Source of the DNA: a virus
Length of the DNA stretch: 64,000 nt
Reading direction: 5' to 3' (one strand)
IMG/VR virus record: IMGVR_UViG_3300030085_003750
Span: 1 to 64,000 of that record
The notes beneath the pieces were generated by a model. That model was not told the DNA's origin. It saw only the letters and a list, made by a program, of their open reading frames with translations, and did no database searches. Both the position numbers and the translations under genes were made by a program. Below, one piece after another: positions 1-64,000 of the stretch. Numbering within the stretch: the stretch's first letter is position 1; each line of letters starts with the position of its first letter.

Positions 1-2
1 GA

Positions 3-2666
3 GGACAATCTAATAATTTAGTGTCTGGACAAAATTACAATAATACATATGACAAAATCTATCACAGATTTCCAAAGGTTTTAGATACTATGGCACACAA
101 TTTTGATGCAAACGGTGATGGTCAAATTGTATTCTCATTTGACAAAGTTGGCGGACTCGATGTTAATTATATAGATAATAATCCTGAATGGGATTTTAAT
201 ATCACTATAGAAGAAGAAGTGGTTGGAACTCTCGACTCTACGATGTTAAACCAAACTAAGACGACCTCCAGTACTGCTGCTTTCTTCAACACAAATAGTA
301 TTCCTTTAGTTTCAAAGATTCCCCTAGAAGCAAATTATTCTTCCAATATAACAATGACGCTTCAAGAAAACTTTAATAATAATATTTCTATCGGACCAAA
401 CCCGAGTACAAATTATATTAATACAATCAACAATGGTAATTTAAATACATCTGCACCAGTGTTTGCAAATGATTATTCTGGTTCTCCAAGAGTTTTTCAG
501 ATGAATGATGTTACTATGAATGATATTGCAAACTATCCAAATACTACTGTTGTTCCATTTGATGTTGAGTTTAGTGATGTTCAAGGGACATATGCCCTTA
601 GTGGAAAAAAGGTTTCCTTCAAGGTTCCTATAAACTTTGACAATTATTTTACAAATGCAGAACCTTATTTTTCTTTTGGTCTAGTAATAAATCACAAAGA
701 TAGTAGTAATGTCAATCGGTCAACGTCAGGTGCTTACATACAATCTGATGGTACTTTATACGCAGAATCTCAGGTTGTTCAAGAGAAAAAAGATGAAATA
801 AAACAATCTTCTGTTTATAAAGTTAGAGACTTTACGAAGGAAGGTGAATTTTATACTTTTACATTTGATTTAAACATTCCAGATAGTGCGGTGGATTGGT
901 TAGTAACTCCGTCAATATCACCTTCTAGACAAATAAATTATGCTTTATATGTTTATGTAGAAGATGAGTTGATGACTTATAACGCAGATAGCAAAGTCGT
1001 GACAGGTAATTCAGAAGGTAATACCGAACTTGTTCCGAATTTAACCCCAAGAGCAGATTTTAATGATATGTCCACCTGGACACTTGTTAATGCTATTACA
1101 GGTACAGATGATATATTTACAAAAAATAATACGCTAGAAGTTATATCAATTTCATCCAATTTTGTTCCGACCGCTAGTGATTCTTCTTTGCAAGTCGATT
1201 GGTCATTTGATTACGAACTTGAAGACCCTTACAAGAAACCTTATAGTGGTTCAAAAATTCAACCAAGTGCTAGATTTGAATTAAGAAACGTGGGAAGCAG
1301 TACGTTTAGAACCTCTTCCTCTAGTGGTGCAAGTTCCCTGAACGCCAGTACTGCAAGTAATGCTATCAACTTAACGGGTTTTTTAAATAACAATTCTTAT
1401 AATCCAAAGGAAGACCTAGAGATTATTATAAGACCTCAGACACAAATTCGTTCGTACACTAGAGGAAGCAGTTATATTGGTAGTTCAACGCATTCACACA
1501 TCAATAGAGAATTAATAATAACTGCAAATTATAGAGATTTAATTATTCCAACTTTTGATGAATTAGATGCTGACAGTTCTTTAAATCAAGATAATGTTGT
1601 TGGAAATACTGGATTTGAGAATAAAATTTATTGGTTCTACAATAAAGAACAATTAAAAAATGTGACATCAGTATTTGATTCTTCCAAAGAAAAAATAAAA
1701 ATTGTTAGAAAGATAAGACAAAGTGAGCAAGTCTATGATATAGGACACTCAATAATTTTAGATATGTATGGTTCTGATGTAGCAAGAGAAAGTCACTCTG
1801 CCGACTTATGGAAAATAAGTTGGACAGACAACTTGGATAATGTCTCTGATTATACTTCACAAGGATTAAATAGCAGTCTTCCTTATTCATTTGAGTATGA
1901 GTTAATTCCTTGTTTTGCATATTATCAGGGTACTAATTCAGCAGACGAGTCTATCGTAGAGATTACTGATAAAAAGGTTTCGACGTTTCTCATACCAGAC
2001 GAATTCCCCATAGGTAACAATGGTGTCATAAGTTTGACACATAATCACAATAGCGAACACTCTGTTGAACTTCTATGGAAACATGTTTATGATGAAGGTG
2101 TAAAGACACTTAGAAGCATTGATGCAAAAATTTATTTTGATATATACTGGTTTTTTGATGAGACAGATGAACAGAAATCATTAAGAGATATTGTAAAACC
2201 AAGAAATCTAAAGTCAAGATTTTATAAAGAAAGGCAGGTAGACGCCAATACTTGGAATTTCATAGATAGAGTTAATTATTCATATCCACAGAGTGAAACT
2301 CTAGATGAAGAGTATGATTATTCTTATATTTGGAATTATGATAAAATGGAAGATAACTATAAAATAAATATTGCAATAATTACGGTAATTGAAAGTCCAG
2401 TGATTGGAGATTCTTTATCACAAAATATAGCAACATCAAGAGGAGTATCTAACACGCTTAATTCAGTTGTAAATACAAGCAGGAAAGCAAAGAAAGCAAA
2501 GATGCTCCCAGTGAAAGATTTGAAGAGACAGTCGCTTCGTCATATTAAGAGAGGTCTGGAATTTGATATCTCTCATATTCCTAATCTAGACCAAGTTCCA
2601 ATTTCTATTACAAGAAAGAAGGCAAAACCAAGAGGTAGTGATAAACCTTATAGTTCCTCGACATAA
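3..2666 (+). CDS. Large Asn/Ser/Thr-rich hypothetical protein, probably a virion structural protein; 5'-truncated by the window edge
   Basis: The frame is open from position 3 (gga caa tct aat aat tta gtg...), so the GTG at 21 need not be the true start. Beta-rich composition, no recognisable catalytic motif. Confidence 0.6.
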   Translation, partial: GQSNNLVSGQNYNNTYDKIYHRFPKVLDTMAHNFDANGDGQIVFSFDKVGGLDVNYIDNNPEWDFNITIEEEVVGTLDSTMLNQTKTTSSTAAFFNTNSIPLVSKIPLEANYSSNITMTLQENFNNNISIGPNPSTNYINTINNGNLNTSAPVFANDYSGSPRVFQMNDVTMNDIANYPNTTVVPFDVEFSDVQGTYALSGKKVSFKVPINFDNYFTNAEPYFSFGLVINHKDSSNVNRSTSGAYIQSDGTLYAESQVVQEKKDEIKQSSVYKVRDFTKEGEFYTFTFDLNIPDSAVDWLVTPSISPSRQINYALYVYVEDELMTYNADSKVVTGNSEGNTELVPNLTPRADFNDMSTWTLVNAITGTDDIFTKNNTLEVISISSNFVPTASDSSLQVDWSFDYELEDPYKKPYSGSKIQPSARFELRNVGSSTFRTSSSSGASSLNASTASNAINLTGFLNNNSYNPKEDLEIIIRPQTQIRSYTRGSSYIGSSTHSHINRELIITANYRDLIIPTFDELDADSSLNQDNVVGNTGFENKIYWFYNKEQLKNVTSVFDSSKEKIKIVRKIRQSEQVYDIGHSIILDMYGSDVARESHSADLWKISWTDNLDNVSDYTSQGLNSSLPYSFEYELIPCFAYYQGTNSADESIVEITDKKVSTFLIPDEFPIGNNGVISLTHNHNSEHSVELLWKHVYDEGVKTLRSIDAKIYFDIYWFFDETDEQKSLRDIVKPRNLKSRFYKERQVDANTWNFIDRVNYSYPQSETLDEEYDYSYIWNYDKMEDNYKINIAIITVIESPVIGDSLSQNIATSRGVSNTLNSVVNTSRKAKKAKMLPVKDLKRQSLRHIKRGLEFDISHIPNLDQVPISITRKKAKPRGSDKPYSSST

Positions 2667-2693
2667 TTTATTCTCTCTTTATCCTCTTAAAGA

Positions 2694-2700
2694 CTAATTA
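2694..2700 (+). promoter_or_regulatory. Putative phage late-promoter motif CTAATTA
   Basis: Intergenic copy of the CTA(T/A/C)TTA motif found upstream of about nine genes; followed by RBS GGAGGA at 2732-2737. Confidence 0.55.
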
Positions 2701-2743
2701 TAGTTGATAATTTTCATTTTTTGCTTGACTCGGAGGAACCATT

Positions 2744-2998
2744 ATGATAGATTTAAGAAGAATGACGAGAAAGTTTATTATGAACGAAGGTAAACAACAA
2801 GTCAATTGGCAAGCACTCGTTCAATCTATCGAGGAAGCGTTATCCTCTATCCGCACAAGTTCACTTCGAGATAATAGAAGAGTTGAACTTGCAAAACACA
2901 ATCTAAAAGAAATTAAGAGACATTTAAGAAAAGCAAACGAGAGAATTGAGACTCTCGAAGAACAACTTCGTATCCTAGAAGAAGGAACAAAGGAGTAA
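2744..2998 (+). CDS. Small coiled-coil hypothetical protein, possibly head-internal
   Basis: 84-aa ORF with strong RBS, heptad-rich C-terminus and N-terminal MIDLRRMTRKFIMNE leader. Confidence 0.7.
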   Translation: MIDLRRMTRKFIMNEGKQQVNWQALVQSIEEALSSIRTSSLRDNRRVELAKHNLKEIKRHLRKANERIETLEEQLRILEEGTKE

Positions 2999-3002
2999 GT
3001 AC

Positions 3003-5954
3003 ATGGGCGGTTTAGGCGGTCACGTAGACCATCTTTATGACAACACAGACTTATCTTTTACAGACATGATAAAGATAATGACTGCTGCATCCAACGGTGA
3101 GATTACTGGTGGAGAGAAATTAGACGGTCAAAACCTCTTTGTATCTTATTCTGTAAAAGACGGAAAAGCAAAAGCAGCAAGAAATGTAGGAAATGTAAAA
3201 AAAGGTGGTATGGATGCGGAAGCACTTGCTGCTAAATTTGCTGGTAGAGGGACTCTAGAGAAAGCATTCAATGGTGCATTCGAAGCATTTGTGGATGCTG
3301 TTTCTCAAATGTCTGATGAAGTGAAAATTAAAGTGTTTGGTCCCGATGCAAATATCTTCTATAATGCAGAAGTTATGGACCCTGAAAATCCAAACATCAT
3401 CAATTATAATTCAAAGAGTCTTATCATTCATCGAGACGGACACGGTGAGTATGACAGAGAGACTGGTAAGGTTACTGATAGAGATGTATCCTCAGAAGCA
3501 AGTCTTCTCGGTAATGCTCTTAAATCTGTTGAAAAATCAGATAAAGAAGGTGCATTCGGAATAGAAATGAAGGCAGTTGAAAGACTAAGAGCATTAGATA
3601 ACGATGAGGTACTAAATTCCACAACATCTCGTTTAAAACAACTACTCTCACAGTCAGGTGTAGGCGCAGGTGCAACAGTTGGCGAATATATTGTGTCTAA
3701 ACTAGATGCTCTTATCGAAAGAATGTTCCCAGATTTAGACGAAGATACTAAAAAATTACTAATGCAGCGAATGTTTGGTGTAAAAGGCACGACTGCAACA
3801 CAAATATACAAGCGAATTAGTGACCCTTCTGTTAAATCAGCAGTTCGAGACTTCATTAAGGACCAGAAACGAGTTAGAAAAGAAATTATTTTCCCTCTTG
3901 AGGACATTGTACATGATTTTGCGGTGGCAATGCTTGATGGATTGAAGTCAAGATTCGTTCTTTCCCACAAAGACGAGATAAATCGCATCGCAGACAGAGT
4001 AGAACAAGCAATTGCAGAGATTGAAGCGGAGGGTGATGAGACAAAAACCCAAAAACTTAAAGCAAGTTTAGGTAAATTAAAGAGTTTAGACAAGATTTCA
4101 TCCTCAATGGAAGGTTTTGTGTTCGCTTATGATGGTCATACATATAAATTAACAGGTTCTTTTGCTCCTGTTAACCAAATTATGGGATTATTGCCTTGGG
4201 AAAAGAAAAAAGGTGGTGATTTAAACGAAAACCAGGAAGAAACTCAAAGAATTGGGTTATTTCCAGGTAAATTCAAACCGCCGCACACAGGGCACTTCCT
4301 CGGTGCTAAGGAAATGATTGACTCTTACGGCGCTGATAAGGTTTTTGTCATTATTTCAAAGAAGGCAGTTAAAAGAGAGACCGAGAAGGGATTATTTATT
4401 GTTTATCCAGAGACTTCTGAGAAGATTTGGAACAAATATATTGAAGAGAACGGATATAAAGGCAAAATTGTTGTTAATATCTCTTCCTATCCTTCGCCAA
4501 TTGCAGATTCTTACGAAATGTTGAAAGAATTTCCTGCTGGAACAACAGTTTTGGTCTCAAAGGGCGAAAAAGATGCAGACGACCCTCGTTTTGCTCGTAT
4601 GCAACAGTTTATTGAAAAGAATAACTTGCCTGTTAGGGCAGAATTGGTGGATGGTTCAATGTCCGATACAGGAGCAAGCGGAACCAAGTTAGGTTTAGCG
4701 GTCGCTAACGGAGATTTTGAAACTTTTAAGAAAATGATTCCTCTTTCTGGTGGTTCTGCAATGGAACTTTGGGAAGAACTTACAAGTCAAGTAATTGATG
4801 AGCAAAATGACATTCCTTATCAATCTATTTTAGAAATGATTGACGAGGCAATCAACATTGATGACAATCCTGTCCCTGGTGGGCAGTTAGGCGGTCCACA
4901 AAGGACTGGTGAAGACGACTCAACCGACGATGAAGAATCCGAAACAGAAAAATCCAATAAGAAAGGGGGTGAATCTAATACAGAGGTTGAGGTTACAACA
5001 AAGACTGTTGTAAATGTTTCCGTAAACGGCAATGATGTTAGTGTCACTACAAATGAAGGTAGTGAAGAGGAAACAAGAGAGGTTATCAGTGAAGAATCTG
5101 AAGAACCTTCAGAAAGAGGTATTATTAATTTAGATTTTGGAATGGGTCTGTCTCGAATGGATTTACCTCAAATAAAATCTACTGATGTTCCAGAATTTAT
5201 TGAATGGTTAGATAGTAAAGATATAGACTCTGTGAAAACCTCTATGCAAGTTGGAGAACTTACGCCTATACAAAAGGAAATTAATTTATCAAAAACTGAT
5301 TCGATGGCAGCGAAGCACAGTTCGGGCGAAATTGATTTGTCCAAGGGCAAACCTGTTATGGTATCAGGTGATGAATATCTTATAGACGGTCATCACCGAT
5401 GGTATGCCCTTAGAGAGTTAGACCCAGATAATAGACTCGATGTCATCATGATTGATTCACCTATTCTGGACCTAATTTCTCTTATGAAAGAATTTCCAAA
5501 GACTTCTTACAAGAAACCAGTTGATGAGATGTCTATCGAACCAGTCAATGAATCTTACGGAAAGGTCGATGGCGGTGGACCGAGTGTTATTAATGTAGGC
5601 AAGATGAAAATCGTTATCGACGTGGAAGATATGGATTTGAAACCTTCCAAGCATGGTGAGGAGCGACGATTCAGGCACGGTGCAGGTAAAACTATATCCA
5701 AAGACTCCATTTTGCAAGCAGCAGAACGTGGGTTGGGTCTAGTTATACAAGACTATGCAAATGGTGAGATTGGAAATGGAGAAGCGTTTGTTATTCGACA
5801 TAAAGCAAATGCTAAAACACCAGCATTGAATTTGGTTTGTGCGTTAGAAATGAAAAAAGGACCAGATACGATGAAAATTATTACTGTCATGAGAAAAGAC
5901 GATTTTAAGACGGATAACTTCGGTGGTGGAAAACAAAAAACTTACAATGTTTGA
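3003..5954 (+). CDS. Multidomain protein: ATP-dependent ligase-like (DUF6267-type) domain + HxGH cytidylyl/adenylyltransferase domain + ParB/Srx-like domain + C-terminal BECR/DUF4258-like putative RNase
   Basis: EKLDG (3114-3128) and EGFVF..YKLTG (from 4110) resemble ligase motifs I/IV/V. FPGKFKPPHTGH (HTGH 4284-4295) is a HIGH-type motif. LIDGHHRW (DGHHRW 5385-5402) is the ParB signature. SKHGEERRFRH...ISK...IITVMRK resembles BECR/DUF4258. Confidence 0.7.
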   Translation: MGGLGGHVDHLYDNTDLSFTDMIKIMTAASNGEITGGEKLDGQNLFVSYSVKDGKAKAARNVGNVKKGGMDAEALAAKFAGRGTLEKAFNGAFEAFVDAVSQMSDEVKIKVFGPDANIFYNAEVMDPENPNIINYNSKSLIIHRDGHGEYDRETGKVTDRDVSSEASLLGNALKSVEKSDKEGAFGIEMKAVERLRALDNDEVLNSTTSRLKQLLSQSGVGAGATVGEYIVSKLDALIERMFPDLDEDTKKLLMQRMFGVKGTTATQIYKRISDPSVKSAVRDFIKDQKRVRKEIIFPLEDIVHDFAVAMLDGLKSRFVLSHKDEINRIADRVEQAIAEIEAEGDETKTQKLKASLGKLKSLDKISSSMEGFVFAYDGHTYKLTGSFAPVNQIMGLLPWEKKKGGDLNENQEETQRIGLFPGKFKPPHTGHFLGAKEMIDSYGADKVFVIISKKAVKRETEKGLFIVYPETSEKIWNKYIEENGYKGKIVVNISSYPSPIADSYEMLKEFPAGTTVLVSKGEKDADDPRFARMQQFIEKNNLPVRAELVDGSMSDTGASGTKLGLAVANGDFETFKKMIPLSGGSAMELWEELTSQVIDEQNDIPYQSILEMIDEAINIDDNPVPGGQLGGPQRTGEDDSTDDEESETEKSNKKGGESNTEVEVTTKTVVNVSVNGNDVSVTTNEGSEEETREVISEESEEPSERGIINLDFGMGLSRMDLPQIKSTDVPEFIEWLDSKDIDSVKTSMQVGELTPIQKEINLSKTDSMAAKHSSGEIDLSKGKPVMVSGDEYLIDGHHRWYALRELDPDNRLDVIMIDSPILDLISLMKEFPKTSYKKPVDEMSIEPVNESYGKVDGGGPSVINVGKMKIVIDVEDMDLKPSKHGEERRFRHGAGKTISKDSILQAAERGLGLVIQDYANGEIGNGEAFVIRHKANAKTPALNLVCALEMKKGPDTMKIITVMRKDDFKTDNFGGGKQKTYNV

Positions 5955-5963
5955 GGAAAAATA

Positions 5964-6734
5964 ATGATTGATAGAAATGAAATGATTCAAGAACTTAAAC
6001 TTCGTGAATTTATTAAAAGAGCGATTCGAGTTCGTGCAGCGAATAAAAAACAATCCCGCATTTGGGAAGAACATGAACTGAGAAGTATTATTCGTAAACT
6101 TCTTAAAGAAGCACCAACAGAAAAGGTTCAGCATCGCTCTACTGGTATAAATGTACTAGAAGATTTACTGAAGAAAATTATTCCTGTAATTGAGCAGGAT
6201 TATAAAATGCTTACAACTGATGTAGAGCAGAGGAAATCTTTCTCTGCACATATCACGGTTGCTACCGAAAATGCACTTGCACCTGTCATGGCGAATAAAG
6301 AAGCGGGAGCAGAAGATGATAAATTCATTGGTATCAGCGAGATTGAAAACATTAATGAAATAGAAGTTGAAATTGGTGAAAGACCAGAAGACGATGATGC
6401 TTTCATTGATATTGATGCAGATGAAAAAGAAGAGGAAGAAGAAGGAAACTTTGAGAACCTTGGCGATGAAGATAAGACTGGTGCAAATTTTGCTCAAGCG
6501 ACTTTTGATAAAATTGAAAAACAGATTATTGATGCTTATTCGCTACTGAGCAATGAAGAGGACCAAAAATTATTTTATGATTACCTTATCACAAATATAA
6601 AATTATACTTTGATAAATTCGAGGCAGAATTGGACCCTGATATTGCAGAACCAACGACGGATGAGTATGAGGATGAAAAAGATAATATCGAAGGTGAAGA
6701 GGAACTTGGTGGAGAAGAAGAGTTAGAACTATAA
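5964..6734 (+). CDS. Acidic hypothetical protein, possibly prohead core/internal
   Basis: 256-aa ORF with RBS GAGG. Basic N-terminus with two LR(E/S)(F/I)I(K/R) helices, then a very Glu/Asp-rich body. Confidence 0.7.
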   Translation: MIDRNEMIQELKLREFIKRAIRVRAANKKQSRIWEEHELRSIIRKLLKEAPTEKVQHRSTGINVLEDLLKKIIPVIEQDYKMLTTDVEQRKSFSAHITVATENALAPVMANKEAGAEDDKFIGISEIENINEIEVEIGERPEDDDAFIDIDADEKEEEEEGNFENLGDEDKTGANFAQATFDKIEKQIIDAYSLLSNEEDQKLFYDYLITNIKLYFDKFEAELDPDIAEPTTDEYEDEKDNIEGEEELGGEEELEL

Positions 6735-6752
6735 CTTTTTGTTTTCTACTGA

Positions 6753-6759
6753 CTATTTA
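6753..6759 (+). promoter_or_regulatory. Putative late-promoter motif CTATTTA
   Basis: Intergenic (gactatttataac), upstream of RBS GGAGGA at 6781 and ATG at 6794. Confidence 0.55.
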
Positions 6760-6793
6760 TAACAGTTATTTTTTAAAATTGGAGGACATTTAA

Positions 6794-7177
6794 ATGTCAA
6801 AACAAAGAAGAATTAAAAAAGGTATTAAGCAGAAACTAAAACTTGATGTTGCTGCTGGTACTTATGCAACAGATGCTGCTGCAATTGCTGCTCTTAAAGC
6901 AGGCGTTGCTGCTGGCACAATCGACGATGCTGATTTACTTACTTGGGTTATCGACCCAGACCAAGATAATTTAGCGACAGACGACGCTGGTCGTAAAGAG
7001 GCAATTAAGGCAGGTCTTACAGACGGTACTGCTGCTGGCAATATCTTACAGGATGCTGGTGAAACTGAAGAAGCAGCGGGTACAGACCCAGTTGTTGCTG
7101 ACACAGATGCAGGCGGGACTGATGACGGTGCCGAGGTTGATGCAGGTACAGACCCACTTGACGATACTGACGACTAA
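6794..7177 (+). CDS. Ala/Asp/Gly-rich low-complexity protein with a basic N-terminus
   Basis: 127-aa ORF, strong RBS, AGTDP repeated twice. Confidence 0.7.
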   Translation: MSKQRRIKKGIKQKLKLDVAAGTYATDAAAIAALKAGVAAGTIDDADLLTWVIDPDQDNLATDDAGRKEAIKAGLTDGTAAGNILQDAGETEEAAGTDPVVADTDAGGTDDGAEVDAGTDPLDDTDD

Positions 7178-7188
7178 TCGAGGTTTAG

Positions 7189-7530
7189 TTGCATAACGAA
7201 CGACCCCACAAAACTTATTCTGTTTCAAAGCAGTTAAAAAATGAAAATAAAATAAATGAACTCTTTGAGATTCAGTTATCCCAACTGAGTCTTGAAGAAG
7301 TCATTGCTTTGAAATTAGAACTCGCCACAAGAGAAATGGACGGGAAGATGTATGGTCTTCCTATCTGGAAAAACTTACCTATGATAATTAAAGACGCAGT
7401 GCTCAGGGCAGCAATTTCTGGTTCTGCCACCCGACGAGATGCTGCAAGATTCCTTGGAATCAAATATTCCAACCTCAAGGAAACCCTTAAAAATTATGGA
7501 CTTTTTCATTATTTCAAAAAAAGAGGTTAA
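7189..7530 (+). CDS. Fis-type helix-turn-helix DNA-binding protein
   Basis: C-terminal AVLRAAISGSATRRDAARFLGIKYSNLKETLKNYGL matches the Fis/NtrC HTH_8 pattern (AARxLGI...L..KLK.YGL). TTG start with GAGG RBS. Confidence 0.65.
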   Translation: MHNERPHKTYSVSKQLKNENKINELFEIQLSQLSLEEVIALKLELATREMDGKMYGLPIWKNLPMIIKDAVLRAAISGSATRRDAARFLGIKYSNLKETLKNYGLFHYFKKRG

Positions 7531-7666
7531 CAAGACTTTTTTTACAGTATATTATTATTAAGTTAGAAAAGTAATCTAAGAAAAAAAAACCCAAGTCTGA
7601 GTCTGAGTAAATAAGTCTAATACTAATATAACAATTTAAGAATCTCTCCTTTTATCCTCTGAGTTT

Positions 7667-7673
7667 CTACTTA
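7667..7673 (+). promoter_or_regulatory. Putative late-promoter motif CTACTTA
   Basis: Motif variant preceded by TTTATCCTCT at the same 6-nt spacing as the 2694 copy. Confidence 0.45.
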
Positions 7674-7699
7674 CTAATAGTTTTAGTGAGGGTAGAGAC

Positions 7700-8815
7700 T
7701 TGAAAATAAGCAAGCATATAAAAATCGGTATCACATCTCAGTGTGATGAAAATCTTTTTGGAAATGGACTTAAATCTAATGTCTGGTTTCTTTATAGACT
7801 TTTGAAAGGTGTAGGATATGATATACATCTTGTATCAGAGTCTGACAAACATTATGGCAATAAATTATTAGGTGTTGAGATTGAAAAACTTGATACCATG
7901 TCAATACAAAATTATAACATTATAATTCAGTGTGCGAACTCACTCAGTGAAACTTGTAGAAAGATTCTTAGAGGACAGGGTGGAATTGTAGGTTCATGTG
8001 AGTATGGAAATAAGATTCTTATTGACATGGGTACAATGGTTTATGGAGGACCAGGAGAAAACACTTTCACAATGCCAGATGTAGATTTCTACTGGACTTC
8101 ACCTCACTTTGAGAGAACAAAAAATGCACTTCAGACTCTTGCCAAGGCACCTGTGAGTATATGTCCTTACATTTGGTCACCAGAGATTATCACAAAGTCT
8201 TATATGAATGCTGGGTATAATCCTTATTTTGGTGAACATGTTAATTTAAAAAATGTCGCTATTATGGAATCAAATCTCTACATGGTTAAAATGTGTTTTA
8301 TTCCTATGCTGATTGCAGAAGAACTTTATGATAGAGACTCAGACATGATTGATAATGTATTTAATGTAGGTTCTTCGAAATTGAAAGATAAGAAAAACTT
8401 CCAGAGATATTGTACAAGATTTAATTTAGTGAAAGATAAGAAAATGTCATTCGAAGGAAGATGGGCATTAAATTTTCTCCTTCACAAGGGATATGCTGGT
8501 ACCATAGTATCACATCAGTGGTGTAACGAGTTGAATTATCTTCAGTTAGAATCAATGTATTTTAACTTGCCTTTCGTTCATAATAGTGATACATTTAAGG
8601 AACATGGTTATTATTATCCAGAGTTTGATGTTCATGCAGGAGCAGACGCTCTAAAAGAGGCAATTAACGAACATCCAAAAAGATATCTAGAAGACAGACC
8701 TAAGAACAACGAACTTATGTGGAGATATAATCCAAACAACAAAAAGAACGTTGATGGTTATGTTGAACTTCTAGAAGAACAAATTCAGAAGCATTTCTCG
8801 GAAGGAGAGTTTTGA
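7700..8815 (+). CDS. DUF2827-like protein (putative glycosyltransferase fold)
   Basis: KIGIT...LFGNGLKSNVWFLYRLL at the N-terminus and VSHQWCNELNYLQLE..Y.NLPFVHNS....GYYY at the C-terminus resemble DUF2827. Confidence 0.6.
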   Translation: MKISKHIKIGITSQCDENLFGNGLKSNVWFLYRLLKGVGYDIHLVSESDKHYGNKLLGVEIEKLDTMSIQNYNIIIQCANSLSETCRKILRGQGGIVGSCEYGNKILIDMGTMVYGGPGENTFTMPDVDFYWTSPHFERTKNALQTLAKAPVSICPYIWSPEIITKSYMNAGYNPYFGEHVNLKNVAIMESNLYMVKMCFIPMLIAEELYDRDSDMIDNVFNVGSSKLKDKKNFQRYCTRFNLVKDKKMSFEGRWALNFLLHKGYAGTIVSHQWCNELNYLQLESMYFNLPFVHNSDTFKEHGYYYPEFDVHAGADALKEAINEHPKRYLEDRPKNNELMWRYNPNNKKNVDGYVELLEEQIQKHFSEGEF

Positions 8816-9327
8816 AAAATTGGAAGGTATTAAAGTTAGATAGTTCATACCGCCCTATCCAAGTTATCGACTGGACTGAAGCGTTCAATATGGTTTTCTC
8901 TGGGCGAGCAAATGTTGTCGAATACAAACAAGACTGTTTCGTACATTCAGTAAGTGAAAAGTTTCAAGTTCCTTCCGTAATAGCAATTAATAGATATGTT
9001 AAAAAAGCAAGAGTCAATCTTAGAGTTACAAGAAAAAATCTTTTTCTAAGAGACAATTATATTTGTCAGTATTGTGACAAAAGATTTACAAAGGGTGAAC
9101 TCACCATTGACCACGTAACTCCTAAATCAGCAGGTGGTCCGAAGACATGGGAAAACATCGTCACTGCTTGTAGGAAGTGTAATCAGAAGAAAGCAGATAA
9201 ACTTCCGAGAGAAGCAAACATGTTTCCAACGAACCCGCCAAGGACACCATCGGCAAAGATGTTTGTTAACATAGTTCAAAATGTTGATGAGTGTTGGAAG
9301 AAATATATAGAACCTTATTCTTATTGA
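8812..9327 (+). CDS. HNH endonuclease (McrA-like, zinc-binding)
   Basis: VLKLDSSYRPI N-terminus; RDNYICQYC...LTIDHVTPKSAGG..TWENIVTACRKCNQKK. Confidence 0.9.
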   Translation: MKNWKVLKLDSSYRPIQVIDWTEAFNMVFSGRANVVEYKQDCFVHSVSEKFQVPSVIAINRYVKKARVNLRVTRKNLFLRDNYICQYCDKRFTKGELTIDHVTPKSAGGPKTWENIVTACRKCNQKKADKLPREANMFPTNPPRTPSAKMFVNIVQNVDECWKKYIEPYSY

Positions 9328-10211
9328 TTTACTTTCTTATAATCGAAAATAACTGCTTCACCACGTTTAATTGCAGCAAGTGCCTCTAGAAGCGTATTTC
9401 TCACTTGCTCAAGTGTGGCACTATAACTGACAGGACTGTTACACTGTCCTGTGATTAAATTACAGTATCTTGAATCAATGGAGTGGACCATACCGACAAT
9501 CTCTCCATTTTTATTAACAATTGGAGAACCACTCGAACCAGGAGCAGCACTTAAATTATACATGGAAAACAATCGACCTGTTTTGTCAGTTTTAATTATA
9601 AATTCTCCGTTGTATAATCCTTCTGTAAAAAACACTCCACCACCCGTTGCGCTTGGATTATAAATTCCTTTCGGTGCTGCAATGTTGTATACTTTATCTC
9701 CGTATTGCGGCGCAGCACCTACTTCCAAGATTGGAGCGTTAATAGAGGTTTCTACGATGCAGGTATCTGCTGACACGTTTCTAACCCAGGGAAATTCTTT
9801 AACTTTAAATTTTTTTCCATAAGCATTAACGACTAGCATACTTGGTTTTGTTATAACTTTAACTTTTCCTTTGAACTTTAAGTTATTTTTTATATGTGAA
9901 TAAACTTTTCTATCAAAATCTTCTAAAGAATATTTTTCATTTTCACAAATGTGGTCTGCCGTAAGAACAAGAGTCCTTGGCGTTTTACCTGGTAGGTACT
10001 CGTTCCATACAACAGCACCAGAACCTGTTGATTTCATATTTAACAGTTCTTTACACTCATTTGTATTTTCAGTGGTCTCGCCACAAACTTCAATCTTTAC
10101 TGACTTATTAATTTGAACAAAAGAATTTTTTATTGACGTTGGGTGTTTCGTTAAAGTGGTACAACCTCCGACAAGTCCAATAAGCATAAGCAAAAAAAGT
10201 TTTCTTATCAT
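9321..10211 (-). CDS. Trypsin-like (S1) serine protease, probable lipoprotein
   Basis: VLTADHIC (His), ADTC (Asp), AAPGSSGSPI (Ser). N-terminal hydrophobic stretch ending LVGGC. Minus-strand RBS AGGAGG at 10221-10226. Confidence 0.85.
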   Translation of the reverse strand: MIRKLFLLMLIGLVGGCTTLTKHPTSIKNSFVQINKSVKIEVCGETTENTNECKELLNMKSTGSGAVVWNEYLPGKTPRTLVLTADHICENEKYSLEDFDRKVYSHIKNNLKFKGKVKVITKPSMLVVNAYGKKFKVKEFPWVRNVSADTCIVETSINAPILEVGAAPQYGDKVYNIAAPKGIYNPSATGGGVFFTEGLYNGEFIIKTDKTGRLFSMYNLSAAPGSSGSPIVNKNGEIVGMVHSIDSRYCNLITGQCNSPVSYSATLEQVRNTLLEALAAIKRGEAVIFDYKKVNQ

Positions 10212-10240
10212 AAAGGTTGCCCTCCTGTGTGCTCTATAAA

Positions 10241-10281
10241 TAAATAGGGGAAAAAGAATAAAAAGGTAAAAGACCTATTTA
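10241..10281. promoter_or_regulatory. Divergent pair of putative late-promoter motifs (CTATTTA on - strand at 10241-10247, on + strand at 10275-10281)
   Basis: One copy points to the protease gene and one to phoH, within an 89-bp divergent gap. Confidence 0.5.
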
Positions 10282-10300
10282 TTGGTAAGAAAGGAACAAT

Positions 10301-11638
10301 ATGTCGAAGAAAATTTTTGTTATTGACACAAGTGTTTATCTTACAGATTTCTCATCTTTAAAAGCATTCGAGGACAATGATATTATCATCCCTTTTAAAG
10401 TTTTAGAAGAAATTGATAAGCACAAAAAACGACAAGACTCAGTAGGGTCTAATGCCAGAAATATTATAAGAACACTGGATGAACTTAGGGAGATTGGTTC
10501 TCTTCACGAGGGTGTCTCAATGGGCGATGGATTTGGAACGGTAACTGCCCGAGGTTATGATGCAGAATTAATTCCTATTGATTGGGACAAGAAAGACCCA
10601 GATAATCAGATTATTGCAACTGCGCTTACAATAAAAAAAGAAACACCAGATACCAAGGTTATATTGGTGTCTCGTGACATAAACCTTCGAGTGAAATGTG
10701 ACTCAATAGGTTTGGAAACAGCAGACTATCAAGCAAGTCAAATTATAGAGTCACTCGACGAAATTTATTCTGGATATACAGATTTTGTTATGAGGGATAA
10801 GGATATTGATGATTTTTATTTAGGTGAAAACATTTACGCACCAATGCCAGAAGAGGATGAGGTTCCTTTAAACGGAAATGAATTTCTTGTAATGACTTCT
10901 GAGATAAATGAAAAGAAGACCGCACTTGCAAGATTCAAGAATTATAACACACCGCTTTTAAAAATTCCAAACAAAAGGGTAGTATGGGGTATAAAACCTC
11001 GAAACAAGGAGCAGACCTATGCTCTTGACCTTCTAATGGACCCTTCTATATCACTCATAACACTGGTTGGTAAAGCAGGTTCAGGTAAAACTTTGTGTGC
11101 AATTGCAGCAGGTCTTCAGCAAACACTTGATGACCATAGTATGAGTACTCAGAAATCCATCTACACAAGACTTATTGTCTCCCGCCCAGTGGAACCACTT
11201 GGAAAAGACATTGGTTTCTTACCAGGGACAATGGAAGAAAAGATGGAACCTTGGTTAAAACCAATTCAAGACAATCTTAAATTTCTAATGGTAGATGATT
11301 CAGTTACGCTTCAAGAGTATATGGAGATGGGAAAGATTGAGGTTGAGGCATTAACCTATATCCGTGGACGTTCAATATCAAATGCCTTTATTATTATTGA
11401 TGAAGCACAGAACCTAACAAAGCATGAACTTAAAACTATCGTAACCCGAGTTGGGGAAGGAACCAAACTTATTCTTACTGGCGATGTTGAACAAATTGAT
11501 AATATTTATATCGACGAGAGAACCAACGGTTTGACTTATGCCGTTGAAAAGATGAAGGAGCACGAAATTACAGGGCACGTCACTTTAAAGAAAGGCGAGC
11601 GTTCTGCTATAGCAACATTAGGTGCTAAAATTTTATAA
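10301..11638 (+). CDS. phoH: PIN-domain PhoH-family ATPase (PhoH2/YlaK type)
   Basis: PIN: VIDTSV...VLEEIDKHK...DNQII...LVSRDINLRVK. PhoH: GKAGSGKT, SRP, IGFLPG, RGRS, IIDEAQN, GDVEQID. Confidence 0.9.
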   Translation: MSKKIFVIDTSVYLTDFSSLKAFEDNDIIIPFKVLEEIDKHKKRQDSVGSNARNIIRTLDELREIGSLHEGVSMGDGFGTVTARGYDAELIPIDWDKKDPDNQIIATALTIKKETPDTKVILVSRDINLRVKCDSIGLETADYQASQIIESLDEIYSGYTDFVMRDKDIDDFYLGENIYAPMPEEDEVPLNGNEFLVMTSEINEKKTALARFKNYNTPLLKIPNKRVVWGIKPRNKEQTYALDLLMDPSISLITLVGKAGSGKTLCAIAAGLQQTLDDHSMSTQKSIYTRLIVSRPVEPLGKDIGFLPGTMEEKMEPWLKPIQDNLKFLMVDDSVTLQEYMEMGKIEVEALTYIRGRSISNAFIIIDEAQNLTKHELKTIVTRVGEGTKLILTGDVEQIDNIYIDERTNGLTYAVEKMKEHEITGHVTLKKGERSAIATLGAKIL

Positions 11639-11644
11639 TTTCTG

Positions 11645-11653
11645 TGCTATTAT
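11645..11653 (+). promoter_or_regulatory. Possible extended -10 promoter (TGcTATTAT) for a leaderless mRNA
   Basis: TGn + TATTAT ends 7 nt before ATG 11660, and no SD precedes that ATG. Confidence 0.35.
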
Positions 11654-11659
11654 AAATCT

Positions 11660-12337
11660 ATGAAAAAATATATTACAAAATCACATAAAAGTATCATGAG
11701 AGAGAGAAAAGAATTTACTATCTTTGGTACAATTAACGTCTTTGTCAAAGACTCATTACCTCAAGAAATAAATTTAACAAATACTATCATGGAACTTGAA
11801 GACACAATACCTCAACATTTATTTCATGACATTGACATGATAATAATAGGTCAATTTAATGAATTGAACAGTCGAGGAATCCGTGCCGCTTACATGGACG
11901 GCGCTGTCTATGCGACGAATGAACAACCTTCTGAAGAACAATTATTTGAGGACATTATACACGAGATTGCTCACGCAGTTGAAAAGTCATATGAATATGA
12001 TATTTATGGAGATGATTCCGTCGAAAAGGAATATCTCGGTAAGAAAAAAAGATTTTTAGACTTACTTCAAGCGAATGGAATAAGAGTTCCTAATAGAATA
12101 AGATATGAAACAGAATACTCTAAACTATTTGATGAATTTTTGTTTTATGAAATAGGGTACGATAAGGTTGCACCGTTTAGTCAAGGATTGTTTTTATCTC
12201 CTTATGCCTCGGTGTCGGTATCTGAATATTTCGCTACTGCTTTTGAAAGATATTTTGTTCAGTCTGATGCCTACGTTAAGGAAATTTGCCCACAACTATT
12301 TAATAAGTTAAAAGAAATTTCTGAGATAGGAGATTAG
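11660..12337 (+). CDS. Putative zincin-like metallopeptidase
   Basis: IIHEIAHAVE (HExxH) plus downstream YASVSVSEYFATAF supplying a likely third Glu ligand. Confidence 0.6.
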   Translation: MKKYITKSHKSIMRERKEFTIFGTINVFVKDSLPQEINLTNTIMELEDTIPQHLFHDIDMIIIGQFNELNSRGIRAAYMDGAVYATNEQPSEEQLFEDIIHEIAHAVEKSYEYDIYGDDSVEKEYLGKKKRFLDLLQANGIRVPNRIRYETEYSKLFDEFLFYEIGYDKVAPFSQGLFLSPYASVSVSEYFATAFERYFVQSDAYVKEICPQLFNKLKEISEIGD

Positions 12338-12338
12338 T

Positions 12339-12692
12339 ATGAAAAAGAAGTTTATTTTAAAACTTGATATTATTGAAAATAAGAAAAAGATTTTCGCACA
12401 TATTAACAAAAAGTCAGGTGTAGTAGTTACTGAGAAAGAAGTCAGAAAAGAACTTGTTAAAAATAATATAACCGCAGGTGAAGTGAAATCAAAGACTGAA
12501 AACCTTTTTGTTTTTGACTTGATTAGAGAAGATTTAAATATGGTTGATTTAACAGAAAGTTATGGTGCATCTGAACTTCCAGTGTATAACCCTGAGTCAG
12601 AAGAAAAACCAAAACCTGTCCGTAAAACAACTACAAGAAAACCTAGAACAAGAAGAAAAACTACTACAACAAAGAAACAAACAGAAAATTAA
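12339..12692 (+). CDS. Hypothetical protein with Lys/Arg/Thr-rich basic tail
   Basis: 117-aa ORF, AGGAG RBS, C-terminal RKTTTRKPRTRRKTTTTKK. Confidence 0.65.
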   Translation: MKKKFILKLDIIENKKKIFAHINKKSGVVVTEKEVRKELVKNNITAGEVKSKTENLFVFDLIREDLNMVDLTESYGASELPVYNPESEEKPKPVRKTTTRKPRTRRKTTTTKKQTEN

Positions 12693-12695
12693 TAC

Positions 12696-12724
12696 TTGAC
12701 TAAATCTACTTTTTATGTCATAAT
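12696..12724 (+). promoter_or_regulatory. Sigma70-type promoter TTGACT-N17-CATAAT with TG extension
   Basis: -35 at 12696-12701, TG at 12716-12717, -10 at 12719-12724, upstream of the nuclease/glycosyltransferase/sigma operon. Confidence 0.6.
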
Positions 12725-12755
12725 GTGATTGTAACATAGAGGTAGAGGTTCAATT

Positions 12756-13532
12756 ATGTCTCAACACATTTCGTTTTCTGCATTGAAGAATTGGAATCAA
12801 TGCCCATATTACTACAAACTAACTTATGTCGATAAGATAAAAGGTTTTGTAGGAAATCATTATACTGCATTTGGAACAGCACTTCACGAAGTTTGTGAAA
12901 CTAAGGCAGAGAATCCTGCTTTTGATGACGAGCAAAACTTATTTGAGACTGCTTTCTTACGAGAACTAAAAAGTCTTCCTGAAGATGTTCGCAAAGATAT
13001 TAAATTAAAAGATGTAGAACAAATGCGTGAACAAGGTAAGAAGTTATCTGTTATCGCTGTTCCTGCGCTTACCTCTCACTTTGGCGAGTTTGAAGTTGTA
13101 TCAACAGAAGAGGATTTATATGAGTCCATTGAAAATTTTGAGGACTACAACTTCAAAGGATTTATTGACTTAGTAATAAAGACACCTGATAACAAATATC
13201 ATGTTATCGACTGGAAGACTTGCTCCTGGGGATGGAATACGCAAAAGAAATCTGACCCAATGACAACTTACCAATTGACTTATTATAAACATTTCTATAA
13301 TCAAAAGCATGGTATTCCTCTCGAAGATATCGAGACACATTTTGCCCTCTTAAAGAGAACTGCTAAGAAAGATTTGGTAGAGATATTCAGGGTTACAAGT
13401 GGTAAGAGAAAAATCAGCAATGCAATGGATTTGCTGAACAGAGCGTTATACAACATTCAAAGCGGAAAATTTATTAAAAACAAGTTGGCATGTAGCAAGT
13501 GTGAGTTTAACAACACACCTGAATGTCCATAG
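12756..13532 (+). CDS. PD-(D/E)XK Cas4/RecB-like exonuclease
   Basis: ISFSAL...QCP, GTALHE, GFIDL, VIDWKT, QLTYY and C-terminal CSKC-x7-C (four Cys, possible Fe-S cluster). Confidence 0.85.
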   Translation: MSQHISFSALKNWNQCPYYYKLTYVDKIKGFVGNHYTAFGTALHEVCETKAENPAFDDEQNLFETAFLRELKSLPEDVRKDIKLKDVEQMREQGKKLSVIAVPALTSHFGEFEVVSTEEDLYESIENFEDYNFKGFIDLVIKTPDNKYHVIDWKTCSWGWNTQKKSDPMTTYQLTYYKHFYNQKHGIPLEDIETHFALLKRTAKKDLVEIFRVTSGKRKISNAMDLLNRALYNIQSGKFIKNKLACSKCEFNNTPECP

Positions 13533-13540
13533 GAGAAGCA

Positions 13541-14797
13541 ATGGCAAAAAATAAAAAAATAAAAATTTTAACTTTGTCCGACCACCCGTTATTTTCTACT
13601 GGTGTTGCAATACAAACAAAAATGTTTATTGAGGCAATGTTAAAGACTGACAAATTTGAGTTTGTATCTCTTGCAGGTGCAATAAAACATAGGGATATGT
13701 CTCCCGTAAAGACTGAGCAATATGGAGATAAGTGGAAAATATTTCCTGTTGAGGGTTATGGAAGTCAAGAGATTGTTCGCTCAATTCTTCGTACCGAAAG
13801 ACCAGATATCATGTGGATTATGACAGACCCCAGGTACTGGAGATGGTTATGGAAAATCGAAGATGAAGTTCGAGCACAAGTACCTATTTGTTACTATCAC
13901 GTATGGGATAATGGACCTGCACCGAAATATAATAAAAAGTTTTATGACTCAAATGACTTGATTGTTTCCATTTCCAAATTGACAGAGGAAATGGTTAACG
14001 AGGTTGGAACAACGGCAAAACATATCCGCATTCCTCATACTATTGATGAGAGTGTTTATAAAATATTACCAGATGAAGAAGTAGCACAGTTTCGTAAAGA
14101 GCACTTTGGAGATGATGATAAAGTTATTTTCTTTTGGAATAATAGAAACACTCAGAGAAAGAATGCAACAACTCTCATGTGGTGGTTCAAAGAATTTTTA
14201 GACGAAGTTGGGCATGATAAAGCAGCATTGCTTATGCATACTAATCCAGAAGAACAGACAGGTTCAAATTTGCAAGAGAGTGTTACAGAACTTGGATTAG
14301 ACAATGGTGAGGTCATGCTTTCACCTTTAAAATATGAATCAGAAAAGATGGCAATGCTCTACAACTCAACTGATTGCACTATCAATATTTCAGATGCAGA
14401 AGGTTTTGGATTATCTACATTAGAATCTCTTGCTTGTGGGACACCCATTATTGTGTGTAAGACAGGTGGATTACAGGAGCAGATAACTGATGGAGAACAA
14501 ACTTTTGGCATTGGCATTGAACCAAGCACGAGAACAATCATCGGTTCACAGCAAGTTCCTTACATTTATCAGGATAGGATAAGTAAAGAAGATTTTATTG
14601 AAGCATTAAAGAAATTCTGTTCTCTATCGAAAGAAGACAGGGTAAAACTTGGGCAACTTGGTTATAATCATGTTGTGAAAAACTATAGCAGTAAAAACTT
14701 TTCTGAACAGTGGGAAAAGGCGCTTATTAGACTTCATAAAACAGCGGGTTCTTGGAAAAATAGAAAGCATCAAAACTGGGAGATTATTGAATTATGA
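13541..14797 (+). CDS. GT-B glycosyltransferase, family 4
   Basis: SDHPLFSTGV N-terminus; NRNTQRKN; EGFGLSTLESLACGTPII..KTGGLQE. Start moved to ATG 13541, which follows the AGGAG RBS. Confidence 0.85.
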   Translation: MAKNKKIKILTLSDHPLFSTGVAIQTKMFIEAMLKTDKFEFVSLAGAIKHRDMSPVKTEQYGDKWKIFPVEGYGSQEIVRSILRTERPDIMWIMTDPRYWRWLWKIEDEVRAQVPICYYHVWDNGPAPKYNKKFYDSNDLIVSISKLTEEMVNEVGTTAKHIRIPHTIDESVYKILPDEEVAQFRKEHFGDDDKVIFFWNNRNTQRKNATTLMWWFKEFLDEVGHDKAALLMHTNPEEQTGSNLQESVTELGLDNGEVMLSPLKYESEKMAMLYNSTDCTINISDAEGFGLSTLESLACGTPIIVCKTGGLQEQITDGEQTFGIGIEPSTRTIIGSQQVPYIYQDRISKEDFIEALKKFCSLSKEDRVKLGQLGYNHVVKNYSSKNFSEQWEKALIRLHKTAGSWKNRKHQNWEIIEL

Positions 14798-15963
14798 GTA
14801 AAAGAAAGATTCTTGTAAGAGGTCCAGCGCTGTCTCGTTCTGGATACGGAGAACATTGCCGTTCTGTTCTTAGAGCACTTCGTTCTGATGATAGAAATGA
14901 AGTTTATCTTCTTAATGTAGGTTGGGGTCACTCTGGGTGGATTGCAGAAGATACGGAGGAACGTGAGTGGATTGACAACACTATAATGAACACTGCAAGA
15001 GCAGTTCAATCTGGCGTCCGTGATTTTGTAACTTCAATTCAAGTTCAACTTCCAAATGAGTGGCAAAAACTTTGTGAACATAATATTGGAGTGACAGCAG
15101 GTGTAGAAACTACAAAGGCACCAGAAGACTGGAGTACTGCCTGTTTGGAAATGGATAAAGTTATTGTCCCTTCTCAGCACTCAAAAGAGTGTTTTTCAGA
15201 TTCAGCACAAGAGGTCATTGAAGTTATTAACTTTCCAGCAAGAAAGATTAAAGCAAAAAATATTAATTTTAATTTAAGCACTAACTTCAATTTCTTAACT
15301 GTTGCTCAGTGGAATCCAAGAAAAAATTTGGAACAAACAATTTCTTCATTTATACAAGAATTTCAAAATGAAGAGGTTGGACTTATTATTAAAACTGGTA
15401 TTGTAGGCGGTTCTCATATTGATAGAGAGCAGACAAAAGAACGTCTTGATGCATTACTTGGTCATATAAAAAAGGATAGTAAGTGTAAGGTTTATCTTTT
15501 TCACGGTTCTCTGTCTGATGAAGAGATGGTATCACTTTATAAAAATAAAAATGTTTCTGCCTACATTACAACCTCACACGGTGAAGGTTTTGGACTACCC
15601 GTATTTGAGGCGGCACAACATGGTGTTCCAGTCATTGCGCCCAACTGGGGCGGTATTAGAGACTTCTCAAACGATTCTTTTGTAGAATTAGAATATGATG
15701 AAAAAGAATTAGAGGAACATCAAGTTTGGGAAGGTGTATTAGAAGCAGGTAGTAAGTGGTGTTTTCCTAAAACCACATCAGTAAGAACTCAGATGAGAGA
15801 GGTATATAACAATCTTAGTAAATATAAAAAGATTGCTAAGATTTTGCAGAACACTATAAATGAAAATTTCACTGAACAATCAGTTTATTTGTGTTATAAT
15901 AATGTTATAGATGATGTTGTAAAGACAGTAGAGACACTAGGAGATACAAATGAGACTGAGTAG
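14794..15963 (+). CDS. GT-B glycosyltransferase, family 4
   Basis: SRSGYGEH; QWNPRKN; GEGFGLPVFEAAQHGVPVIAPNWGG. Confidence 0.85.
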   Translation: MSKRKILVRGPALSRSGYGEHCRSVLRALRSDDRNEVYLLNVGWGHSGWIAEDTEEREWIDNTIMNTARAVQSGVRDFVTSIQVQLPNEWQKLCEHNIGVTAGVETTKAPEDWSTACLEMDKVIVPSQHSKECFSDSAQEVIEVINFPARKIKAKNINFNLSTNFNFLTVAQWNPRKNLEQTISSFIQEFQNEEVGLIIKTGIVGGSHIDREQTKERLDALLGHIKKDSKCKVYLFHGSLSDEEMVSLYKNKNVSAYITTSHGEGFGLPVFEAAQHGVPVIAPNWGGIRDFSNDSFVELEYDEKELEEHQVWEGVLEAGSKWCFPKTTSVRTQMREVYNNLSKYKKIAKILQNTINENFTEQSVYLCYNNVIDDVVKTVETLGDTNETE

Positions 15964-16159
15964 TCAAGCAATGAGTGCAATTATGTTAGCACTACAAAAA
16001 AGTTTATTAGAACAAACAGACATCGTTCCTGTATTAGAATCTTTTGAATTTACTAAAGATGAAAATACAAAGCGTTGGGGAACCAAGAACGGTGAATTAG
16101 TTGTAACCAATCCACCTACATTTAACATCGAAGATGTATTAACTCAACAAGAAGACTAA
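15950..16159 (+). CDS. Small hypothetical protein
   Basis: 69-aa ORF with AGGAG RBS, overlapping the upstream gene. Confidence 0.6.
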   Translation: MRLSSQAMSAIMLALQKSLLEQTDIVPVLESFEFTKDENTKRWGTKNGELVVTNPPTFNIEDVLTQQED

Positions 16160-16161
16160 TA

Positions 16162-16419
16162 ATGCCTCGTTACTCCTACAAATGCTTGCACTGTGAAACT
16201 ACCTTCCAAACCTTTCATGGAATGAACGAGGTAGTGGAGCAGTGCGACGTTTGTGGTTGTGATGACCCCAAGAAACTCAAAAGAGTTTATGATAAAATAA
16301 ATGTAAAGGTGAAACAGAACAAGCAGACCACTGCTGGTGAGCGAGTAAAAGAATTTATTGAAACCTCACGAGAAGTTCTAGAGCAGCAAAAGGAAGAGGC
16401 AAGAAAAGAGAATGATTGA
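16162..16419 (+). CDS. FmdB-family zinc-ribbon protein
   Basis: MPRYSYKCLHC...F...CDVCG pattern. Confidence 0.8.
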   Translation: MPRYSYKCLHCETTFQTFHGMNEVVEQCDVCGCDDPKKLKRVYDKINVKVKQNKQTTAGERVKEFIETSREVLEQQKEEARKEND

Positions 16420-16708
16420 GCAAATTATTATTTATTTTTTATTTCCCGTCACTCTTATTGCCTGCGGTCTCTTGGTTTGGTATATTAGAAGAATACTTTC
16501 TATTATGGAGGAGCAATCTCTTGAGATGAATGAGAGGTTTTCTGTTTTCCACACCTTTCTTGAAGAAACCTATAACTCGGACCTGTTTTATGGCGAACCT
16601 CGACTTAAAGAGTTACTAGAACTTATCAAAGATTTCCACGAGTGGACAGAGGAATTCCAAAACAGAGTAATAGCAGAAAATAATGACAGAACAGAAGAAA
16701 CCAATTAG
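16412..16708 (+). CDS. Hypothetical membrane-anchored protein
   Basis: Single N-terminal hydrophobic helix (IIIYFLFPVTLIACGLLVWYI). Confidence 0.6.
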   Translation: MIEQIIIYFLFPVTLIACGLLVWYIRRILSIMEEQSLEMNERFSVFHTFLEETYNSDLFYGEPRLKELLELIKDFHEWTEEFQNRVIAENNDRTEETN

Positions 16709-17441
16709 AAGAAGACGTAAGAGAACTAAAAGACTTTATTTTACAGAAGTTCATGAGCAGGCAATTATTGAGTATTGCTCTTCTCACGATAGGAAGAAAA
16801 GAGAAGAACTTTATAGAGGTCTTATCCAACCAGCGATGAACGAGATGGTTGATAAAATTGTCTTCACTTACAAATTCACGACACTTCCGAACATTGATGA
16901 ATTGCGAGATGAGTGTAAGATTTGGCTTACAACTATTTTAGAAAAGTTTGACCCTTCAAAAGGTTCAAAAGCATTTTCCTATTTCTCTGTTATTACAAAG
17001 AACTGGTTTATTCACAAAGTAAAAAAGCACTCTCAACAAAGACAAAGAGAAATTCAGTACGATTATATTCCTCGAACTATTGAGGAAAGATATCTTTCAA
17101 CTGAGAATCCATATGAAGATGTTATGGAACAAAAACAATTTTGGAATGCCCTATGGTCTGAAATTGAGAAGTGGGGTGAGATGCCAATGAAACCTACAGA
17201 AGAGAGGGTTTACAAGGCAGTCAAGATTCTAATGGAGCAACCTGACGATATTGAAATTTTTAATAAGAAGGCTATTTACCTTTACTTGAGAGAACTTACG
17301 GGACTCAACACAAAACAGGTTGTAAACAACCTAAACAAACTTCGAGTAAAATATCGTTCTTTCAAGTCTGACTGGGATGAGGGCAGGATAACCCACATTG
17401 AGGAAAGGCAAAATGGCAAAAAAGAAGAACCAGAATCTTGA
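16683..17441 (+). CDS. Phage sigma factor, T4 gp55-like (late transcription)
   Basis: KFDPSKGSKAFSYFSVITKNWFI resembles sigma region 2.3/2.4 (FDPxK...F.YF); LYFT N-terminal motif; truncated size (252 aa). Confidence 0.7.
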   Translation: MTEQKKPIRRRRKRTKRLYFTEVHEQAIIEYCSSHDRKKREELYRGLIQPAMNEMVDKIVFTYKFTTLPNIDELRDECKIWLTTILEKFDPSKGSKAFSYFSVITKNWFIHKVKKHSQQRQREIQYDYIPRTIEERYLSTENPYEDVMEQKQFWNALWSEIEKWGEMPMKPTEERVYKAVKILMEQPDDIEIFNKKAIYLYLRELTGLNTKQVVNNLNKLRVKYRSFKSDWDEGRITHIEERQNGKKEEPES

Positions 17442-17733
17442 AGAATTTATCGGAGAAGCAATAGAGAATATTCGCTCCGATAGAGCAATCACCTCCCACC
17501 TATTAACAGAATTAGTCCAAGAAATGAACAAACAAAATGGACTGTCTACCATTCAGCAGTGCGGTCTTATCGCATCCAAATATGTTGAAACACTCCAAAG
17601 GTCAAATGAACAAATAGTCAAACTTGCTGCTCTTCTTCAAAAGAAAGAGAACAAGCAGCAAGGTCTTACTGCTTCCGAGAAGGATGAGATTTATGACCTC
17701 CTAAACTCTGAGGCGAAAGAAGAAGATGGCTGA
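17413..17733 (+). CDS. Helical hypothetical protein
   Basis: ATG 17413 follows AGGAAAGG; amphipathic helices; function unknown. Confidence 0.65.
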   Translation: MAKKKNQNLEEFIGEAIENIRSDRAITSHLLTELVQEMNKQNGLSTIQQCGLIASKYVETLQRSNEQIVKLAALLQKKENKQQGLTASEKDEIYDLLNSEAKEEDG

Positions 17734-19021
17734 TTACGGTGAGTACAACGGAGAAATAACAAAAAAGAAAAAAGACTCTCTTGACACTTCAAATACGAGT
17801 TCATCTAATGCAATCAAAAAAGTAATTGTAAAAAACTATTCTGAGTCTAAAATTAAACAAGGTCCATATGTTGGTTATGTATTGAGGGTAGATGAAAAGG
17901 ATGTACCTTGGTATGCCGTATTTAAGACAGAATGGACAGCAAAGGTCAGAGTTCCAGAGTTGGATGCACACATTCCAGAACCAGAAGACTTTGGTCCAAA
18001 AGTAACTGATGAACTGGAATTACAAAAAATAGAATTGCATCCAACCTACTTGCCCCGAGGTGCTAAGGTAAAAAATAAACCGACAGTCGGAGCAAAAGTT
18101 CTTGTCGAAAGAGACGATAATGGTCAGAACAGTTTTATAGTTGAGATTTTAGAAGAGGAAGGTTCTGAATCTGAAAAACCAAAAGGTGCAGGACCAAAAG
18201 ATGCTCATGGAAAGGGAGGTAATGGACCCAAAGGTAGAACGGGCGGCGGCGGCGGCAGCGGTAAAAAGGGAAAGAGGTATAGAGGTGGTCCCAGAGTTAA
18301 CGAGACAAACGAAGAAGGTTTATCTGGGTTTCGAAAGTGGAAACGTGCAGCACCACCAGTCATTATTGTAGTTCATGAATCGGGTGGAAGCAGAATATCA
18401 TCAACAGAACATGTGTTAAAGAAGAAAGGTTTAGGTGTACATTATCTTGTAGACAACGAAACAAATAGGGTTATAGAATATGAAAATTGGAAAGACAATT
18501 ATATGGCACATTGTCCTGGGTTTAATAGACAAACCATTGGGATAGAATATAATCATGCTTATCACGGAAAAGAAAATCTTCTTAAACCTTGTAAGTTTTA
18601 TTGGAAACAGAAATATAATATACCTAAGACCGAAGCGCTAGAACATTGTTATGGTCTTGTAAGTCATTTATGTCAGGTAGCGAGTATACCTTTTGTCATG
18701 CCACAAATGATAGGTGGTAAATTTACATTCATCGGCGGCGTAGGTAAAAATATGACAAGTGGTGTTGTCAGTCACGTTGCAGCATCACCAAATCACGGCG
18801 ACGGCAATTATATGTGTCTTTATTTTGCAATAAGGCAAGCAGGTCATTCGCCACAGGCAGCAGGTCAGATAGCGTTTGAAATAGCAAAAGTAGCAACAAA
18901 CTTTAGTAGTCACAAAATACCAGTTGGTAGTGAGAACATTCCACCCATGCAAGTAAGTATTGAAAAACATATGCCCTTAACTTGGGACGAGAGAAGGAAG
19001 CATCCCGAATATGCTTCGTAA
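17726..19021 (+). CDS. Baseplate hub/spike gp5-like OB-fold fused to an N-acetylmuramoyl-L-alanine amidase (Amidase_2/T7-lysozyme type)
   Basis: N-part GYVLRV...AKVRVPEL...PTVGAKVLV; Gly/Lys linker; C-part IIVVHES, GVHYLVD, AHCPGFNRQTIGIEY, VVSH...HGDG. Confidence 0.7.
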   Translation: MADYGEYNGEITKKKKDSLDTSNTSSSNAIKKVIVKNYSESKIKQGPYVGYVLRVDEKDVPWYAVFKTEWTAKVRVPELDAHIPEPEDFGPKVTDELELQKIELHPTYLPRGAKVKNKPTVGAKVLVERDDNGQNSFIVEILEEEGSESEKPKGAGPKDAHGKGGNGPKGRTGGGGGSGKKGKRYRGGPRVNETNEEGLSGFRKWKRAAPPVIIVVHESGGSRISSTEHVLKKKGLGVHYLVDNETNRVIEYENWKDNYMAHCPGFNRQTIGIEYNHAYHGKENLLKPCKFYWKQKYNIPKTEALEHCYGLVSHLCQVASIPFVMPQMIGGKFTFIGGVGKNMTSGVVSHVAASPNHGDGNYMCLYFAIRQAGHSPQAAGQIAFEIAKVATNFSSHKIPVGSENIPPMQVSIEKHMPLTWDERRKHPEYAS

Positions 19022-19034
19022 GGTTTTATAGAAA

Positions 19035-19943
19035 ATGAATAAAAAAGCAATAGATAGAAAAGACATTACAGATAAAAAATCAAAAACAATTTCCACTGGT
19101 AAAACAGGTTTTGATATGCTTCGTAGTGGTGTATTTTGTTCAGAATTGGTAGAACCTATTCCAGACTATGTTCAAGCAGAATGTGAGATTGTCCAGAAAG
19201 GAAAAAATAATAATTATATTGTTATGGGTCGTGACCGAGATGGTTCTCGAAACAGTGGATATGGAGGAAAGGGAGATACACAAGCGTCCATGATTGATAT
19301 TGTTGTTGGTCGCATGGCATCAGCACCAAAAGACGAAGCATTCGTTGACCCAGATTTCGAAACAGATTCAGCAAGAATTTATATAAGTCAGAAAGCGGAT
19401 ATTGACAATTACTTTGGACTCGCAGAGGGAAGTGGAAATGCAAAGACTAAATCTGCGATTGCAATGAAGGCAGATGCACTTCGTTTTGTTTCTCGTGAAG
19501 GTATAAAACTTGTTACAGGAACAGATGATGCCAATTCACAAGGAGTCGATGTATCCGAAGCAAAATTTGGAGTAGATATTATAGCAAACAATGCCGATTC
19601 AGATTTACAACCAATGGTGAAGGGAGATAATCTTGTTGAAGCAATGCAGAAGTTGACGAAACATGTAGCAAAATTAAATGGAATTGTAGAAGGATTACTT
19701 TTAGAGCAGGATAAACTAAATAAAGAGGTAAAAGACCACTGGCACGTATCTGCAATTCCTGGGTTCCGCACGTCCCCTTCACCAACCTTGCAACTTACTG
19801 CCCCTATCACAATTTTTAGACATCTTTCTAAGACAAAGACTTCGCTTAGAACGAATCGAACGAACTTGGAAAACTTTCAAAAAAACTATTTATCTTCATC
19901 TGGTAGAGGTTATATAAACAGTCGCTACAATAAGGTGAATTAA
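19035..19943 (+). CDS. Putative baseplate spike (gp5 C-terminal-like) protein
   Basis: GKNNNYIVMGRDR, SARIYISQ, IAMKADALRFVSREGIKL, QPMVKGDNL and a HWH motif near the C-terminus; lies between the gp5-like gene and gp25. Confidence 0.5.
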   Translation: MNKKAIDRKDITDKKSKTISTGKTGFDMLRSGVFCSELVEPIPDYVQAECEIVQKGKNNNYIVMGRDRDGSRNSGYGGKGDTQASMIDIVVGRMASAPKDEAFVDPDFETDSARIYISQKADIDNYFGLAEGSGNAKTKSAIAMKADALRFVSREGIKLVTGTDDANSQGVDVSEAKFGVDIIANNADSDLQPMVKGDNLVEAMQKLTKHVAKLNGIVEGLLLEQDKLNKEVKDHWHVSAIPGFRTSPSPTLQLTAPITIFRHLSKTKTSLRTNRTNLENFQKNYLSSSGRGYINSRYNKVN

Positions 19944-19946
19944 TAA

Positions 19947-22900
19947 ATGAGTATCACACCACAACAATCTCGTCTTGTAGATGAGAAGAGAAAAAATAAA
20001 CATATCGAAGAAACTGGATATGATTATTCTTCCGAAGAACAAAGAGGCATTCAATCTCTTGTCGAAGCGAATATCGAATTTGAAGACCAATTAAGAATTA
20101 CAACACTTATTCCAAGGGTGGGAACTACAAACGGAGTAAGAGTAACTCAGGAAGGTAGAGATGCTTATATTGCTGCTCATCCACAAAATGCTGCTAGAAA
20201 AGGAGAAAGACTAAGAATAGCAGACCTTTTGGCAGCAGGAAATTCAACATTAGATGAGGAACCAGAGGCAGAAGAACAAGAAGAAGAGCAAGAACAACCA
20301 GAACCTCCAAGACCAAATCTTCATAAAAGGTTTCCACCAGTTTCCGAGGTATCATATCATAAGGCAAATCAGGTAGTAAAGACATATCGAAAAGCAGAAG
20401 CAAAGGAAGATAATTTTCATCGCCTTCTTGATAATAACGAAGAGGTAGTTGTGATAGACGACTTTGTGGGCAAAGACGGAGAATTTGCATTTGTCAAGTC
20501 TTTGTTAAATCCTAGTTATGGTGAATTTTATGTTCCTAGAAATAAAATATCTTTTGTAGAAAATTCTCCTATGCCAACACCTTATGATATCTCTGGTGTC
20601 GGAGCAACTCCAATTGGCGGTGAAACTACTCCTTGGACTTCTCTACCTATGGAGAAACCAACTGAGATTTCTCAAACAGCAGAAATGAAAATCGTGGTGT
20701 ATCTTGAAAGAAGGAATTTGACAACAGCGGATAGACCTGCTGCTCTCGAAGAGGCATTCTACAATGGAATGGAAAAGATTTTAAAATCAAAAGGTAAGAA
20801 AAGTACAAAAGAATATATTAAGAAAAGTTTTGTAGAAAATAACTTTTGGGATAAACCAGCACAGGCGTGTGAATTATTCTTAGACCCTAGAAGAGTTGGG
20901 GCAAAAGTTAAAGCAGTTGTCAAGGTGCCAATAAGAAATATTATACCTCTTGAAAATGATGAACCAGAATTTGCACATAGAGAAGAATATAGAACAGAAG
21001 ATTTTAAGTCAAAGATTGAAAAACTTGCTACCAAGATAAGAGATATTGAGGAAAAGAAGGAAGAATTTATCTCAGAGGGTGGAAAGGTACTAGCATTCTT
21101 TCCTAAGATTACAGCATCAGCAATTAGAAATGTTCCTAAAAATATAGAATATATTGCAAGTAAAAATTCAGATTACGCTAAGACTGGAAAGAAGATATTT
21201 GAAGACAAGGGAGTGTTAAAACTTTATTGGAACAAATATGCCCAAGCGGGTATGGTAAAGTTTCACGCAGATAATGGCGAAGTTTATAACTTCAACGAGC
21301 AGATGAGAGAATACAGGTCTCGAATCGGTTCAGAGAGAAGAACACAAGACCTCATAATGAATATGAACTTCATCGTCGAGGGAGAACTGGAAACACCTTG
21401 GAAAGAATTTGTTACTACATTTGTGAACCACAAACCAGTTAAAATTATACCAAAAAAAGAGGAATCTAAAAATCAAGAAGAGGCAGAAGCAGAAGGTCCA
21501 AAAGTAAAGACAATAGAAGAACTTCAAAAAGAAAACAATTATTATTCAAATGTAGACAGAAGAGAAGAGGCATATAACAAGAGAAAGGAACAATCAGATT
21601 TTGCTGGAAATCCTACTCTGAGTCCAGATAAGTCTTCCAAAATGGGAGAAATCATCAGCAAAGACGCAGAAGAATTATATAAGCATTTTATTAATAAAGT
21701 TGATATTGGCAAGATTGCTTTAAAATCAGCAAAGTGTTTAATGCCAGATGTACCTGTTCGTTCTTTAAAAATGTTGAAAAGAGATTTTGACATTTTAGAA
21801 AAAGAATTTAAAAAATTAAAAAAGGAACACAAGGAAGGTAAATTATTAGATTTTCTACAACCAGATGATTTACCAACAGATGACATTTCAGATGCATTCT
21901 TCAAGACTCTTCGCCAACAGTTAGAAGGTATTCTCACACAAGTTATTTCTTCAATTGTTGGAAACTTGCTCGGCGCTTTCTTTGATAGTTGTAACAAAAG
22001 AGACAAGGAACAGTCAGGTGGTCCAAACCCTCCTGAACTAGAAGGCGTCCTCGCTGACCTGCAAGACAAAATGCAAGATTTGTTCGATGCTGGTTTTGTT
22101 GACCCGACAATGTTCAGGAACTTGATGAACGACCTTGCGAACCTTCTTTCTTTGAGAGAGTTATGTGACTTATTGAGAGGGCAACCAGACAGAGATACAC
22201 TCGATATCGTCAAGAATCTACTGGAAACTTCTTATTGTCAACTAGAACTTGATACTGACCAAGAGGTTATAGACTTTTTCCTTTCGGTATCTGGTTCTAT
22301 GGACTTGACGATATGTGACGAACTGGGAACTATAATTGAAGGTTTACCAGAGGATTTTATTTGTCCACCAGACTCTTCTGTTCGTGATGCCTTGTTAAGA
22401 GGAAAGGGATTGACTGATGAAGAAATCCGAGACCAAATGGAAAGGGAGAGACAAAGAAACGCAGAATTAGCAGAACAACTTCTTGGGGATGCGCTTTCTG
22501 ATAGAAGAGGTCCAAACCTTTTTTGTGCAAAGGATGAGCAGGGAAACACTATTCCAGGCGTTATGCCTTTCATGGATGCTCAGTTCGAGTATACATTTGA
22601 ATCTACTTTATCTAGCATGTTTAGAAGCACTTATAATTCTTTTTCAGAGGAAGGGTTGAGATATGCACAAAATCTTTTCTTAGAAGTAGAAGAACAAGAA
22701 GAAAAAGAATATGATATGTTGGGACCGATTCCAGAACCACCAGGGAACAGACCAGTCGGACCTCAGTTCACTAAAACGGTTTTGGTTACAAAGAGAAAAC
22801 CAATACCGCATCTTGAAGATTTTTATAAAAAACCAGAGTTTGGTGAATCCACTAACAATTCATTAGAAATTGTAATTCCAACGGTTGAAGTTAGTTCTAT

Positions 22901-25637
22901 CGACAAGGCAAAGGAATTGTTCGAGCAAATGCAAGGAATGGATAGTCCTTTGCTAGACCAACTCGAAGAAATGAAAACGGCACTGAAAAAACAGAATGAA
23001 AATGTTTCTAAGATAAAAGTAACAGAACTTTCACACTGTGAGGTGTTGGACAGGATGAATGAACCGCAGGAGATAGAAGACACCAGAACTGATGAAGAAA
23101 AAAGAATTGATGAAATAAAAAAAGATATTGGTGCCAAAGCAGTTCGCCTCGCTCAAATAAAAGAACGACTGGAATCCATTGATGATGAAATATTAGTAGC
23201 ACGAGCGTCATTGAATTATGCTCGACAAAGATTTTTAGACTTGCAAAAAAATGCACTAGAACAAGAACAAGCAAAACTTGAAAGAGAAATAAAAAATCTC
23301 AAAGAGGAAATGAATCAACCTGTATATGATACAAATTCCCTAGAAGATAATGAGTGTGGAAATGGCGAACCAACACCACAGGAAAATGCAAGGGAGGAAG
23401 AACCCCCTACGATTCAGCAACCTCCTATTCAACCATCTATTCCTGTTTATGATTTTATTCAAGAAGACAGAGACTGTGAAACAGATTCCTTGTTAGGCAA
23501 CTCTATCAGTATTAACGATAAAGAATATTTTGGTCAAAGAGAAATCAATGAAGGCATAATATCTTTTATGAATGAAAATGTTGGTTCTGATAAACCGAGA
23601 AATAAGGAAACCTGCATTCAAGCAATATTCAACAAATCGCTAGAAATAGAAAATATTAATAGACAAGAAAAGGACAGAAGAAGGTCAGCATTCGAATCTG
23701 CTTCTGCTTCTATTGCAAAAAATGTGAGAGATAACATTTATAAGGTCTTGATGAAGATGTTGGAAAAGTCAAAGTATTTATCTTATCAGACTCTTCGAGC
23801 AGACCCATCTGGACCAAGTTACGATAGATATATAATGGAGTTTATAAATCTAGGACCAACACCAACACCAGAGTGTGACCCGCATCTTTTAAAATTATCT
23901 CAATTAATCGAAGAAGTAAGAGATGGAATGCAGGAGGCAATGTGTCTAGACTTGAATCCATCACCAGATGGAGAAAAACCAAAAATGTCTCCACTCGAAA
24001 CTGCAATGATGAAAGCATGTATCAAAGCAACGTTTAGACACTACATTATAGAAACTCTTGTTTCTGGAATTCTCACACTCACTACTTTTGAAGGAAGAGG
24101 GACGGGAATAACAGACCTCAAATGTTCATATATTATTGAAAAGATGAGCGATAGCATGAACAGATATTCTAAACCAGTCGAGGGTGATTCTTGTTCCTCT
24201 GGTGATACTTTTTCGGGAGACCTTCCAAACTACTTTGCAGATTTTATTGAACAAGTAGAGAATGCCTACGGTGGGAAAAATGATAAAAATAATTCTCTAC
24301 TAAGAAAGGTTTTGAAAGAAGAGTATGAAATAATTGCAAGAGGATTAATGGATGCACTTTTGATACCGTCAACTGGTGAGACAGGAATTTTGTATAAATT
24401 TTCGTCACAAGAATTACCAGTGATTTCAGAAGCAACTGAAATGAATGGTCGAGGTCTTTTATTGCGTGTCGATGGTTCTGGTCAGTCAGGTGATTTTATT
24501 AATCCATTTGTTTATTATAGAAAAGATGGGAAAGAGTATTTTTCATTAGTAACAAATACTCTGAGTCCTCAACTTGTGAATAATTACGAACCATATTTGA
24601 TGCCCGATGGCGTTACGGAGAGATGGGTGATTCCGATAATAGAAAGAGGAAACCCAGAAATTTTATTAATTCAATCTGCTTTATTTACTACTTTTTTTCC
24701 TTTGGAAGATTATGCATCTTCTCTTTCTATTCATGAGATGGAAACCGTATCTCGTATGGAATCGACATCTCATTCTTTCGGAGAAACAAGAGACAATCTG
24801 TTTTCTTTATTCTATGCAATCACACCAGAAAAAGACGATTGGAGCAAACAAAATAAGGCACTTTCTTCTGTTGGAGGTTCAAGTGGTCTTACTAAATTGT
24901 TTGATTTTAATAATAATGTTTTCGACACACCATGTACAGAATTTTCTTACAACTTTGGTTTTAACGGTGTATGCTGGGGTAATCCTTTTGCTGGTTTAGG
25001 CGGTCTGTTTGCTATGGCGTTGCGTATGGCAAGAGATGCAGCGTTAATGGAATTTAAAAAATATGTACAAAGGAATGACCCAGCAGTTAAACTTGCGTCA
25101 AGATTATCATTCTTATCAAAACTTGCTTGTGTTAATATTCCAACTAGCGCAATCGCAGGTGGATTGAATGCTGCTCTTCCATTAATTTTTCCTCTTACTC
25201 CTATTGCCCAGGCATTCCATGCTCTTGGTTTAGGTATATTTTTACCAGCATCACTTCTTAATTCCGATTCGGATGAAGGTCAAGAGGCGAGAAATCAAAT
25301 TAAAGATGCAGGTTTGAGGTTGCCTCCTTATTGCGGTGACCCAGTTGATGAAAGAGACTTGGCAACACAGCAATCTCAGAGGTCCGATGCGGAAAGAAGA
25401 AGAGATGAAGACAGAGAAAGGGTCAGAGTTCAAGAAATTAATAATCAAATTTTACCTAAATCTCTCAGAATACAAGAAATAGAAGAAAGACTTGAAGAGA
25501 TACCTGTTGAGATAGCAAGGGCATTCTCAGCGGGTAACAGTAATCGCAAGACATTCTTGGAGATGGAAAGAACACGACTTGAAAGAGAGAGAGAAGAACT
25601 TTTAGAGGAGGTTGATGCTCTTAGGCAGCAACTATAA
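19947..25637 (+). CDS. Very large (1896 aa) mostly helical protein in the baseplate block
   Basis: Long ORF with coiled-coil segments, a hydrophobic patch near the C-terminus and a duplicated ~70-aa coiled coil. Confidence 0.6.
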   Translation: MSITPQQSRLVDEKRKNKHIEETGYDYSSEEQRGIQSLVEANIEFEDQLRITTLIPRVGTTNGVRVTQEGRDAYIAAHPQNAARKGERLRIADLLAAGNSTLDEEPEAEEQEEEQEQPEPPRPNLHKRFPPVSEVSYHKANQVVKTYRKAEAKEDNFHRLLDNNEEVVVIDDFVGKDGEFAFVKSLLNPSYGEFYVPRNKISFVENSPMPTPYDISGVGATPIGGETTPWTSLPMEKPTEISQTAEMKIVVYLERRNLTTADRPAALEEAFYNGMEKILKSKGKKSTKEYIKKSFVENNFWDKPAQACELFLDPRRVGAKVKAVVKVPIRNIIPLENDEPEFAHREEYRTEDFKSKIEKLATKIRDIEEKKEEFISEGGKVLAFFPKITASAIRNVPKNIEYIASKNSDYAKTGKKIFEDKGVLKLYWNKYAQAGMVKFHADNGEVYNFNEQMREYRSRIGSERRTQDLIMNMNFIVEGELETPWKEFVTTFVNHKPVKIIPKKEESKNQEEAEAEGPKVKTIEELQKENNYYSNVDRREEAYNKRKEQSDFAGNPTLSPDKSSKMGEIISKDAEELYKHFINKVDIGKIALKSAKCLMPDVPVRSLKMLKRDFDILEKEFKKLKKEHKEGKLLDFLQPDDLPTDDISDAFFKTLRQQLEGILTQVISSIVGNLLGAFFDSCNKRDKEQSGGPNPPELEGVLADLQDKMQDLFDAGFVDPTMFRNLMNDLANLLSLRELCDLLRGQPDRDTLDIVKNLLETSYCQLELDTDQEVIDFFLSVSGSMDLTICDELGTIIEGLPEDFICPPDSSVRDALLRGKGLTDEEIRDQMERERQRNAELAEQLLGDALSDRRGPNLFCAKDEQGNTIPGVMPFMDAQFEYTFESTLSSMFRSTYNSFSEEGLRYAQNLFLEVEEQEEKEYDMLGPIPEPPGNRPVGPQFTKTVLVTKRKPIPHLEDFYKKPEFGESTNNSLEIVIPTVEVSSIDKAKELFEQMQGMDSPLLDQLEEMKTALKKQNENVSKIKVTELSHCEVLDRMNEPQEIEDTRTDEEKRIDEIKKDIGAKAVRLAQIKERLESIDDEILVARASLNYARQRFLDLQKNALEQEQAKLEREIKNLKEEMNQPVYDTNSLEDNECGNGEPTPQENAREEEPPTIQQPPIQPSIPVYDFIQEDRDCETDSLLGNSISINDKEYFGQREINEGIISFMNENVGSDKPRNKETCIQAIFNKSLEIENINRQEKDRRRSAFESASASIAKNVRDNIYKVLMKMLEKSKYLSYQTLRADPSGPSYDRYIMEFINLGPTPTPECDPHLLKLSQLIEEVRDGMQEAMCLDLNPSPDGEKPKMSPLETAMMKACIKATFRHYIIETLVSGILTLTTFEGRGTGITDLKCSYIIEKMSDSMNRYSKPVEGDSCSSGDTFSGDLPNYFADFIEQVENAYGGKNDKNNSLLRKVLKEEYEIIARGLMDALLIPSTGETGILYKFSSQELPVISEATEMNGRGLLLRVDGSGQSGDFINPFVYYRKDGKEYFSLVTNTLSPQLVNNYEPYLMPDGVTERWVIPIIERGNPEILLIQSALFTTFFPLEDYASSLSIHEMETVSRMESTSHSFGETRDNLFSLFYAITPEKDDWSKQNKALSSVGGSSGLTKLFDFNNNVFDTPCTEFSYNFGFNGVCWGNPFAGLGGLFAMALRMARDAALMEFKKYVQRNDPAVKLASRLSFLSKLACVNIPTSAIAGGLNAALPLIFPLTPIAQAFHALGLGIFLPASLLNSDSDEGQEARNQIKDAGLRLPPYCGDPVDERDLATQQSQRSDAERRRDEDRERVRVQEINNQILPKSLRIQEIEERLEEIPVEIARAFSAGNSNRKTFLEMERTRLEREREELLEEVDALRQQL
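23100..23315 (+). repeat. Protein-level repeat, copy 1 (copy 2 at ~25425-25634)
   Basis: RIDEIKKDIGAKAVRLAQIKERLESIDDEI...RQRFLDLQKNALEQE vs RVQEINNQILPKSLRIQEIEERLEEIPVEI...RKTFLEMERTRLERE. Confidence 0.55.
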
Positions 25638-25653
25638 AATAAAATAGTTTGCC

Positions 25654-25660
25654 CTATTTA
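25654..25660 (+). promoter_or_regulatory. Putative late-promoter motif CTATTTA
   Basis: Intergenic, directly before RBS GAGGAG and ATG 25678. Confidence 0.55.
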
Positions 25661-25677
25661 GGGTGAGGAGAAAATCA

Positions 25678-26067
25678 ATGTCTAGAGGATTATCACCAAA
25701 ACTTCCACTTCAAAAAGACCCAGCAGATGGATATGCTTTAAATAAAGATTACATAGACCTTGTAAAGCAAAACTTAAAAATGTTATTATTAACAGCACCA
25801 GGCGAAAGAATGATGGAACCTAATTTCGGAGTAGGTCTTAGAAACTATCTTTTTGAAAATAATTCAAATTCAACTCATTCAGAAATTGAGTCTAGAATAA
25901 GAAACCAGGTCAAATTTTATATGCCATTTATTGAAGTTCAATCAGTTAATTTTAATTCTTTCGATACTAGAAAGTCAAGTGGAAATGGTCTTCATTTAGA
26001 CATGAATTTTCGCATTATTCCATTCGACCTTTTTGCTTCACTGGAAATAGAGGTTGGAACTAATTAG
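25678..26067 (+). CDS. Baseplate wedge protein, gp25/GPW family
   Basis: VKQNLKMLLLTAPGERMMEPNFGVGLRNYLFE...I..Q...YMP. Start moved to the ATG after GAGGAG. Confidence 0.9.
   Translation: MSRGLSPKLPLQKDPADGYALNKDYIDLVKQNLKMLLLTAPGERMMEPNFGVGLRNYLFENNSNSTHSEIESRIRNQVKFYMPFIEVQSVNFNSFDTRKSSGNGLHLDMNFRIIPFDLFASLEIEVGTN
26060..26066 (+). promoter_or_regulatory. Putative late-promoter motif CTAATTA
   Basis: Overlaps the gp25 stop; upstream of GAGG RBS and ATG 26091. Confidence 0.4.
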
Positions 26068-26090
26068 AATTATAGTGAGGAATCAATTAG

Positions 26091-27926
26091 ATGAGTAAAA
26101 AGCGAGCAGTATCAATAAAATACACAAGTCGTGAGTTTGATTCAATTAAATCAGACTTAATTGATTATATTAGAAGGTATTATCCAAACACTTACAGAGA
26201 TTTTAACGAAGCATCTTTTGGTTCTCTTGTAATTGACACTGTTGCTTATATCGGTGACATTCTTTCATTCTATATCGACTATCAAGCAAATGAAACTTTC
26301 GTAGAGACTGCGACAGAATATAATAATATATTAAGACTTGGTAGGCAACTAGGATATAAGTTTGGTGGCGCAGCATCTTCATATGGCACAGCGTCACTTT
26401 ATGTTCTTGTACCTGCTTCAACTACTGGCATAGGTCCAGATATGAGTTATGTGCCTGTATTAAAACAAGGAGCAGAATTCACAGGAACAACAGGTGCGGC
26501 ATTCATGTTGAATCAGGATGTCCACTTTGGTAATCCTGGTGCTTCTATAAGAGTCGCCCGAGTGGATGAGACCACTGGAAATCCTACTCATTACGCAGTA
26601 AAAACTTATGGTCAAGTAATGTCTGGAGAACTTAGAACCGAGTTTATCCCCATCGGCGCTTACAAGAAGTTTAATAAAATTACCCTTGATGCTCTTGACG
26701 TATCTGAAGTCGTTTCAATTGTTGATTCCGAAGGAAACGAGTACTTTGAAGTTGATTATTTAAGTCAGAATGTTGTTTACAGAGGTATAACGAACAGAAT
26801 GACAACAACATCATCAGAGGGAACTTATGCTACAGGAGACCAAGCATCGGAGATATTAAAACCAGTTGTTGTCCCAAGAAGATTTATTAAAAACAGAAAT
26901 GTTCGAACAACTGAGATTATCTTTGGAGCGAGCGCTGACTCAGAAGTTCCAAAAGATTTTTTGACAGAACCACAGACTTCTATTTTGGACATTCATGGTA
27001 AAAATTATATTCAAGATACGACATTTGACCCAACAAGGTTAATACAGAGTGATAAATTCGGCGTTGCTCCTTCTAACACCACTCTTACGGTTACTTATAG
27101 AATAAATACTGTACAGAATGTGAATCTAAGAGTGGGTCAATTGAACAGTGTTGGAGAATACAAGATGGAGTTTAACGACGTAGTTTCTTTAGACGCTTCT
27201 AAGGTGAATGATGTTGTTAATTCCTTGGAGATTGATAATGAAGAACCCATCCTTGGTGACATAGATATACCAAACACTGACGAGTTAAGGCACAGAATAA
27301 GAGACACGTTCGCAACACAAAATAGAGCAGTCACGCAACAAGATTATGAATCGTTTGTTTACCAGATGCCCCCTAAATTTGGTTCAGTCAAGCGCTGCCG
27401 TATTATGAGAGACAGTGACTCTCTGAAAAGGAATTTAAACTTGTATGTGATTTCAGAAGACCAGACAGGAATTTTGACACAGGCAAACAGTGTTATGAAA
27501 AATAACGTAAAGACCTGGTTACAAAAGAACAAGATGATAAACGACACGATTGACATTCTAGATGCAAGAGTCATCAATTTATCCATAGAGTTTGTTGCTG
27601 TTGGTTCCTTGGAAAGAACAAAATTTGAAGTTCTATCAGCAGCGTATGAAAGATTACAAGAAAGGTTTCAGAGATTACCAGATATTGGCGAACCTTTCTT
27701 TGTTACGGATGTTTATAAAGAACTGAGAAATGTTGAAGGCATTCTTGACGTGACCGATGTCAAGATTATAAAGAAGAATGGAGATATTGCAGATAGAGTC
27801 TACTCTGATGTATCGTTTAATTTAGAAAAGATGACTTCTGCTGATGGAAGATTTATCGAAATGCCAAAAAACGTAATTTATGAAATTCGTTATCCAGAGT
27901 TCGATATAAAGGGAGTGATTGTATAA
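26091..27926 (+). CDS. Baseplate wedge subunit, T4 gp6/baseplate-J-like
   Basis: YTSREFDSIKSDLIDY...DFNEAS.G...IDTVAYIGDILSFY...ANETF...LGY; QNRAVTQQDY. Confidence 0.85.
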   Translation: MSKKRAVSIKYTSREFDSIKSDLIDYIRRYYPNTYRDFNEASFGSLVIDTVAYIGDILSFYIDYQANETFVETATEYNNILRLGRQLGYKFGGAASSYGTASLYVLVPASTTGIGPDMSYVPVLKQGAEFTGTTGAAFMLNQDVHFGNPGASIRVARVDETTGNPTHYAVKTYGQVMSGELRTEFIPIGAYKKFNKITLDALDVSEVVSIVDSEGNEYFEVDYLSQNVVYRGITNRMTTTSSEGTYATGDQASEILKPVVVPRRFIKNRNVRTTEIIFGASADSEVPKDFLTEPQTSILDIHGKNYIQDTTFDPTRLIQSDKFGVAPSNTTLTVTYRINTVQNVNLRVGQLNSVGEYKMEFNDVVSLDASKVNDVVNSLEIDNEEPILGDIDIPNTDELRHRIRDTFATQNRAVTQQDYESFVYQMPPKFGSVKRCRIMRDSDSLKRNLNLYVISEDQTGILTQANSVMKNNVKTWLQKNKMINDTIDILDARVINLSIEFVAVGSLERTKFEVLSAAYERLQERFQRLPDIGEPFFVTDVYKELRNVEGILDVTDVKIIKKNGDIADRVYSDVSFNLEKMTSADGRFIEMPKNVIYEIRYPEFDIKGVIV

Positions 27927-29386
27927 TGTCTGTAAAAAAGTTTTACGCAACTGCTGATACAACTATCACAAATGCTTATAAAGAGAATCTAAGACAAAGA
28001 GGTACCGATGCAAATATGGGTCTTTCTGACGCCCTGGAAGTATTTTTTATATATGGGCAAAATCCAAAACCTGATGTTGAAGCGGATAAACTCGAAGAAG
28101 CAAGAATCCTTGTTAAGTTTGATACTGATTCGATTAAATCTTATTATAATGATGTATTCCCGACTACTGTTAAATTTGTGTTAAAGTTAACCAATGCAGT
28201 TCATCCTTTTACTCTCGCAAGAAATTATGATGTAAATGTCTATGCTCTCGCAGAAGGTTTCATCGAAGGTAATGGATTGGACATGGAATCTTATAAAGAT
28301 GAAGATGTGGCAAGTTGGACTAACAGAATAGTATCAACTGCTTGGACAACAGCAGGTGCTCTACAGGGAACTGAAACTCTTATTGGAACTCAAAGGTTCG
28401 ACACTGGCGAAGAAGATTTAGAGGTAGATATCACAACTCATATCCAGAGTATCTTTGACGGAACAACAGACAATGGTTTTGCTATTGTTATGGACGGCGC
28501 ACTAACAAGCGGAGCACAAGAGCAAAACTTTTATACGAAGAAATTCTTCTCTCGCTCATCAGAATTTTTCTTCAAGCGCCCAGCGATTGAGGCAAGAGAT
28601 GCTTCCAGAATTGCTGATGACAGAGGTAAATTCTATGCAAAGAGAAAAACAAACTCAAGTTTGCAAAATACGCAGAGAGTTTACTTATATAACTCCTTTG
28701 AAGGCGTAAGGTCGGATTTCACTGCTCCTGAACCAGATGAAGAATTATACGTAAGATTTTATACGGACGAAGCAAGGACAACTCAAGCAACACTCGACCC
28801 TGATGTACAGTTTATACAGGCAGTAAACGAGTCTACAGGCGTCTATTATGTAGACGTTATTTTGGATGAGTCTTCTGTATCTAAAATATACGACCAGTGG
28901 TACTTCGCTGCTAACGGTGGTACGGCAGTGGTAGACAGGACTCTTGTTCACGAGGGCGAGATAACAATAATCCAGAATGGTTCAAATACCAATTCTGGTG
29001 AAATAGATTATGTAATAGACATCACTAACTTGAAAACCTCCTACACAAGGCAGGAAACCGCAAAGTTCAGGATTTACACCAGACAAAAAGATTGGAATCC
29101 AACTATTTATACGGTAGCAAGTAAAGAAATTGAAAACTTGATTGTCGAGAAGATTTACTACAAGATTGTTCGACTTGTAGATGAAGAAACAGTTCTCGAT
29201 TATGGTATTGGAACAGATGGTACCAGCAACGAACATACATTGGTTTCTTACGACGCTTTGGGTAGTTATTTTGATTTTGATATGTCCCTTTTAGAAAAGG
29301 GTTATATGTATGGAATTAAATTAATGTTTTCAATCAACGGCGAGTTGAGAGAGCAGGAAGAAATTTTCAAGTTTAGGGTTGACTAA
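27926..29386 (+). CDS. Virion structural protein (DNRLRE/CBM96-like N-terminal domain + Ig-like domains)
   Basis: ATADTTI...MG..D.LEV...RILVKFD...VDIT...NGF...FFSR.S....RP pattern; TAATG coupling with the upstream gene. Confidence 0.55.
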   Translation: MSVKKFYATADTTITNAYKENLRQRGTDANMGLSDALEVFFIYGQNPKPDVEADKLEEARILVKFDTDSIKSYYNDVFPTTVKFVLKLTNAVHPFTLARNYDVNVYALAEGFIEGNGLDMESYKDEDVASWTNRIVSTAWTTAGALQGTETLIGTQRFDTGEEDLEVDITTHIQSIFDGTTDNGFAIVMDGALTSGAQEQNFYTKKFFSRSSEFFFKRPAIEARDASRIADDRGKFYAKRKTNSSLQNTQRVYLYNSFEGVRSDFTAPEPDEELYVRFYTDEARTTQATLDPDVQFIQAVNESTGVYYVDVILDESSVSKIYDQWYFAANGGTAVVDRTLVHEGEITIIQNGSNTNSGEIDYVIDITNLKTSYTRQETAKFRIYTRQKDWNPTIYTVASKEIENLIVEKIYYKIVRLVDEETVLDYGIGTDGTSNEHTLVSYDALGSYFDFDMSLLEKGYMYGIKLMFSINGELREQEEIFKFRVD

Positions 29387-32300
29387 ATGAGCACAAAAGA
29401 TTTATTTAATAAAGGTAACAAGGTTCTTACAAAAAGTCAAGAAGAAAAAATAAAAAAAGACTTGGAATCTCCTGAACTTGCAAGAGATGTTGTAAGGGCG
29501 AATAATAAATTTCATTCACATATTGATTTTTCTAAACCAGAGAATTTTTCTTTTTACGGTTCAGCGCAGAAATATTATGAAGATTCATTTAACAGAATTT
29601 ACCAAACGTATCCCTACGATGGTTCACACTCTGAAAAAGAAAAATGGTTTCAAGATTCTTCTGAACTCGACTTGTGGATTCTTGATAACGCTTATCCCAA
29701 GAGTACTGGTTATGTCCGTCTTGGAACAGAACAATCTATCTTTGTCAAGGGCGGTCCAAATAAACAACCAGGTATCATCGAGGGTGAAAAAGAGGAATTA
29801 TCAAAACAATTCCCGATAAAACAAGGCAACTCAAATATTTGGGATACTTCAATCTACAGAAACTCTAATTTATATCTTGACGCAGAGATTGGTAATACTA
29901 TAGAATTCTGGGCAAAGATGGATAATCCAGATATAACTGTTTTTCCTTTTGTAATCGGAAATATAGACTCGACAAGAATTTCTTTTAAACACAATAATGG
30001 TCTTATTGAAATTGATTATACAGACGACAGTGGCAGTGGATTTTCGACTATTGACGCCATCGGCGCTACGTTCATGGAATCAACTTGGAATCATTTCGCT
30101 TTTACATTTATTAATGACGGAGCAAATGCAAAGATTGAGATTTACAAAAACGGAACTCTTTTAAGAACTCTCAAGGGTGGTTCTGCCCTTTCTAGTATTT
30201 CACAAGAAGAACTTTACTTAAATATAAACGGAACAATGACCGCAGTTAACGGAACTAGAAGTAATACTGTTGATGGGTTATATATTGATGAGTTTCGTTT
30301 TTGGAAGAGAAGAAGAGCGGAAGAAGAGATTGCAAGATTTTGGCACACGCATGTACACGGCGGTACAAACACGGATGAGAAAAAATATAACTTAGAGAAT
30401 AGAAAAGTAGACCTCGGTGTTTATTATAAGTTCAATGAGGGTATCACTGGCAATACAAATATTGATTCAACTGTTCTTGACTACTCTGGTAGAATATCGA
30501 ACGGAGAAATAACAAATTATGACAAGACGGTACGAAATACAGGGTCGTCATTTGATGAGTCTGGATTTTTCAATGTCTTAGAAGACAAGGAACCTATTAT
30601 ATACTCTGCACATCCTGATTTTGTTTCTGTTAAGCAGTCATATATGGATGAAGGTTTGAACTACGACTATACAAACAACTCAAGTATTTACCACACAATG
30701 CCTGCTTGGATTATCGAGGAGGATGAGGAAAAGGGAGAAAATGTAAAAGAACTTTCACAAGTCATCTCCAGTTACTTTGACTCGGCACAAATAAAGATAA
30801 AAGAACTTGTAAGTCTTAAAGATGTAGAGTATCATACATTAGAGGAAAGAACAAATAAACCTTATTCTCTTATCAGAAAAACATTAGAGTCAGCAGGCAT
30901 GGTTGTTCCTGACTTGTTCACAGAAGCAAGCGCTTTTGAGGAAATCCTTTCACGAGGAGAGCAAGAGAAGTTTGAGGAAAAACTTCAAGACATAAAGAAT
31001 ACCATCTACCAAAACATTTATAATAACCTTTCTTATATCTATAAATCAAAGGGTACGGAGAAAGCATTCAGAAATCTTATCCGTTGTTTTGGTATTGACG
31101 ACGAACTCGTAAAGATAAATTTATACTCTGACGGTGCCGACTATACTCTGGAAGACACCAGAAGAACAACCGCTATTAAGAAAAAGTTTGTCGATTTTAA
31201 TGATGCTGATAGACAAGATGGTCTTATATATACGAAGGAAGACCCTAGTAATACTAATTCAACTTCTTATATTAGAGGCGTCCCAGGCGGTATGTCACCA
31301 AATTTATCCTTTACTTTTCAAACAGAATTAATATTCCCAAAGAGGGTATCTACGGACCATCCACAATATGACCCACCAACAAATTTGGAGGAGCATATTG
31401 CTTATCTAGGCAGATATCTTGGTACCTACACTTCTAATTCCATCTTCGATTTGAAGGCGGTTAAAGAAAATAGCGACCCTCTTTCTGAAAATGTAAAGTT
31501 TGTTCTAACTTTCAACGGACAAACACTAGAAACAGATTATTTTAAGTCAGTTTATGAAAATTCAAAGTGGAACCTTGCAGTTAGACTTGTACCAAAGAAA
31601 CGCCTCTCCAGCGTCGTTTCTGGCGGTTCTACGACGGATTTTACAGCAGAGTTATATTGCGTGCGAATGCTTGCAGATGTTATAGAAGACGAAGAGTGGG
31701 TTGTAGGCACAGTCTTGGAAGCAGATGCGAGAGATATTTTATCATCAGATAAGTTTGTATCGGTTGGTGCCCTTCACTCATCAGGAAATCCAGAAGTAGA
31801 ATCATTAGATAAGGACACGAGAATTAAGATTTCTTCTACTTTGTTCTGGTACGATGATGTCTCGAATGAGGAAATTCGAGCACATGCGTCCGATGCTTCG
31901 AACTTTGGTAGACTACATCCAAATGAAGAAGCATACATGTTTGACGAAGAATTCAACACTGACACCTCTTCTGCAATACAGGTTCCAAGAAGAGATACAC
32001 TGGTGATGCATTGGGACTTCTCGGAAGTTTCAACTACTGATATAAGTGGAGAGTTTATTGTTGACGATTTATCTCAGTCTCTTGAAATTCAAACAGAGAC
32101 AACCTCATCAGTTGCTACAAACCAGAATTCAATAGTTTTTGACGGTTCAGATGACCATATTATTGTTAGTGACCAAGACGAATTCAGTCCCACGGATGGA
32201 GTAAATGATACACCTTTTTCAATATCTGCATGGGTTTATGTCGAAGACGTAGCGACTGCTAACGGACCTTTTGTTACTAAATCTAATAACTCAGGTTCAC

Positions 32301-35300
32301 AGAAAAACGAGTATATTTTTAAACAACAAAATGGTGAGATACAATTTTTTCTATACGACAGTGACCTGAATGCTCAAGGAAACGCTATCCGAGCACAGGC
32401 GACTGTTGTATCTTTAAGTAATGCAACATGGCACCATGTTGTGGCGACTTATGATGGCAGTGCAGACGCATCTGGAATTAAACTTTATACAGATGGGGCA
32501 CTAACAGCATCAGCAAACACTGAGGCAGGTACATATGTGAGATTGAGAAATACAGTAACTCCTCTAACTTTTGGTGCTACTACGGAACTTGGTAATAATA
32601 ATAGAATATTTGAAGATAGATTAGCAGACATTTGTATTTTTGACAAAGAATTAAGCGCCGCAGAGGTGACGGAAATTTTTAACGGAAACTCAGTAAAGAA
32701 TATGGATGAATTTTCTGATACTGCTTCTATTATCTCTTGGTGGAAGATGGGCGACCACTTGGATAACCTTTCAACTGATGGAATTAAAGATTATGTTGGC
32801 GGGTTTCATGGAACACTACAAAATGGAGCAGCAATAGCAGTAGAACCAGGATTATCTTCCGACACAGAAACTTCTGTTGTTTCATCGCTTATTCCGATAA
32901 ATAAGAATTCGATTGCCTTCGATGGTACAGCAGCATCTATTGCTGACACGGATATTGTTATATCTTCTGATGATAATGCTTTTACCTTTTCGGATTCAAC
33001 AGATGTTAGCAACGGAACGGTTCACAAACCTTTTACAATTTCTGCTTGGATTAATCCTAGTAGTCTCGCAGACCGAGGAGCAATTATAACGAAATTTTCT
33101 TCAATGTCTGTTGGAGACCCAACAAAAAGAGATACAGAGTTTGTATTCTGGCATAGAGACAATGGAGAACTTCAGTTTATACTTTACGATTGCAGTGCTC
33201 ACTCCACTGTCAACAACATCACAATTACTTCCAATACTTCTGTTTTGACTGCAAGTCAGTGGCAACAAGTAGCAGTAACTTTCGATGGTAACCCAGACCT
33301 CGCATCTACTTCCTTGGGTATGAAATTGTACGTCGATGGTCAAGAAGTTCCAAGCACTCAGGTCAAAGCAGGGACATATCAAATTGTAAGAAACACAGAA
33401 TCGCCTGTGACCATCGGCGCAGCGCATTACGACCACACAAATGTACCAGATGCATTTCTTACGTTGTTTGAGGGAAACATTGCAGATACAGCAGTCTATA
33501 GCAAAGAACTTAACTCGTTTGAGATACAAGAAATATACAACGGTGGTAAAGTAAAGGACTTGAATGATTCTTCTACTTACGACAATATTATTTCCTGGTG
33601 GAAAATGGGAGATGATATTGACTCGGCAACTCCAAATGGAATTAGAGATTATGTTGGCGGGTTTCACGGAACAATGCATGGTCAATGCTCCATCCAACCC
33701 GTATTTGGGTTAGAATCAGATTCTACTAACAGTTTACTTAGCAATTCGAGATTTGGTTGGTTCACTGACCTTGTAGGTCGTGAGATAACTGGTCGAGGTA
33801 AATATTTCACAGCAGATGATAAACAGGTTGTTAATAGAGAATACATATATTCTGCAAAACATAGAACACCAGAGGTTATTAATTCTGAAGACTTAGTTGA
33901 GATTAGAACACAAGACGATTTGACTTTTACAAAAGATGCACAAGTTGTGACTCACTTCTTTGCAGCAGAAAAGAGTATGTATCAGGTCATCTCTGACGAT
34001 ATGATAAATCTTTTTGCTACTATCGTAGAGTTCAACGATTTGATTGGGCAACCAGTCAACAGATACAGACTACAGTATAAAGCGTTGGAAAAGTTCAGAG
34101 CACGGTATTTTGAGAAAGTTAATAATGTACCAAGTTTAGAAAAGTATATTGAGTTATACAAATGGATTGATTCTTCCATTGGTTTGATGTTACAAGAACT
34201 TATTCCAGTGTCTAGTAATTTCTCTGCTGATTTAAGAAATATGGTCGAGTCGCACGTTCTTGAGAGAAATAAATATTGGACAAAATTTCCAACATTAGAG
34301 ATGGCAGGCGAACCACCTCTCGGTATTGTAAAAGGTATTAATGAACTTACATATAACTGGAAAGACGGTCACCCAGATTATCAAATTTCAGAAGCAACGG
34401 TAGAATTTTTTAATGATTCCGCTTCTGATTATGACAACAGGTCGTGGATGATTACAGACAGCGCTGGATTCATATCGCTAGTGGCATTTGATGACGACAA
34501 TGTTTTTCCAACAGGGCATGTTGTTTTATCAAACCCAACGCAAATAATGGTGCAGGCGCAAATATTTGGTTTGACCACTAAGGAACAAATTGCAGAACAG
34601 TTCGCATTGGCATTTTCATCAATACCAAATCTATCAGCAACATTAAGTGATAGTACTGTGATTATTACAGGTTCAACTCCTCTACACGCAGGAGGAGTTC
34701 CTTTTATTTCTTTTTCCAGTTCAGCATCGAAAACTTCCTTCACTGAAGTTGAATCTTCTCTATGGTATGACCAGAGAGTTCAAGGTACCGATGCGCTTGT
34801 CACGACTGGTGACACCGATGTTGATGAAAATCGAGAAATACTTCGTAGAGTATCTACAAGGAAGACAGGTGCGAATACTCAAGTCACAAAACGTGGGTCT
34901 GATTTCGTAGAAGAAGATAGACCAATTCTGAGAGAATCTCCCGCAGGACTAGGTATTCCAGGAGCAGTTTACTCGGGGCAAGCATATGTCATCAGAGCAC
35001 TTGCTAAACCCTATAAGTTAAACCTAGACATTGCTCCTACAATTCATGGCGGTGCGAACTATTCTCCAACAACAAAAGACCCGAATAGTTTTGTTCGAGC
35101 GTCAACTAAAGTTTCTAATTCTTCTGGTATTGCAGTCACTTTTGGTACAAACCCAGTAATCTATCAGGGATTTTCTTACGATGACCAATCTGTTAAAAGA
35201 ACAATCAACATCGTTGTGGAGGATTCAACTGTAGATTTTGGCGCAGACGGGGACTTTATTTATCCTTACTATGAGACAGAGGCAGACCCAACACCAGAAA

Positions 35301-38300
35301 TTACAAACCTCCAGAATGATTCTTATGGTGAAGATGCAGAGATTCCAGTTCAGGGTCCGTTTACTGAGACTTGGGTAGGTGGTAATCAGCATAGGCACAT
35401 ACACTATGCAACTCAAACAGATAGACCAGAGTTATTTGTTGACGACTCTGGAACTTTAAAACATCCATTCGAATTAGGTCAACCTGCTGCTCGCTATACA
35501 AGAGACGAACTTGCAAAGAGACCTGTGAATGTCGAGAACATAAAGAATAAAAATGTTACAGAAGAAGACCTCGATGCAGGTACAGAAACAAAGGTATATG
35601 GAAACTATACGAGAGATTACGAAATAGTACAGACTTCTGGTAGAAGTAAAAACAACAGATGGTTTATCAAGAATGAAGGCGTCGCAGACGTTTTAACAGT
35701 TGCACCAATTGATGGCGCACAGGACTTTGCCCTACCCGATAGAACAACAGACATTAACGGTGATGTTTTTGGAAAATCAAAGCACGTTATCGTGGAAAGA
35801 TTCTCAGCACCAGGAGACCCACTTACTTTGTCACGAGGTTATTTGGACAGAGTGGCAGAAGAATTCAGTGTTTATAATTCTATGAATTTTAGAAATCTTG
35901 ACGAAAGGGACGAACACAGAGAAGACCTGACAGCACATAGTGCCATATATGAGGGTTCGCAGGGATACGTTCCTGATACAAATGGTTTGCCAAATATTCA
36001 CAAAGTAAACAGAAACACGATTCACACCCCTACGGGTAAAAATCATGATAACGCTTACATATCTCATCAAATCCCAAGAAGTGATTTTCAATATAATGTG
36101 GAAATGATTTCAGACGAGGCATTTACAATACCTGATTTTTCCACTACAGGTGCTGCTTTACCAGCGGGTTCTGTTGAAGACCCAATTCCAGGAGCAGCAT
36201 ATAACTTTATAGTAGAAGAATATGCAGACCCAATTAGAGGAAAGTTCACAATAAGTTTTGACGCAGAAGAAATAACTTCAGTCGTGGGTGAGAATTTGTA
36301 TTTTCAATATAAACTCGACAGCACCTGGACAACATTACGTGTATTCGCATTCGGTACAACACTACATCAAGAGGAAGTAGATTTGGGTCAAAATTTTCAT
36401 AACCCAATTTACATTAGATGGATAGCAAGAAAGAGAATCACTGGCGGTGACGGAAGGTGGAATGTCTCAAACATATCTGTAAATCCAACAAGTTTTCAAA
36501 ATTATCTTGACGAGATTGAGATTGTTAACGGTATAAATGATTACGCAGATTATCAAGGAGCGGGATATCGTTTTATTAGAAACTCAGAGAACTCTCAAAT
36601 TATCAGTCAAAGAAAGGCAAACATCTATACACAACTCAATAGAACTGCTAAGATAGGATTAGAGGATAGAAGTGTTAGTACTTTTGTTGAACCAGCAGTT
36701 GTTTGGAATAAACCAAACACTCACTATATCTTGAACGAGGAGTATGACGAGAAGGTAAGAAATGCTGAAGCAGGAAGTCTTATAAATATAAATATAGACA
36801 AAGGTTCTTTACCAATAACCTATTCTTATTCAAACAACTTAGAAATGTTCTCTAATGAAGAGTTAACAACTGCGGTCGATATCGACAAGACCAGTGGAGC
36901 AGAATTCTCAAATACTCTGATGAATATTTTTAGAAAAGCAGAACTTCTTTTCTCACGTTCAATCGCAAGACAAATTGTTTTTCCTAAACATAAAAATGTA
37001 GGTCTGAAGAAGACGAGAGTAAGAAGCAAATTTGATACTTATAAGTTTTTCTGGAAAGACAGTATGTTCGACAGAATTAAGTGCTCGAATACTACGAAAC
37101 TCGGATACGAAATGACACCAGAGTTTAAGAGACTTTTTAGACAAAAGTTTTCTGTAGACGTGATGGATAATTTCCACTTGGTGCAGTCTGGTTCTCTCTC
37201 TGGTCCCCATGAAGAAGAATTTTATAAAGTAATCGGTGATTTGACTTACATGGGTGAGGAACGAATGCGACACATGATTACGAAAAAGGGCGCATCACCT
37301 TTACATACGAGTTCGTCCGTATCGTTTGAGGGTCTTGAGGAGATATGTGAAGAAGAGACGCCAGTAACAGGTATTGTTCCAAATTATTCTTCTGTAGATT
37401 TGGAAGCGCAAAAAACTGCTCCAATCCCGTCGCCACAACTTTATCATAATCCGTACAATGAAGACTATAGAGAGTCAGAAGGGTGGATAAATAGAAAAGT
37501 TATATCAAAGAAAACGCCAAACTATAATGATTACGACTCTTATTCTGAGGAGATAAAACTTGCAGCACAAAATTATGGACTTGTGTCCGAGTTTAGAATA
37601 TCAGAACACATGGACAAGTATATTCTCGAAAACGGCGGCAACTTTAGGGCAAAGAATTATGATTTCTTGACTCTTGATGGAGCAAGTTATGATGGAGAAT
37701 TTCATACCTTGTCCAGCGGTACATCCACGAAAGAGACCACCTCATTTTATTCTTTGAGAAAAGAGGATGAGTCTCTTAAAATAACTTCTTATCCAACAAC
37801 TCACAGTGAAGAAACATTAATAAAAAACAATGCAAATGGTTATCTTAACTTTAACCCAATAGCATCTTTGAGTAATAGCACTTTTGCGCTGGAAAATAGC
37901 GTAAATTCTTATTTTGAGATAAATCAATCTAACCAGACAAACTACATCTCATTAGTGCCTCATCAAGATGGTATTAATGCATCTGGTAAATTTAACTTGT
38001 TTGACTCCGATGAAGATTATTTGGTAATCGACGTAGATAACGTTCAGTCACGCCTCGGCGGTGTGAATTTATACGATTCGGACCTCCTGTATATGAGGGA
38101 GACTGCTTCAAGACTTCCTACACCAATTACTATTTCCGCATGGGTTCAACCAGAGGATAAGCAAGATGCACCAGCAGACCCTTCTACATATTCAAATGGA
38201 TTATTTTGCTTCGGCGGCACAGGCGGTGTAGATTCAGCAAACTTATTCTCAACATTTCGTTATGCTAGTGGAGAGTCCGCACAGAGTCCAGAAGACTATC

Positions 38301-41300
38301 GTAACCTTGGATTGACGTTCACTATTTCTACTGATGGAACAAATAATTTACCAGGTGGAACTTTAGACTCTTCTTCTACGACATATACATTTTTTAAGAA
38401 AAATGGAACGATAGCATTCTTGGAACAAGGAAAAATGAACAGTGTTATTTTTCAACTTATACCGCCCGAAGACGAATCAAACTCTGCTTCTGGTTATCAG
38501 AATAACTTTCTTATAAAGTTGTGGTTAAACGGAGAGGAATTATATGGTGTTCACATCAGAGAACTTGACAATGCCAATTATTCGACCAGGGTTTCAAACG
38601 CTGCTGCAATACACGGTTATTCTCCCTGTCCAATCGGTTCTTGGCAGCACGCTGGTAATTATCCTTGGACTACCGACGCAGACACTTCATTCGACTCTTC
38701 ACAGCAACTTCGAGGCGAACAATCATCACCAGCAGCAGGTATTCAGAGGTTAGATAAGTTTGTTTTAGGCAACTGTCATTACATTAATTCCGAAAGAAAC
38801 CTCGCAGGAACAAAAGATTTTAAGTTCAGAGGTTTATGGGATGAGTTCGCTATTTTTAGAGGTATCTTGCCAAGAGCATCAATTTCTGCAATATACAATG
38901 ACGGTTTACCTAATAATATTAACGAACTTGTGGCAAATGGTCAGATAATTGGAAACTGTCTCTACGATACAACAGTATCAGTTCCCATATTTATAAATGG
39001 TCAATTTATTTCTGGTCCACCAATTCTAGCATCAAGCGACAGCGGTGAATTTGACGTACTCGGAGGGTCTAGTGCAACCTCAGTCTGGAGTTTCGATACA
39101 CCTTCGTGGGATGGCACCTTACCGACTGGTTGGTTAAACAATGAGTCAGACGAGGTAGCAAATGATGGTCCAGTGGTCATCAGTCATCATAATAATGGCA
39201 ATCAAATTCTTGCCTTAAAGGGCAATTATGACGAACAGGCAGATGTTGAAGACCCACCGCACGGAGGCGGCACTTACAGGTGGCGCTGGGTCGAGCGTAA
39301 TACAGATTTTACTGGTACTGTTGTTGTTACTTTCCAGGCATATGAGGGTCAGGGAGACCCGAATGAATATAATTTAGATGCTCCAGAACCTGGAAACAAT
39401 GAAGATTTATTTTTGCAATACGAGAGAAACAACTCTGGAACATGGACAACTGTTGTTCAACTAGAGGCAGGATTTGGATATGACCTAAGTCAAACTATTG
39501 TTGGTAAAATTGAAAATACTGCTGGAGATTCGATAAGATTAAGGTGGATTGCCAGAGTCGGTTCTGGTGCTAGTCCTGTTCAAGACCATTGGGGTATTGA
39601 CACTGTAAATTTTTATGAATATGCAAATGACCATCATGCCATTCCAGTTTTGGGTGGCGATACACTTCCCATATTCCCGCAAACCTTTACGAACAACTAC
39701 AGCATTTCAGAGCAATTGGAAATTTCAGCAACTTTACCAGTGTGGCACCGTATCGGTGTACCGTCATACGATGTTTCCACAAGAGACGGCGCTTGGGATG
39801 AAGAATTTTTCAATTCATATGTTCACACTGATGACCTTAACTTTATTGAAAAGGCAGATAAGAAGCACGATGAATTAGGTGTTGAAACTACGGAAAGAGT
39901 TAGATTGAAAGTAAATGCAATTAAGAAACTTCTTCCTTATGAAGGTTTTTATCCACAAGACAGAACTGTTCAGTTAGCAAACTTATTCGTAGAAAAGGTT
40001 ACACCAGATATTACTTATGATAAGAATGTTTATAAAGAGCAAGCAGTCCAGGCAGCATTGCAGCACTTCTTTGCTCCTGGTATTCTCTATAATTCAATCA
40101 AAGCAGGAGTCGCTTGTGACTGGGCGTCTTATACAAATGAAAATGGTCTAGAACCAGCGCACTTTGGGCAACCTATACTTGCATATAGCGCATCCACTGA
40201 AGCACCTTATACGATGTACTCTTCAAGAGTCGCTCCCTCGTGGTACTCTGATGTATCTGAGTATACTGGAGAATATTCGCTTCTTTCAGATAAACCAAAC
40301 TCTATCGAAGATGCTACTTATTGGGATGCCACAGATACCTTTGTGGAGCATTCAGAAACCTTCAACTATGATTACAATACTAATATTGATAACAATACGT
40401 ATGATATATCAGGAAGTATACTGCTTGCTATAACATCTTCGATAGATGGTATGGCGATTACTAATGAACCTAATGTGAGACTACCGTTCGAGTCTCTGTT
40501 GAATCCTTATGCGTATCTTAAAAACGAAGAAAAGAGATACAAGTTTGATGGTACTCTCTGGGCAGAAGGAGATACTGAGGATTACATCATTGGAAAACCA
40601 AATCAGTACTTTTTAGTTCAACCTTCATATTTGAAGAATTTTGTCACATTGAGCAGACCTGGAGTCGGTTCTGGACCTAGAGACGAAGAATCAGGCGACT
40701 ATAAAAAATATAACTTTCCTTATTTCGAAATAAACAATTCCACACAAAATAGGGATTACAGATATGAACTAGCGATGAATAATTTCTTGGCACAGGCAAC
40801 AAGATTTTTTATAAAAGATGAGTCCTTATCATCCTTTGCATCAACTACACCTCAATCTGATGGGTATCACATGGAGAGTGGTAAAACTTATTACATGGAT
40901 GTGGTGCTTTCAAAGAGTGACTCTTTTAAGAACACTTATACTGGCGGTAGAAGTTATGGACCTCCGCACAAGTGGATAGACGAAAGTTACTATGATACTG
41001 TCGAAGCGGTCGAAGACCCTTCTTATGCTCCGTACACTCCTGCATATTTTTACGGAGAAAGCACTGCGAGAATTTCATTTACTCCGAGCACCACAAAGAA
41101 ATATACTCTTGACGATATTTTTGATGGTTCAACTGTCGAGGATGTTTCTCCTTTTGTGGATGAATATTTCAGGAGTTCAGCACTTTCCAGAACTCATAAA
41201 GGTTTTTTCACGGGAAATATAGAGGCACCTGACGATGGAGGATTCAAGAATTCCTCTGCATATAATTCAAAGATGCACTTATCCGCAAGTATTGAATTAT

Positions 41301-42475
41301 TTGGTAAAACAAAATTAAGTAGACAGCAGTATGATGCAAGTGGAAACCCAGTTTCGATTTCCACCCCTAACAACGAAGAACTCGACACATGGGTTATTTA
41401 TTCTAAATTTGAGTGTCCATTATTTGACTTTTCTGGAGAAGTAAATTCATCTGACGAGGGAACCTTATCTAATATTGGAATTACGTCAACTGCGGTAGAG
41501 AACAAAAAGACAGAAAATTTTGACTATACGACATCTTATCTTGACTCAAGAAACTCAGAAAGTTATAACGTAGACACAAGAACTGGTTCTGGAATCTGGT
41601 CAGGATATGGTCGCCAGCAAGATGGCAGCGGTGTTACAATATCAATTAGAGAGAGTTTTCCTCAAGGTATCTCTGAGACAACTGGTTCTCTCATTGAAGT
41701 TTGCGGTTTTACACCAGAGACGAAACAACTCGGTCGTGTAGCGGATTCAAAGGAAATCTCAGAAGCAGTTGTTATGATTCCATTCGTTGATAGACCAATT
41801 ACTTCTGTAGAAACTAGAGGACCGATTCGAACCATAAATTATGAAACAGTGCAGGTCGATGATAGAAACTTTATTAAAGTTGACGAGCAGGAATATGAAG
41901 AGCAGGTGAGAAAGTTCGTTAGAGGAGAACCAATTTACATCACTGAGAGTGGTGATGAGATTATGCAAACTTCTATAACAAGAATGCTAGAAGGAATGAA
42001 GAAATATAATGTACCACCTTTATATGATTTTAATCAGTATAGCGAAGCGCCTTTTGCAATGTATTTCTTTGAGTTTAAGCACACTTTAGATAGAGAAGAT
42101 TTGTCAAATATTTGGCAGGGACTTCAACCACAGGTTGCTAGAGAGGCATCCCTAGACTCTGTTGAAATTTCACATGAAATTAATGAGCATGAACTGTTTG
42201 GAAACTTAGGAGAGATTCCAAAGGGTGTTCGATGGATGGTCTTTAAGGTCAAGAAGAAAGCAGAAAAAAGTTATTATAAACTTACGGAAGATTCTAGAGA
42301 TGATAGTAGATTTAAGTTTGATTTCGAGGTTGGAACGAAAGAACCTGAATACGGATATAATTATCCATATGACTACTTCACTATGTTGGAGATGATTGAG
42401 GTTGAAACGAACTCCGAAAAAGAGATTCAACCATTAGACCAACTAAATAGAGCACGCACGAGGGACGAAGATTAA
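29387..42475 (+). CDS. Giant (4362 aa) baseplate/receptor-binding protein with a gp7/P2-gpI-like motif, several LamG (concanavalin-like) domains and Reelin-like domains
   Basis: IYKSKGTEKAFRNLIRCFGI (~31037-31096). LamG signatures: TIEFW..WNHFAFT..IDEFRFW; FSISAWV..WHHVVATYDG; FTISAWI..WQQVAVTFDG; ITISAW..WDEFAIF. Reelin-like: LQY....TWT..RLRW...DHWGID. Confidence 0.75.
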   Translation: MSTKDLFNKGNKVLTKSQEEKIKKDLESPELARDVVRANNKFHSHIDFSKPENFSFYGSAQKYYEDSFNRIYQTYPYDGSHSEKEKWFQDSSELDLWILDNAYPKSTGYVRLGTEQSIFVKGGPNKQPGIIEGEKEELSKQFPIKQGNSNIWDTSIYRNSNLYLDAEIGNTIEFWAKMDNPDITVFPFVIGNIDSTRISFKHNNGLIEIDYTDDSGSGFSTIDAIGATFMESTWNHFAFTFINDGANAKIEIYKNGTLLRTLKGGSALSSISQEELYLNINGTMTAVNGTRSNTVDGLYIDEFRFWKRRRAEEEIARFWHTHVHGGTNTDEKKYNLENRKVDLGVYYKFNEGITGNTNIDSTVLDYSGRISNGEITNYDKTVRNTGSSFDESGFFNVLEDKEPIIYSAHPDFVSVKQSYMDEGLNYDYTNNSSIYHTMPAWIIEEDEEKGENVKELSQVISSYFDSAQIKIKELVSLKDVEYHTLEERTNKPYSLIRKTLESAGMVVPDLFTEASAFEEILSRGEQEKFEEKLQDIKNTIYQNIYNNLSYIYKSKGTEKAFRNLIRCFGIDDELVKINLYSDGADYTLEDTRRTTAIKKKFVDFNDADRQDGLIYTKEDPSNTNSTSYIRGVPGGMSPNLSFTFQTELIFPKRVSTDHPQYDPPTNLEEHIAYLGRYLGTYTSNSIFDLKAVKENSDPLSENVKFVLTFNGQTLETDYFKSVYENSKWNLAVRLVPKKRLSSVVSGGSTTDFTAELYCVRMLADVIEDEEWVVGTVLEADARDILSSDKFVSVGALHSSGNPEVESLDKDTRIKISSTLFWYDDVSNEEIRAHASDASNFGRLHPNEEAYMFDEEFNTDTSSAIQVPRRDTLVMHWDFSEVSTTDISGEFIVDDLSQSLEIQTETTSSVATNQNSIVFDGSDDHIIVSDQDEFSPTDGVNDTPFSISAWVYVEDVATANGPFVTKSNNSGSQKNEYIFKQQNGEIQFFLYDSDLNAQGNAIRAQATVVSLSNATWHHVVATYDGSADASGIKLYTDGALTASANTEAGTYVRLRNTVTPLTFGATTELGNNNRIFEDRLADICIFDKELSAAEVTEIFNGNSVKNMDEFSDTASIISWWKMGDHLDNLSTDGIKDYVGGFHGTLQNGAAIAVEPGLSSDTETSVVSSLIPINKNSIAFDGTAASIADTDIVISSDDNAFTFSDSTDVSNGTVHKPFTISAWINPSSLADRGAIITKFSSMSVGDPTKRDTEFVFWHRDNGELQFILYDCSAHSTVNNITITSNTSVLTASQWQQVAVTFDGNPDLASTSLGMKLYVDGQEVPSTQVKAGTYQIVRNTESPVTIGAAHYDHTNVPDAFLTLFEGNIADTAVYSKELNSFEIQEIYNGGKVKDLNDSSTYDNIISWWKMGDDIDSATPNGIRDYVGGFHGTMHGQCSIQPVFGLESDSTNSLLSNSRFGWFTDLVGREITGRGKYFTADDKQVVNREYIYSAKHRTPEVINSEDLVEIRTQDDLTFTKDAQVVTHFFAAEKSMYQVISDDMINLFATIVEFNDLIGQPVNRYRLQYKALEKFRARYFEKVNNVPSLEKYIELYKWIDSSIGLMLQELIPVSSNFSADLRNMVESHVLERNKYWTKFPTLEMAGEPPLGIVKGINELTYNWKDGHPDYQISEATVEFFNDSASDYDNRSWMITDSAGFISLVAFDDDNVFPTGHVVLSNPTQIMVQAQIFGLTTKEQIAEQFALAFSSIPNLSATLSDSTVIITGSTPLHAGGVPFISFSSSASKTSFTEVESSLWYDQRVQGTDALVTTGDTDVDENREILRRVSTRKTGANTQVTKRGSDFVEEDRPILRESPAGLGIPGAVYSGQAYVIRALAKPYKLNLDIAPTIHGGANYSPTTKDPNSFVRASTKVSNSSGIAVTFGTNPVIYQGFSYDDQSVKRTINIVVEDSTVDFGADGDFIYPYYETEADPTPEITNLQNDSYGEDAEIPVQGPFTETWVGGNQHRHIHYATQTDRPELFVDDSGTLKHPFELGQPAARYTRDELAKRPVNVENIKNKNVTEEDLDAGTETKVYGNYTRDYEIVQTSGRSKNNRWFIKNEGVADVLTVAPIDGAQDFALPDRTTDINGDVFGKSKHVIVERFSAPGDPLTLSRGYLDRVAEEFSVYNSMNFRNLDERDEHREDLTAHSAIYEGSQGYVPDTNGLPNIHKVNRNTIHTPTGKNHDNAYISHQIPRSDFQYNVEMISDEAFTIPDFSTTGAALPAGSVEDPIPGAAYNFIVEEYADPIRGKFTISFDAEEITSVVGENLYFQYKLDSTWTTLRVFAFGTTLHQEEVDLGQNFHNPIYIRWIARKRITGGDGRWNVSNISVNPTSFQNYLDEIEIVNGINDYADYQGAGYRFIRNSENSQIISQRKANIYTQLNRTAKIGLEDRSVSTFVEPAVVWNKPNTHYILNEEYDEKVRNAEAGSLININIDKGSLPITYSYSNNLEMFSNEELTTAVDIDKTSGAEFSNTLMNIFRKAELLFSRSIARQIVFPKHKNVGLKKTRVRSKFDTYKFFWKDSMFDRIKCSNTTKLGYEMTPEFKRLFRQKFSVDVMDNFHLVQSGSLSGPHEEEFYKVIGDLTYMGEERMRHMITKKGASPLHTSSSVSFEGLEEICEEETPVTGIVPNYSSVDLEAQKTAPIPSPQLYHNPYNEDYRESEGWINRKVISKKTPNYNDYDSYSEEIKLAAQNYGLVSEFRISEHMDKYILENGGNFRAKNYDFLTLDGASYDGEFHTLSSGTSTKETTSFYSLRKEDESLKITSYPTTHSEETLIKNNANGYLNFNPIASLSNSTFALENSVNSYFEINQSNQTNYISLVPHQDGINASGKFNLFDSDEDYLVIDVDNVQSRLGGVNLYDSDLLYMRETASRLPTPITISAWVQPEDKQDAPADPSTYSNGLFCFGGTGGVDSANLFSTFRYASGESAQSPEDYRNLGLTFTISTDGTNNLPGGTLDSSSTTYTFFKKNGTIAFLEQGKMNSVIFQLIPPEDESNSASGYQNNFLIKLWLNGEELYGVHIRELDNANYSTRVSNAAAIHGYSPCPIGSWQHAGNYPWTTDADTSFDSSQQLRGEQSSPAAGIQRLDKFVLGNCHYINSERNLAGTKDFKFRGLWDEFAIFRGILPRASISAIYNDGLPNNINELVANGQIIGNCLYDTTVSVPIFINGQFISGPPILASSDSGEFDVLGGSSATSVWSFDTPSWDGTLPTGWLNNESDEVANDGPVVISHHNNGNQILALKGNYDEQADVEDPPHGGGTYRWRWVERNTDFTGTVVVTFQAYEGQGDPNEYNLDAPEPGNNEDLFLQYERNNSGTWTTVVQLEAGFGYDLSQTIVGKIENTAGDSIRLRWIARVGSGASPVQDHWGIDTVNFYEYANDHHAIPVLGGDTLPIFPQTFTNNYSISEQLEISATLPVWHRIGVPSYDVSTRDGAWDEEFFNSYVHTDDLNFIEKADKKHDELGVETTERVRLKVNAIKKLLPYEGFYPQDRTVQLANLFVEKVTPDITYDKNVYKEQAVQAALQHFFAPGILYNSIKAGVACDWASYTNENGLEPAHFGQPILAYSASTEAPYTMYSSRVAPSWYSDVSEYTGEYSLLSDKPNSIEDATYWDATDTFVEHSETFNYDYNTNIDNNTYDISGSILLAITSSIDGMAITNEPNVRLPFESLLNPYAYLKNEEKRYKFDGTLWAEGDTEDYIIGKPNQYFLVQPSYLKNFVTLSRPGVGSGPRDEESGDYKKYNFPYFEINNSTQNRDYRYELAMNNFLAQATRFFIKDESLSSFASTTPQSDGYHMESGKTYYMDVVLSKSDSFKNTYTGGRSYGPPHKWIDESYYDTVEAVEDPSYAPYTPAYFYGESTARISFTPSTTKKYTLDDIFDGSTVEDVSPFVDEYFRSSALSRTHKGFFTGNIEAPDDGGFKNSSAYNSKMHLSASIELFGKTKLSRQQYDASGNPVSISTPNNEELDTWVIYSKFECPLFDFSGEVNSSDEGTLSNIGITSTAVENKKTENFDYTTSYLDSRNSESYNVDTRTGSGIWSGYGRQQDGSGVTISIRESFPQGISETTGSLIEVCGFTPETKQLGRVADSKEISEAVVMIPFVDRPITSVETRGPIRTINYETVQVDDRNFIKVDEQEYEEQVRKFVRGEPIYITESGDEIMQTSITRMLEGMKKYNVPPLYDFNQYSEAPFAMYFFEFKHTLDREDLSNIWQGLQPQVAREASLDSVEISHEINEHELFGNLGEIPKGVRWMVFKVKKKAEKSYYKLTEDSRDDSRFKFDFEVGTKEPEYGYNYPYDYFTMLEMIEVETNSEKEIQPLDQLNRARTRDED
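32115..33720 (+). repeat. Tandem duplicated LamG domains within the giant gene
   Basis: NSIVFDG...IISWWKMGDHLD...GIKDYVGGFHGT vs NSIAFDG...IISWWKMGDDID...GIRDYVGGFHGT; DNA gattatgttggcgggtttca occurs at ~32789 and ~33647. Confidence 0.8.
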
Positions 42476-43503
42476 TGACTTTTAAAAATCAAAAAGAAGA
42501 AGTTATTGAAATAGAGTTAACTTCCTACGGTAAACACCTTTTATCAAAAGGAAAGTTTCGTCCAACCTTCTATGCTTTCTTTGACGATGATGTTCTTTAC
42601 GATGCAGAATATGCTGGAACAGCAGAAGAGCAGAACTATGCTCAAACGAGAGTTCTAGAAGAGACGCCGAGATTAAGGGTGCAAACAACTTTTACAGGTC
42701 TTGAGACAGAGATTGAAAGACAGATAGAGCAAGCGAGGACACAAGAGAAAAAGTTGAAAGATTCATTTCAGTCAACAAAGGAAAGGCACTACGCTCTTTC
42801 CGCACCTCTTGGCAGGAGTACAGTGACTTCTGACTTTGCGCCTTCTTGGGATGTGACTCTACACGGAGCAAACTTTCAACAACAACTTATTGTCAGTACA
42901 CTCACTGGAAGTTCTGAAAAAGAAATTGTTTTGCCTATCCCTCAAATGAATTTGGAATCTTTAGACTATAAGGTAAAGGTTATTTCTGAAGAAGACAATG
43001 GAGATAATCCTTTTGGACATCCACAAACAGCAACTACAAACGGTATTACTCAGGAAGAATTTTTCGATAATGGTAATGCAATCTTGATAACTCATAAGGA
43101 TATTGTTATTGAAGTAGATGAGATGCACACAGATTCCTTATCGGAGAATTATGACATAGAAATTTTTATTGTTGAGGAGAACGAAACAACAGACGAAGAA
43201 ATTCTTGTACCGCTATCTTTTATTAGAGAATCTGAGGGTAATGTTGTAAACGGTTTTTACGTAGAAAGAAGTTCAGATGCTCTTGAACTCGAAATGGATG
43301 AATCTTATGTTGAAAATTATTTAAACATTATGGTTGACAAAGAAATTGATATAGATGATTTGTGTCGTCTTGGTTATAGAACAGATTATAGTAAGCGAGG
43401 TCATATTCCAGTTGATTGCGGTAAGACACCAGGAGATAGTGAAATGCCAAAGATTTACGAAAATATCGACTCAGGTATTGCACCATTTGGAGATGATTGC
43501 TGA
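42475..43503 (+). CDS. Tail/baseplate protein, paralog of 48931..49908
   Basis: N-terminal IELTSYGKHLLSKG..F.PTFYAFFDDDVLY...TPRL. Confidence 0.6.
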   Translation: MTFKNQKEEVIEIELTSYGKHLLSKGKFRPTFYAFFDDDVLYDAEYAGTAEEQNYAQTRVLEETPRLRVQTTFTGLETEIERQIEQARTQEKKLKDSFQSTKERHYALSAPLGRSTVTSDFAPSWDVTLHGANFQQQLIVSTLTGSSEKEIVLPIPQMNLESLDYKVKVISEEDNGDNPFGHPQTATTNGITQEEFFDNGNAILITHKDIVIEVDEMHTDSLSENYDIEIFIVEENETTDEEILVPLSFIRESEGNVVNGFYVERSSDALELEMDESYVENYLNIMVDKEIDIDDLCRLGYRTDYSKRGHIPVDCGKTPGDSEMPKIYENIDSGIAPFGDDC

Positions 43504-46500
43504 TGGCGTTAACAGAAAAACAAATTCTAGAATCTCTTATACCAGAAGCAGAGGTTGAAAGCATAACCTTTGAAACGAACAAGAGTGGCGACGAAGAAGG
43601 AATTTTTGTTAGAATTGTATATTCTATTTCGGATGTCGTTGAACAGGATGTCATTGGTCAATGGTTTGACCAACAGGAATATGAAAAATACTTTTTACTA
43701 ACAACTCTGATGAAAGTAGATAATAATATTCCTATTATGTCAATAGAAAAATCAGCACTTTCGAATTCTACTGCGGGACAATTACTGGAAAGTACAGATG
43801 ATTCTAGAATTAAAAAATTTACTTTCGAAAAGACTTACCTTTTAAGTGAGCAACCAAAAGACTTGAAGTTCACAATTGAGACTAAATTTGATATTCGTCA
43901 AATGGAGACAGATTTTGGCATCGACCTTTTTGATTTGACTAAGATAAGTCTCATTAAGAGAAAAGAAATTGACATCTATAAAAATGAACAACTTCAATAT
44001 CCAATTCAAGACTTTAGATTAAGAGAAGAAATAAAAAAGTTTGAACTGTCAGAAGAACGTATTCAGACTTTTGAGTTTCTTAAAAGAGAAGTTACCAGCA
44101 AAGCAGAACTGAGTAGGCAAAGTGCAAAGGATTTCTTTTCAGACTTTTGGTTGACAAGAAATGCACAAGGCGAAGCAAAGTTTGTTTTTATATTTGATGC
44201 TGCTTCATTTTTCTTGAAGAAGAGCAGGTATAGAGAAATTTTTGAAAGACTTAATGCTCTGGAAAGATACGAAATTATTAGAAGAGTTCAGATTCCTTCT
44301 CTTAAAATTTTGAGAAAAAGAGTCAGAGTGGTACAAGATAAGAATGGTCGTAGCGTTATTGATTTTAAGGATGAGTACTCGTTAAAAGAAATTGTAGAAA
44401 CCAGAAAGGTTGCGAACCGTGGTGGATTTGATAAGGTGGTAACTGACGACGGTTCAATTATGCAAATAAATATAACTGGCGTGAGCGCAAATGCCTTAGA
44501 GGACAATAATCTTTTATTTGTGACAGGAACGGACTATGACATAGCAGGTGTAACCGACGGCGTTTATTCGTATGGAGTATCAATCGAGGTTCTTGACACC
44601 ACTCGACAAATTCTACTTGACAAATTGAAGGTCTTGAAAGATAGAATAAACTTGGTAGAAAATATTTTAAGTTCATCTCTTTTGCCAAAGTTTTATGATG
44701 CACAAACCGACATGTATAAAATGCCTTTGGACGAAATCGTTGCTGACGAGAATAAGATAAATAAGTTTAGGTCAACAAAGAGCAGGGTAAGAAATGTCTA
44801 CAGAGTTTTTATTGGTGGAAACAAATCTTCTAATAATTTAAGGGTTGACAATTTTTTTAGAATGGATATGATAAAGTCTCCCAAGGAGTTGGAATTAATT
44901 ATTGATGTTATGAAAAGTTTACTCAATAATGCTGCTTCAATCATTGGTGAATCAAATGATTATTTCACAGGTAAAAAAGATGCATCAGCATCGGACTTGA
45001 GAATCATAGAAGAGAAATTCTATTCAGAACCTAATAATATATTTGATTCTAACATTCCAAAAATGGAGGGTATGGAATATCTTTCTAATTTTGGAACAGA
45101 TAATCCAGATGCTGCAATGAGAGAAATAATGTCTCTCGCAAAAGACAACGGCGACGTTGGATTGAGGGTCATCGACGGCGGCGAGTATGAGAGTAGAGTC
45201 TCTGACGAAATAAGTAGATTCTTTGACCCAGGTACAACACAGGTAACTGTGCCCATGTTAAATACGCAGACAACAGGAACAAACGCTATCTCCTTGACTG
45301 GAACAGGTTCAGAGTTTTTTACTGTTTCCGCAGTCACGAGTCCAATCACTCAACCTTCAATTTTTTCAGGAAGAAGAGATGTGAGTGTAAGCAATGTAAT
45401 TGTTCAAGAAGATATCATTAGAAACATGGAAAGATACATTCCAGGTGTTCCAATTTACGCTTCAATTGACGAGAGCAAGGGAGCAGCGTATTTAGCAAGA
45501 AGTGGTGCAAATTTTGGTGACTCTTCAAAACAAGAAACACTTATAGACGAAGATTCAGGTAGAAGTTTTTCAACCTCTAGAACACGTCGCTTACCAGATA
45601 GAATTATCGAAAGACTCGAACAAGAGACAAGAAGAAGAGATTCAGAAGATTATGTAGCACGAAAAGCGTTTGAAGATTTTATCTTCAGTAAAGTATCCAA
45701 AGAGGTTAAAAGGTCTATAGGAGCACCAAGAATTGCTTCAGCAGCAAACTTACCATCAGGCGCACCTGGTTCTGTTTTTGAAGGCATGACGACTGTCAAG
45801 AAAAGGGAAACCATTGAAGGCGCACCGAATCAGGTTGTTGCTTATTCACTATTACCTCAAGAAGAAGTAAATGAATCATCATTTGTTGTAAGTTCAGAAT
45901 TTCTTACTAAAATTTCTTATTTATCAGGATTTGAGCAGGACGGTTCGAAAGAGAATGTTCGTCTTCCAAAGTGGGAAAGTCTCACTTTGGATGCCTATAG
46001 AAATAATTCCAACAAGAATTTACTTTGTAAAATAAACCCCTATCATGCACAGAAACTAGGTATAATAGCAACGCAATCAAAGACTCCAATTTATGACGCT
46101 TTCTTTATAGTAAAACCAGTAGGTACTTTTGTCTATGAGTATGAAGAGCAGCAACGCACTACTTCGGATTTACTCACTGCTGGCATGGAATTGGTACGTG
46201 AGACGGTTGAGATAGAAAATCAAATAAGTGATGTTAGGGAGCAGATAGAGCACCAAAGAGCACTTATTGACGCACAGCAAATGAGAGCAGATGAATTATC
46301 AGAAGAAATGGCAGAATTAAATGCTCGACTGAACCATCTTAGGGAAAACGAAGTACGGAGTTCTTTTGGTATCTTCGGAGCATCGGACGATTTTAGTGGC
46401 ATATATGATACTTTGGACACTTTGATGTCCGAATACTTAGGTATAACAGAGGTGACTATACCGAGAATAAGGGAAAGAATAGAATCATTCGAAGATTTTA

Positions 46501-46535
46501 TTACAGAACTCCAAGAGAGACTAAATAATTTATAA
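43503..46535 (+). CDS. Large hypothetical virion protein with C-terminal coiled coil
   Basis: TGATG coupling puts the start at 43503; lies in the baseplate block. Confidence 0.6.
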   Translation: MALTEKQILESLIPEAEVESITFETNKSGDEEGIFVRIVYSISDVVEQDVIGQWFDQQEYEKYFLLTTLMKVDNNIPIMSIEKSALSNSTAGQLLESTDDSRIKKFTFEKTYLLSEQPKDLKFTIETKFDIRQMETDFGIDLFDLTKISLIKRKEIDIYKNEQLQYPIQDFRLREEIKKFELSEERIQTFEFLKREVTSKAELSRQSAKDFFSDFWLTRNAQGEAKFVFIFDAASFFLKKSRYREIFERLNALERYEIIRRVQIPSLKILRKRVRVVQDKNGRSVIDFKDEYSLKEIVETRKVANRGGFDKVVTDDGSIMQINITGVSANALEDNNLLFVTGTDYDIAGVTDGVYSYGVSIEVLDTTRQILLDKLKVLKDRINLVENILSSSLLPKFYDAQTDMYKMPLDEIVADENKINKFRSTKSRVRNVYRVFIGGNKSSNNLRVDNFFRMDMIKSPKELELIIDVMKSLLNNAASIIGESNDYFTGKKDASASDLRIIEEKFYSEPNNIFDSNIPKMEGMEYLSNFGTDNPDAAMREIMSLAKDNGDVGLRVIDGGEYESRVSDEISRFFDPGTTQVTVPMLNTQTTGTNAISLTGTGSEFFTVSAVTSPITQPSIFSGRRDVSVSNVIVQEDIIRNMERYIPGVPIYASIDESKGAAYLARSGANFGDSSKQETLIDEDSGRSFSTSRTRRLPDRIIERLEQETRRRDSEDYVARKAFEDFIFSKVSKEVKRSIGAPRIASAANLPSGAPGSVFEGMTTVKKRETIEGAPNQVVAYSLLPQEEVNESSFVVSSEFLTKISYLSGFEQDGSKENVRLPKWESLTLDAYRNNSNKNLLCKINPYHAQKLGIIATQSKTPIYDAFFIVKPVGTFVYEYEEQQRTTSDLLTAGMELVRETVEIENQISDVREQIEHQRALIDAQQMRADELSEEMAELNARLNHLRENEVRSSFGIFGASDDFSGIYDTLDTLMSEYLGITEVTIPRIRERIESFEDFITELQERLNNL

Positions 46536-46552
46536 GATAAAGAGAGTTTATA

Positions 46553-48868
46553 ATGTCTGGAAATAAAGCAAATGAAAGCAAAAAAGTTGGAGATGAATTA
46601 TTCATCGTCGAGTCTAATCTTGCTTCCGTAGAGGAAGAGAGGATGAACTACATATTTCATTCAAGCACAGAGATAGACGACATTATTAGAAAAAAGTTTG
46701 GCGCTTTCTGGGTTAAACCCCCTGTTGGTAAGCAAGCATTTATGAGAACTAAGTCTCCGAACACTCCGATTAAAAGAGTTAGAGTGATAAGCGAAGAGAC
46801 ATTTCCAGAGTCTGGAATCACACATCAAGAGATGGAACTGACTTTTGACAATCTTTTCACTGCTGCACAAAACTATGAGCAAATAAGAGATTTTCTTCGA
46901 GAAGACAGAGAATATTATGACCATGCAACAACGATAAATATTTACGAAGAAGGAAACAACCTTGCTGAACAAGCGGCAGGAATCTTAAACCTTTATGCAG
47001 AGGTAAAGTCAGATTATAACTTTTTGGAAAGAACTTATGAAGAGTTCTTATCATCTGAAAGCGAGAGTATAAGAGAATTAGATTTACCTAATTTTTATAA
47101 CTTCTTAATGAGGGACAGTGGGGATATATCTGAAAAAATAGACAGGTCTGTCATTTTGACCCAAGGCGGTAGAATTAAACTGGGAGACCCTAACAAACTT
47201 GTGGGTGACGTAGTAAAACCAGTTAGTGATTACTTTTCAAAATGGGCAAATAACTTTTTAGAATATAAGAACGACACGTCTGCTTTTATGAAAAGTTACA
47301 AGATGCATAAAGTCTTTTTTACAAATAAAGAAACCGCAAGGTTAGAAGAACTTTATAGATATAAAGAAATATTCCCAATGATGAACACGATTGAATTTAA
47401 CATTGAGAATGATGCTAGACTTGGAACTACACTTGAAGAGACAAACTTTTCTTCTCAACTTAGAGGAATGATGACACCCTCTGCTGCAATCAATTTTAAC
47501 ACAGCGGAAGTTAGAAGTAATATGTCCGAGCGTTTAGTCTCTGATGATGGAGAGCAAAAGTTTGAGGAAGGAGCAATAACATCGACTGCTAGTAGACAAA
47601 CCAGGGTTCTTTACGATGTAGACACTTTCTTTGATAACTACGAACCTTTTCAGAGCGAAGAATTATTTTTAAATGATGACATTCTTGATGGTTCTAGTTA
47701 TCGTGCATTCTATAACCTGATGTCGATTATCACGAGGGGAAGAATCGAAAAGATAAAGAAGGAAGTCTTCAGAGATTATAAAGAATTGCTAGAAGGAAAG
47801 ACTGCTTACAGTGAACCAGTTTTCTACAAGGTAAGCAAGTTCGACGAAGAGAATAATTTGCTACAAACTTTTAATTTTACAAACACGGACAAGTTAGAGG
47901 TTATTAAGTTTGTCGATACTCAGGTTAAATTTGATAAAAGGTATCGTTATGAAATAACCTCTGCAAACCTTGTTATCGGTACAAAGTATCGCTTTGATTT
48001 TATACAACTCGGTCGTGACTCTCGTGGTCGTCCAACAAAAATAAAATTTAAATCAACATCAGAACCATCAGTAAAAATTATTGAAGTTCCTGTTTTTGAA
48101 AAGTCAGTAATCATTCACGATAATCCTCCGATTGCACCCGAGATAACTCCAATATTTTTCAGAGGTGTAAATAATAAAGTTAACTTCTTTTTCAACTCGG
48201 CAGTCGGTCGATATAAAGCGGAACCTGTTTTGTTTAGAGCAGGAGAGGAAGCACTGATAAACAAATATAAAATAGCACAAGATATTTCCGAGGAAGAAAA
48301 GGAGATAATGTTCGAAACCGACGATAGTGTGAATAGGTTTACATTATACAAGATGAGCAGCAAACCTACCTCTTATCAAGATTTTGAAAACAAGGGAGAG
48401 AGTGTTGAGATAAATACGGAAAAGGCATCTTCTGCTTCTTACCTAGACACCATATCTCCAAATAAGAAATATTACTATTGTTTAAGGTCGAGAGACTATC
48501 ACAACAACCTTTCTTATCCAAGCGTTATCTACGAGATAGAAGTGGTGGACGATGCGGGTTCCATTTATCCTATTAGTAGAATATGTGAGTTTGATAAACC
48601 AGTAACTAAGCAGAGTAAGAAAGGCGTGAAAAGATTTATTCACATCAAACCATCATTTAGAAATCTGCTCTCGAATCAAGAGGAAATGGGAACAGAAGAT
48701 TCAGATGGTCCAGAGTTGGGACAGCAGGTTGTCCTTGGAGAAGGAAGAGATATTACTTGGGGAAAGCGATTTAAATTAAGATTGACTTCCAAGTCAACGG
48801 GAAAGAAAATTGACTTTAATTTTACTTTCAACACAAAACAGGATAGAGAAGTTTCAGAACAAACATAA
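46553..48868 (+). CDS. Hypothetical virion protein with FN3-like segments
   Basis: FVDTQVKFDKRYRYEI and YLDTISPNKKYYYCLRS resemble fibronectin-III strands. Confidence 0.55.
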   Translation: MSGNKANESKKVGDELFIVESNLASVEEERMNYIFHSSTEIDDIIRKKFGAFWVKPPVGKQAFMRTKSPNTPIKRVRVISEETFPESGITHQEMELTFDNLFTAAQNYEQIRDFLREDREYYDHATTINIYEEGNNLAEQAAGILNLYAEVKSDYNFLERTYEEFLSSESESIRELDLPNFYNFLMRDSGDISEKIDRSVILTQGGRIKLGDPNKLVGDVVKPVSDYFSKWANNFLEYKNDTSAFMKSYKMHKVFFTNKETARLEELYRYKEIFPMMNTIEFNIENDARLGTTLEETNFSSQLRGMMTPSAAINFNTAEVRSNMSERLVSDDGEQKFEEGAITSTASRQTRVLYDVDTFFDNYEPFQSEELFLNDDILDGSSYRAFYNLMSIITRGRIEKIKKEVFRDYKELLEGKTAYSEPVFYKVSKFDEENNLLQTFNFTNTDKLEVIKFVDTQVKFDKRYRYEITSANLVIGTKYRFDFIQLGRDSRGRPTKIKFKSTSEPSVKIIEVPVFEKSVIIHDNPPIAPEITPIFFRGVNNKVNFFFNSAVGRYKAEPVLFRAGEEALINKYKIAQDISEEEKEIMFETDDSVNRFTLYKMSSKPTSYQDFENKGESVEINTEKASSASYLDTISPNKKYYYCLRSRDYHNNLSYPSVIYEIEVVDDAGSIYPISRICEFDKPVTKQSKKGVKRFIHIKPSFRNLLSNQEEMGTEDSDGPELGQQVVLGEGRDITWGKRFKLRLTSKSTGKKIDFNFTFNTKQDREVSEQT

Positions 48869-48902
48869 TTATTTACGAATCAAGCATTATTTATATAATA
48901 AA

Positions 48903-48909
48903 CTAATTA
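48903..48909 (+). promoter_or_regulatory. Putative late-promoter motif CTAATTA
   Basis: Intergenic, before the GGAGGA RBS; TTATTTA variants also at 48869 and 48887. Confidence 0.55.
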
Positions 48910-48930
48910 TAATGCGGAGGATAGAACAAA

Positions 48931-49908
48931 ATGGCATTTTTAGATAACTCAGGCGACATCATTCTTGACGCAGTTTTAACTGACACAGGTAGAATGAGAT
49001 TAGCAAAAGGCGACGGCACTTTCAAGATTGTAAAGTTTGCCCTTGGTGACGACGAGATTGATTACGGTCTCTTTGATAAGAACCATGCAAGTGGTTCAGC
49101 GTACTATGATTTGGCAATCATGCAAACCCCAGTATTGGAAGCATTTACAAATAACACTTCTTTGCTAAAGCACAAACTTATTTCTATGCCACAAACAAAT
49201 CTACTCTATCTTCCAGTTGTCAAGTTAGATGACCAGGCAGACGGCAATGCGGCAGTGAAGGTTCCTTCTAGCACCATTAGTGCTCATGCAACTCAGATGA
49301 CTTCAACAGTCGGCGACCCAGGTACTGGTCTTTACCTTCTTCCTGCTGATGACGAAACCCTCGCATATCTGAAGGGATATTCAATCACTGGCGTTTTGGA
49401 TTCCAGTAAGGCGTTTTTGAAGGCAATGCAAGGTTTGGATACTAGCGATATTTCATACACTAGAGCAATCAGCAGTGATTTAAGAGAGACTCAGTATATC
49501 GTTCAAGTTGACAATAGATTAGCACAAGTAGTCAAGAGCGACAACAATGACAGAACTGCAACAGTTTCTTACATTGACGACGACCAGATTGCTTCCTACT
49601 ATTTCTCGACACAGGATTCTGAATATGTTCGCACGCTAGAGGTTCCGAGTACACAACCAGATATCATCAGAGGTCCACAAGGTTCTGAGGTCATGTTTAA
49701 TCTTTATCGTTCGGAAGAGATTGAGACAAGTACTTCTTTGTTTGCTGAACTCGGCGGTGGCGCAGGCAGTGTAATGACTATTGACAACATTTCAAGTGGT
49801 GACGATGAGTTCTACTACATTGATACAAATGTTAGAATCTCAGGTGCTACGACTGGTAGCAGCATCGACATTCCAGTCAGAGTAATGAAATATTACCGAA
49901 CAGTTTAA
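48931..49908 (+). CDS. Tail/baseplate protein resembling the N-terminal half of the tail-collar (DUF3751-like) domain
   Basis: ILDAVLTDTGRMRLAKG...KIVKFALGDDEIDY. Confidence 0.6.
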   Translation: MAFLDNSGDIILDAVLTDTGRMRLAKGDGTFKIVKFALGDDEIDYGLFDKNHASGSAYYDLAIMQTPVLEAFTNNTSLLKHKLISMPQTNLLYLPVVKLDDQADGNAAVKVPSSTISAHATQMTSTVGDPGTGLYLLPADDETLAYLKGYSITGVLDSSKAFLKAMQGLDTSDISYTRAISSDLRETQYIVQVDNRLAQVVKSDNNDRTATVSYIDDDQIASYYFSTQDSEYVRTLEVPSTQPDIIRGPQGSEVMFNLYRSEEIETSTSLFAELGGGAGSVMTIDNISSGDDEFYYIDTNVRISGATTGSSIDIPVRVMKYYRTV

Positions 49909-49927
49909 TAAAAGAGGATAACAAAAA

Positions 49928-51049
49928 ATGGCATCAACATTTAAAACATTCGTAAGCGACGACATTGCAAACACAAGAACACTTCTTCATGAAGCAATTC
50001 CAATTACAGGTTCTATTGTCAATAGTGTAACATACACCTCGGACGAGAACATCAAATCTTACGGACATGGAATGTTTCAGTCTGTTTATGATTATCCCTA
50101 TACCTCTTCTTCTGCGAATCACATTTTTGATATGACTTATGGTAGTCACTCTACGGACGGCGAGAGCAATCCATTAAATGATTACACGACGAAGAGAAAT
50201 AATATTTACAATCAAATGGCACAAGTTCTTGTCGGACATGATGTTAGCGGAAACATAAGAAAATTCGATGTAGACGGTGACTTAACTGGTGGCACGACTT
50301 ACGATGACTTGTTGTTTTTCAACTTTGCACGACTCCTTGGCAAAGACGAAATTAAAAAAGGTACATTTCTATTAACGCTTGGAGTCACAACATCGCATTC
50401 CGCAACGGTGACCAATATGCATTCCATCCATGCGGCAATAACTGACACTGGTGCAGAGTCTGATTACAGAGTAAACTCACCAGCAGGAGAATACGCTGTC
50501 TTGAGAATAAATGAGGCAACAACAGACGGCGGCGGGTCAGCAGTAGATGCAAATGCAGAGAATGCGCCATGTGGATTAATTTACTATCAGGCAGGAATCG
50601 TGGCACTTGACGCAAAGATTTTAAATCAAAACTCTTCAGCGACACCACAAAATGATGGATATCTTGACAGTGTTACATCTTTGAATGGCACCACAGAGAA
50701 TGAGGCAGAAGAAATCATTGCCTCTGCAACGACCAGTACAGATTCTTTTCTTGGCGATGTTCGCAAAAGAATTGTAAACATTCAGTTCAGCAATACAACT
50801 GAGTTGAATTCAACCATTTACTTTTGCAGAGTTGGGCACAATGACTTCAACTACAGTTCTAACCCAACTTACTTGGAGAACAGCAAGATTCGAGTAAAGA
50901 ACAAGACAACGGATGCCCCTGTTTCTTACATCACGACAGTAGGTTTATACTCAGCAGATAACGAGATGCTTGCAGTTGCAAAATTATCAGAACCACTTCG
51001 TAAAGACCCAACGAACGACATTACTCTCAGAGTCCGTCTTGACTACTAA
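49928..51049 (+). CDS. Tail/baseplate protein with a C-terminal tail-collar-like half domain
   Basis: FNYSSNPT...YITTVGLYSADNEMLAVAKLSEPLRK...LRVRLDY. Confidence 0.6.
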   Translation: MASTFKTFVSDDIANTRTLLHEAIPITGSIVNSVTYTSDENIKSYGHGMFQSVYDYPYTSSSANHIFDMTYGSHSTDGESNPLNDYTTKRNNIYNQMAQVLVGHDVSGNIRKFDVDGDLTGGTTYDDLLFFNFARLLGKDEIKKGTFLLTLGVTTSHSATVTNMHSIHAAITDTGAESDYRVNSPAGEYAVLRINEATTDGGGSAVDANAENAPCGLIYYQAGIVALDAKILNQNSSATPQNDGYLDSVTSLNGTTENEAEEIIASATTSTDSFLGDVRKRIVNIQFSNTTELNSTIYFCRVGHNDFNYSSNPTYLENSKIRVKNKTTDAPVSYITTVGLYSADNEMLAVAKLSEPLRKDPTNDITLRVRLDY

Positions 51050-51067
51050 AAGTTAGGAGGACTAAAA

Positions 51068-52624
51068 GTGTCTTACTATAAGTTTGAACAGAATGACATT
51101 TTCACAAACAGAATCAAGGCACACCCTCGCTCTTATTTCCTTGTTAATGATAGTAAAACTTATTACAACAATGATATCCTGCCAATCCGTTCGGGAACGG
51201 AGACTATTCTCGGTGGCGCACAGGGTGAAATAAGTTTATATGAGATGAACATAAACAGAGACCCAGCAGATGGTCTTATTTATCCCTATGTAACAAAAGA
51301 GGGAACATTGGGGAACTTTAAATCAATCTCAACTGAATCTTTTCAGTCTTTTGATTATGGTACTCAGATTTCAGGTTCCTATCCTTTGAAATCAACTATT
51401 TCAACAGATTACTATACATCTTCTGACAGGGACAGAATCTACGCACTTAAAAATGCTTTTAATTACCACAAGACTCTTAGTAACCATTATGCGTTTGAAA
51501 CAACAGACTGGAACAAGGCAACTCAGGATATAAGACTTATTTCTATTCCATCTATCTTTTATGGTTCATCAATTAAAAAGGGAAGCGTGAAAATGAACCT
51601 TTACATATCTGGTTCTCTTGTGGCAACTGTTGAAGATACTGCGAGAAACGGTGAACTTATTCAGACCTATGAGGCGACTTATATCACTGCACCTGCAACC
51701 GAAGCAGTCGGCAACGTACAGTTCACAAGCGCCAATGCTGCTGACTATGACAATAAAAGGGTGATATTAGAGGATGCAGCGGGCACGGAGGTGACATTTA
51801 TTTTTGATTCAACTGGTACAGAGGGACCAACGGGAACAGTAGATGGTTCAGGGTTTATAGTGGTACAGGTAAGTGGGTTCGTAGCAGTATCTTTGTATCT
51901 ATTGGAGTTTAATACGGCAATTAATTCCAGTTCACTTCAAATAACGCCAAATATTGTACTTCCGTTCGGCATTGTAGGTTTGACTCAGGATTTAAGTGGA
52001 GAATCTGGAAACACAACGATTCAAGACCCTGATTCGATTGCTGGATTTAATATAACACAGTTTGTTGGAGGCAGCGACGCAGTGTCAACAACAGGGCAAG
52101 AAAATAAAGGCAAAGTAGCAGGAGTTGTTCTTTATGATGAGGGGTTTGTTGCGCTTACTGGTTCTTGGGACTTGAATTCCAACACTGAAGACTATGATGG
52201 CGCACCGCTTGCAACACCGAAATGGAAACTTTGGGGCGCTGATGCAGCACCAAGTTCCTCTTGGGATATTGACTTCCTTGGAACAAACTATATTCCAACT
52301 ATGACAATGCTCGCACACGCAAAGCAAGGCGACTTGAACTATTCAAACAATCCAACATTTATTGACTTTGAAGACAGGAACGATGGAGTCGAGGAAGCAC
52401 CACTTTCTCCCAATAAATTCGTCGAAGACAAAGAACTTCACATTGCTAATGTAGTTCAATCTCCTTATCCAAACACTTCTGGTTCATTTGAAAAGACAAC
52501 TTATATCTCTAAGATTGGTATTTACGACGAGAACAAGAATCTTATCGGTATTGCTAAACTTGCTACACCAGTTAAGAAAACAGAGAGCAGACAATACACA
52601 TTCAAAATGAAAGTAGACTTTTAG
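51068..52624 (+). CDS. Tail/baseplate protein, paralog of 49928..51049 with an inserted module
   Basis: IKKGS, GVVLYDEGFVAL, LNYSNNPT...YISKIGIYDENKNLIGIAKLATPVKK...FKMKVDF. GTG start after AGGAGG. Confidence 0.6.
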   Translation: MSYYKFEQNDIFTNRIKAHPRSYFLVNDSKTYYNNDILPIRSGTETILGGAQGEISLYEMNINRDPADGLIYPYVTKEGTLGNFKSISTESFQSFDYGTQISGSYPLKSTISTDYYTSSDRDRIYALKNAFNYHKTLSNHYAFETTDWNKATQDIRLISIPSIFYGSSIKKGSVKMNLYISGSLVATVEDTARNGELIQTYEATYITAPATEAVGNVQFTSANAADYDNKRVILEDAAGTEVTFIFDSTGTEGPTGTVDGSGFIVVQVSGFVAVSLYLLEFNTAINSSSLQITPNIVLPFGIVGLTQDLSGESGNTTIQDPDSIAGFNITQFVGGSDAVSTTGQENKGKVAGVVLYDEGFVALTGSWDLNSNTEDYDGAPLATPKWKLWGADAAPSSSWDIDFLGTNYIPTMTMLAHAKQGDLNYSNNPTFIDFEDRNDGVEEAPLSPNKFVEDKELHIANVVQSPYPNTSGSFEKTTYISKIGIYDENKNLIGIAKLATPVKKTESRQYTFKMKVDF

Positions 52625-53139
52625 TGATATTAGGTTTAGACATTTCAACTTCCATTACAGGCGCAACTTTAATAGACATCAACGGAAACGTTGTTGTGAT
52701 GGAATCAATCGACACACGCAAATACAAGAACTTTTTCGAGAAAGCAGAAAAAGTAAAATTATTCTTGACAAACTTATCAAAAGAGCATAAAGTAGAAGAA
52801 GTATATATTGAGCAATCTCTACAATCTTTTCGTTCGGGATTCTCATCAGCAAAGACACTTTCAACACTTTCACGATTTAACGGAGTTGTAAGTTGGATGT
52901 GCTATTCTATTTGGAATATCGAACCAGAATACCTTGCAGCAACCTCTGCGAGAAAATTGTGTGGGATTAAAGTTCCGAAAGGGCAAAAAGCAAAACCAGT
53001 TGTTTTAGACTTCGTTCTTAACAATGAACCTACCTTTGTGATAGAATATACAAAACAAGGTAATCCCAAACCTGACTCTTTTGATAGAGCAGATAGTTGG
53101 GTTATTGCCCGAGCAGGATTTATGAAAAAAACCACTTGA
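52624..53139 (+). CDS. ruvC: RuvC-like Holliday junction resolvase
   Basis: ILGLDISTSITG, VYIEQ, DRADSWVIA acidic tetrad. Confidence 0.8.
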   Translation: MILGLDISTSITGATLIDINGNVVVMESIDTRKYKNFFEKAEKVKLFLTNLSKEHKVEEVYIEQSLQSFRSGFSSAKTLSTLSRFNGVVSWMCYSIWNIEPEYLAATSARKLCGIKVPKGQKAKPVVLDFVLNNEPTFVIEYTKQGNPKPDSFDRADSWVIARAGFMKKTT

Positions 53140-53164
53140 CTTATCATTTTATTTTTGTTATCTT
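53136..53164 (+). promoter_or_regulatory. Sigma70-type promoter TTGACT-N17-TATCTT with TG extension
   Basis: Same architecture as the 12696 promoter (ACTTGACT...TGT-10); upstream of primase and sbcDC. Confidence 0.55.
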
Positions 53165-53192
53165 ATAAGAAAATAATAATGAGGTTTTATAG

Positions 53193-54128
53193 TTGTCGTC
53201 TAAAATAAGTATTCTAAAAAAAGTAATGGGAAGTTGCTATCACTCTGGTGATGAGGTTTTATTCTTCTGCCCAAAGTGCAAGCACCATAAAAAGAAATTA
53301 TCCGTTAACTTAGACAAAAACAAATTTAAGTGCTGGGTTTGCGAGTTCCGTGGAAACAATGTTCGCCGCTTGATACGTCGCTTTGGTTCGTTTAAGCAGC
53401 AGCAAGAGTGGGCAAAGATTGACGACACCATTGAGATTGCTTCATTTGAAGATGTGTTTTCGACAGAGCAGGAGATTGAAGAAAAGGTAGAACAAGTAAT
53501 TGACTTACCAGAAAACTTTAAAACCTTGTGTTCATCTAACTTGTCTCTTGCAACAAGACCTATCTTTAGATTTTTGCATGAACGTGGTGTAAGTAAACAA
53601 GACATTCTCAAGTGGAAGATGGGATACTGTTCATCAGGAGACTATAAAGAAAGAGTTGTGATTCCGTCATTTAACGAGGACGGAAATATAAACTACTTTA
53701 TTGCCAGAACTTACGGCAATGATTGGATGAAATACAAGAATCCACCAGCAAGTCGAGACATTGTATTCAACGAACTTTATGTTGATTTTGATGATGACTT
53801 AGTGATTGTCGAAGGTGTTTTTGATGCGATTGTTGCAGGCAATGCAGTCCCTATACTTGGTTCTTCTCTGAGAGAAGATTCAAAATTATTGAAGAAAGTA
53901 GTAGAACATGACACGCCAGTTTACATTGCGCTTGACCCTGATGTCGAAGCAAAAGCAATGAGATTAATAAAAAAAATGTTGACATTAGATATAGAAGTCT
54001 ATAAGATAGATATAACTCCATACGCAGATGTAGGGGAGATGACTAAAAAACAATTTAACATAAGAAAGCAGAGCGCTGAACTTATGACTAATGACTCGTT
54101 TTTAGAGCGAGCAATTTTTAGTATTTAG
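53193..54128 (+). CDS. DNA primase (zinc finger + TOPRIM)
   Basis: CPKCKH...FKCWVC; RVVIP; KYKNP; IVEGVFDA; IALDPD; DVGE. Confidence 0.85.
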   Translation: MSSKISILKKVMGSCYHSGDEVLFFCPKCKHHKKKLSVNLDKNKFKCWVCEFRGNNVRRLIRRFGSFKQQQEWAKIDDTIEIASFEDVFSTEQEIEEKVEQVIDLPENFKTLCSSNLSLATRPIFRFLHERGVSKQDILKWKMGYCSSGDYKERVVIPSFNEDGNINYFIARTYGNDWMKYKNPPASRDIVFNELYVDFDDDLVIVEGVFDAIVAGNAVPILGSSLREDSKLLKKVVEHDTPVYIALDPDVEAKAMRLIKKMLTLDIEVYKIDITPYADVGEMTKKQFNIRKQSAELMTNDSFLERAIFSI

Positions 54129-54139
54129 GAGAGTAACAC

Positions 54140-57100
54140 ATGCCAAAGAAGAAAAAGAGTTTTAAACTCGCACACATTTCAGATACGCATATTCGCAACT
54201 TAAAATATCACGATGATTATCGTGTATGTTTTGAGCAGATGTATAATATTCTTCGTGAGGAGAAACCAGATTATATTGTTCACTGTGGAGATGTTGCACA
54301 TACGAAGACTCAACTGTCACCAGAGTTTTTCGAGATGGCAGCAGACTTTTTTGATAGTTTATCAGACATCGCTCCGCTTGTTCTTATTGCTGGTAATCAC
54401 GATGGGAACCTTAAAAATTCAAGTCGTCAAGACGCACTTACGCCAGTCGTTAAGGCACTCGACAAAGACACAATTCACTATCTTAAAAACTCTGGGGAGT
54501 TTTCTCCCTGCAAGGGATTGACTTTCAACGTCCTCTCTGTATTCGACAGAGATAACTGGGTGGAACCTTCTAGTGAAAAATCTATTAATATCGCTCTTTA
54601 TCATGGTGCCATTGCTGGCGTCGAAACGGATATTGGATGGGTAATGGACCACGGAGAGGACGATGTTTCAATCTTTGCTGGACATGACTTTGCTTTCCTT
54701 GGAGACATTCACAAAACAAATCAGATTTTGGATACTGAGGGAAGAGTTCGTTATTGCGGTTCGACAGTTCAGCAAAACTTCGGAGAGACAAACGACAAAG
54801 GTTTTCTTATTTGGGACATCAAGGACAAGGATACTTTTGATGTTCGACATTTTGTTTTAGATAATCCACGTCCCTTTATTACAATTGAACTTACAAAGAC
54901 TGGACGCTTGCCCAAGGCAGCAAACCCACCTGAAGGCGCTCGTCTTCGCATTGTTACTAATCATTCACTTCCTATCGAGAAAGTTCGTAAGGCAATCGAC
55001 GTTACTAAGACTAAGTTTAAACCAGAGTCAGTAACTTTCTTGAATCGAGCAACTGGTTCTCGCTCCAAGGTAAATCTTGATGAAGACTTTGAAAAGTATA
55101 ATTTAAGAGATATTGCTGTTCAAGAACAATTGATTACGGAGTATTTGCAGGACTACCTCTCTGACACTGAAGAGGATAAAGAGATTCTCAAGGAAGTGAT
55201 GGAGATTAATCGAAGGGTAAATGCACAGGCAGAAAGTCAAGAGCGAGCATCCTATCGAAACGTAAATTGGAGCATCAAGACCCTCGAATGGAATAACCTC
55301 TTCAACTATGGAGAAGGGAATAAGATTGACTTTGACAATCTTGGAGGTATCGTTGGTATTTTTGGAAAGAACTTTTCAGGAAAGTCTTCAATCATTGATA
55401 GTCTACTTTGGGTATTGTTCAATACGACAAGTAAGAAGAACAAAAAGTCTATCGACATTGTAAACCAAAATCGTCCTTCTGCTTGGGGCAGGGTTGTCAT
55501 CGAAATGGATAACCGACATTATACTATCGAGAGAACTGCTGATAAATATATCAAGAGGTTGAAAGGTGAAGAAACGGAAGAGGTAAAGACAAATGTAGAA
55601 TTTTCTGTTTATGACTTGGCGACAGAAGAGTCACAACCACTAAATGGTGAAACACGTTCACAGACAGACGATAACATCAGGAAGTTTTTTAGTTCTATTG
55701 ATGATTTTTTGATGACTTCCTTGTCTTCTCAATTGGATTCTCTTGCATTTATCTCCAAGGGTTCAACGGATAGAAAGGCAATTCTCGGAAAGTTTCTTGA
55801 TTTGGAACTCTTTGATACGAAGTATACAATCGCAAAGGGAGAGTCTTCTATTTTAGATGGGAAGATTAAGCACCTTTTGGAACTCCCAGGTGAAGAGGGA
55901 TATGAAGAAGCAATAAAGAGCGCAGAGTCGAAAGTCTTTGTCTGCGAAGAACAGGTAATTAATCAGCAGAAACTGTGCGCTACTCTCACGGAAGAAATTA
56001 ACGAGATGACAATGAGAGTCATGAAAATTGAGACCCGTCTTGATTCGACTCCTATTCAAAAGATTATTGATGTCGGTGAAGTGAAGCAAAATATTTCTAA
56101 GCAGAGAGAAGATATCGACTTGCTGAATAAGGCAAATGAAGAATTAGAAGGAAAGATAAAGAATAACGATTTGGTTCTGAAAAAGATTGATGATTTTATC
56201 GAGACTTTCGACTATCAATCGTGGAAAAACAAAAAGCAGGACATGGAAGACCTTCGTGCAGAATTAAAACAAGCAGAGAGAAATCTTTCCTCTTTCGAAC
56301 GAGAACAGAGGAGTATTTTTGAGAAGAGAAATCTTTTACAACAAGTACCTTGTGGTCCAGAATATTCACACTGTAGATTCATTCACTCTGCATATGAGAA
56401 GTTGAAGGAAGAGAAAGAAATTGACACCAAAGTATCAGACTGCAAAAACACAATTAGTAATCGACTGATACGGATAGAGGAGTTAGAACCAGACACGATT
56501 GATAAGTATTTGACTCAGTATGAAGAAGTAATTAAAAAGAGGCACTCTCAAAGAGAAGAGGTTTCCAATTTAGAACTCGAAGTTGCAAAGAATAAGACAA
56601 CTCTTGTTCGCCTTCGAACTACACTCAACTCTCTTCTTGAAGACGTTAGACTTTACGAGGAGAATGAAAAAGTTCTTAAAGAGTTTGCGATTCTTACTAA
56701 AGAGAGAGATGGGTTGGTTATTAAAAAAGAAAAGATGGAACGAGAACTGAATGAGTGTAAGAAAGAAACTGCCGAACTGAGCAAGAAGCAAGGTATCATT
56801 GAAGGAACTGTTTCTAACTTGACAGATAGTTACGCAGCATTGCAATTAGCAAGAAAAGAATATTCTGCTTACGACTTGTATCGTAAGGCAATGGGTTCTA
56901 ACGGCGTGTCTCTTGATATTATCAAAAAGGAACTTCCCATCATCAATGACGAGATTGCTAAGATTCTTGCCAACGTTGTAAACTTTGAAGTTTTCTTGGA
57001 GAACGAAGAAAAGCAACTTAAAGTTCTTATTAAACATCCAAGTTTTGAACCTCGTCCCTTGGAGATGGGGTCGGGTGCCGAGAAGACGATAGCAGCGATG

Positions 57101-57340
57101 GCAATACGACTTGCATTCATTAATGTATCTTCTCTTCCCATCGGTGACATCTTTATTCTTGATGAACCAGGCACGGCACTTGATGAGGAAAACATGGAAG
57201 GTTTTATTAGAATCTTAGATTTAGTAAAATCTCACTTTAAGAATGTTATTCTTATCTCTCACCTTGATTCTCTCAAAGATGCTGTGGACTTACAAATCTC
57301 TATTGAGAAGAAAGACAAGTTCGCTTTTGTTAATCAGTAA
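54140..57340 (+). CDS. Fused SbcD-SbcC (Mre11-Rad50; T4 gp47-gp46-like) recombination nuclease/ATPase
   Basis: Phosphoesterase motifs ISDTH, CGDV, GNHD, YHG, GDIH. ABC motifs GKNFSGKSS, Q-loop SSQ, GSGAEK, FILDEP..ALD, LISH. Long coiled coil between them. Confidence 0.9.
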   Translation: MPKKKKSFKLAHISDTHIRNLKYHDDYRVCFEQMYNILREEKPDYIVHCGDVAHTKTQLSPEFFEMAADFFDSLSDIAPLVLIAGNHDGNLKNSSRQDALTPVVKALDKDTIHYLKNSGEFSPCKGLTFNVLSVFDRDNWVEPSSEKSINIALYHGAIAGVETDIGWVMDHGEDDVSIFAGHDFAFLGDIHKTNQILDTEGRVRYCGSTVQQNFGETNDKGFLIWDIKDKDTFDVRHFVLDNPRPFITIELTKTGRLPKAANPPEGARLRIVTNHSLPIEKVRKAIDVTKTKFKPESVTFLNRATGSRSKVNLDEDFEKYNLRDIAVQEQLITEYLQDYLSDTEEDKEILKEVMEINRRVNAQAESQERASYRNVNWSIKTLEWNNLFNYGEGNKIDFDNLGGIVGIFGKNFSGKSSIIDSLLWVLFNTTSKKNKKSIDIVNQNRPSAWGRVVIEMDNRHYTIERTADKYIKRLKGEETEEVKTNVEFSVYDLATEESQPLNGETRSQTDDNIRKFFSSIDDFLMTSLSSQLDSLAFISKGSTDRKAILGKFLDLELFDTKYTIAKGESSILDGKIKHLLELPGEEGYEEAIKSAESKVFVCEEQVINQQKLCATLTEEINEMTMRVMKIETRLDSTPIQKIIDVGEVKQNISKQREDIDLLNKANEELEGKIKNNDLVLKKIDDFIETFDYQSWKNKKQDMEDLRAELKQAERNLSSFEREQRSIFEKRNLLQQVPCGPEYSHCRFIHSAYEKLKEEKEIDTKVSDCKNTISNRLIRIEELEPDTIDKYLTQYEEVIKKRHSQREEVSNLELEVAKNKTTLVRLRTTLNSLLEDVRLYEENEKVLKEFAILTKERDGLVIKKEKMERELNECKKETAELSKKQGIIEGTVSNLTDSYAALQLARKEYSAYDLYRKAMGSNGVSLDIIKKELPIINDEIAKILANVVNFEVFLENEEKQLKVLIKHPSFEPRPLEMGSGAEKTIAAMAIRLAFINVSSLPIGDIFILDEPGTALDEENMEGFIRILDLVKSHFKNVILISHLDSLKDAVDLQISIEKKDKFAFVNQ

Positions 57341-57341
57341 A

Positions 57342-57371
57342 CTATTTATCCTTATGAGGGCATCGCCCTCA
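57342..57371 (+). promoter_or_regulatory. Late-promoter motif CTATTTA (57342-57348) followed by a 7-bp stem-loop (57355-57371) just upstream of the holin RBS
   Basis: TGAGGGC-atc-GCCCTCA perfect inverted repeat; AGGAGGA at 57374-57380. No U-tract follows, so this is not a typical terminator. Confidence 0.5.
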
Positions 57372-57384
57372 ATAGGAGGATAAT

Positions 57385-57579
57385 ATGATGACAGAACAAG
57401 TAAAGGCATTCGCAGACAAATACGTTGAGAGGTTTATCTCTCGTAAGTTCCTTGCATGGATTGCAGCATCAACACTAGCATTATACGGGGTTCTTTCTTC
57501 TTCGGACTGGACTCAACTTACAATGGTTTATATTGGTTCACAGGCAGCAGTTGACTTAGTTAAGAGTTTGAAGGGATAA
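57385..57579 (+). CDS. Putative holin (two transmembrane segments)
   Basis: 64 aa; SRKFLAWIAASTLALYGVL and WTQLTMVYIGSQAAVD; basic C-terminus; Met-Met start. Confidence 0.55.
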   Translation: MMTEQVKAFADKYVERFISRKFLAWIAASTLALYGVLSSSDWTQLTMVYIGSQAAVDLVKSLKG

Positions 57580-57944
57580 TGCAGAAGTTCTGGATTTGGT
57601 TAAAAACAAACTGGGTTGTTCCTTTTGCTGCTGCTCTTGTTGTGATTAGTTATTTCGCAGGCAATCAGGGAAAGACAAGTCTGAAAGAAATGATGAAGGC
57701 GCAAAAAGAAGACTACGAGACTCAACTTAGAGTTTTAGAAGAGAAGCGAGAGAAAGAAAAGAAAATCATGGAAGATTATAAAAAGTCCTTGCAACTTCTC
57801 CAAGAAAAGCATAAAGTAAAAGAAGAAGAAATTAAGTTTGAGAACCGAGCAAAACTAATGGAAACCATAAAAAAGAACGAAGAAAAACCAATAGAAGATA
57901 TCGCCGACGACTTTGCAAAAAGATTTAACCTTGAAAGGGTGTGA
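57579..57944 (+). CDS. Putative i-spanin-like protein (N-terminal TM + coiled coil)
   Basis: WVVPFAAALVVISYFAG followed by a charged coiled coil; coupled to the holin-like gene. Confidence 0.45.
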   Translation: MQKFWIWLKTNWVVPFAAALVVISYFAGNQGKTSLKEMMKAQKEDYETQLRVLEEKREKEKKIMEDYKKSLQLLQEKHKVKEEEIKFENRAKLMETIKKNEEKPIEDIADDFAKRFNLERV

Positions 57945-58370
57945 ATGAAACTACTAAACATTTTTATAAGTTTATGCTTGACTTTCCTGCCCAGTTATGC
58001 TATAAGTCAAGAATTAAAGATAACAGGCATCAATAAGGGGCAGAAAGCACCCTTCACGGGCATTTTGCTAACCCAAGGTGCGCTTTCCAAGATTGAAGCA
58101 GACTTGCGCTTAGAAGTCGAATTATGCGCCAATAAATGCAAGTTAGAAAAAGGAGAATTAGAACTTCTATTTCAAAAAGATATTAAGATACTCAATGCTG
58201 AGATTAGTGGACTAAAACAATTTGTTGAGGTTAAGAATAGGCGAATCGCTAAACTTGAAGAAGTGGTAGAAGAACACAACAATTCTTGGTTTACTCCCAT
58301 CGTTGCTATTGCTTCTTTCGCTCTCGGTGTTGCTACAACTATTGGAATAACTTATGCGGTGAACAAATGA
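57945..58370 (+). CDS. Exported coiled-coil protein with a C-terminal membrane anchor (possible spanin partner)
   Basis: N-terminal signal-like stretch; GQKAPFTGILL; coiled coil; C-terminal WFTPIVAIASFALGVATTIGITYAV. Confidence 0.45.
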   Translation: MKLLNIFISLCLTFLPSYAISQELKITGINKGQKAPFTGILLTQGALSKIEADLRLEVELCANKCKLEKGELELLFQKDIKILNAEISGLKQFVEVKNRRIAKLEEVVEEHNNSWFTPIVAIASFALGVATTIGITYAVNK

Positions 58371-58768
58371 CTGAAAAGAAAAACTGGGACTTAATTGCTC
58401 AAATTGAAAAACAAATAAAAGAAAAGTACGGTGAAGAGACAATCAAGTCTCCTGCTCAAGGTTGGACAGATGAACAAGAAGAAGAACATTTAGAAAAACT
58501 TCGTGCTGCTGCTTTAAAACAAAGACGAGCAGAAAGCAAGTTGGATAAAGTAGAAGTAGCAGAAGGTGTTTTTATCACTAAGAAACTACTTATGAAGGAG
58601 AGTAATAGGACTTGTCCCGTTTGTTCTGCTTATTCGTTCGACAAGCAGGATGACTTATATATGAATAAGTTCGAGTGCTGTTTCAAATGCTATATAGATT
58701 ATGTTGAGGGTCGTGAGGACAGATGGAAGTCTGGTTGGCGTCCAAACAAGGAGAACAAAGATGGCTGA
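58367..58768 (+). CDS. Zinc-finger hypothetical protein
   Basis: True start is probably ATG 58367 (ATGA overlap). CPVC...CCFKC; C-terminal GWRP. Confidence 0.65.
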   Translation: MTEKKNWDLIAQIEKQIKEKYGEETIKSPAQGWTDEQEEEHLEKLRAAALKQRRAESKLDKVEVAEGVFITKKLLMKESNRTCPVCSAYSFDKQDDLYMNKFECCFKCYIDYVEGREDRWKSGWRPNKENKDG

Positions 58769-59294
58769 TGTATTAGAAATCGTAAGAGGCATTTCGCAGG
58801 TTATGGCAAACGCCTATGACGGTGCCTTAGACGAAAACGGAGAACCACTCAAGATTGGTTTAAAGAGAGAAGAAGAGGTCGAAATTACTGATAAGCGAGT
58901 AATGGACGGATTCAAAGTTCAAATGTCAGGCGACAAACTCATGATTAAGTATCATGCGGAAGTCACAATGAAAGAGGCAAAAGATAAGGGATTCGAAACA
59001 GAGTTAGAGCAGATGATGTCCGACATTTCTTCATTCCTTAAAAAAGAGTATAAGAAGGTCACAGGTTCAGCGCTTACGCTTTCTTCCGATGCTGACGTAG
59101 ATGCTATCGTCCAGACTGTAGGCGGTCATCGTTGTTGGGTTCAGGCAGTTAAACCTTACAAGATTGGCGGTTTCGGTGAAGCAGTAGTCAGCACCAAACA
59201 ACCTTCCGAGGACAATGTTAACGACGCAATCAAGAAATGGTTGGAACTCGGCAGAAAAGGCAAAGCACCTAACGACAAAAGGAAGGACGGATAA
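58761..59294 (+). CDS. Hypothetical protein in the head/packaging block
   Basis: ATG 58761 follows AGGAG; 177 aa. Confidence 0.65.
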   Translation: MADVLEIVRGISQVMANAYDGALDENGEPLKIGLKREEEVEITDKRVMDGFKVQMSGDKLMIKYHAEVTMKEAKDKGFETELEQMMSDISSFLKKEYKKVTGSALTLSSDADVDAIVQTVGGHRCWVQAVKPYKIGGFGEAVVSTKQPSEDNVNDAIKKWLELGRKGKAPNDKRKDG

Positions 59295-59515
59295 TGAAGA
59301 TTTCAAAAGCAAGATTAAAAGAAATCATTCAAGAAGAAGTTCAACTCTATCGGAATGAAAATCGAGTTGAGTCCCTTCTGGAATACGCTGAAGTTAAAAT
59401 CGAAGATTTGATGAATGAACTTCACGACAGTGGTGTCCCTAACGAGGAACTTAAATCATTGTTGCTCAAAGTCGTCGAAAACATCGACGCAGGTTTCGTA
59501 GGCGAACCATCATAA
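59294..59515 (+). CDS. Small acidic protein with an MKISKARLKEIIQEE leader (possible head-internal protein)
   Basis: TAATG coupling; basic amphipathic leader ending in EE. Confidence 0.6.
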   Translation: MKISKARLKEIIQEEVQLYRNENRVESLLEYAEVKIEDLMNELHDSGVPNEELKSLLLKVVENIDAGFVGEPS

Positions 59516-59532
59516 AGAAAGCAGAGTCTTAG

Positions 59533-61110
59533 ATGACCTACCAACTCACCAAGAAAAAGATTTTATCAGAAATCGTCCAATGCGGCAAAGACCCAGTTTA
59601 TTTTCTAAATAACTATGCAAAGATTTCTCACCCAATGCACGGGTCTATTCCATTTAGGACTTACGACTTTCAGGACGACCTTTTAAGAGACTTTAACGAC
59701 CATCGCTTCAACATTATTCTAAAGGCACGTCAGTTAGGCATCTCAACTGTAACAGCAGGTTATGTTGTTTGGATGATGCTTTTTCACAAAGATAAAAATG
59801 TTCTTGTTATGGCAACCAAGTTCGGCACAGCGGCAAACTTGGTAAAGAAGGTAAAGAACATAATGAGGAATGTCCCAGACTGGATGCGAATCGCAAGCAT
59901 CTCTGTGGACAATAGAACTTCATTTGAGTTATCTAACGGTTCACAAATCAAAGCAACCTCTACTTCATCAGACGCTGGTCGTTCAGAAGCATTATCCCTT
60001 CTGGTTATTGACGAGGCAGCGCACGTTGAAGGTCTTGACGAGTTGTGGACTGGTCTTTATCCCACACTATCAACTGGTGGTCGTTGTATTGCTCTTTCGA
60101 CTCCAAACGGTGTCGGCAACTGGTTTCACCAAACCTATGTCGATGCAGACGAGGAAAATAATGACTTCAAACCAACATGTCTACCTTGGCAGGTACACCC
60201 AGATAGAGATGATGCTTGGTTCGACAAAGAGACAAGAAATATGTCTCGAAGACAAATTGCTCAGGAGTTGGAATGTAACTTTAACATGTCGGGTGAAACA
60301 GTTATTCATACCGAGGACATAGAGAAGATTTCCAAAACTATTTGTGACCCAAATCACAAAGCAGGATTTGACAGAAACTATTATATCTGGGAAGACTTCG
60401 ACCCAACACAATCTTACTTGCTTGTAGCAGACGTTGCCCGAGGAGACGGCAAGGACTTTTCAGCATTTCAAGTTATAAACGTAACACAAATGACCCAGGC
60501 AGCAGAATACCAAGGCAAGGTAGATTTGGACACTTATGCTATGTTCCTTGCGGATGCAGGAAAGACCTACGGTGGTTGCCTCCTCGTAGTGGAAAACAAT
60601 AACGTTGGTTATGCAGTTCTTACCAAATTGGAAGAAGCAGGATATCCAAATCTTTATTATTCAGTAAAATCAACACACGAGTATGTAGATTCGGCAGCAG
60701 CACGTTCGAATAGTAGGTCAGTACTTGGGTTCACTACTTCAATGAAGACAAGACCCTTGATTATTGCCAAGTTAGAGGAATTTATAAGAAATGACCTAAT
60801 TACTATCACGTCGAACCGATTGTTTAACGAATTGAAAACATTTGTCTGGAACAATGGTAAACCAGAGGCAATGCGAGGATATAACGACGACCTTGTAATG
60901 TCTATGGCGATTGCTTGTTGGGTAAGAGATACTGCTTTGGTTTCAAACCAGAGAGATGCGGAGTATAAGAAGGCACTGCTGAATGCGATGTCAACTTCTA
61001 AAACTCAACTTAACACAGCAGTACCAGGTATGGTAAACTATGGTAAACCAGACGGTGTTCGACAGATGAAAGAAATAATGACCAACTTCCCTGGTCTTTT
61101 TAAGGGGTAA
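59533..61110 (+). CDS. terL: Terminase large subunit (T4 gp17-like)
   Basis: YDFQ adenine-binding motif, KARQLGIST, GRS, LLVIDEAAH, STPNG, QELEC, ADVARG, VVENN, DDLVM. Confidence 0.95.
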   Translation: MTYQLTKKKILSEIVQCGKDPVYFLNNYAKISHPMHGSIPFRTYDFQDDLLRDFNDHRFNIILKARQLGISTVTAGYVVWMMLFHKDKNVLVMATKFGTAANLVKKVKNIMRNVPDWMRIASISVDNRTSFELSNGSQIKATSTSSDAGRSEALSLLVIDEAAHVEGLDELWTGLYPTLSTGGRCIALSTPNGVGNWFHQTYVDADEENNDFKPTCLPWQVHPDRDDAWFDKETRNMSRRQIAQELECNFNMSGETVIHTEDIEKISKTICDPNHKAGFDRNYYIWEDFDPTQSYLLVADVARGDGKDFSAFQVINVTQMTQAAEYQGKVDLDTYAMFLADAGKTYGGCLLVVENNNVGYAVLTKLEEAGYPNLYYSVKSTHEYVDSAAARSNSRSVLGFTTSMKTRPLIIAKLEEFIRNDLITITSNRLFNELKTFVWNNGKPEAMRGYNDDLVMSMAIACWVRDTALVSNQRDAEYKKALLNAMSTSKTQLNTAVPGMVNYGKPDGVRQMKEIMTNFPGLFKG

Positions 61111-61115
61111 AATAG

Positions 61116-63029
61116 ATGGCAGATAACCAAAACATAAAAAATGAAGAGTCAGTTCTCTTCAAAAGACTAACCAGACTTTTTTCTGGTCCTATCGTAAACA
61201 GAAGACAGCAAAATAGAAGAAAGTTCAAAAGACAAGCACTAGACAATTATGCGACTCGTTTCACTTCTGCTTCTGGAAAGCAGTTTCAAAAGAATCAATA
61301 TAATCCTTTTGAGCATATTCACAATGATGCCATGTCTAATCGCATCCGCAACGAGAGATATGTGGACTTTGACCAAATGGAGTTTGAACCTATTATTGCC
61401 TCTTCTCTCGATATCTATGCAGATGAGATGACATATCATAATGAACTTAACAAAATGCTTAGTATTGAATGCCCTAACCAGGAGATTAAATCAACACTTG
61501 ACGCACTTTATTATAATGTTTTAAATGTTGAGTTCAACCTTTACGGTTGGTGCCGTACTATGTGCAAGTATGGTGACTATTTTCTTTATGTTGATATTGA
61601 CGACAAGATTGGTGTAAAGTCTTTTATTCCACTTCCTCCTTCCGAGGTTGAAAGAATGGAGGGCGAAGACCCAACGAATCCGAACTACATTCAGTACCAG
61701 TGGAACTCTGCTGGACTTACATTTGAGAACTGGCAGGTTGCTCACTTCCGTATTCTTGGAAACGACAAGTACGCTCCTTATGGAACTTCTATATTGGAAC
61801 CTGCTCGACGTATCTGGCGACAACTTCACCTTATTGAAGACGCTATGATGTCCTATCGTATTACTCGCTCACCAGAACGAAGAGTATTTTATGTTGATGT
61901 AGGCAACATCGCTCCACAGGACGTTGAGCAATATATGCAAAAAGTTGTCACAACAATGAAAAAGAATCAGGTTGTTGATGCGAGCACTGGAAGAGTTGAC
62001 CTACGATACAACCCACTTTCTATTGACGAGGACTACTTTGTTCCTGTTCGAGGCGGCGAGAACACAAGAATTGAAACTTTGCCAGGTGGTTCTTACACTG
62101 GTGATATAGACGATGTAAAATATCTAAGAGATAAATTGTTTTCAGCACTCAAAGTTCCTCAGTCCTATCTTTCACGAGGCGATGGGGCAGATGAGGACAA
62201 AGCAACACTCGCACAAAAAGACATTCGTTTCGCAAGGACTATCCAGAGACTTCAAAGGTCTGTTGTAGCAGAGTTGGAGAAGGTTGGTATCATTCATCTT
62301 TACACTCTCGGATATAGAGGAGAAGACTTAACAAAGTTTAAACTTCGATTAAATAACCCTTCTCAGATTGCTTCTATGCAGGAATTAGAGCACCTTCGTG
62401 CAAAGTTTGAAATAGCAGACTCAGCAACTGAGGGATACTTTTCGAAGGCATGGATTTATAGAAACATCTTCCGTCTTACAGAGGAAGAGGTCATTAGAAT
62501 TGAAAGAGAAATGTTTCACGATTCTAAATTTACGGCAGCAATCGAGGCAGCAGGCGAGTTACCTGAACCAGGTGAAGGCGGCGGCGGTGGTGGTGATTTC
62601 GACGATGACCTTGGAGGAGGAGATGATTTGGGTGGCGACGACCTCGGCAGCGATGAAGGTGGGGATGAACCAGATTCAGCACTTCTTGCGGCACCAGGTA
62701 AGCGTGATGGTTATTTAACTCCAGGTGCAAAGGGTAAAGTGTATCACCCTGAAAAGGTGGACTCCCGACCACAAGGTGCAAAGAAGCGTTCTACGAAATC
62801 TAAATGGTCTGATGAGACTGCTTCATTTACTCCACGAAACACAATGCCTGGATTATCCGACTTGAAGACACTTTCTCGTGGCATTTACGAAGGTGATGAA
62901 ACTACTTACACAGACAAAGAAGAAAAATTGCTTCTTGAGGTGAACCAAGAGTTAACTGACTGGCAAGTCAAGGCACTTGTGAAGAACCTTGAAAAGAAGA
63001 ATAATAAGCAATTAAAGGAAAACAAGTAA
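61116..63029 (+). CDS. Portal protein (T4 gp20-like)
   Basis: IEDAMMSYRITRSPERRVFYVDVGN; EDYFVPVRGG...IETLPGG...DIDDVKY..KLFSALKVP; DIRFARTIQRLQ. Confidence 0.95.
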   Translation: MADNQNIKNEESVLFKRLTRLFSGPIVNRRQQNRRKFKRQALDNYATRFTSASGKQFQKNQYNPFEHIHNDAMSNRIRNERYVDFDQMEFEPIIASSLDIYADEMTYHNELNKMLSIECPNQEIKSTLDALYYNVLNVEFNLYGWCRTMCKYGDYFLYVDIDDKIGVKSFIPLPPSEVERMEGEDPTNPNYIQYQWNSAGLTFENWQVAHFRILGNDKYAPYGTSILEPARRIWRQLHLIEDAMMSYRITRSPERRVFYVDVGNIAPQDVEQYMQKVVTTMKKNQVVDASTGRVDLRYNPLSIDEDYFVPVRGGENTRIETLPGGSYTGDIDDVKYLRDKLFSALKVPQSYLSRGDGADEDKATLAQKDIRFARTIQRLQRSVVAELEKVGIIHLYTLGYRGEDLTKFKLRLNNPSQIASMQELEHLRAKFEIADSATEGYFSKAWIYRNIFRLTEEEVIRIEREMFHDSKFTAAIEAAGELPEPGEGGGGGGDFDDDLGGGDDLGGDDLGSDEGGDEPDSALLAAPGKRDGYLTPGAKGKVYHPEKVDSRPQGAKKRSTKSKWSDETASFTPRNTMPGLSDLKTLSRGIYEGDETTYTDKEEKLLLEVNQELTDWQVKALVKNLEKKNNKQLKENK

Positions 63030-63859
63030 TGAAGTTCAAGCACAATAAAAAAAGAAATACAGCGTTTCTTTTCGAGGCGCTAATCAAGGAAATGGCAAAG
63101 TCAGTCGTGAACAACGATGAAGAGCGACAAAGTAAAATTGCAAGAATTATTAAAAGACATTTTCAGAAAAGAGGTGTTCTTTATAAAGACTTGCAAACTT
63201 ACAAAACCATAATGAATCTCAGAGAAGCAGAAGAGACATTTGCAAAAAGAATTTTGTCTGAAGTTCGAAGAGACAGAGATAAGTTGAATACTCAAAGAAT
63301 ATTTTCAGAACAATCAAAGTTGATTAAAAAAATTAATGTTGAGTTGGGACAAGATGTTTATGCCAACTTTGTACCAAACTATAAGACGATGGCGACCATT
63401 GGACAGTTATTTTCAGACAGCACTGCGACTGAGGAAAAGATTATCCTTGAAGATAGAATCCTTGAAGAGGTGACAAAGGCAGAAACTAAAACTGAAAAAG
63501 AAATCATGGAGCATATTGACTCGATTGCCTATAAAACTTTTACGAATAAGTTCAACAAAACCTACGCTGGTAAACTACATGAAGAACAACAAAAAGTTGT
63601 ATCTCGATATATATTCTCTGTTTCTGACAATGGAACTTCTTTGAAGACGTATCTTAACGAAGAGATTGAGAGATTGAGGACAGAAGTCAGTCAGTCTTTA
63701 GAGTCGGAAGAAATTAAATCTGACGAATTAATGCTTGAGAAAGCAGGAAAGGTTCTTCAATTTTTAGATTCTCTGAAAGAAACTCCACTGGATGAAAGAA
63801 CGATTAAGAAAATTATGCAGGTTCAGGAACTCGTAAGAGAGGTGAACTCACATGAATGA
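63029..63859 (+). CDS. Helical hypothetical protein downstream of the portal (head assembly region)
   Basis: 276-aa ORF starting MKFKHNKKRNTAFLFEAL; TAATG coupling with the portal. Confidence 0.7.
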   Translation: MKFKHNKKRNTAFLFEALIKEMAKSVVNNDEERQSKIARIIKRHFQKRGVLYKDLQTYKTIMNLREAEETFAKRILSEVRRDRDKLNTQRIFSEQSKLIKKINVELGQDVYANFVPNYKTMATIGQLFSDSTATEEKIILEDRILEEVTKAETKTEKEIMEHIDSIAYKTFTNKFNKTYAGKLHEEQQKVVSRYIFSVSDNGTSLKTYLNEEIERLRTEVSQSLESEEIKSDELMLEKAGKVLQFLDSLKETPLDERTIKKIMQVQELVREVNSHE

Positions 63860-64000
63860 AGAAATTAAAGTACAAGTAGGAGAACCTGAAGACGACAAAA
63901 ATGTTGTATACAACCCAAAGATGAAGATGATACTTCGTAAGACGTTGGGTGGGGATTATGCGATTTACGACCACTACGATATGGATATTGTTATTCAACC
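63852..64000 (+). CDS. Partial hypothetical protein (3'-truncated; absent from the ORF track)
   Basis: GAGGTG RBS, then ATG 63852: MNEEIKVQVGEPEDDKNVVYNPKMKMILRKTLGGDYAIYDHYDMDIVIQ..., open to the window end. Confidence 0.6.
   Translation, partial: MNEEIKVQVGEPEDDKNVVYNPKMKMILRKTLGGDYAIYDHYDMDIVIQ

Follow-up and report, generated by a model that had tools for sequence, protein, structure and literature searches.

A viral family of multi-enzyme proteins with putative prohead-protease cutting sites at its domain borders

The window analysed here is the whole stretch of 64,000 nucleotides covering positions 1 to 64,000 of IMG/VR record IMGVR_UViG_3300030085_003750, from the genome of an uncultured marine T4-like phage. 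It carries an operon of which the main ORF codes the 983-residue protein P0001 (Table 1). This is a single ORF with four domains in one chain, as claimed in an earlier sequence-only reading of the DNA, and the catalytic motifs quoted there were all found at or beside the places assigned to them. The first gene, o84, is translationally close-coupled to the P0001 ORF; no match was found for its product in the Pfam and PHROG families searched, and its homologs directly precede the ligase gene in 47 out of 80 related viral loci. The product of the last gene, d256, is in many phages a fused part of the ligase-HIGH core: over its full length it is homologous (30–52% identity) to the C-terminal stretch of ligase-HIGH proteins from other phages, at least 43 in number. 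This module is found after or inside the ligase gene in 77 of the 80 loci and forms virus-only clusters in the ESM Atlas.

Table 1. Features of the P0001 operon. The arrow (↓) marks the putative cut after a hydrophobic-x-Glu (hxE) site.
Feature	Position in the window	Strand	Remarks
Candidate promoter motif GACTAATTATAG	2694..2705	+	~50 nt 5′ of the first gene of the operon
o84, 84-aa coiled-coil protein	2744..2998	+	First gene of the operon
P0001 main ORF	3003..5954	+	Ligase-like, HIGH nucleotidyltransferase, ParB/Srx and RelE/BECR-like; 983 aa
RNA-ligase-type covalent nucleotidyltransferase domain, residues 1–398	3003..4196	+	Fold model, motifs
Linker 1, residues 399–413	4197..4241	+	pLDDT <50 at 404–413
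Site L407-N-E409↓N, linker 1	4221-4229	+	Family-conserved hydrophobic-x-Glu
HIGH-superfamily nucleotidyltransferase domain, NMNAT/NadD-like, residues 414–600	4242..4802	+	Fold model, profile
Site IDE↓Q	4794	+	Located in P0001
Linker 2, residues 601–716	4803..5150	+	Acidic, low-complexity
Site I613-D-E615↓A, linker 2	4839-4847	+	Conserved in 38/41
Degenerate capsid-protein-like site GGE657↓SNT..., linker 2	4965-5030	+	Sequence
Site I695-S-E697↓E, linker 2	5085-5093	+	
ParB/sulfiredoxin-fold domain, residues 717–843	5151..5531	+	Fold model; DGHHR motif
Site VDE↓M	5520	+	Located in P0001
Linker 3, residues 844–858	5532..5576	+	pLDDT <50
Site V848-N-E850↓S, linker 3	5544-5552	+	Border of the C-terminal domain
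RelE/ParE (BECR)-like domain, residues 859–983	5577..5951	+	Weak fold matches, invariant residues
d256, 256-aa acidic protein	5964..6734	+	Last gene; the third module of the family's core, here detached

The motif GACTA(A/T)TTAT occurs 5′ of o84 (−50), of a gene for a 127-aa protein (−41), of a baseplate wedge gene and of a gene for a 355-aa scaffold-like protein that precedes the major capsid protein (MCP) gene. This no more than suggests that GACTAATTATAG is a promoter and that the scaffold/MCP operon has one of the same class. The heptamer is not enriched across the window (24 found, 34 expected). The region upstream of the primase gene differs, with a sigma70-like TTGACT...TATCTT.

Residues 3–395 have structural matches solely to RNA and DNA ligases (VIA-align) in the AF2 model of residues 1–612 (pLDDT 88; about 90 in the ligase domain): Z is 10.1 for NgrRnl (5cot), 8.8–8.9 for T4 Rnl2, 8.5 for Trl1-LIG, 8.2 for T4 Rnl1 and 8.1 for REL1. 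The RNA-ligase-type nucleotidyltransferase fold of residues 1–398 is confirmed by this model. ATP-dependent RNA ligases (Naegleria NgrRnl, or Rnl5, T4 Rnl2, T4 Rnl1 and the fungal Trl1 ligase domain) resemble it in fold over ~190–217 residues (Z 8–10), and also share with it the order of motifs I, III, IV and V and the invariant Lys of KxDG. The motif residues are K39-L-D-G of motif I (3117–3128), E123 in YNAE (3357–3374), E370GFVF of motif IV (4110–4124) and K382 of motif V in YKLTG (4143–4157). P0001 differs from these enzymes by a helical insert of ~160 residues before motif IV (about residues 200–360), by a motif V with one Lys, K382, and Thr at the usual place of the second, and by an invariant N-terminal element unique to the family, GGxxGHxxHLYDN (G2-G3..G6-H7..H10-L-Y-D-N). 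Sequence models do not recognise the domain: no Pfam model matches it, and the hhalign alignment of K39 with the EKIHGTN lysine of T4 Rnl2 has a probability of only 1.4%. The presence of 2H/LigT phosphoesterase domains in 3 of 42 relatives links the family to RNA end-healing.

The NMNAT-like HIGH nucleotidyltransferase fold of residues 414–600 is likewise confirmed by modelling (NMNAT/NadD/NadM, Z 12–14.5; Foldseek E 1e-4; PDB profile E 2.8e-5). Pfam CTP_transf_like stays under its cut-off on P0001 (15.1 versus 21 bits) and matches 16/42 and 24/58 homologs. NadD, NadM and the NadR N-domain have in common with this domain the full Rossmann-like fold and the HxGH motif (H428-T-G-H431, 4284–4295), which is followed by a second motif, S559-G-T-K-L-G (4677–4694). 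It differs from these NMN/NaMN adenylyltransferases by a sequence identity of 12–18% and, in the P0001 clade, by an alignment-based replacement of the ISxTxxR Arg with Gly.

Modelling of residues 700–983 (AF2, pLDDT 79; 90–98 in the ParB/Srx part) also confirms residues 717–843 as a ParB/Srx domain. Residues 739–843 match Srx (Z 7.5) and the free serine kinase SerK (Z 6.8) with a Foldseek probability of 1.0; the motif D795-G-H-H-R (5385–5399) aligns with SerK. The DGHHR(W) motif and the fold are those of the ParB/sulfiredoxin superfamily (sulfiredoxin, SerK/SbnI free serine kinases, ParB N-domains); unlike true ParB, the P0001 domain has no HTH or DNA-binding part. Very similar free-standing phage “ParB/Sulfiredoxin domain” proteins exist (BFVD matches at E 1e-12, rmsd 2.0), and the domain corresponds to PHROG 2859/3041, with Pfam ParBc_2 found in 13 of 36 members. 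Its combination, as a possible kinase-fold domain, with the HIGH domain recalls NadR.

Residues 859–983 are supported more weakly as a RelE/BECR-like domain. VIA-align Z of residues 873–971 against RelE, ParE, HigB, YoeB, CdiA-CT and T4 RegB is only 4–5.2, and Foldseek probabilities are low. The size (~100 residues), the alpha/beta fold and the conserved His, Arg, Lys and Glu (KHGEERRxRH) are as in RelE/ParE toxins; in contrast to these, no antitoxin-like partner was seen. Invariant residues are K883-H-G-E-E-R-R-x-R-H892 (KHGEERR at 5649–5669), R932 and R964-K965. The fold models agree with the ligase, HxGH and ParB/Srx assignments of the sequence-only reading; of its BECR/DUF4258-like RNase the BECR-like fold is weakly supported, and DUF4258 is not significant by sequence in the P0001 C-domain (weak in 3 of 36 homologs, best E 0.06).

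HIGH and ParB domains are recurrently fused in phages, and the P0001 gene has DUF2827 and two glycosyltransferase genes within 10 kb of it. The HIGH and ParB/Srx domains could act with the glycosyltransferases in the modification of DNA or nucleotide sugars, the ligase-like domain adenylylating a substrate other than RNA; HIGH enzymes do include sugar- and glycerol-phosphate cytidylyltransferases, which are weaker fold matches (Z about 8). We hold such a role to be very improbable. The best HIGH matches are NMNAT/NadD, the ligase domain is closest to RNA ligases, 2H phosphoesterases accompany it in some relatives, and synteny of the ligase gene with DUF2827 and the two glycosyltransferase genes is rare (4, 10 and 5 of the 80 loci).

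The gene, described earlier as sitting among head-like proteins, lies ~55 kb from the head genes, in a conserved block outside the head module that includes an HTH-like protein, a lipoprotein protease and PIN-PhoH. Hydrophobic-x-Glu sites in the P0001 linkers had also been offered as evidence of cleavage by the prohead protease. P0001 has 20 [LIVMF]xE sites, 15 of them within folded domains, and its linker [ILV]-x-E sites are no more frequent than composition predicts, so the argument from them fails. Among 34–41 non-redundant homologs the sites in the HIGH–ParB (4.21 versus 3.75) and ParB–C (1.80 versus 1.86) linkers equal the composition-shuffled expectation. The ligase–HIGH linker alone exceeds it, with a site in 38/38 homologs (66% expected). 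An hxE is present there in 104 of 115 clusters at 50% identity (reversed motif 65, hxD 33, hxK 58) and peaks 10–11 residues before PGxFKP. In linker 3 it is mostly found 28–32 residues (mode 31) upstream of (S/T)KHGEERR (n = 120 distinct sequences).

The protein might be an ordinary multi-domain enzyme that stays in the cytoplasm, is at no time packaged and serves RNA repair or nucleotide metabolism, its hxE tripeptides being structural or due to chance in acidic linkers. T4 Rnl1, Rnl2 and Pnkp work in the cytoplasm. This explanation, which we consider unlikely on balance, is favoured by the unenriched linker sites, by the distance of the gene from the head genes and its position beside PhoH, exonuclease and glycosyltransferase genes, and by the Met-Gly-Gly start of P0001, which has no N-terminal propeptide, extension, leader or CTS. 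It fails to explain three features of the family, taken up in the following paragraphs: an hxE ending every extension before Gly-Gly, through about 23 independent switches and also in swapped domain order; a 14-residue capsid junction motif that recurs only in the family; and a leader common to the free C-domain and unrelated proteins.

P0001 has more than 390 full-length homologs and 4301 representative clusters at E<1e-3. Among 188 family proteins, 105 start with M-GG; the other 83, all those with anything preceding the invariant GG, have [LIVM]-x-E directly before it, and in 10 of these the ligase domain is internal. IMG/VR loci show the same in 33 of their 34 extended forms, and MAG contigs in 9/9, with two more proteins there that start directly at Met. 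Microcystis phage Mel-JY01 has IAE↓GG with the domains in the order HIGH then ligase, an instance of the shuffled order envisaged earlier. In representatives at 50% identity, 44/44 extensions end in hxE, with at least 23 state changes (quick tree). These are not hidden start codons because the P3 codons are mostly TTA or CTT. The extensions are mostly 5–9 residues long; T4 gp21 cuts after L/I-x-E and the propeptides of virion proteins have 7–65 residues, 7 in Alt (PMC9026906). A structural role, instead of cleavage, is conceivable for the hxE in front of GG and for the IDE↓A site.

The MCP of the P0001 genome and of 10 relatives contains the predicted maturation junction LL(R/K)E↓(S/A)(S/N)(T/A)MxxGDVEGFAAV in the region that aligns with the T4 gp23 E65↓A66 cut, the aligned core motif being ~10 residues after the latter; the position of cleavage in MCPs of this lineage is inferred from the T4 alignment. 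A strict hxE↓xS(A/N)(M/T)xxGxVxG motif occurs in 40 relatives at the place matching the GGE657 site of P0001, which carries Gly at P3 and is decayed on its P′ side. This 14-residue pattern, carried by 40 of 188 family proteins, was found within 581,319 residues of six-frame ORFs in MCPs and family members only.

The domains also exist as free genes (C-domain alone, ParB alone, HIGH+ParB alone), a possibility raised by the sequence-only reading. Free-standing C-domain homologs (142–215 aa) open with a T4-CTS-like leader, MK.L(M/L)E.WR.(F/Y)L.E↓, which ends at the hxE border of the polyproteins. This leader also stands at the start of 13 unrelated ORFs in related loci, where 2 further matches are internal, and of 3 ORFs in the P0001 genome, one of them an HD-domain enzyme. 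The prohead protease supposed earlier is present as a T4 gp21-type Peptidase_S77 gene (genome 64922–65362), found also in 11/11 other genomes tested (12/12 with the P0001 genome).

Processing might instead be real and take place outside the capsid, by autoproteolysis or by another protease such as the neighbouring trypsin-like one. The Trypsin_2 gene (9321–10211, minus strand) is a conserved neighbour of the ligase gene in 36 of 80 loci, and some chymotrypsin-fold viral proteases cut after Glu. We give this scarcely any credence: the Trypsin_2 protein has a signal peptide and a lipobox (LVGGC) and is therefore exported, no peptidase domain was found within P0001 in Pfam and PHROG, and the junction motif is shared with the MCP propeptide, which indicates the head protease.

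The idea of packaging and cleavage gains stronger support, independent of the P0001 linkers, from family-wide features: the hxE↓GG junction, the conserved ligase–HIGH site, the MCP-site mimic and the CTS-like leaders of C-domains. The case is weaker for P0001 itself than for the family because of its Met-Gly-Gly start and degenerate capsid-like site. The family could be packaged and processed while the P0001 lineage left the pathway, its protein acting as one chain in the infected cell; the separate d256 gene and the loss of the ISxTxxR Arg in its clade fit this view as well. We find it distinctly improbable. An MGG start does not equate with loss of the pathway because members with this start, including P0106 and P0116, retain strict capsid-like sites; the LNE↓N, IDE↓A and VNE↓S positions are still conserved in P0001, and its operon has an upstream motif in common with the scaffold/MCP operon.

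T4 Alt and the internal proteins IPI–IPIII are capsid-targeted, processed by gp21 and ejected with DNA. The hydrophobic-x-Glu junctions of the P0001 family match gp21 specificity, its short extensions resemble the 7-aa propeptide of Alt, some relatives have, like Alt, a C-terminal tail after an hxE site, and the likeness extends to the gp21-type protease in every genome tested and to CTS-like leaders on free-standing modules. P0001 differs in combining several enzymes in a chain for which internal cuts are predicted and in lacking an N-terminal propeptide; its relatives differ in mimicking the predicted maturation junction of the capsid protein. Polyvalent proteins of phages and conjugative elements (Iyer et al. 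2017, PMC5512222) similarly combine disparate enzymatic domains per polypeptide, including ParB/Srx and BECR-type RNase-like ones, with predicted delivery with DNA; one ParB-module homolog has their ART-PolyVal domain as a fusion partner. P0001 has no MuF/portal fusion, zincin metallopeptidase or ArdC-N hub, and its putative processing is assigned to the prohead protease, not to a built-in peptidase. That survey states explicitly that RNA-ligase association is absent and does not mention NMNAT (PMC5512222). Pfam DUF6267 matched neither P0001 nor ~107 relatives scanned, and tblastn at E<=5 gave no match among cyanophages.

P0001 belongs to a large, uncharacterised and essentially viral family of T4-related marine myoviruses. 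Three modules make up its core, namely d256, an NMNAT-like HIGH nucleotidyltransferase and an adenylyltransferase of the RNA-ligase type; in the P0001 lineage d256 was split off as a downstream gene, and ParB/Srx and RelE/BECR-like RNase domains were added. The family bears sequence hallmarks of T4 gp21-type prohead-protease substrates. Since relatives carry putative head-protease cutting sites at domain borders, we lean towards a pathway in which these proteins would be made late, taken up into the prohead and cut after hydrophobic-x-Glu at those borders, which in extended forms would free the invariant Gly-Gly N-terminus of the ligase domain, the separated enzymes then leaving with the DNA. 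As suggested roles, the ligase domain would seal RNA, the HIGH domain would synthesise NAD or nucleotides, possibly with ParB/Srx in the part of a kinase as known from NadR, and the C-domain would cleave RNA.

Judged by its sequence, the phage that encodes P0001, a 983-residue protein with four enzyme-type domains, is T4-related. The window covers the opening 64 kb of an IMG/VR contig of 145 kb, whose completeness is estimated at 80%, and the phage codes for a gp6-like baseplate wedge, a gp55-like sigma factor, a large terminase and a portal. Going by the portal protein, the closest phages in culture are Microcystis phage Mel-JY01 (44% identity) and Flavobacterium phage immuto (42%). A single ORF of 4362 codons lies directly after the baseplate-wedge-like genes.

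Coordinates of features in the P0001 phage genome and in one related locus
Feature	Position	Strand	Remarks
GACTA(A/T)TTAT motif	window 2694-2705, 6751-6762; genome about 78390
P0001 gene	window 3003-5954	plus	983 aa
SGTKLG segment of the HIGH domain	window 4677-4694		Arg replaced by Gly
d256 gene	window 5964-6734		256 aa, acidic
HTH-like protein gene	window 7189-7530		113 aa; HTH-like C-terminal part
Trypsin-like serine protease gene	window 9321-10211	minus	signal peptide and lipobox LVGGC
PIN-PhoH gene	10301-11638
4362-aa ORF	window 29387-42475
Primase gene	53193		sigma70-like TTGACT/TATCTT
gp21-like protease ORF	genome 64832-65443 (L086:1833-2444)
Peptidase_S77 match (gp21-type protease)	genome 64922-65362		110 bits
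gp23-type capsid protein gene	genome 79555-81309 (L089:1297-3051)
Leader-headed ORFs, own genome	127273-129267, 129271-129723, 133272-133793		L085, outside the window
Four leader-headed ORFs in tandem, related locus L076	11724-13736

Sequence libraries held little information on P0001 and two pieces of the protein were therefore folded with family alignments, residues 1-612 (pLDDT 88) and 700-983 (pLDDT 79). Residues 3-395 match ligases only: NgrRnl (Z 10.1), T4 Rnl2 (8.8-8.9), Trl1 (8.5), T4 Rnl1 (8.2) and REL1 (8.1). The wide VIA-align search that provided this assignment returned, for residues 1-408, 12 ligases at Z 7.2-10.1, ten of them RNA ligases, and no other fold class; Foldseek on the 612-residue model gave matches to the second domain only. 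Motif I reads K39-L-D-G, and its K39, D41 and G42 are invariant in alignments of 18, 42, 40 and 58 sequences. E123 (motif III), E370-G-F-V-F (motif IV) and K382 (motif V) follow in order and are also invariant, the second lysine of the motif V K-x-K being replaced by an invariant threonine (T384). Pfam RNA_ligase, RNA_lig_T4_1 and DUF6267 had no match at E<=1 in P0001 or eight members scanned, and none at E<=0.001 among 100 further members. Two closer affiliations were discarded: hhalign aligns motif I with that of T4 Rnl2 but at a probability of 1.4%, and for DUF6267 there was, besides the lack of matches in the members scanned, no cyanophage tblastn match. The ligase fold and the 2H/LigT phosphoesterase domains found in 3 of 42 relatives point to RNA end-joining as the predicted activity.

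The HIGH nucleotidyltransferase domain (residues 414-600) is closest to NMN/NaMN adenylyltransferases, whose activity it may share. It matches NMNAT, NadD and NadM at Z 12-14.5 (Foldseek E 1e-4; profile against PDB E 2.8e-5), and a PDB sequence search found NadD around the HxGH motif (E 0.002), where H431 of P-P-H428-T-G-H431 is invariant and aligned to the NadD motif. The sole Pfam match of P0001, to CTP_transf_like, is below the cut-off (15.1 against 21 bits); the same model matches 40 of 100 homologs at E<1e-3. In the PHROGs search P0001 hit an unnamed family as well as a "cytidyltransferase" family over its ParB part. Of the ISxTxxR motif, S559-G-T is kept in P0001 and the arginine in most of the family (SGTxMR), while P0001 and its close relatives (at least 62% identity) have glycine instead. 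Going by this motif, the P0001 clade may have an altered or weakened nucleotidyltransferase.

The third domain (residues 739-843) has the ParB/Srx fold, with Srx at Z 7.5, SerK at 6.8, PadC at 6.7 and pNOB8 ParB at E 1.5e-3, and is almost superimposable on free-standing phage "ParB/Sulfiredoxin" proteins. D795-G-H-H-R is invariant and Pfam ParBc_2 matches 13 of 36 members. Its DGHHRW motif is common to the small-molecule kinases SerK and SbnI; by analogy, the ParB/Srx and HIGH domains could possibly form a NadR-like pair of kinase and adenylyltransferase, or the former could be a polynucleotide kinase instead. Fusions of HIGH and ParB/Srx domains, and free ParB/Srx proteins of the P0001 subtype, are common in cultured phages (BFVD, PHROG 3041), namely Aeromonas T4-like phages, phages of Ackermannviridae-type hosts and 61-kb Pseudomonas phages, where all are annotated as hypothetical. 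The C-terminal domain (residues 873-971, model residues 174-272) retrieved about 25 RelE, ParE, HigB, YoeB, YafQ, BrnT, CdiA-CT and RegB chains at Z 3.4-5.2 only, with Foldseek probabilities of 0.1-0.3. It has a RelE-like shape and a conserved set of His, Arg, Lys and Glu residues; on these models its RelE/BECR-like assignment is the least certain of the four. The sequence-only reading had recognized four catalytic signatures in this one ORF, and the fold models bear it out for the ligase, NMNAT/NadD and Srx/ParB domains, with weaker support for the last one. Its DUF4258-like label for the C-terminal domain was dropped: Pfam DUF4258 leaves P0001 unmatched, with no match in the genome at E<=10 and 3 hits among 36 homologs (best E 0.062).

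More than 390 full-length homologs of P0001 were collected, and 4301 representative clusters were found at E<1e-3. Their common core is the ligase plus HIGH pair, followed by variable C-terminal parts; the order is reversed in Mel-JY01 (gene at 11243-13162), where HIGH comes ahead of the ligase. Free genes exist for the ParB and the C-terminal domains, and HIGH plus ParB is found on its own. The family is essentially viral, the cellular homologs amounting to 14 loci among 185,579 species genomes, each of them from a MAG record and mostly on short contigs. The acidic 256-residue protein d256, encoded directly downstream of P0001, shows homology along its entire length with the C-terminal portion of at least 43 family proteins and is therefore a third core module that was split off in the P0001 lineage, the ParB and RelE-like domains of P0001 being placed between the ligase-HIGH core and the separate d256. 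Searches with d256 returned no family, structure or name.

Carrying four enzyme-type folds in one chain, P0001 resembles the polyvalent proteins (Iyer et al. 2017, PMC5512222). It differs from them in that no zincin MPTase, ArdC-N or MuF/portal domain is present in P0001 or in 100 relatives. Its gene neighbours are the 84-residue coiled-coil protein o84, d256 and an HTH-like protein, and provide no packaging context. The survey of polyvalent proteins has no RNA-ligase or NMNAT-type domains, and 2H domains never accompany RNA ligases in it (Iyer et al. 2017); in a survey of jumbo phages, RNA ligases and NMNATs are described as separate systems. Fusion of ligase and HIGH domains is described in neither. 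The gene order o84, ligase gene, d256, HTH-like protein recurs among 80 loci, with o84 in 47, d256 in 77 and the HTH-like gene in 62, where it lies downstream of the ligase and d256 genes. The HTH-like protein may regulate this group of genes. Glycosyltransferase genes near the P0001 gene weakly suggest involvement in the modification of DNA or sugars, an idea that is countered by their lack of synteny across the family.

The sequence GACTA(A/T)TTAT is found 40-65 nt upstream of the o84 operon, of a 127-codon gene and of the scaffold-like gene preceding the major capsid protein (MCP) gene, and also upstream of a baseplate gene. The primase gene has a sigma70-like sequence in its place. This distribution before late-type genes is suggestive, and the motif may define the late promoter class of the lineage; the heptamer CTAHTTA showed no enrichment across the window.

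The sequence-only reading had also proposed that P0001 is packaged and cut by the prohead protease at hydrophobic-x-Glu (hxE) sites of its linkers. The named sites do exist at the coordinates given, yet their frequency speaks against this argument: 15 of the 20 [LIVMF]xE sites of P0001 are within folded domains, and composition-preserving shuffles reproduce the counts in two of three linkers (no excess in HIGH-ParB and ParB-C), [ILV]-x-E being no commoner than expected. As linkers are not enriched, only position-specific conservation counts. The packaging proposal itself draws partial support from other features, namely sites conserved at family level, a mimic of the MCP junction, a shared leader and the Peptidase_S77 gene. 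In T4, gp21 cleaves behind L/I-x-E, and a propeptide of seven residues is removed from Alt (PMC9026906).

The first positional signal is at the N-terminus of the ligase domain, which opens with an invariant Gly-Gly. Met-Gly-Gly is the start of 105 of 188 members. In all the remaining 83, where the Gly-Gly is preceded by an extension of 5-20 residues or by a whole upstream domain, [LIVM]-x-Glu stands directly before it (hxE↓GG, the arrow marking the presumed cut). The rule is kept by 33 of 34 extended forms in independent IMG/VR loci, by the MAG loci with a readable N-terminus (9/9 extended forms on MAG contigs) and by Mel-JY01 (IAE↓GG). A quick tree of 86 representatives required at least 23 changes of state, and 44 of 44 extensions end in hxE. 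Hidden start codons behind the hydrophobic P3 residue were rejected, the P3 codons being mainly TTA or CTT. An invariant Gly-Gly that would always be freed, by Met removal or by cleavage, suggests that the ligase needs a free N-terminus. A second conserved position is in the linker between ligase and HIGH domains, where hxE is found in 104 of 115 clusters and the reversed motif in 65. Its occurrence is highest 10-11 residues ahead of the HIGH domain, and in P0001 the site is LNE409↓N; E409, E615 and E850 of P0001 are conserved.

The third signal is shared with the capsid. The MCP of this phage has a predicted propeptide of 59 residues ending LLRE↓SNTMAGGDVEG, and the junction LL(R/K)E↓(S/A)(S/N)(T/A)MxxGDVEGFAAV is present in this genome and ten relatives (11/11), in the region of the T4 gp23 cut E65↓A66. 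It is copied in linkers of the ligase family: 40 family proteins carry a 14-residue pattern of the junction, either behind the HIGH domain or some 50 residues short of the C-terminus, and among 581,319 residues (six-frame ORFs of all DNA fetched) the pattern is confined to capsid proteins and the ligase family. In P0001 the copy has decayed to GGE657↓SNT... The MCP N-termini start MS(V/I)L..LTE↓G, resembling the short extensions of ligase proteins.

Free-standing homologs of the C-terminal domain start with a shared leader of 14 residues, MK.L(M/L)E.WR.(F/Y)L.E, whose end corresponds to the hxE position of the polyproteins, in most cases 28-32 residues ahead of KHGEERR. In related loci 13 unrelated ORFs open with this leader too, often clustered near the ligase gene and in one locus four in tandem; there were only two internal matches in 361,597 residues. 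Three ORFs of the own genome carry it in the form M(K/S).(L/I)..(E/D)NW(R/Q)K(F/Y)(L/M).E, which is like the capsid-targeting leader (CTS) of T4, and one of these ORFs codes for an HD-domain (HD_4) enzyme of 664 residues that includes a DUF3008-like module. The literature collection searched yielded no paper on Mel-JY01, the LMENWR leader or DUF6267.

A gp21-type protease (Peptidase_S77) is encoded in 12 of 12 genomes tested (own plus 11/11 other carriers). The gp21-like protease of this phage starts MNNKYLLRE↓YYELCE↓GG, with two N-terminal hxE sites (compare LIE-9 of T4 gp21). A trypsin-like serine protease gene is found near the ligase gene in 36 of 80 loci, adjoining PIN-PhoH, and its product might be thought to process the family by virtue of this proximity; this is unlikely because the enzyme bears a lipoprotein signal. 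It is the sole reverse-strand gene in the neighbourhood of P0001. An exported phage protease is unusual.

The simplest reading of these sequences is that the ligase-HIGH proteins are substrates of the head protease. They would enter proheads and be cleaved at the borders between their domains, in the manner of Alt and the internal proteins of T4. The free Gly-Gly would be made by Met removal or by cleavage, and the extended forms would be zymogens that mature only inside the capsid. The likeness to the T4 proteins lies in the hxE junctions of the family and the presence of a gp21-type protease; the difference is that P0001, which starts M-G-G, has no N-terminal propeptide or CTS ending in L/I-x-E. 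For P0001 itself packaging would follow by analogy and indirectly, because it lacks an extension, carries a degenerate capsid-like site and has d256 as a separate gene. That P0001 is a purely cytoplasmic enzyme explains both its gene position and its MGG start, but leaves the hxE↓GG junction, the capsid-protein junction and the C-domain leader without explanation. A fuller version of the head-protease reading, which we advance tentatively and with the balance leaning slightly against it, is that this widespread family is delivered by the capsid as protease-gated precursors in which the ligase needs a free Gly-Gly, the copied MCP junction serves loading or release, and toxic modules such as the RelE-like RNase are masked until cut in the prohead.

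To our knowledge, T4 is the only well-studied myovirus in which enzymes are loaded into the head by a cleavable tag, and this for a handful of proteins only. Here thousands of uncharacterised proteins, each combining an RNA-ligase-like with an NAD-synthesis-like enzyme, show sequence signatures of the T4 pathway. No description of the leader, the junction mimic or the ligase-HIGH fusion was found in the literature searched, and as far as it shows a mimic of a capsid maturation site has not been described before. If the reading is true, the family would define a branch of the RNA-ligase fold that is new and has an unusual element at its N-terminus; a simple rule would allow the injected proteins of uncultured phages to be predicted, and the set of enzymes injected by uncultured T4-like phages could be read from sequence. 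An RNA ligase and an NAD-type synthetase would then belong to the earliest phage activities that the host meets, and RNA repair or nucleotide resynthesis would arrive in finished form together with the genome, just when host defences such as anticodon nucleases or NAD depletion are acting.
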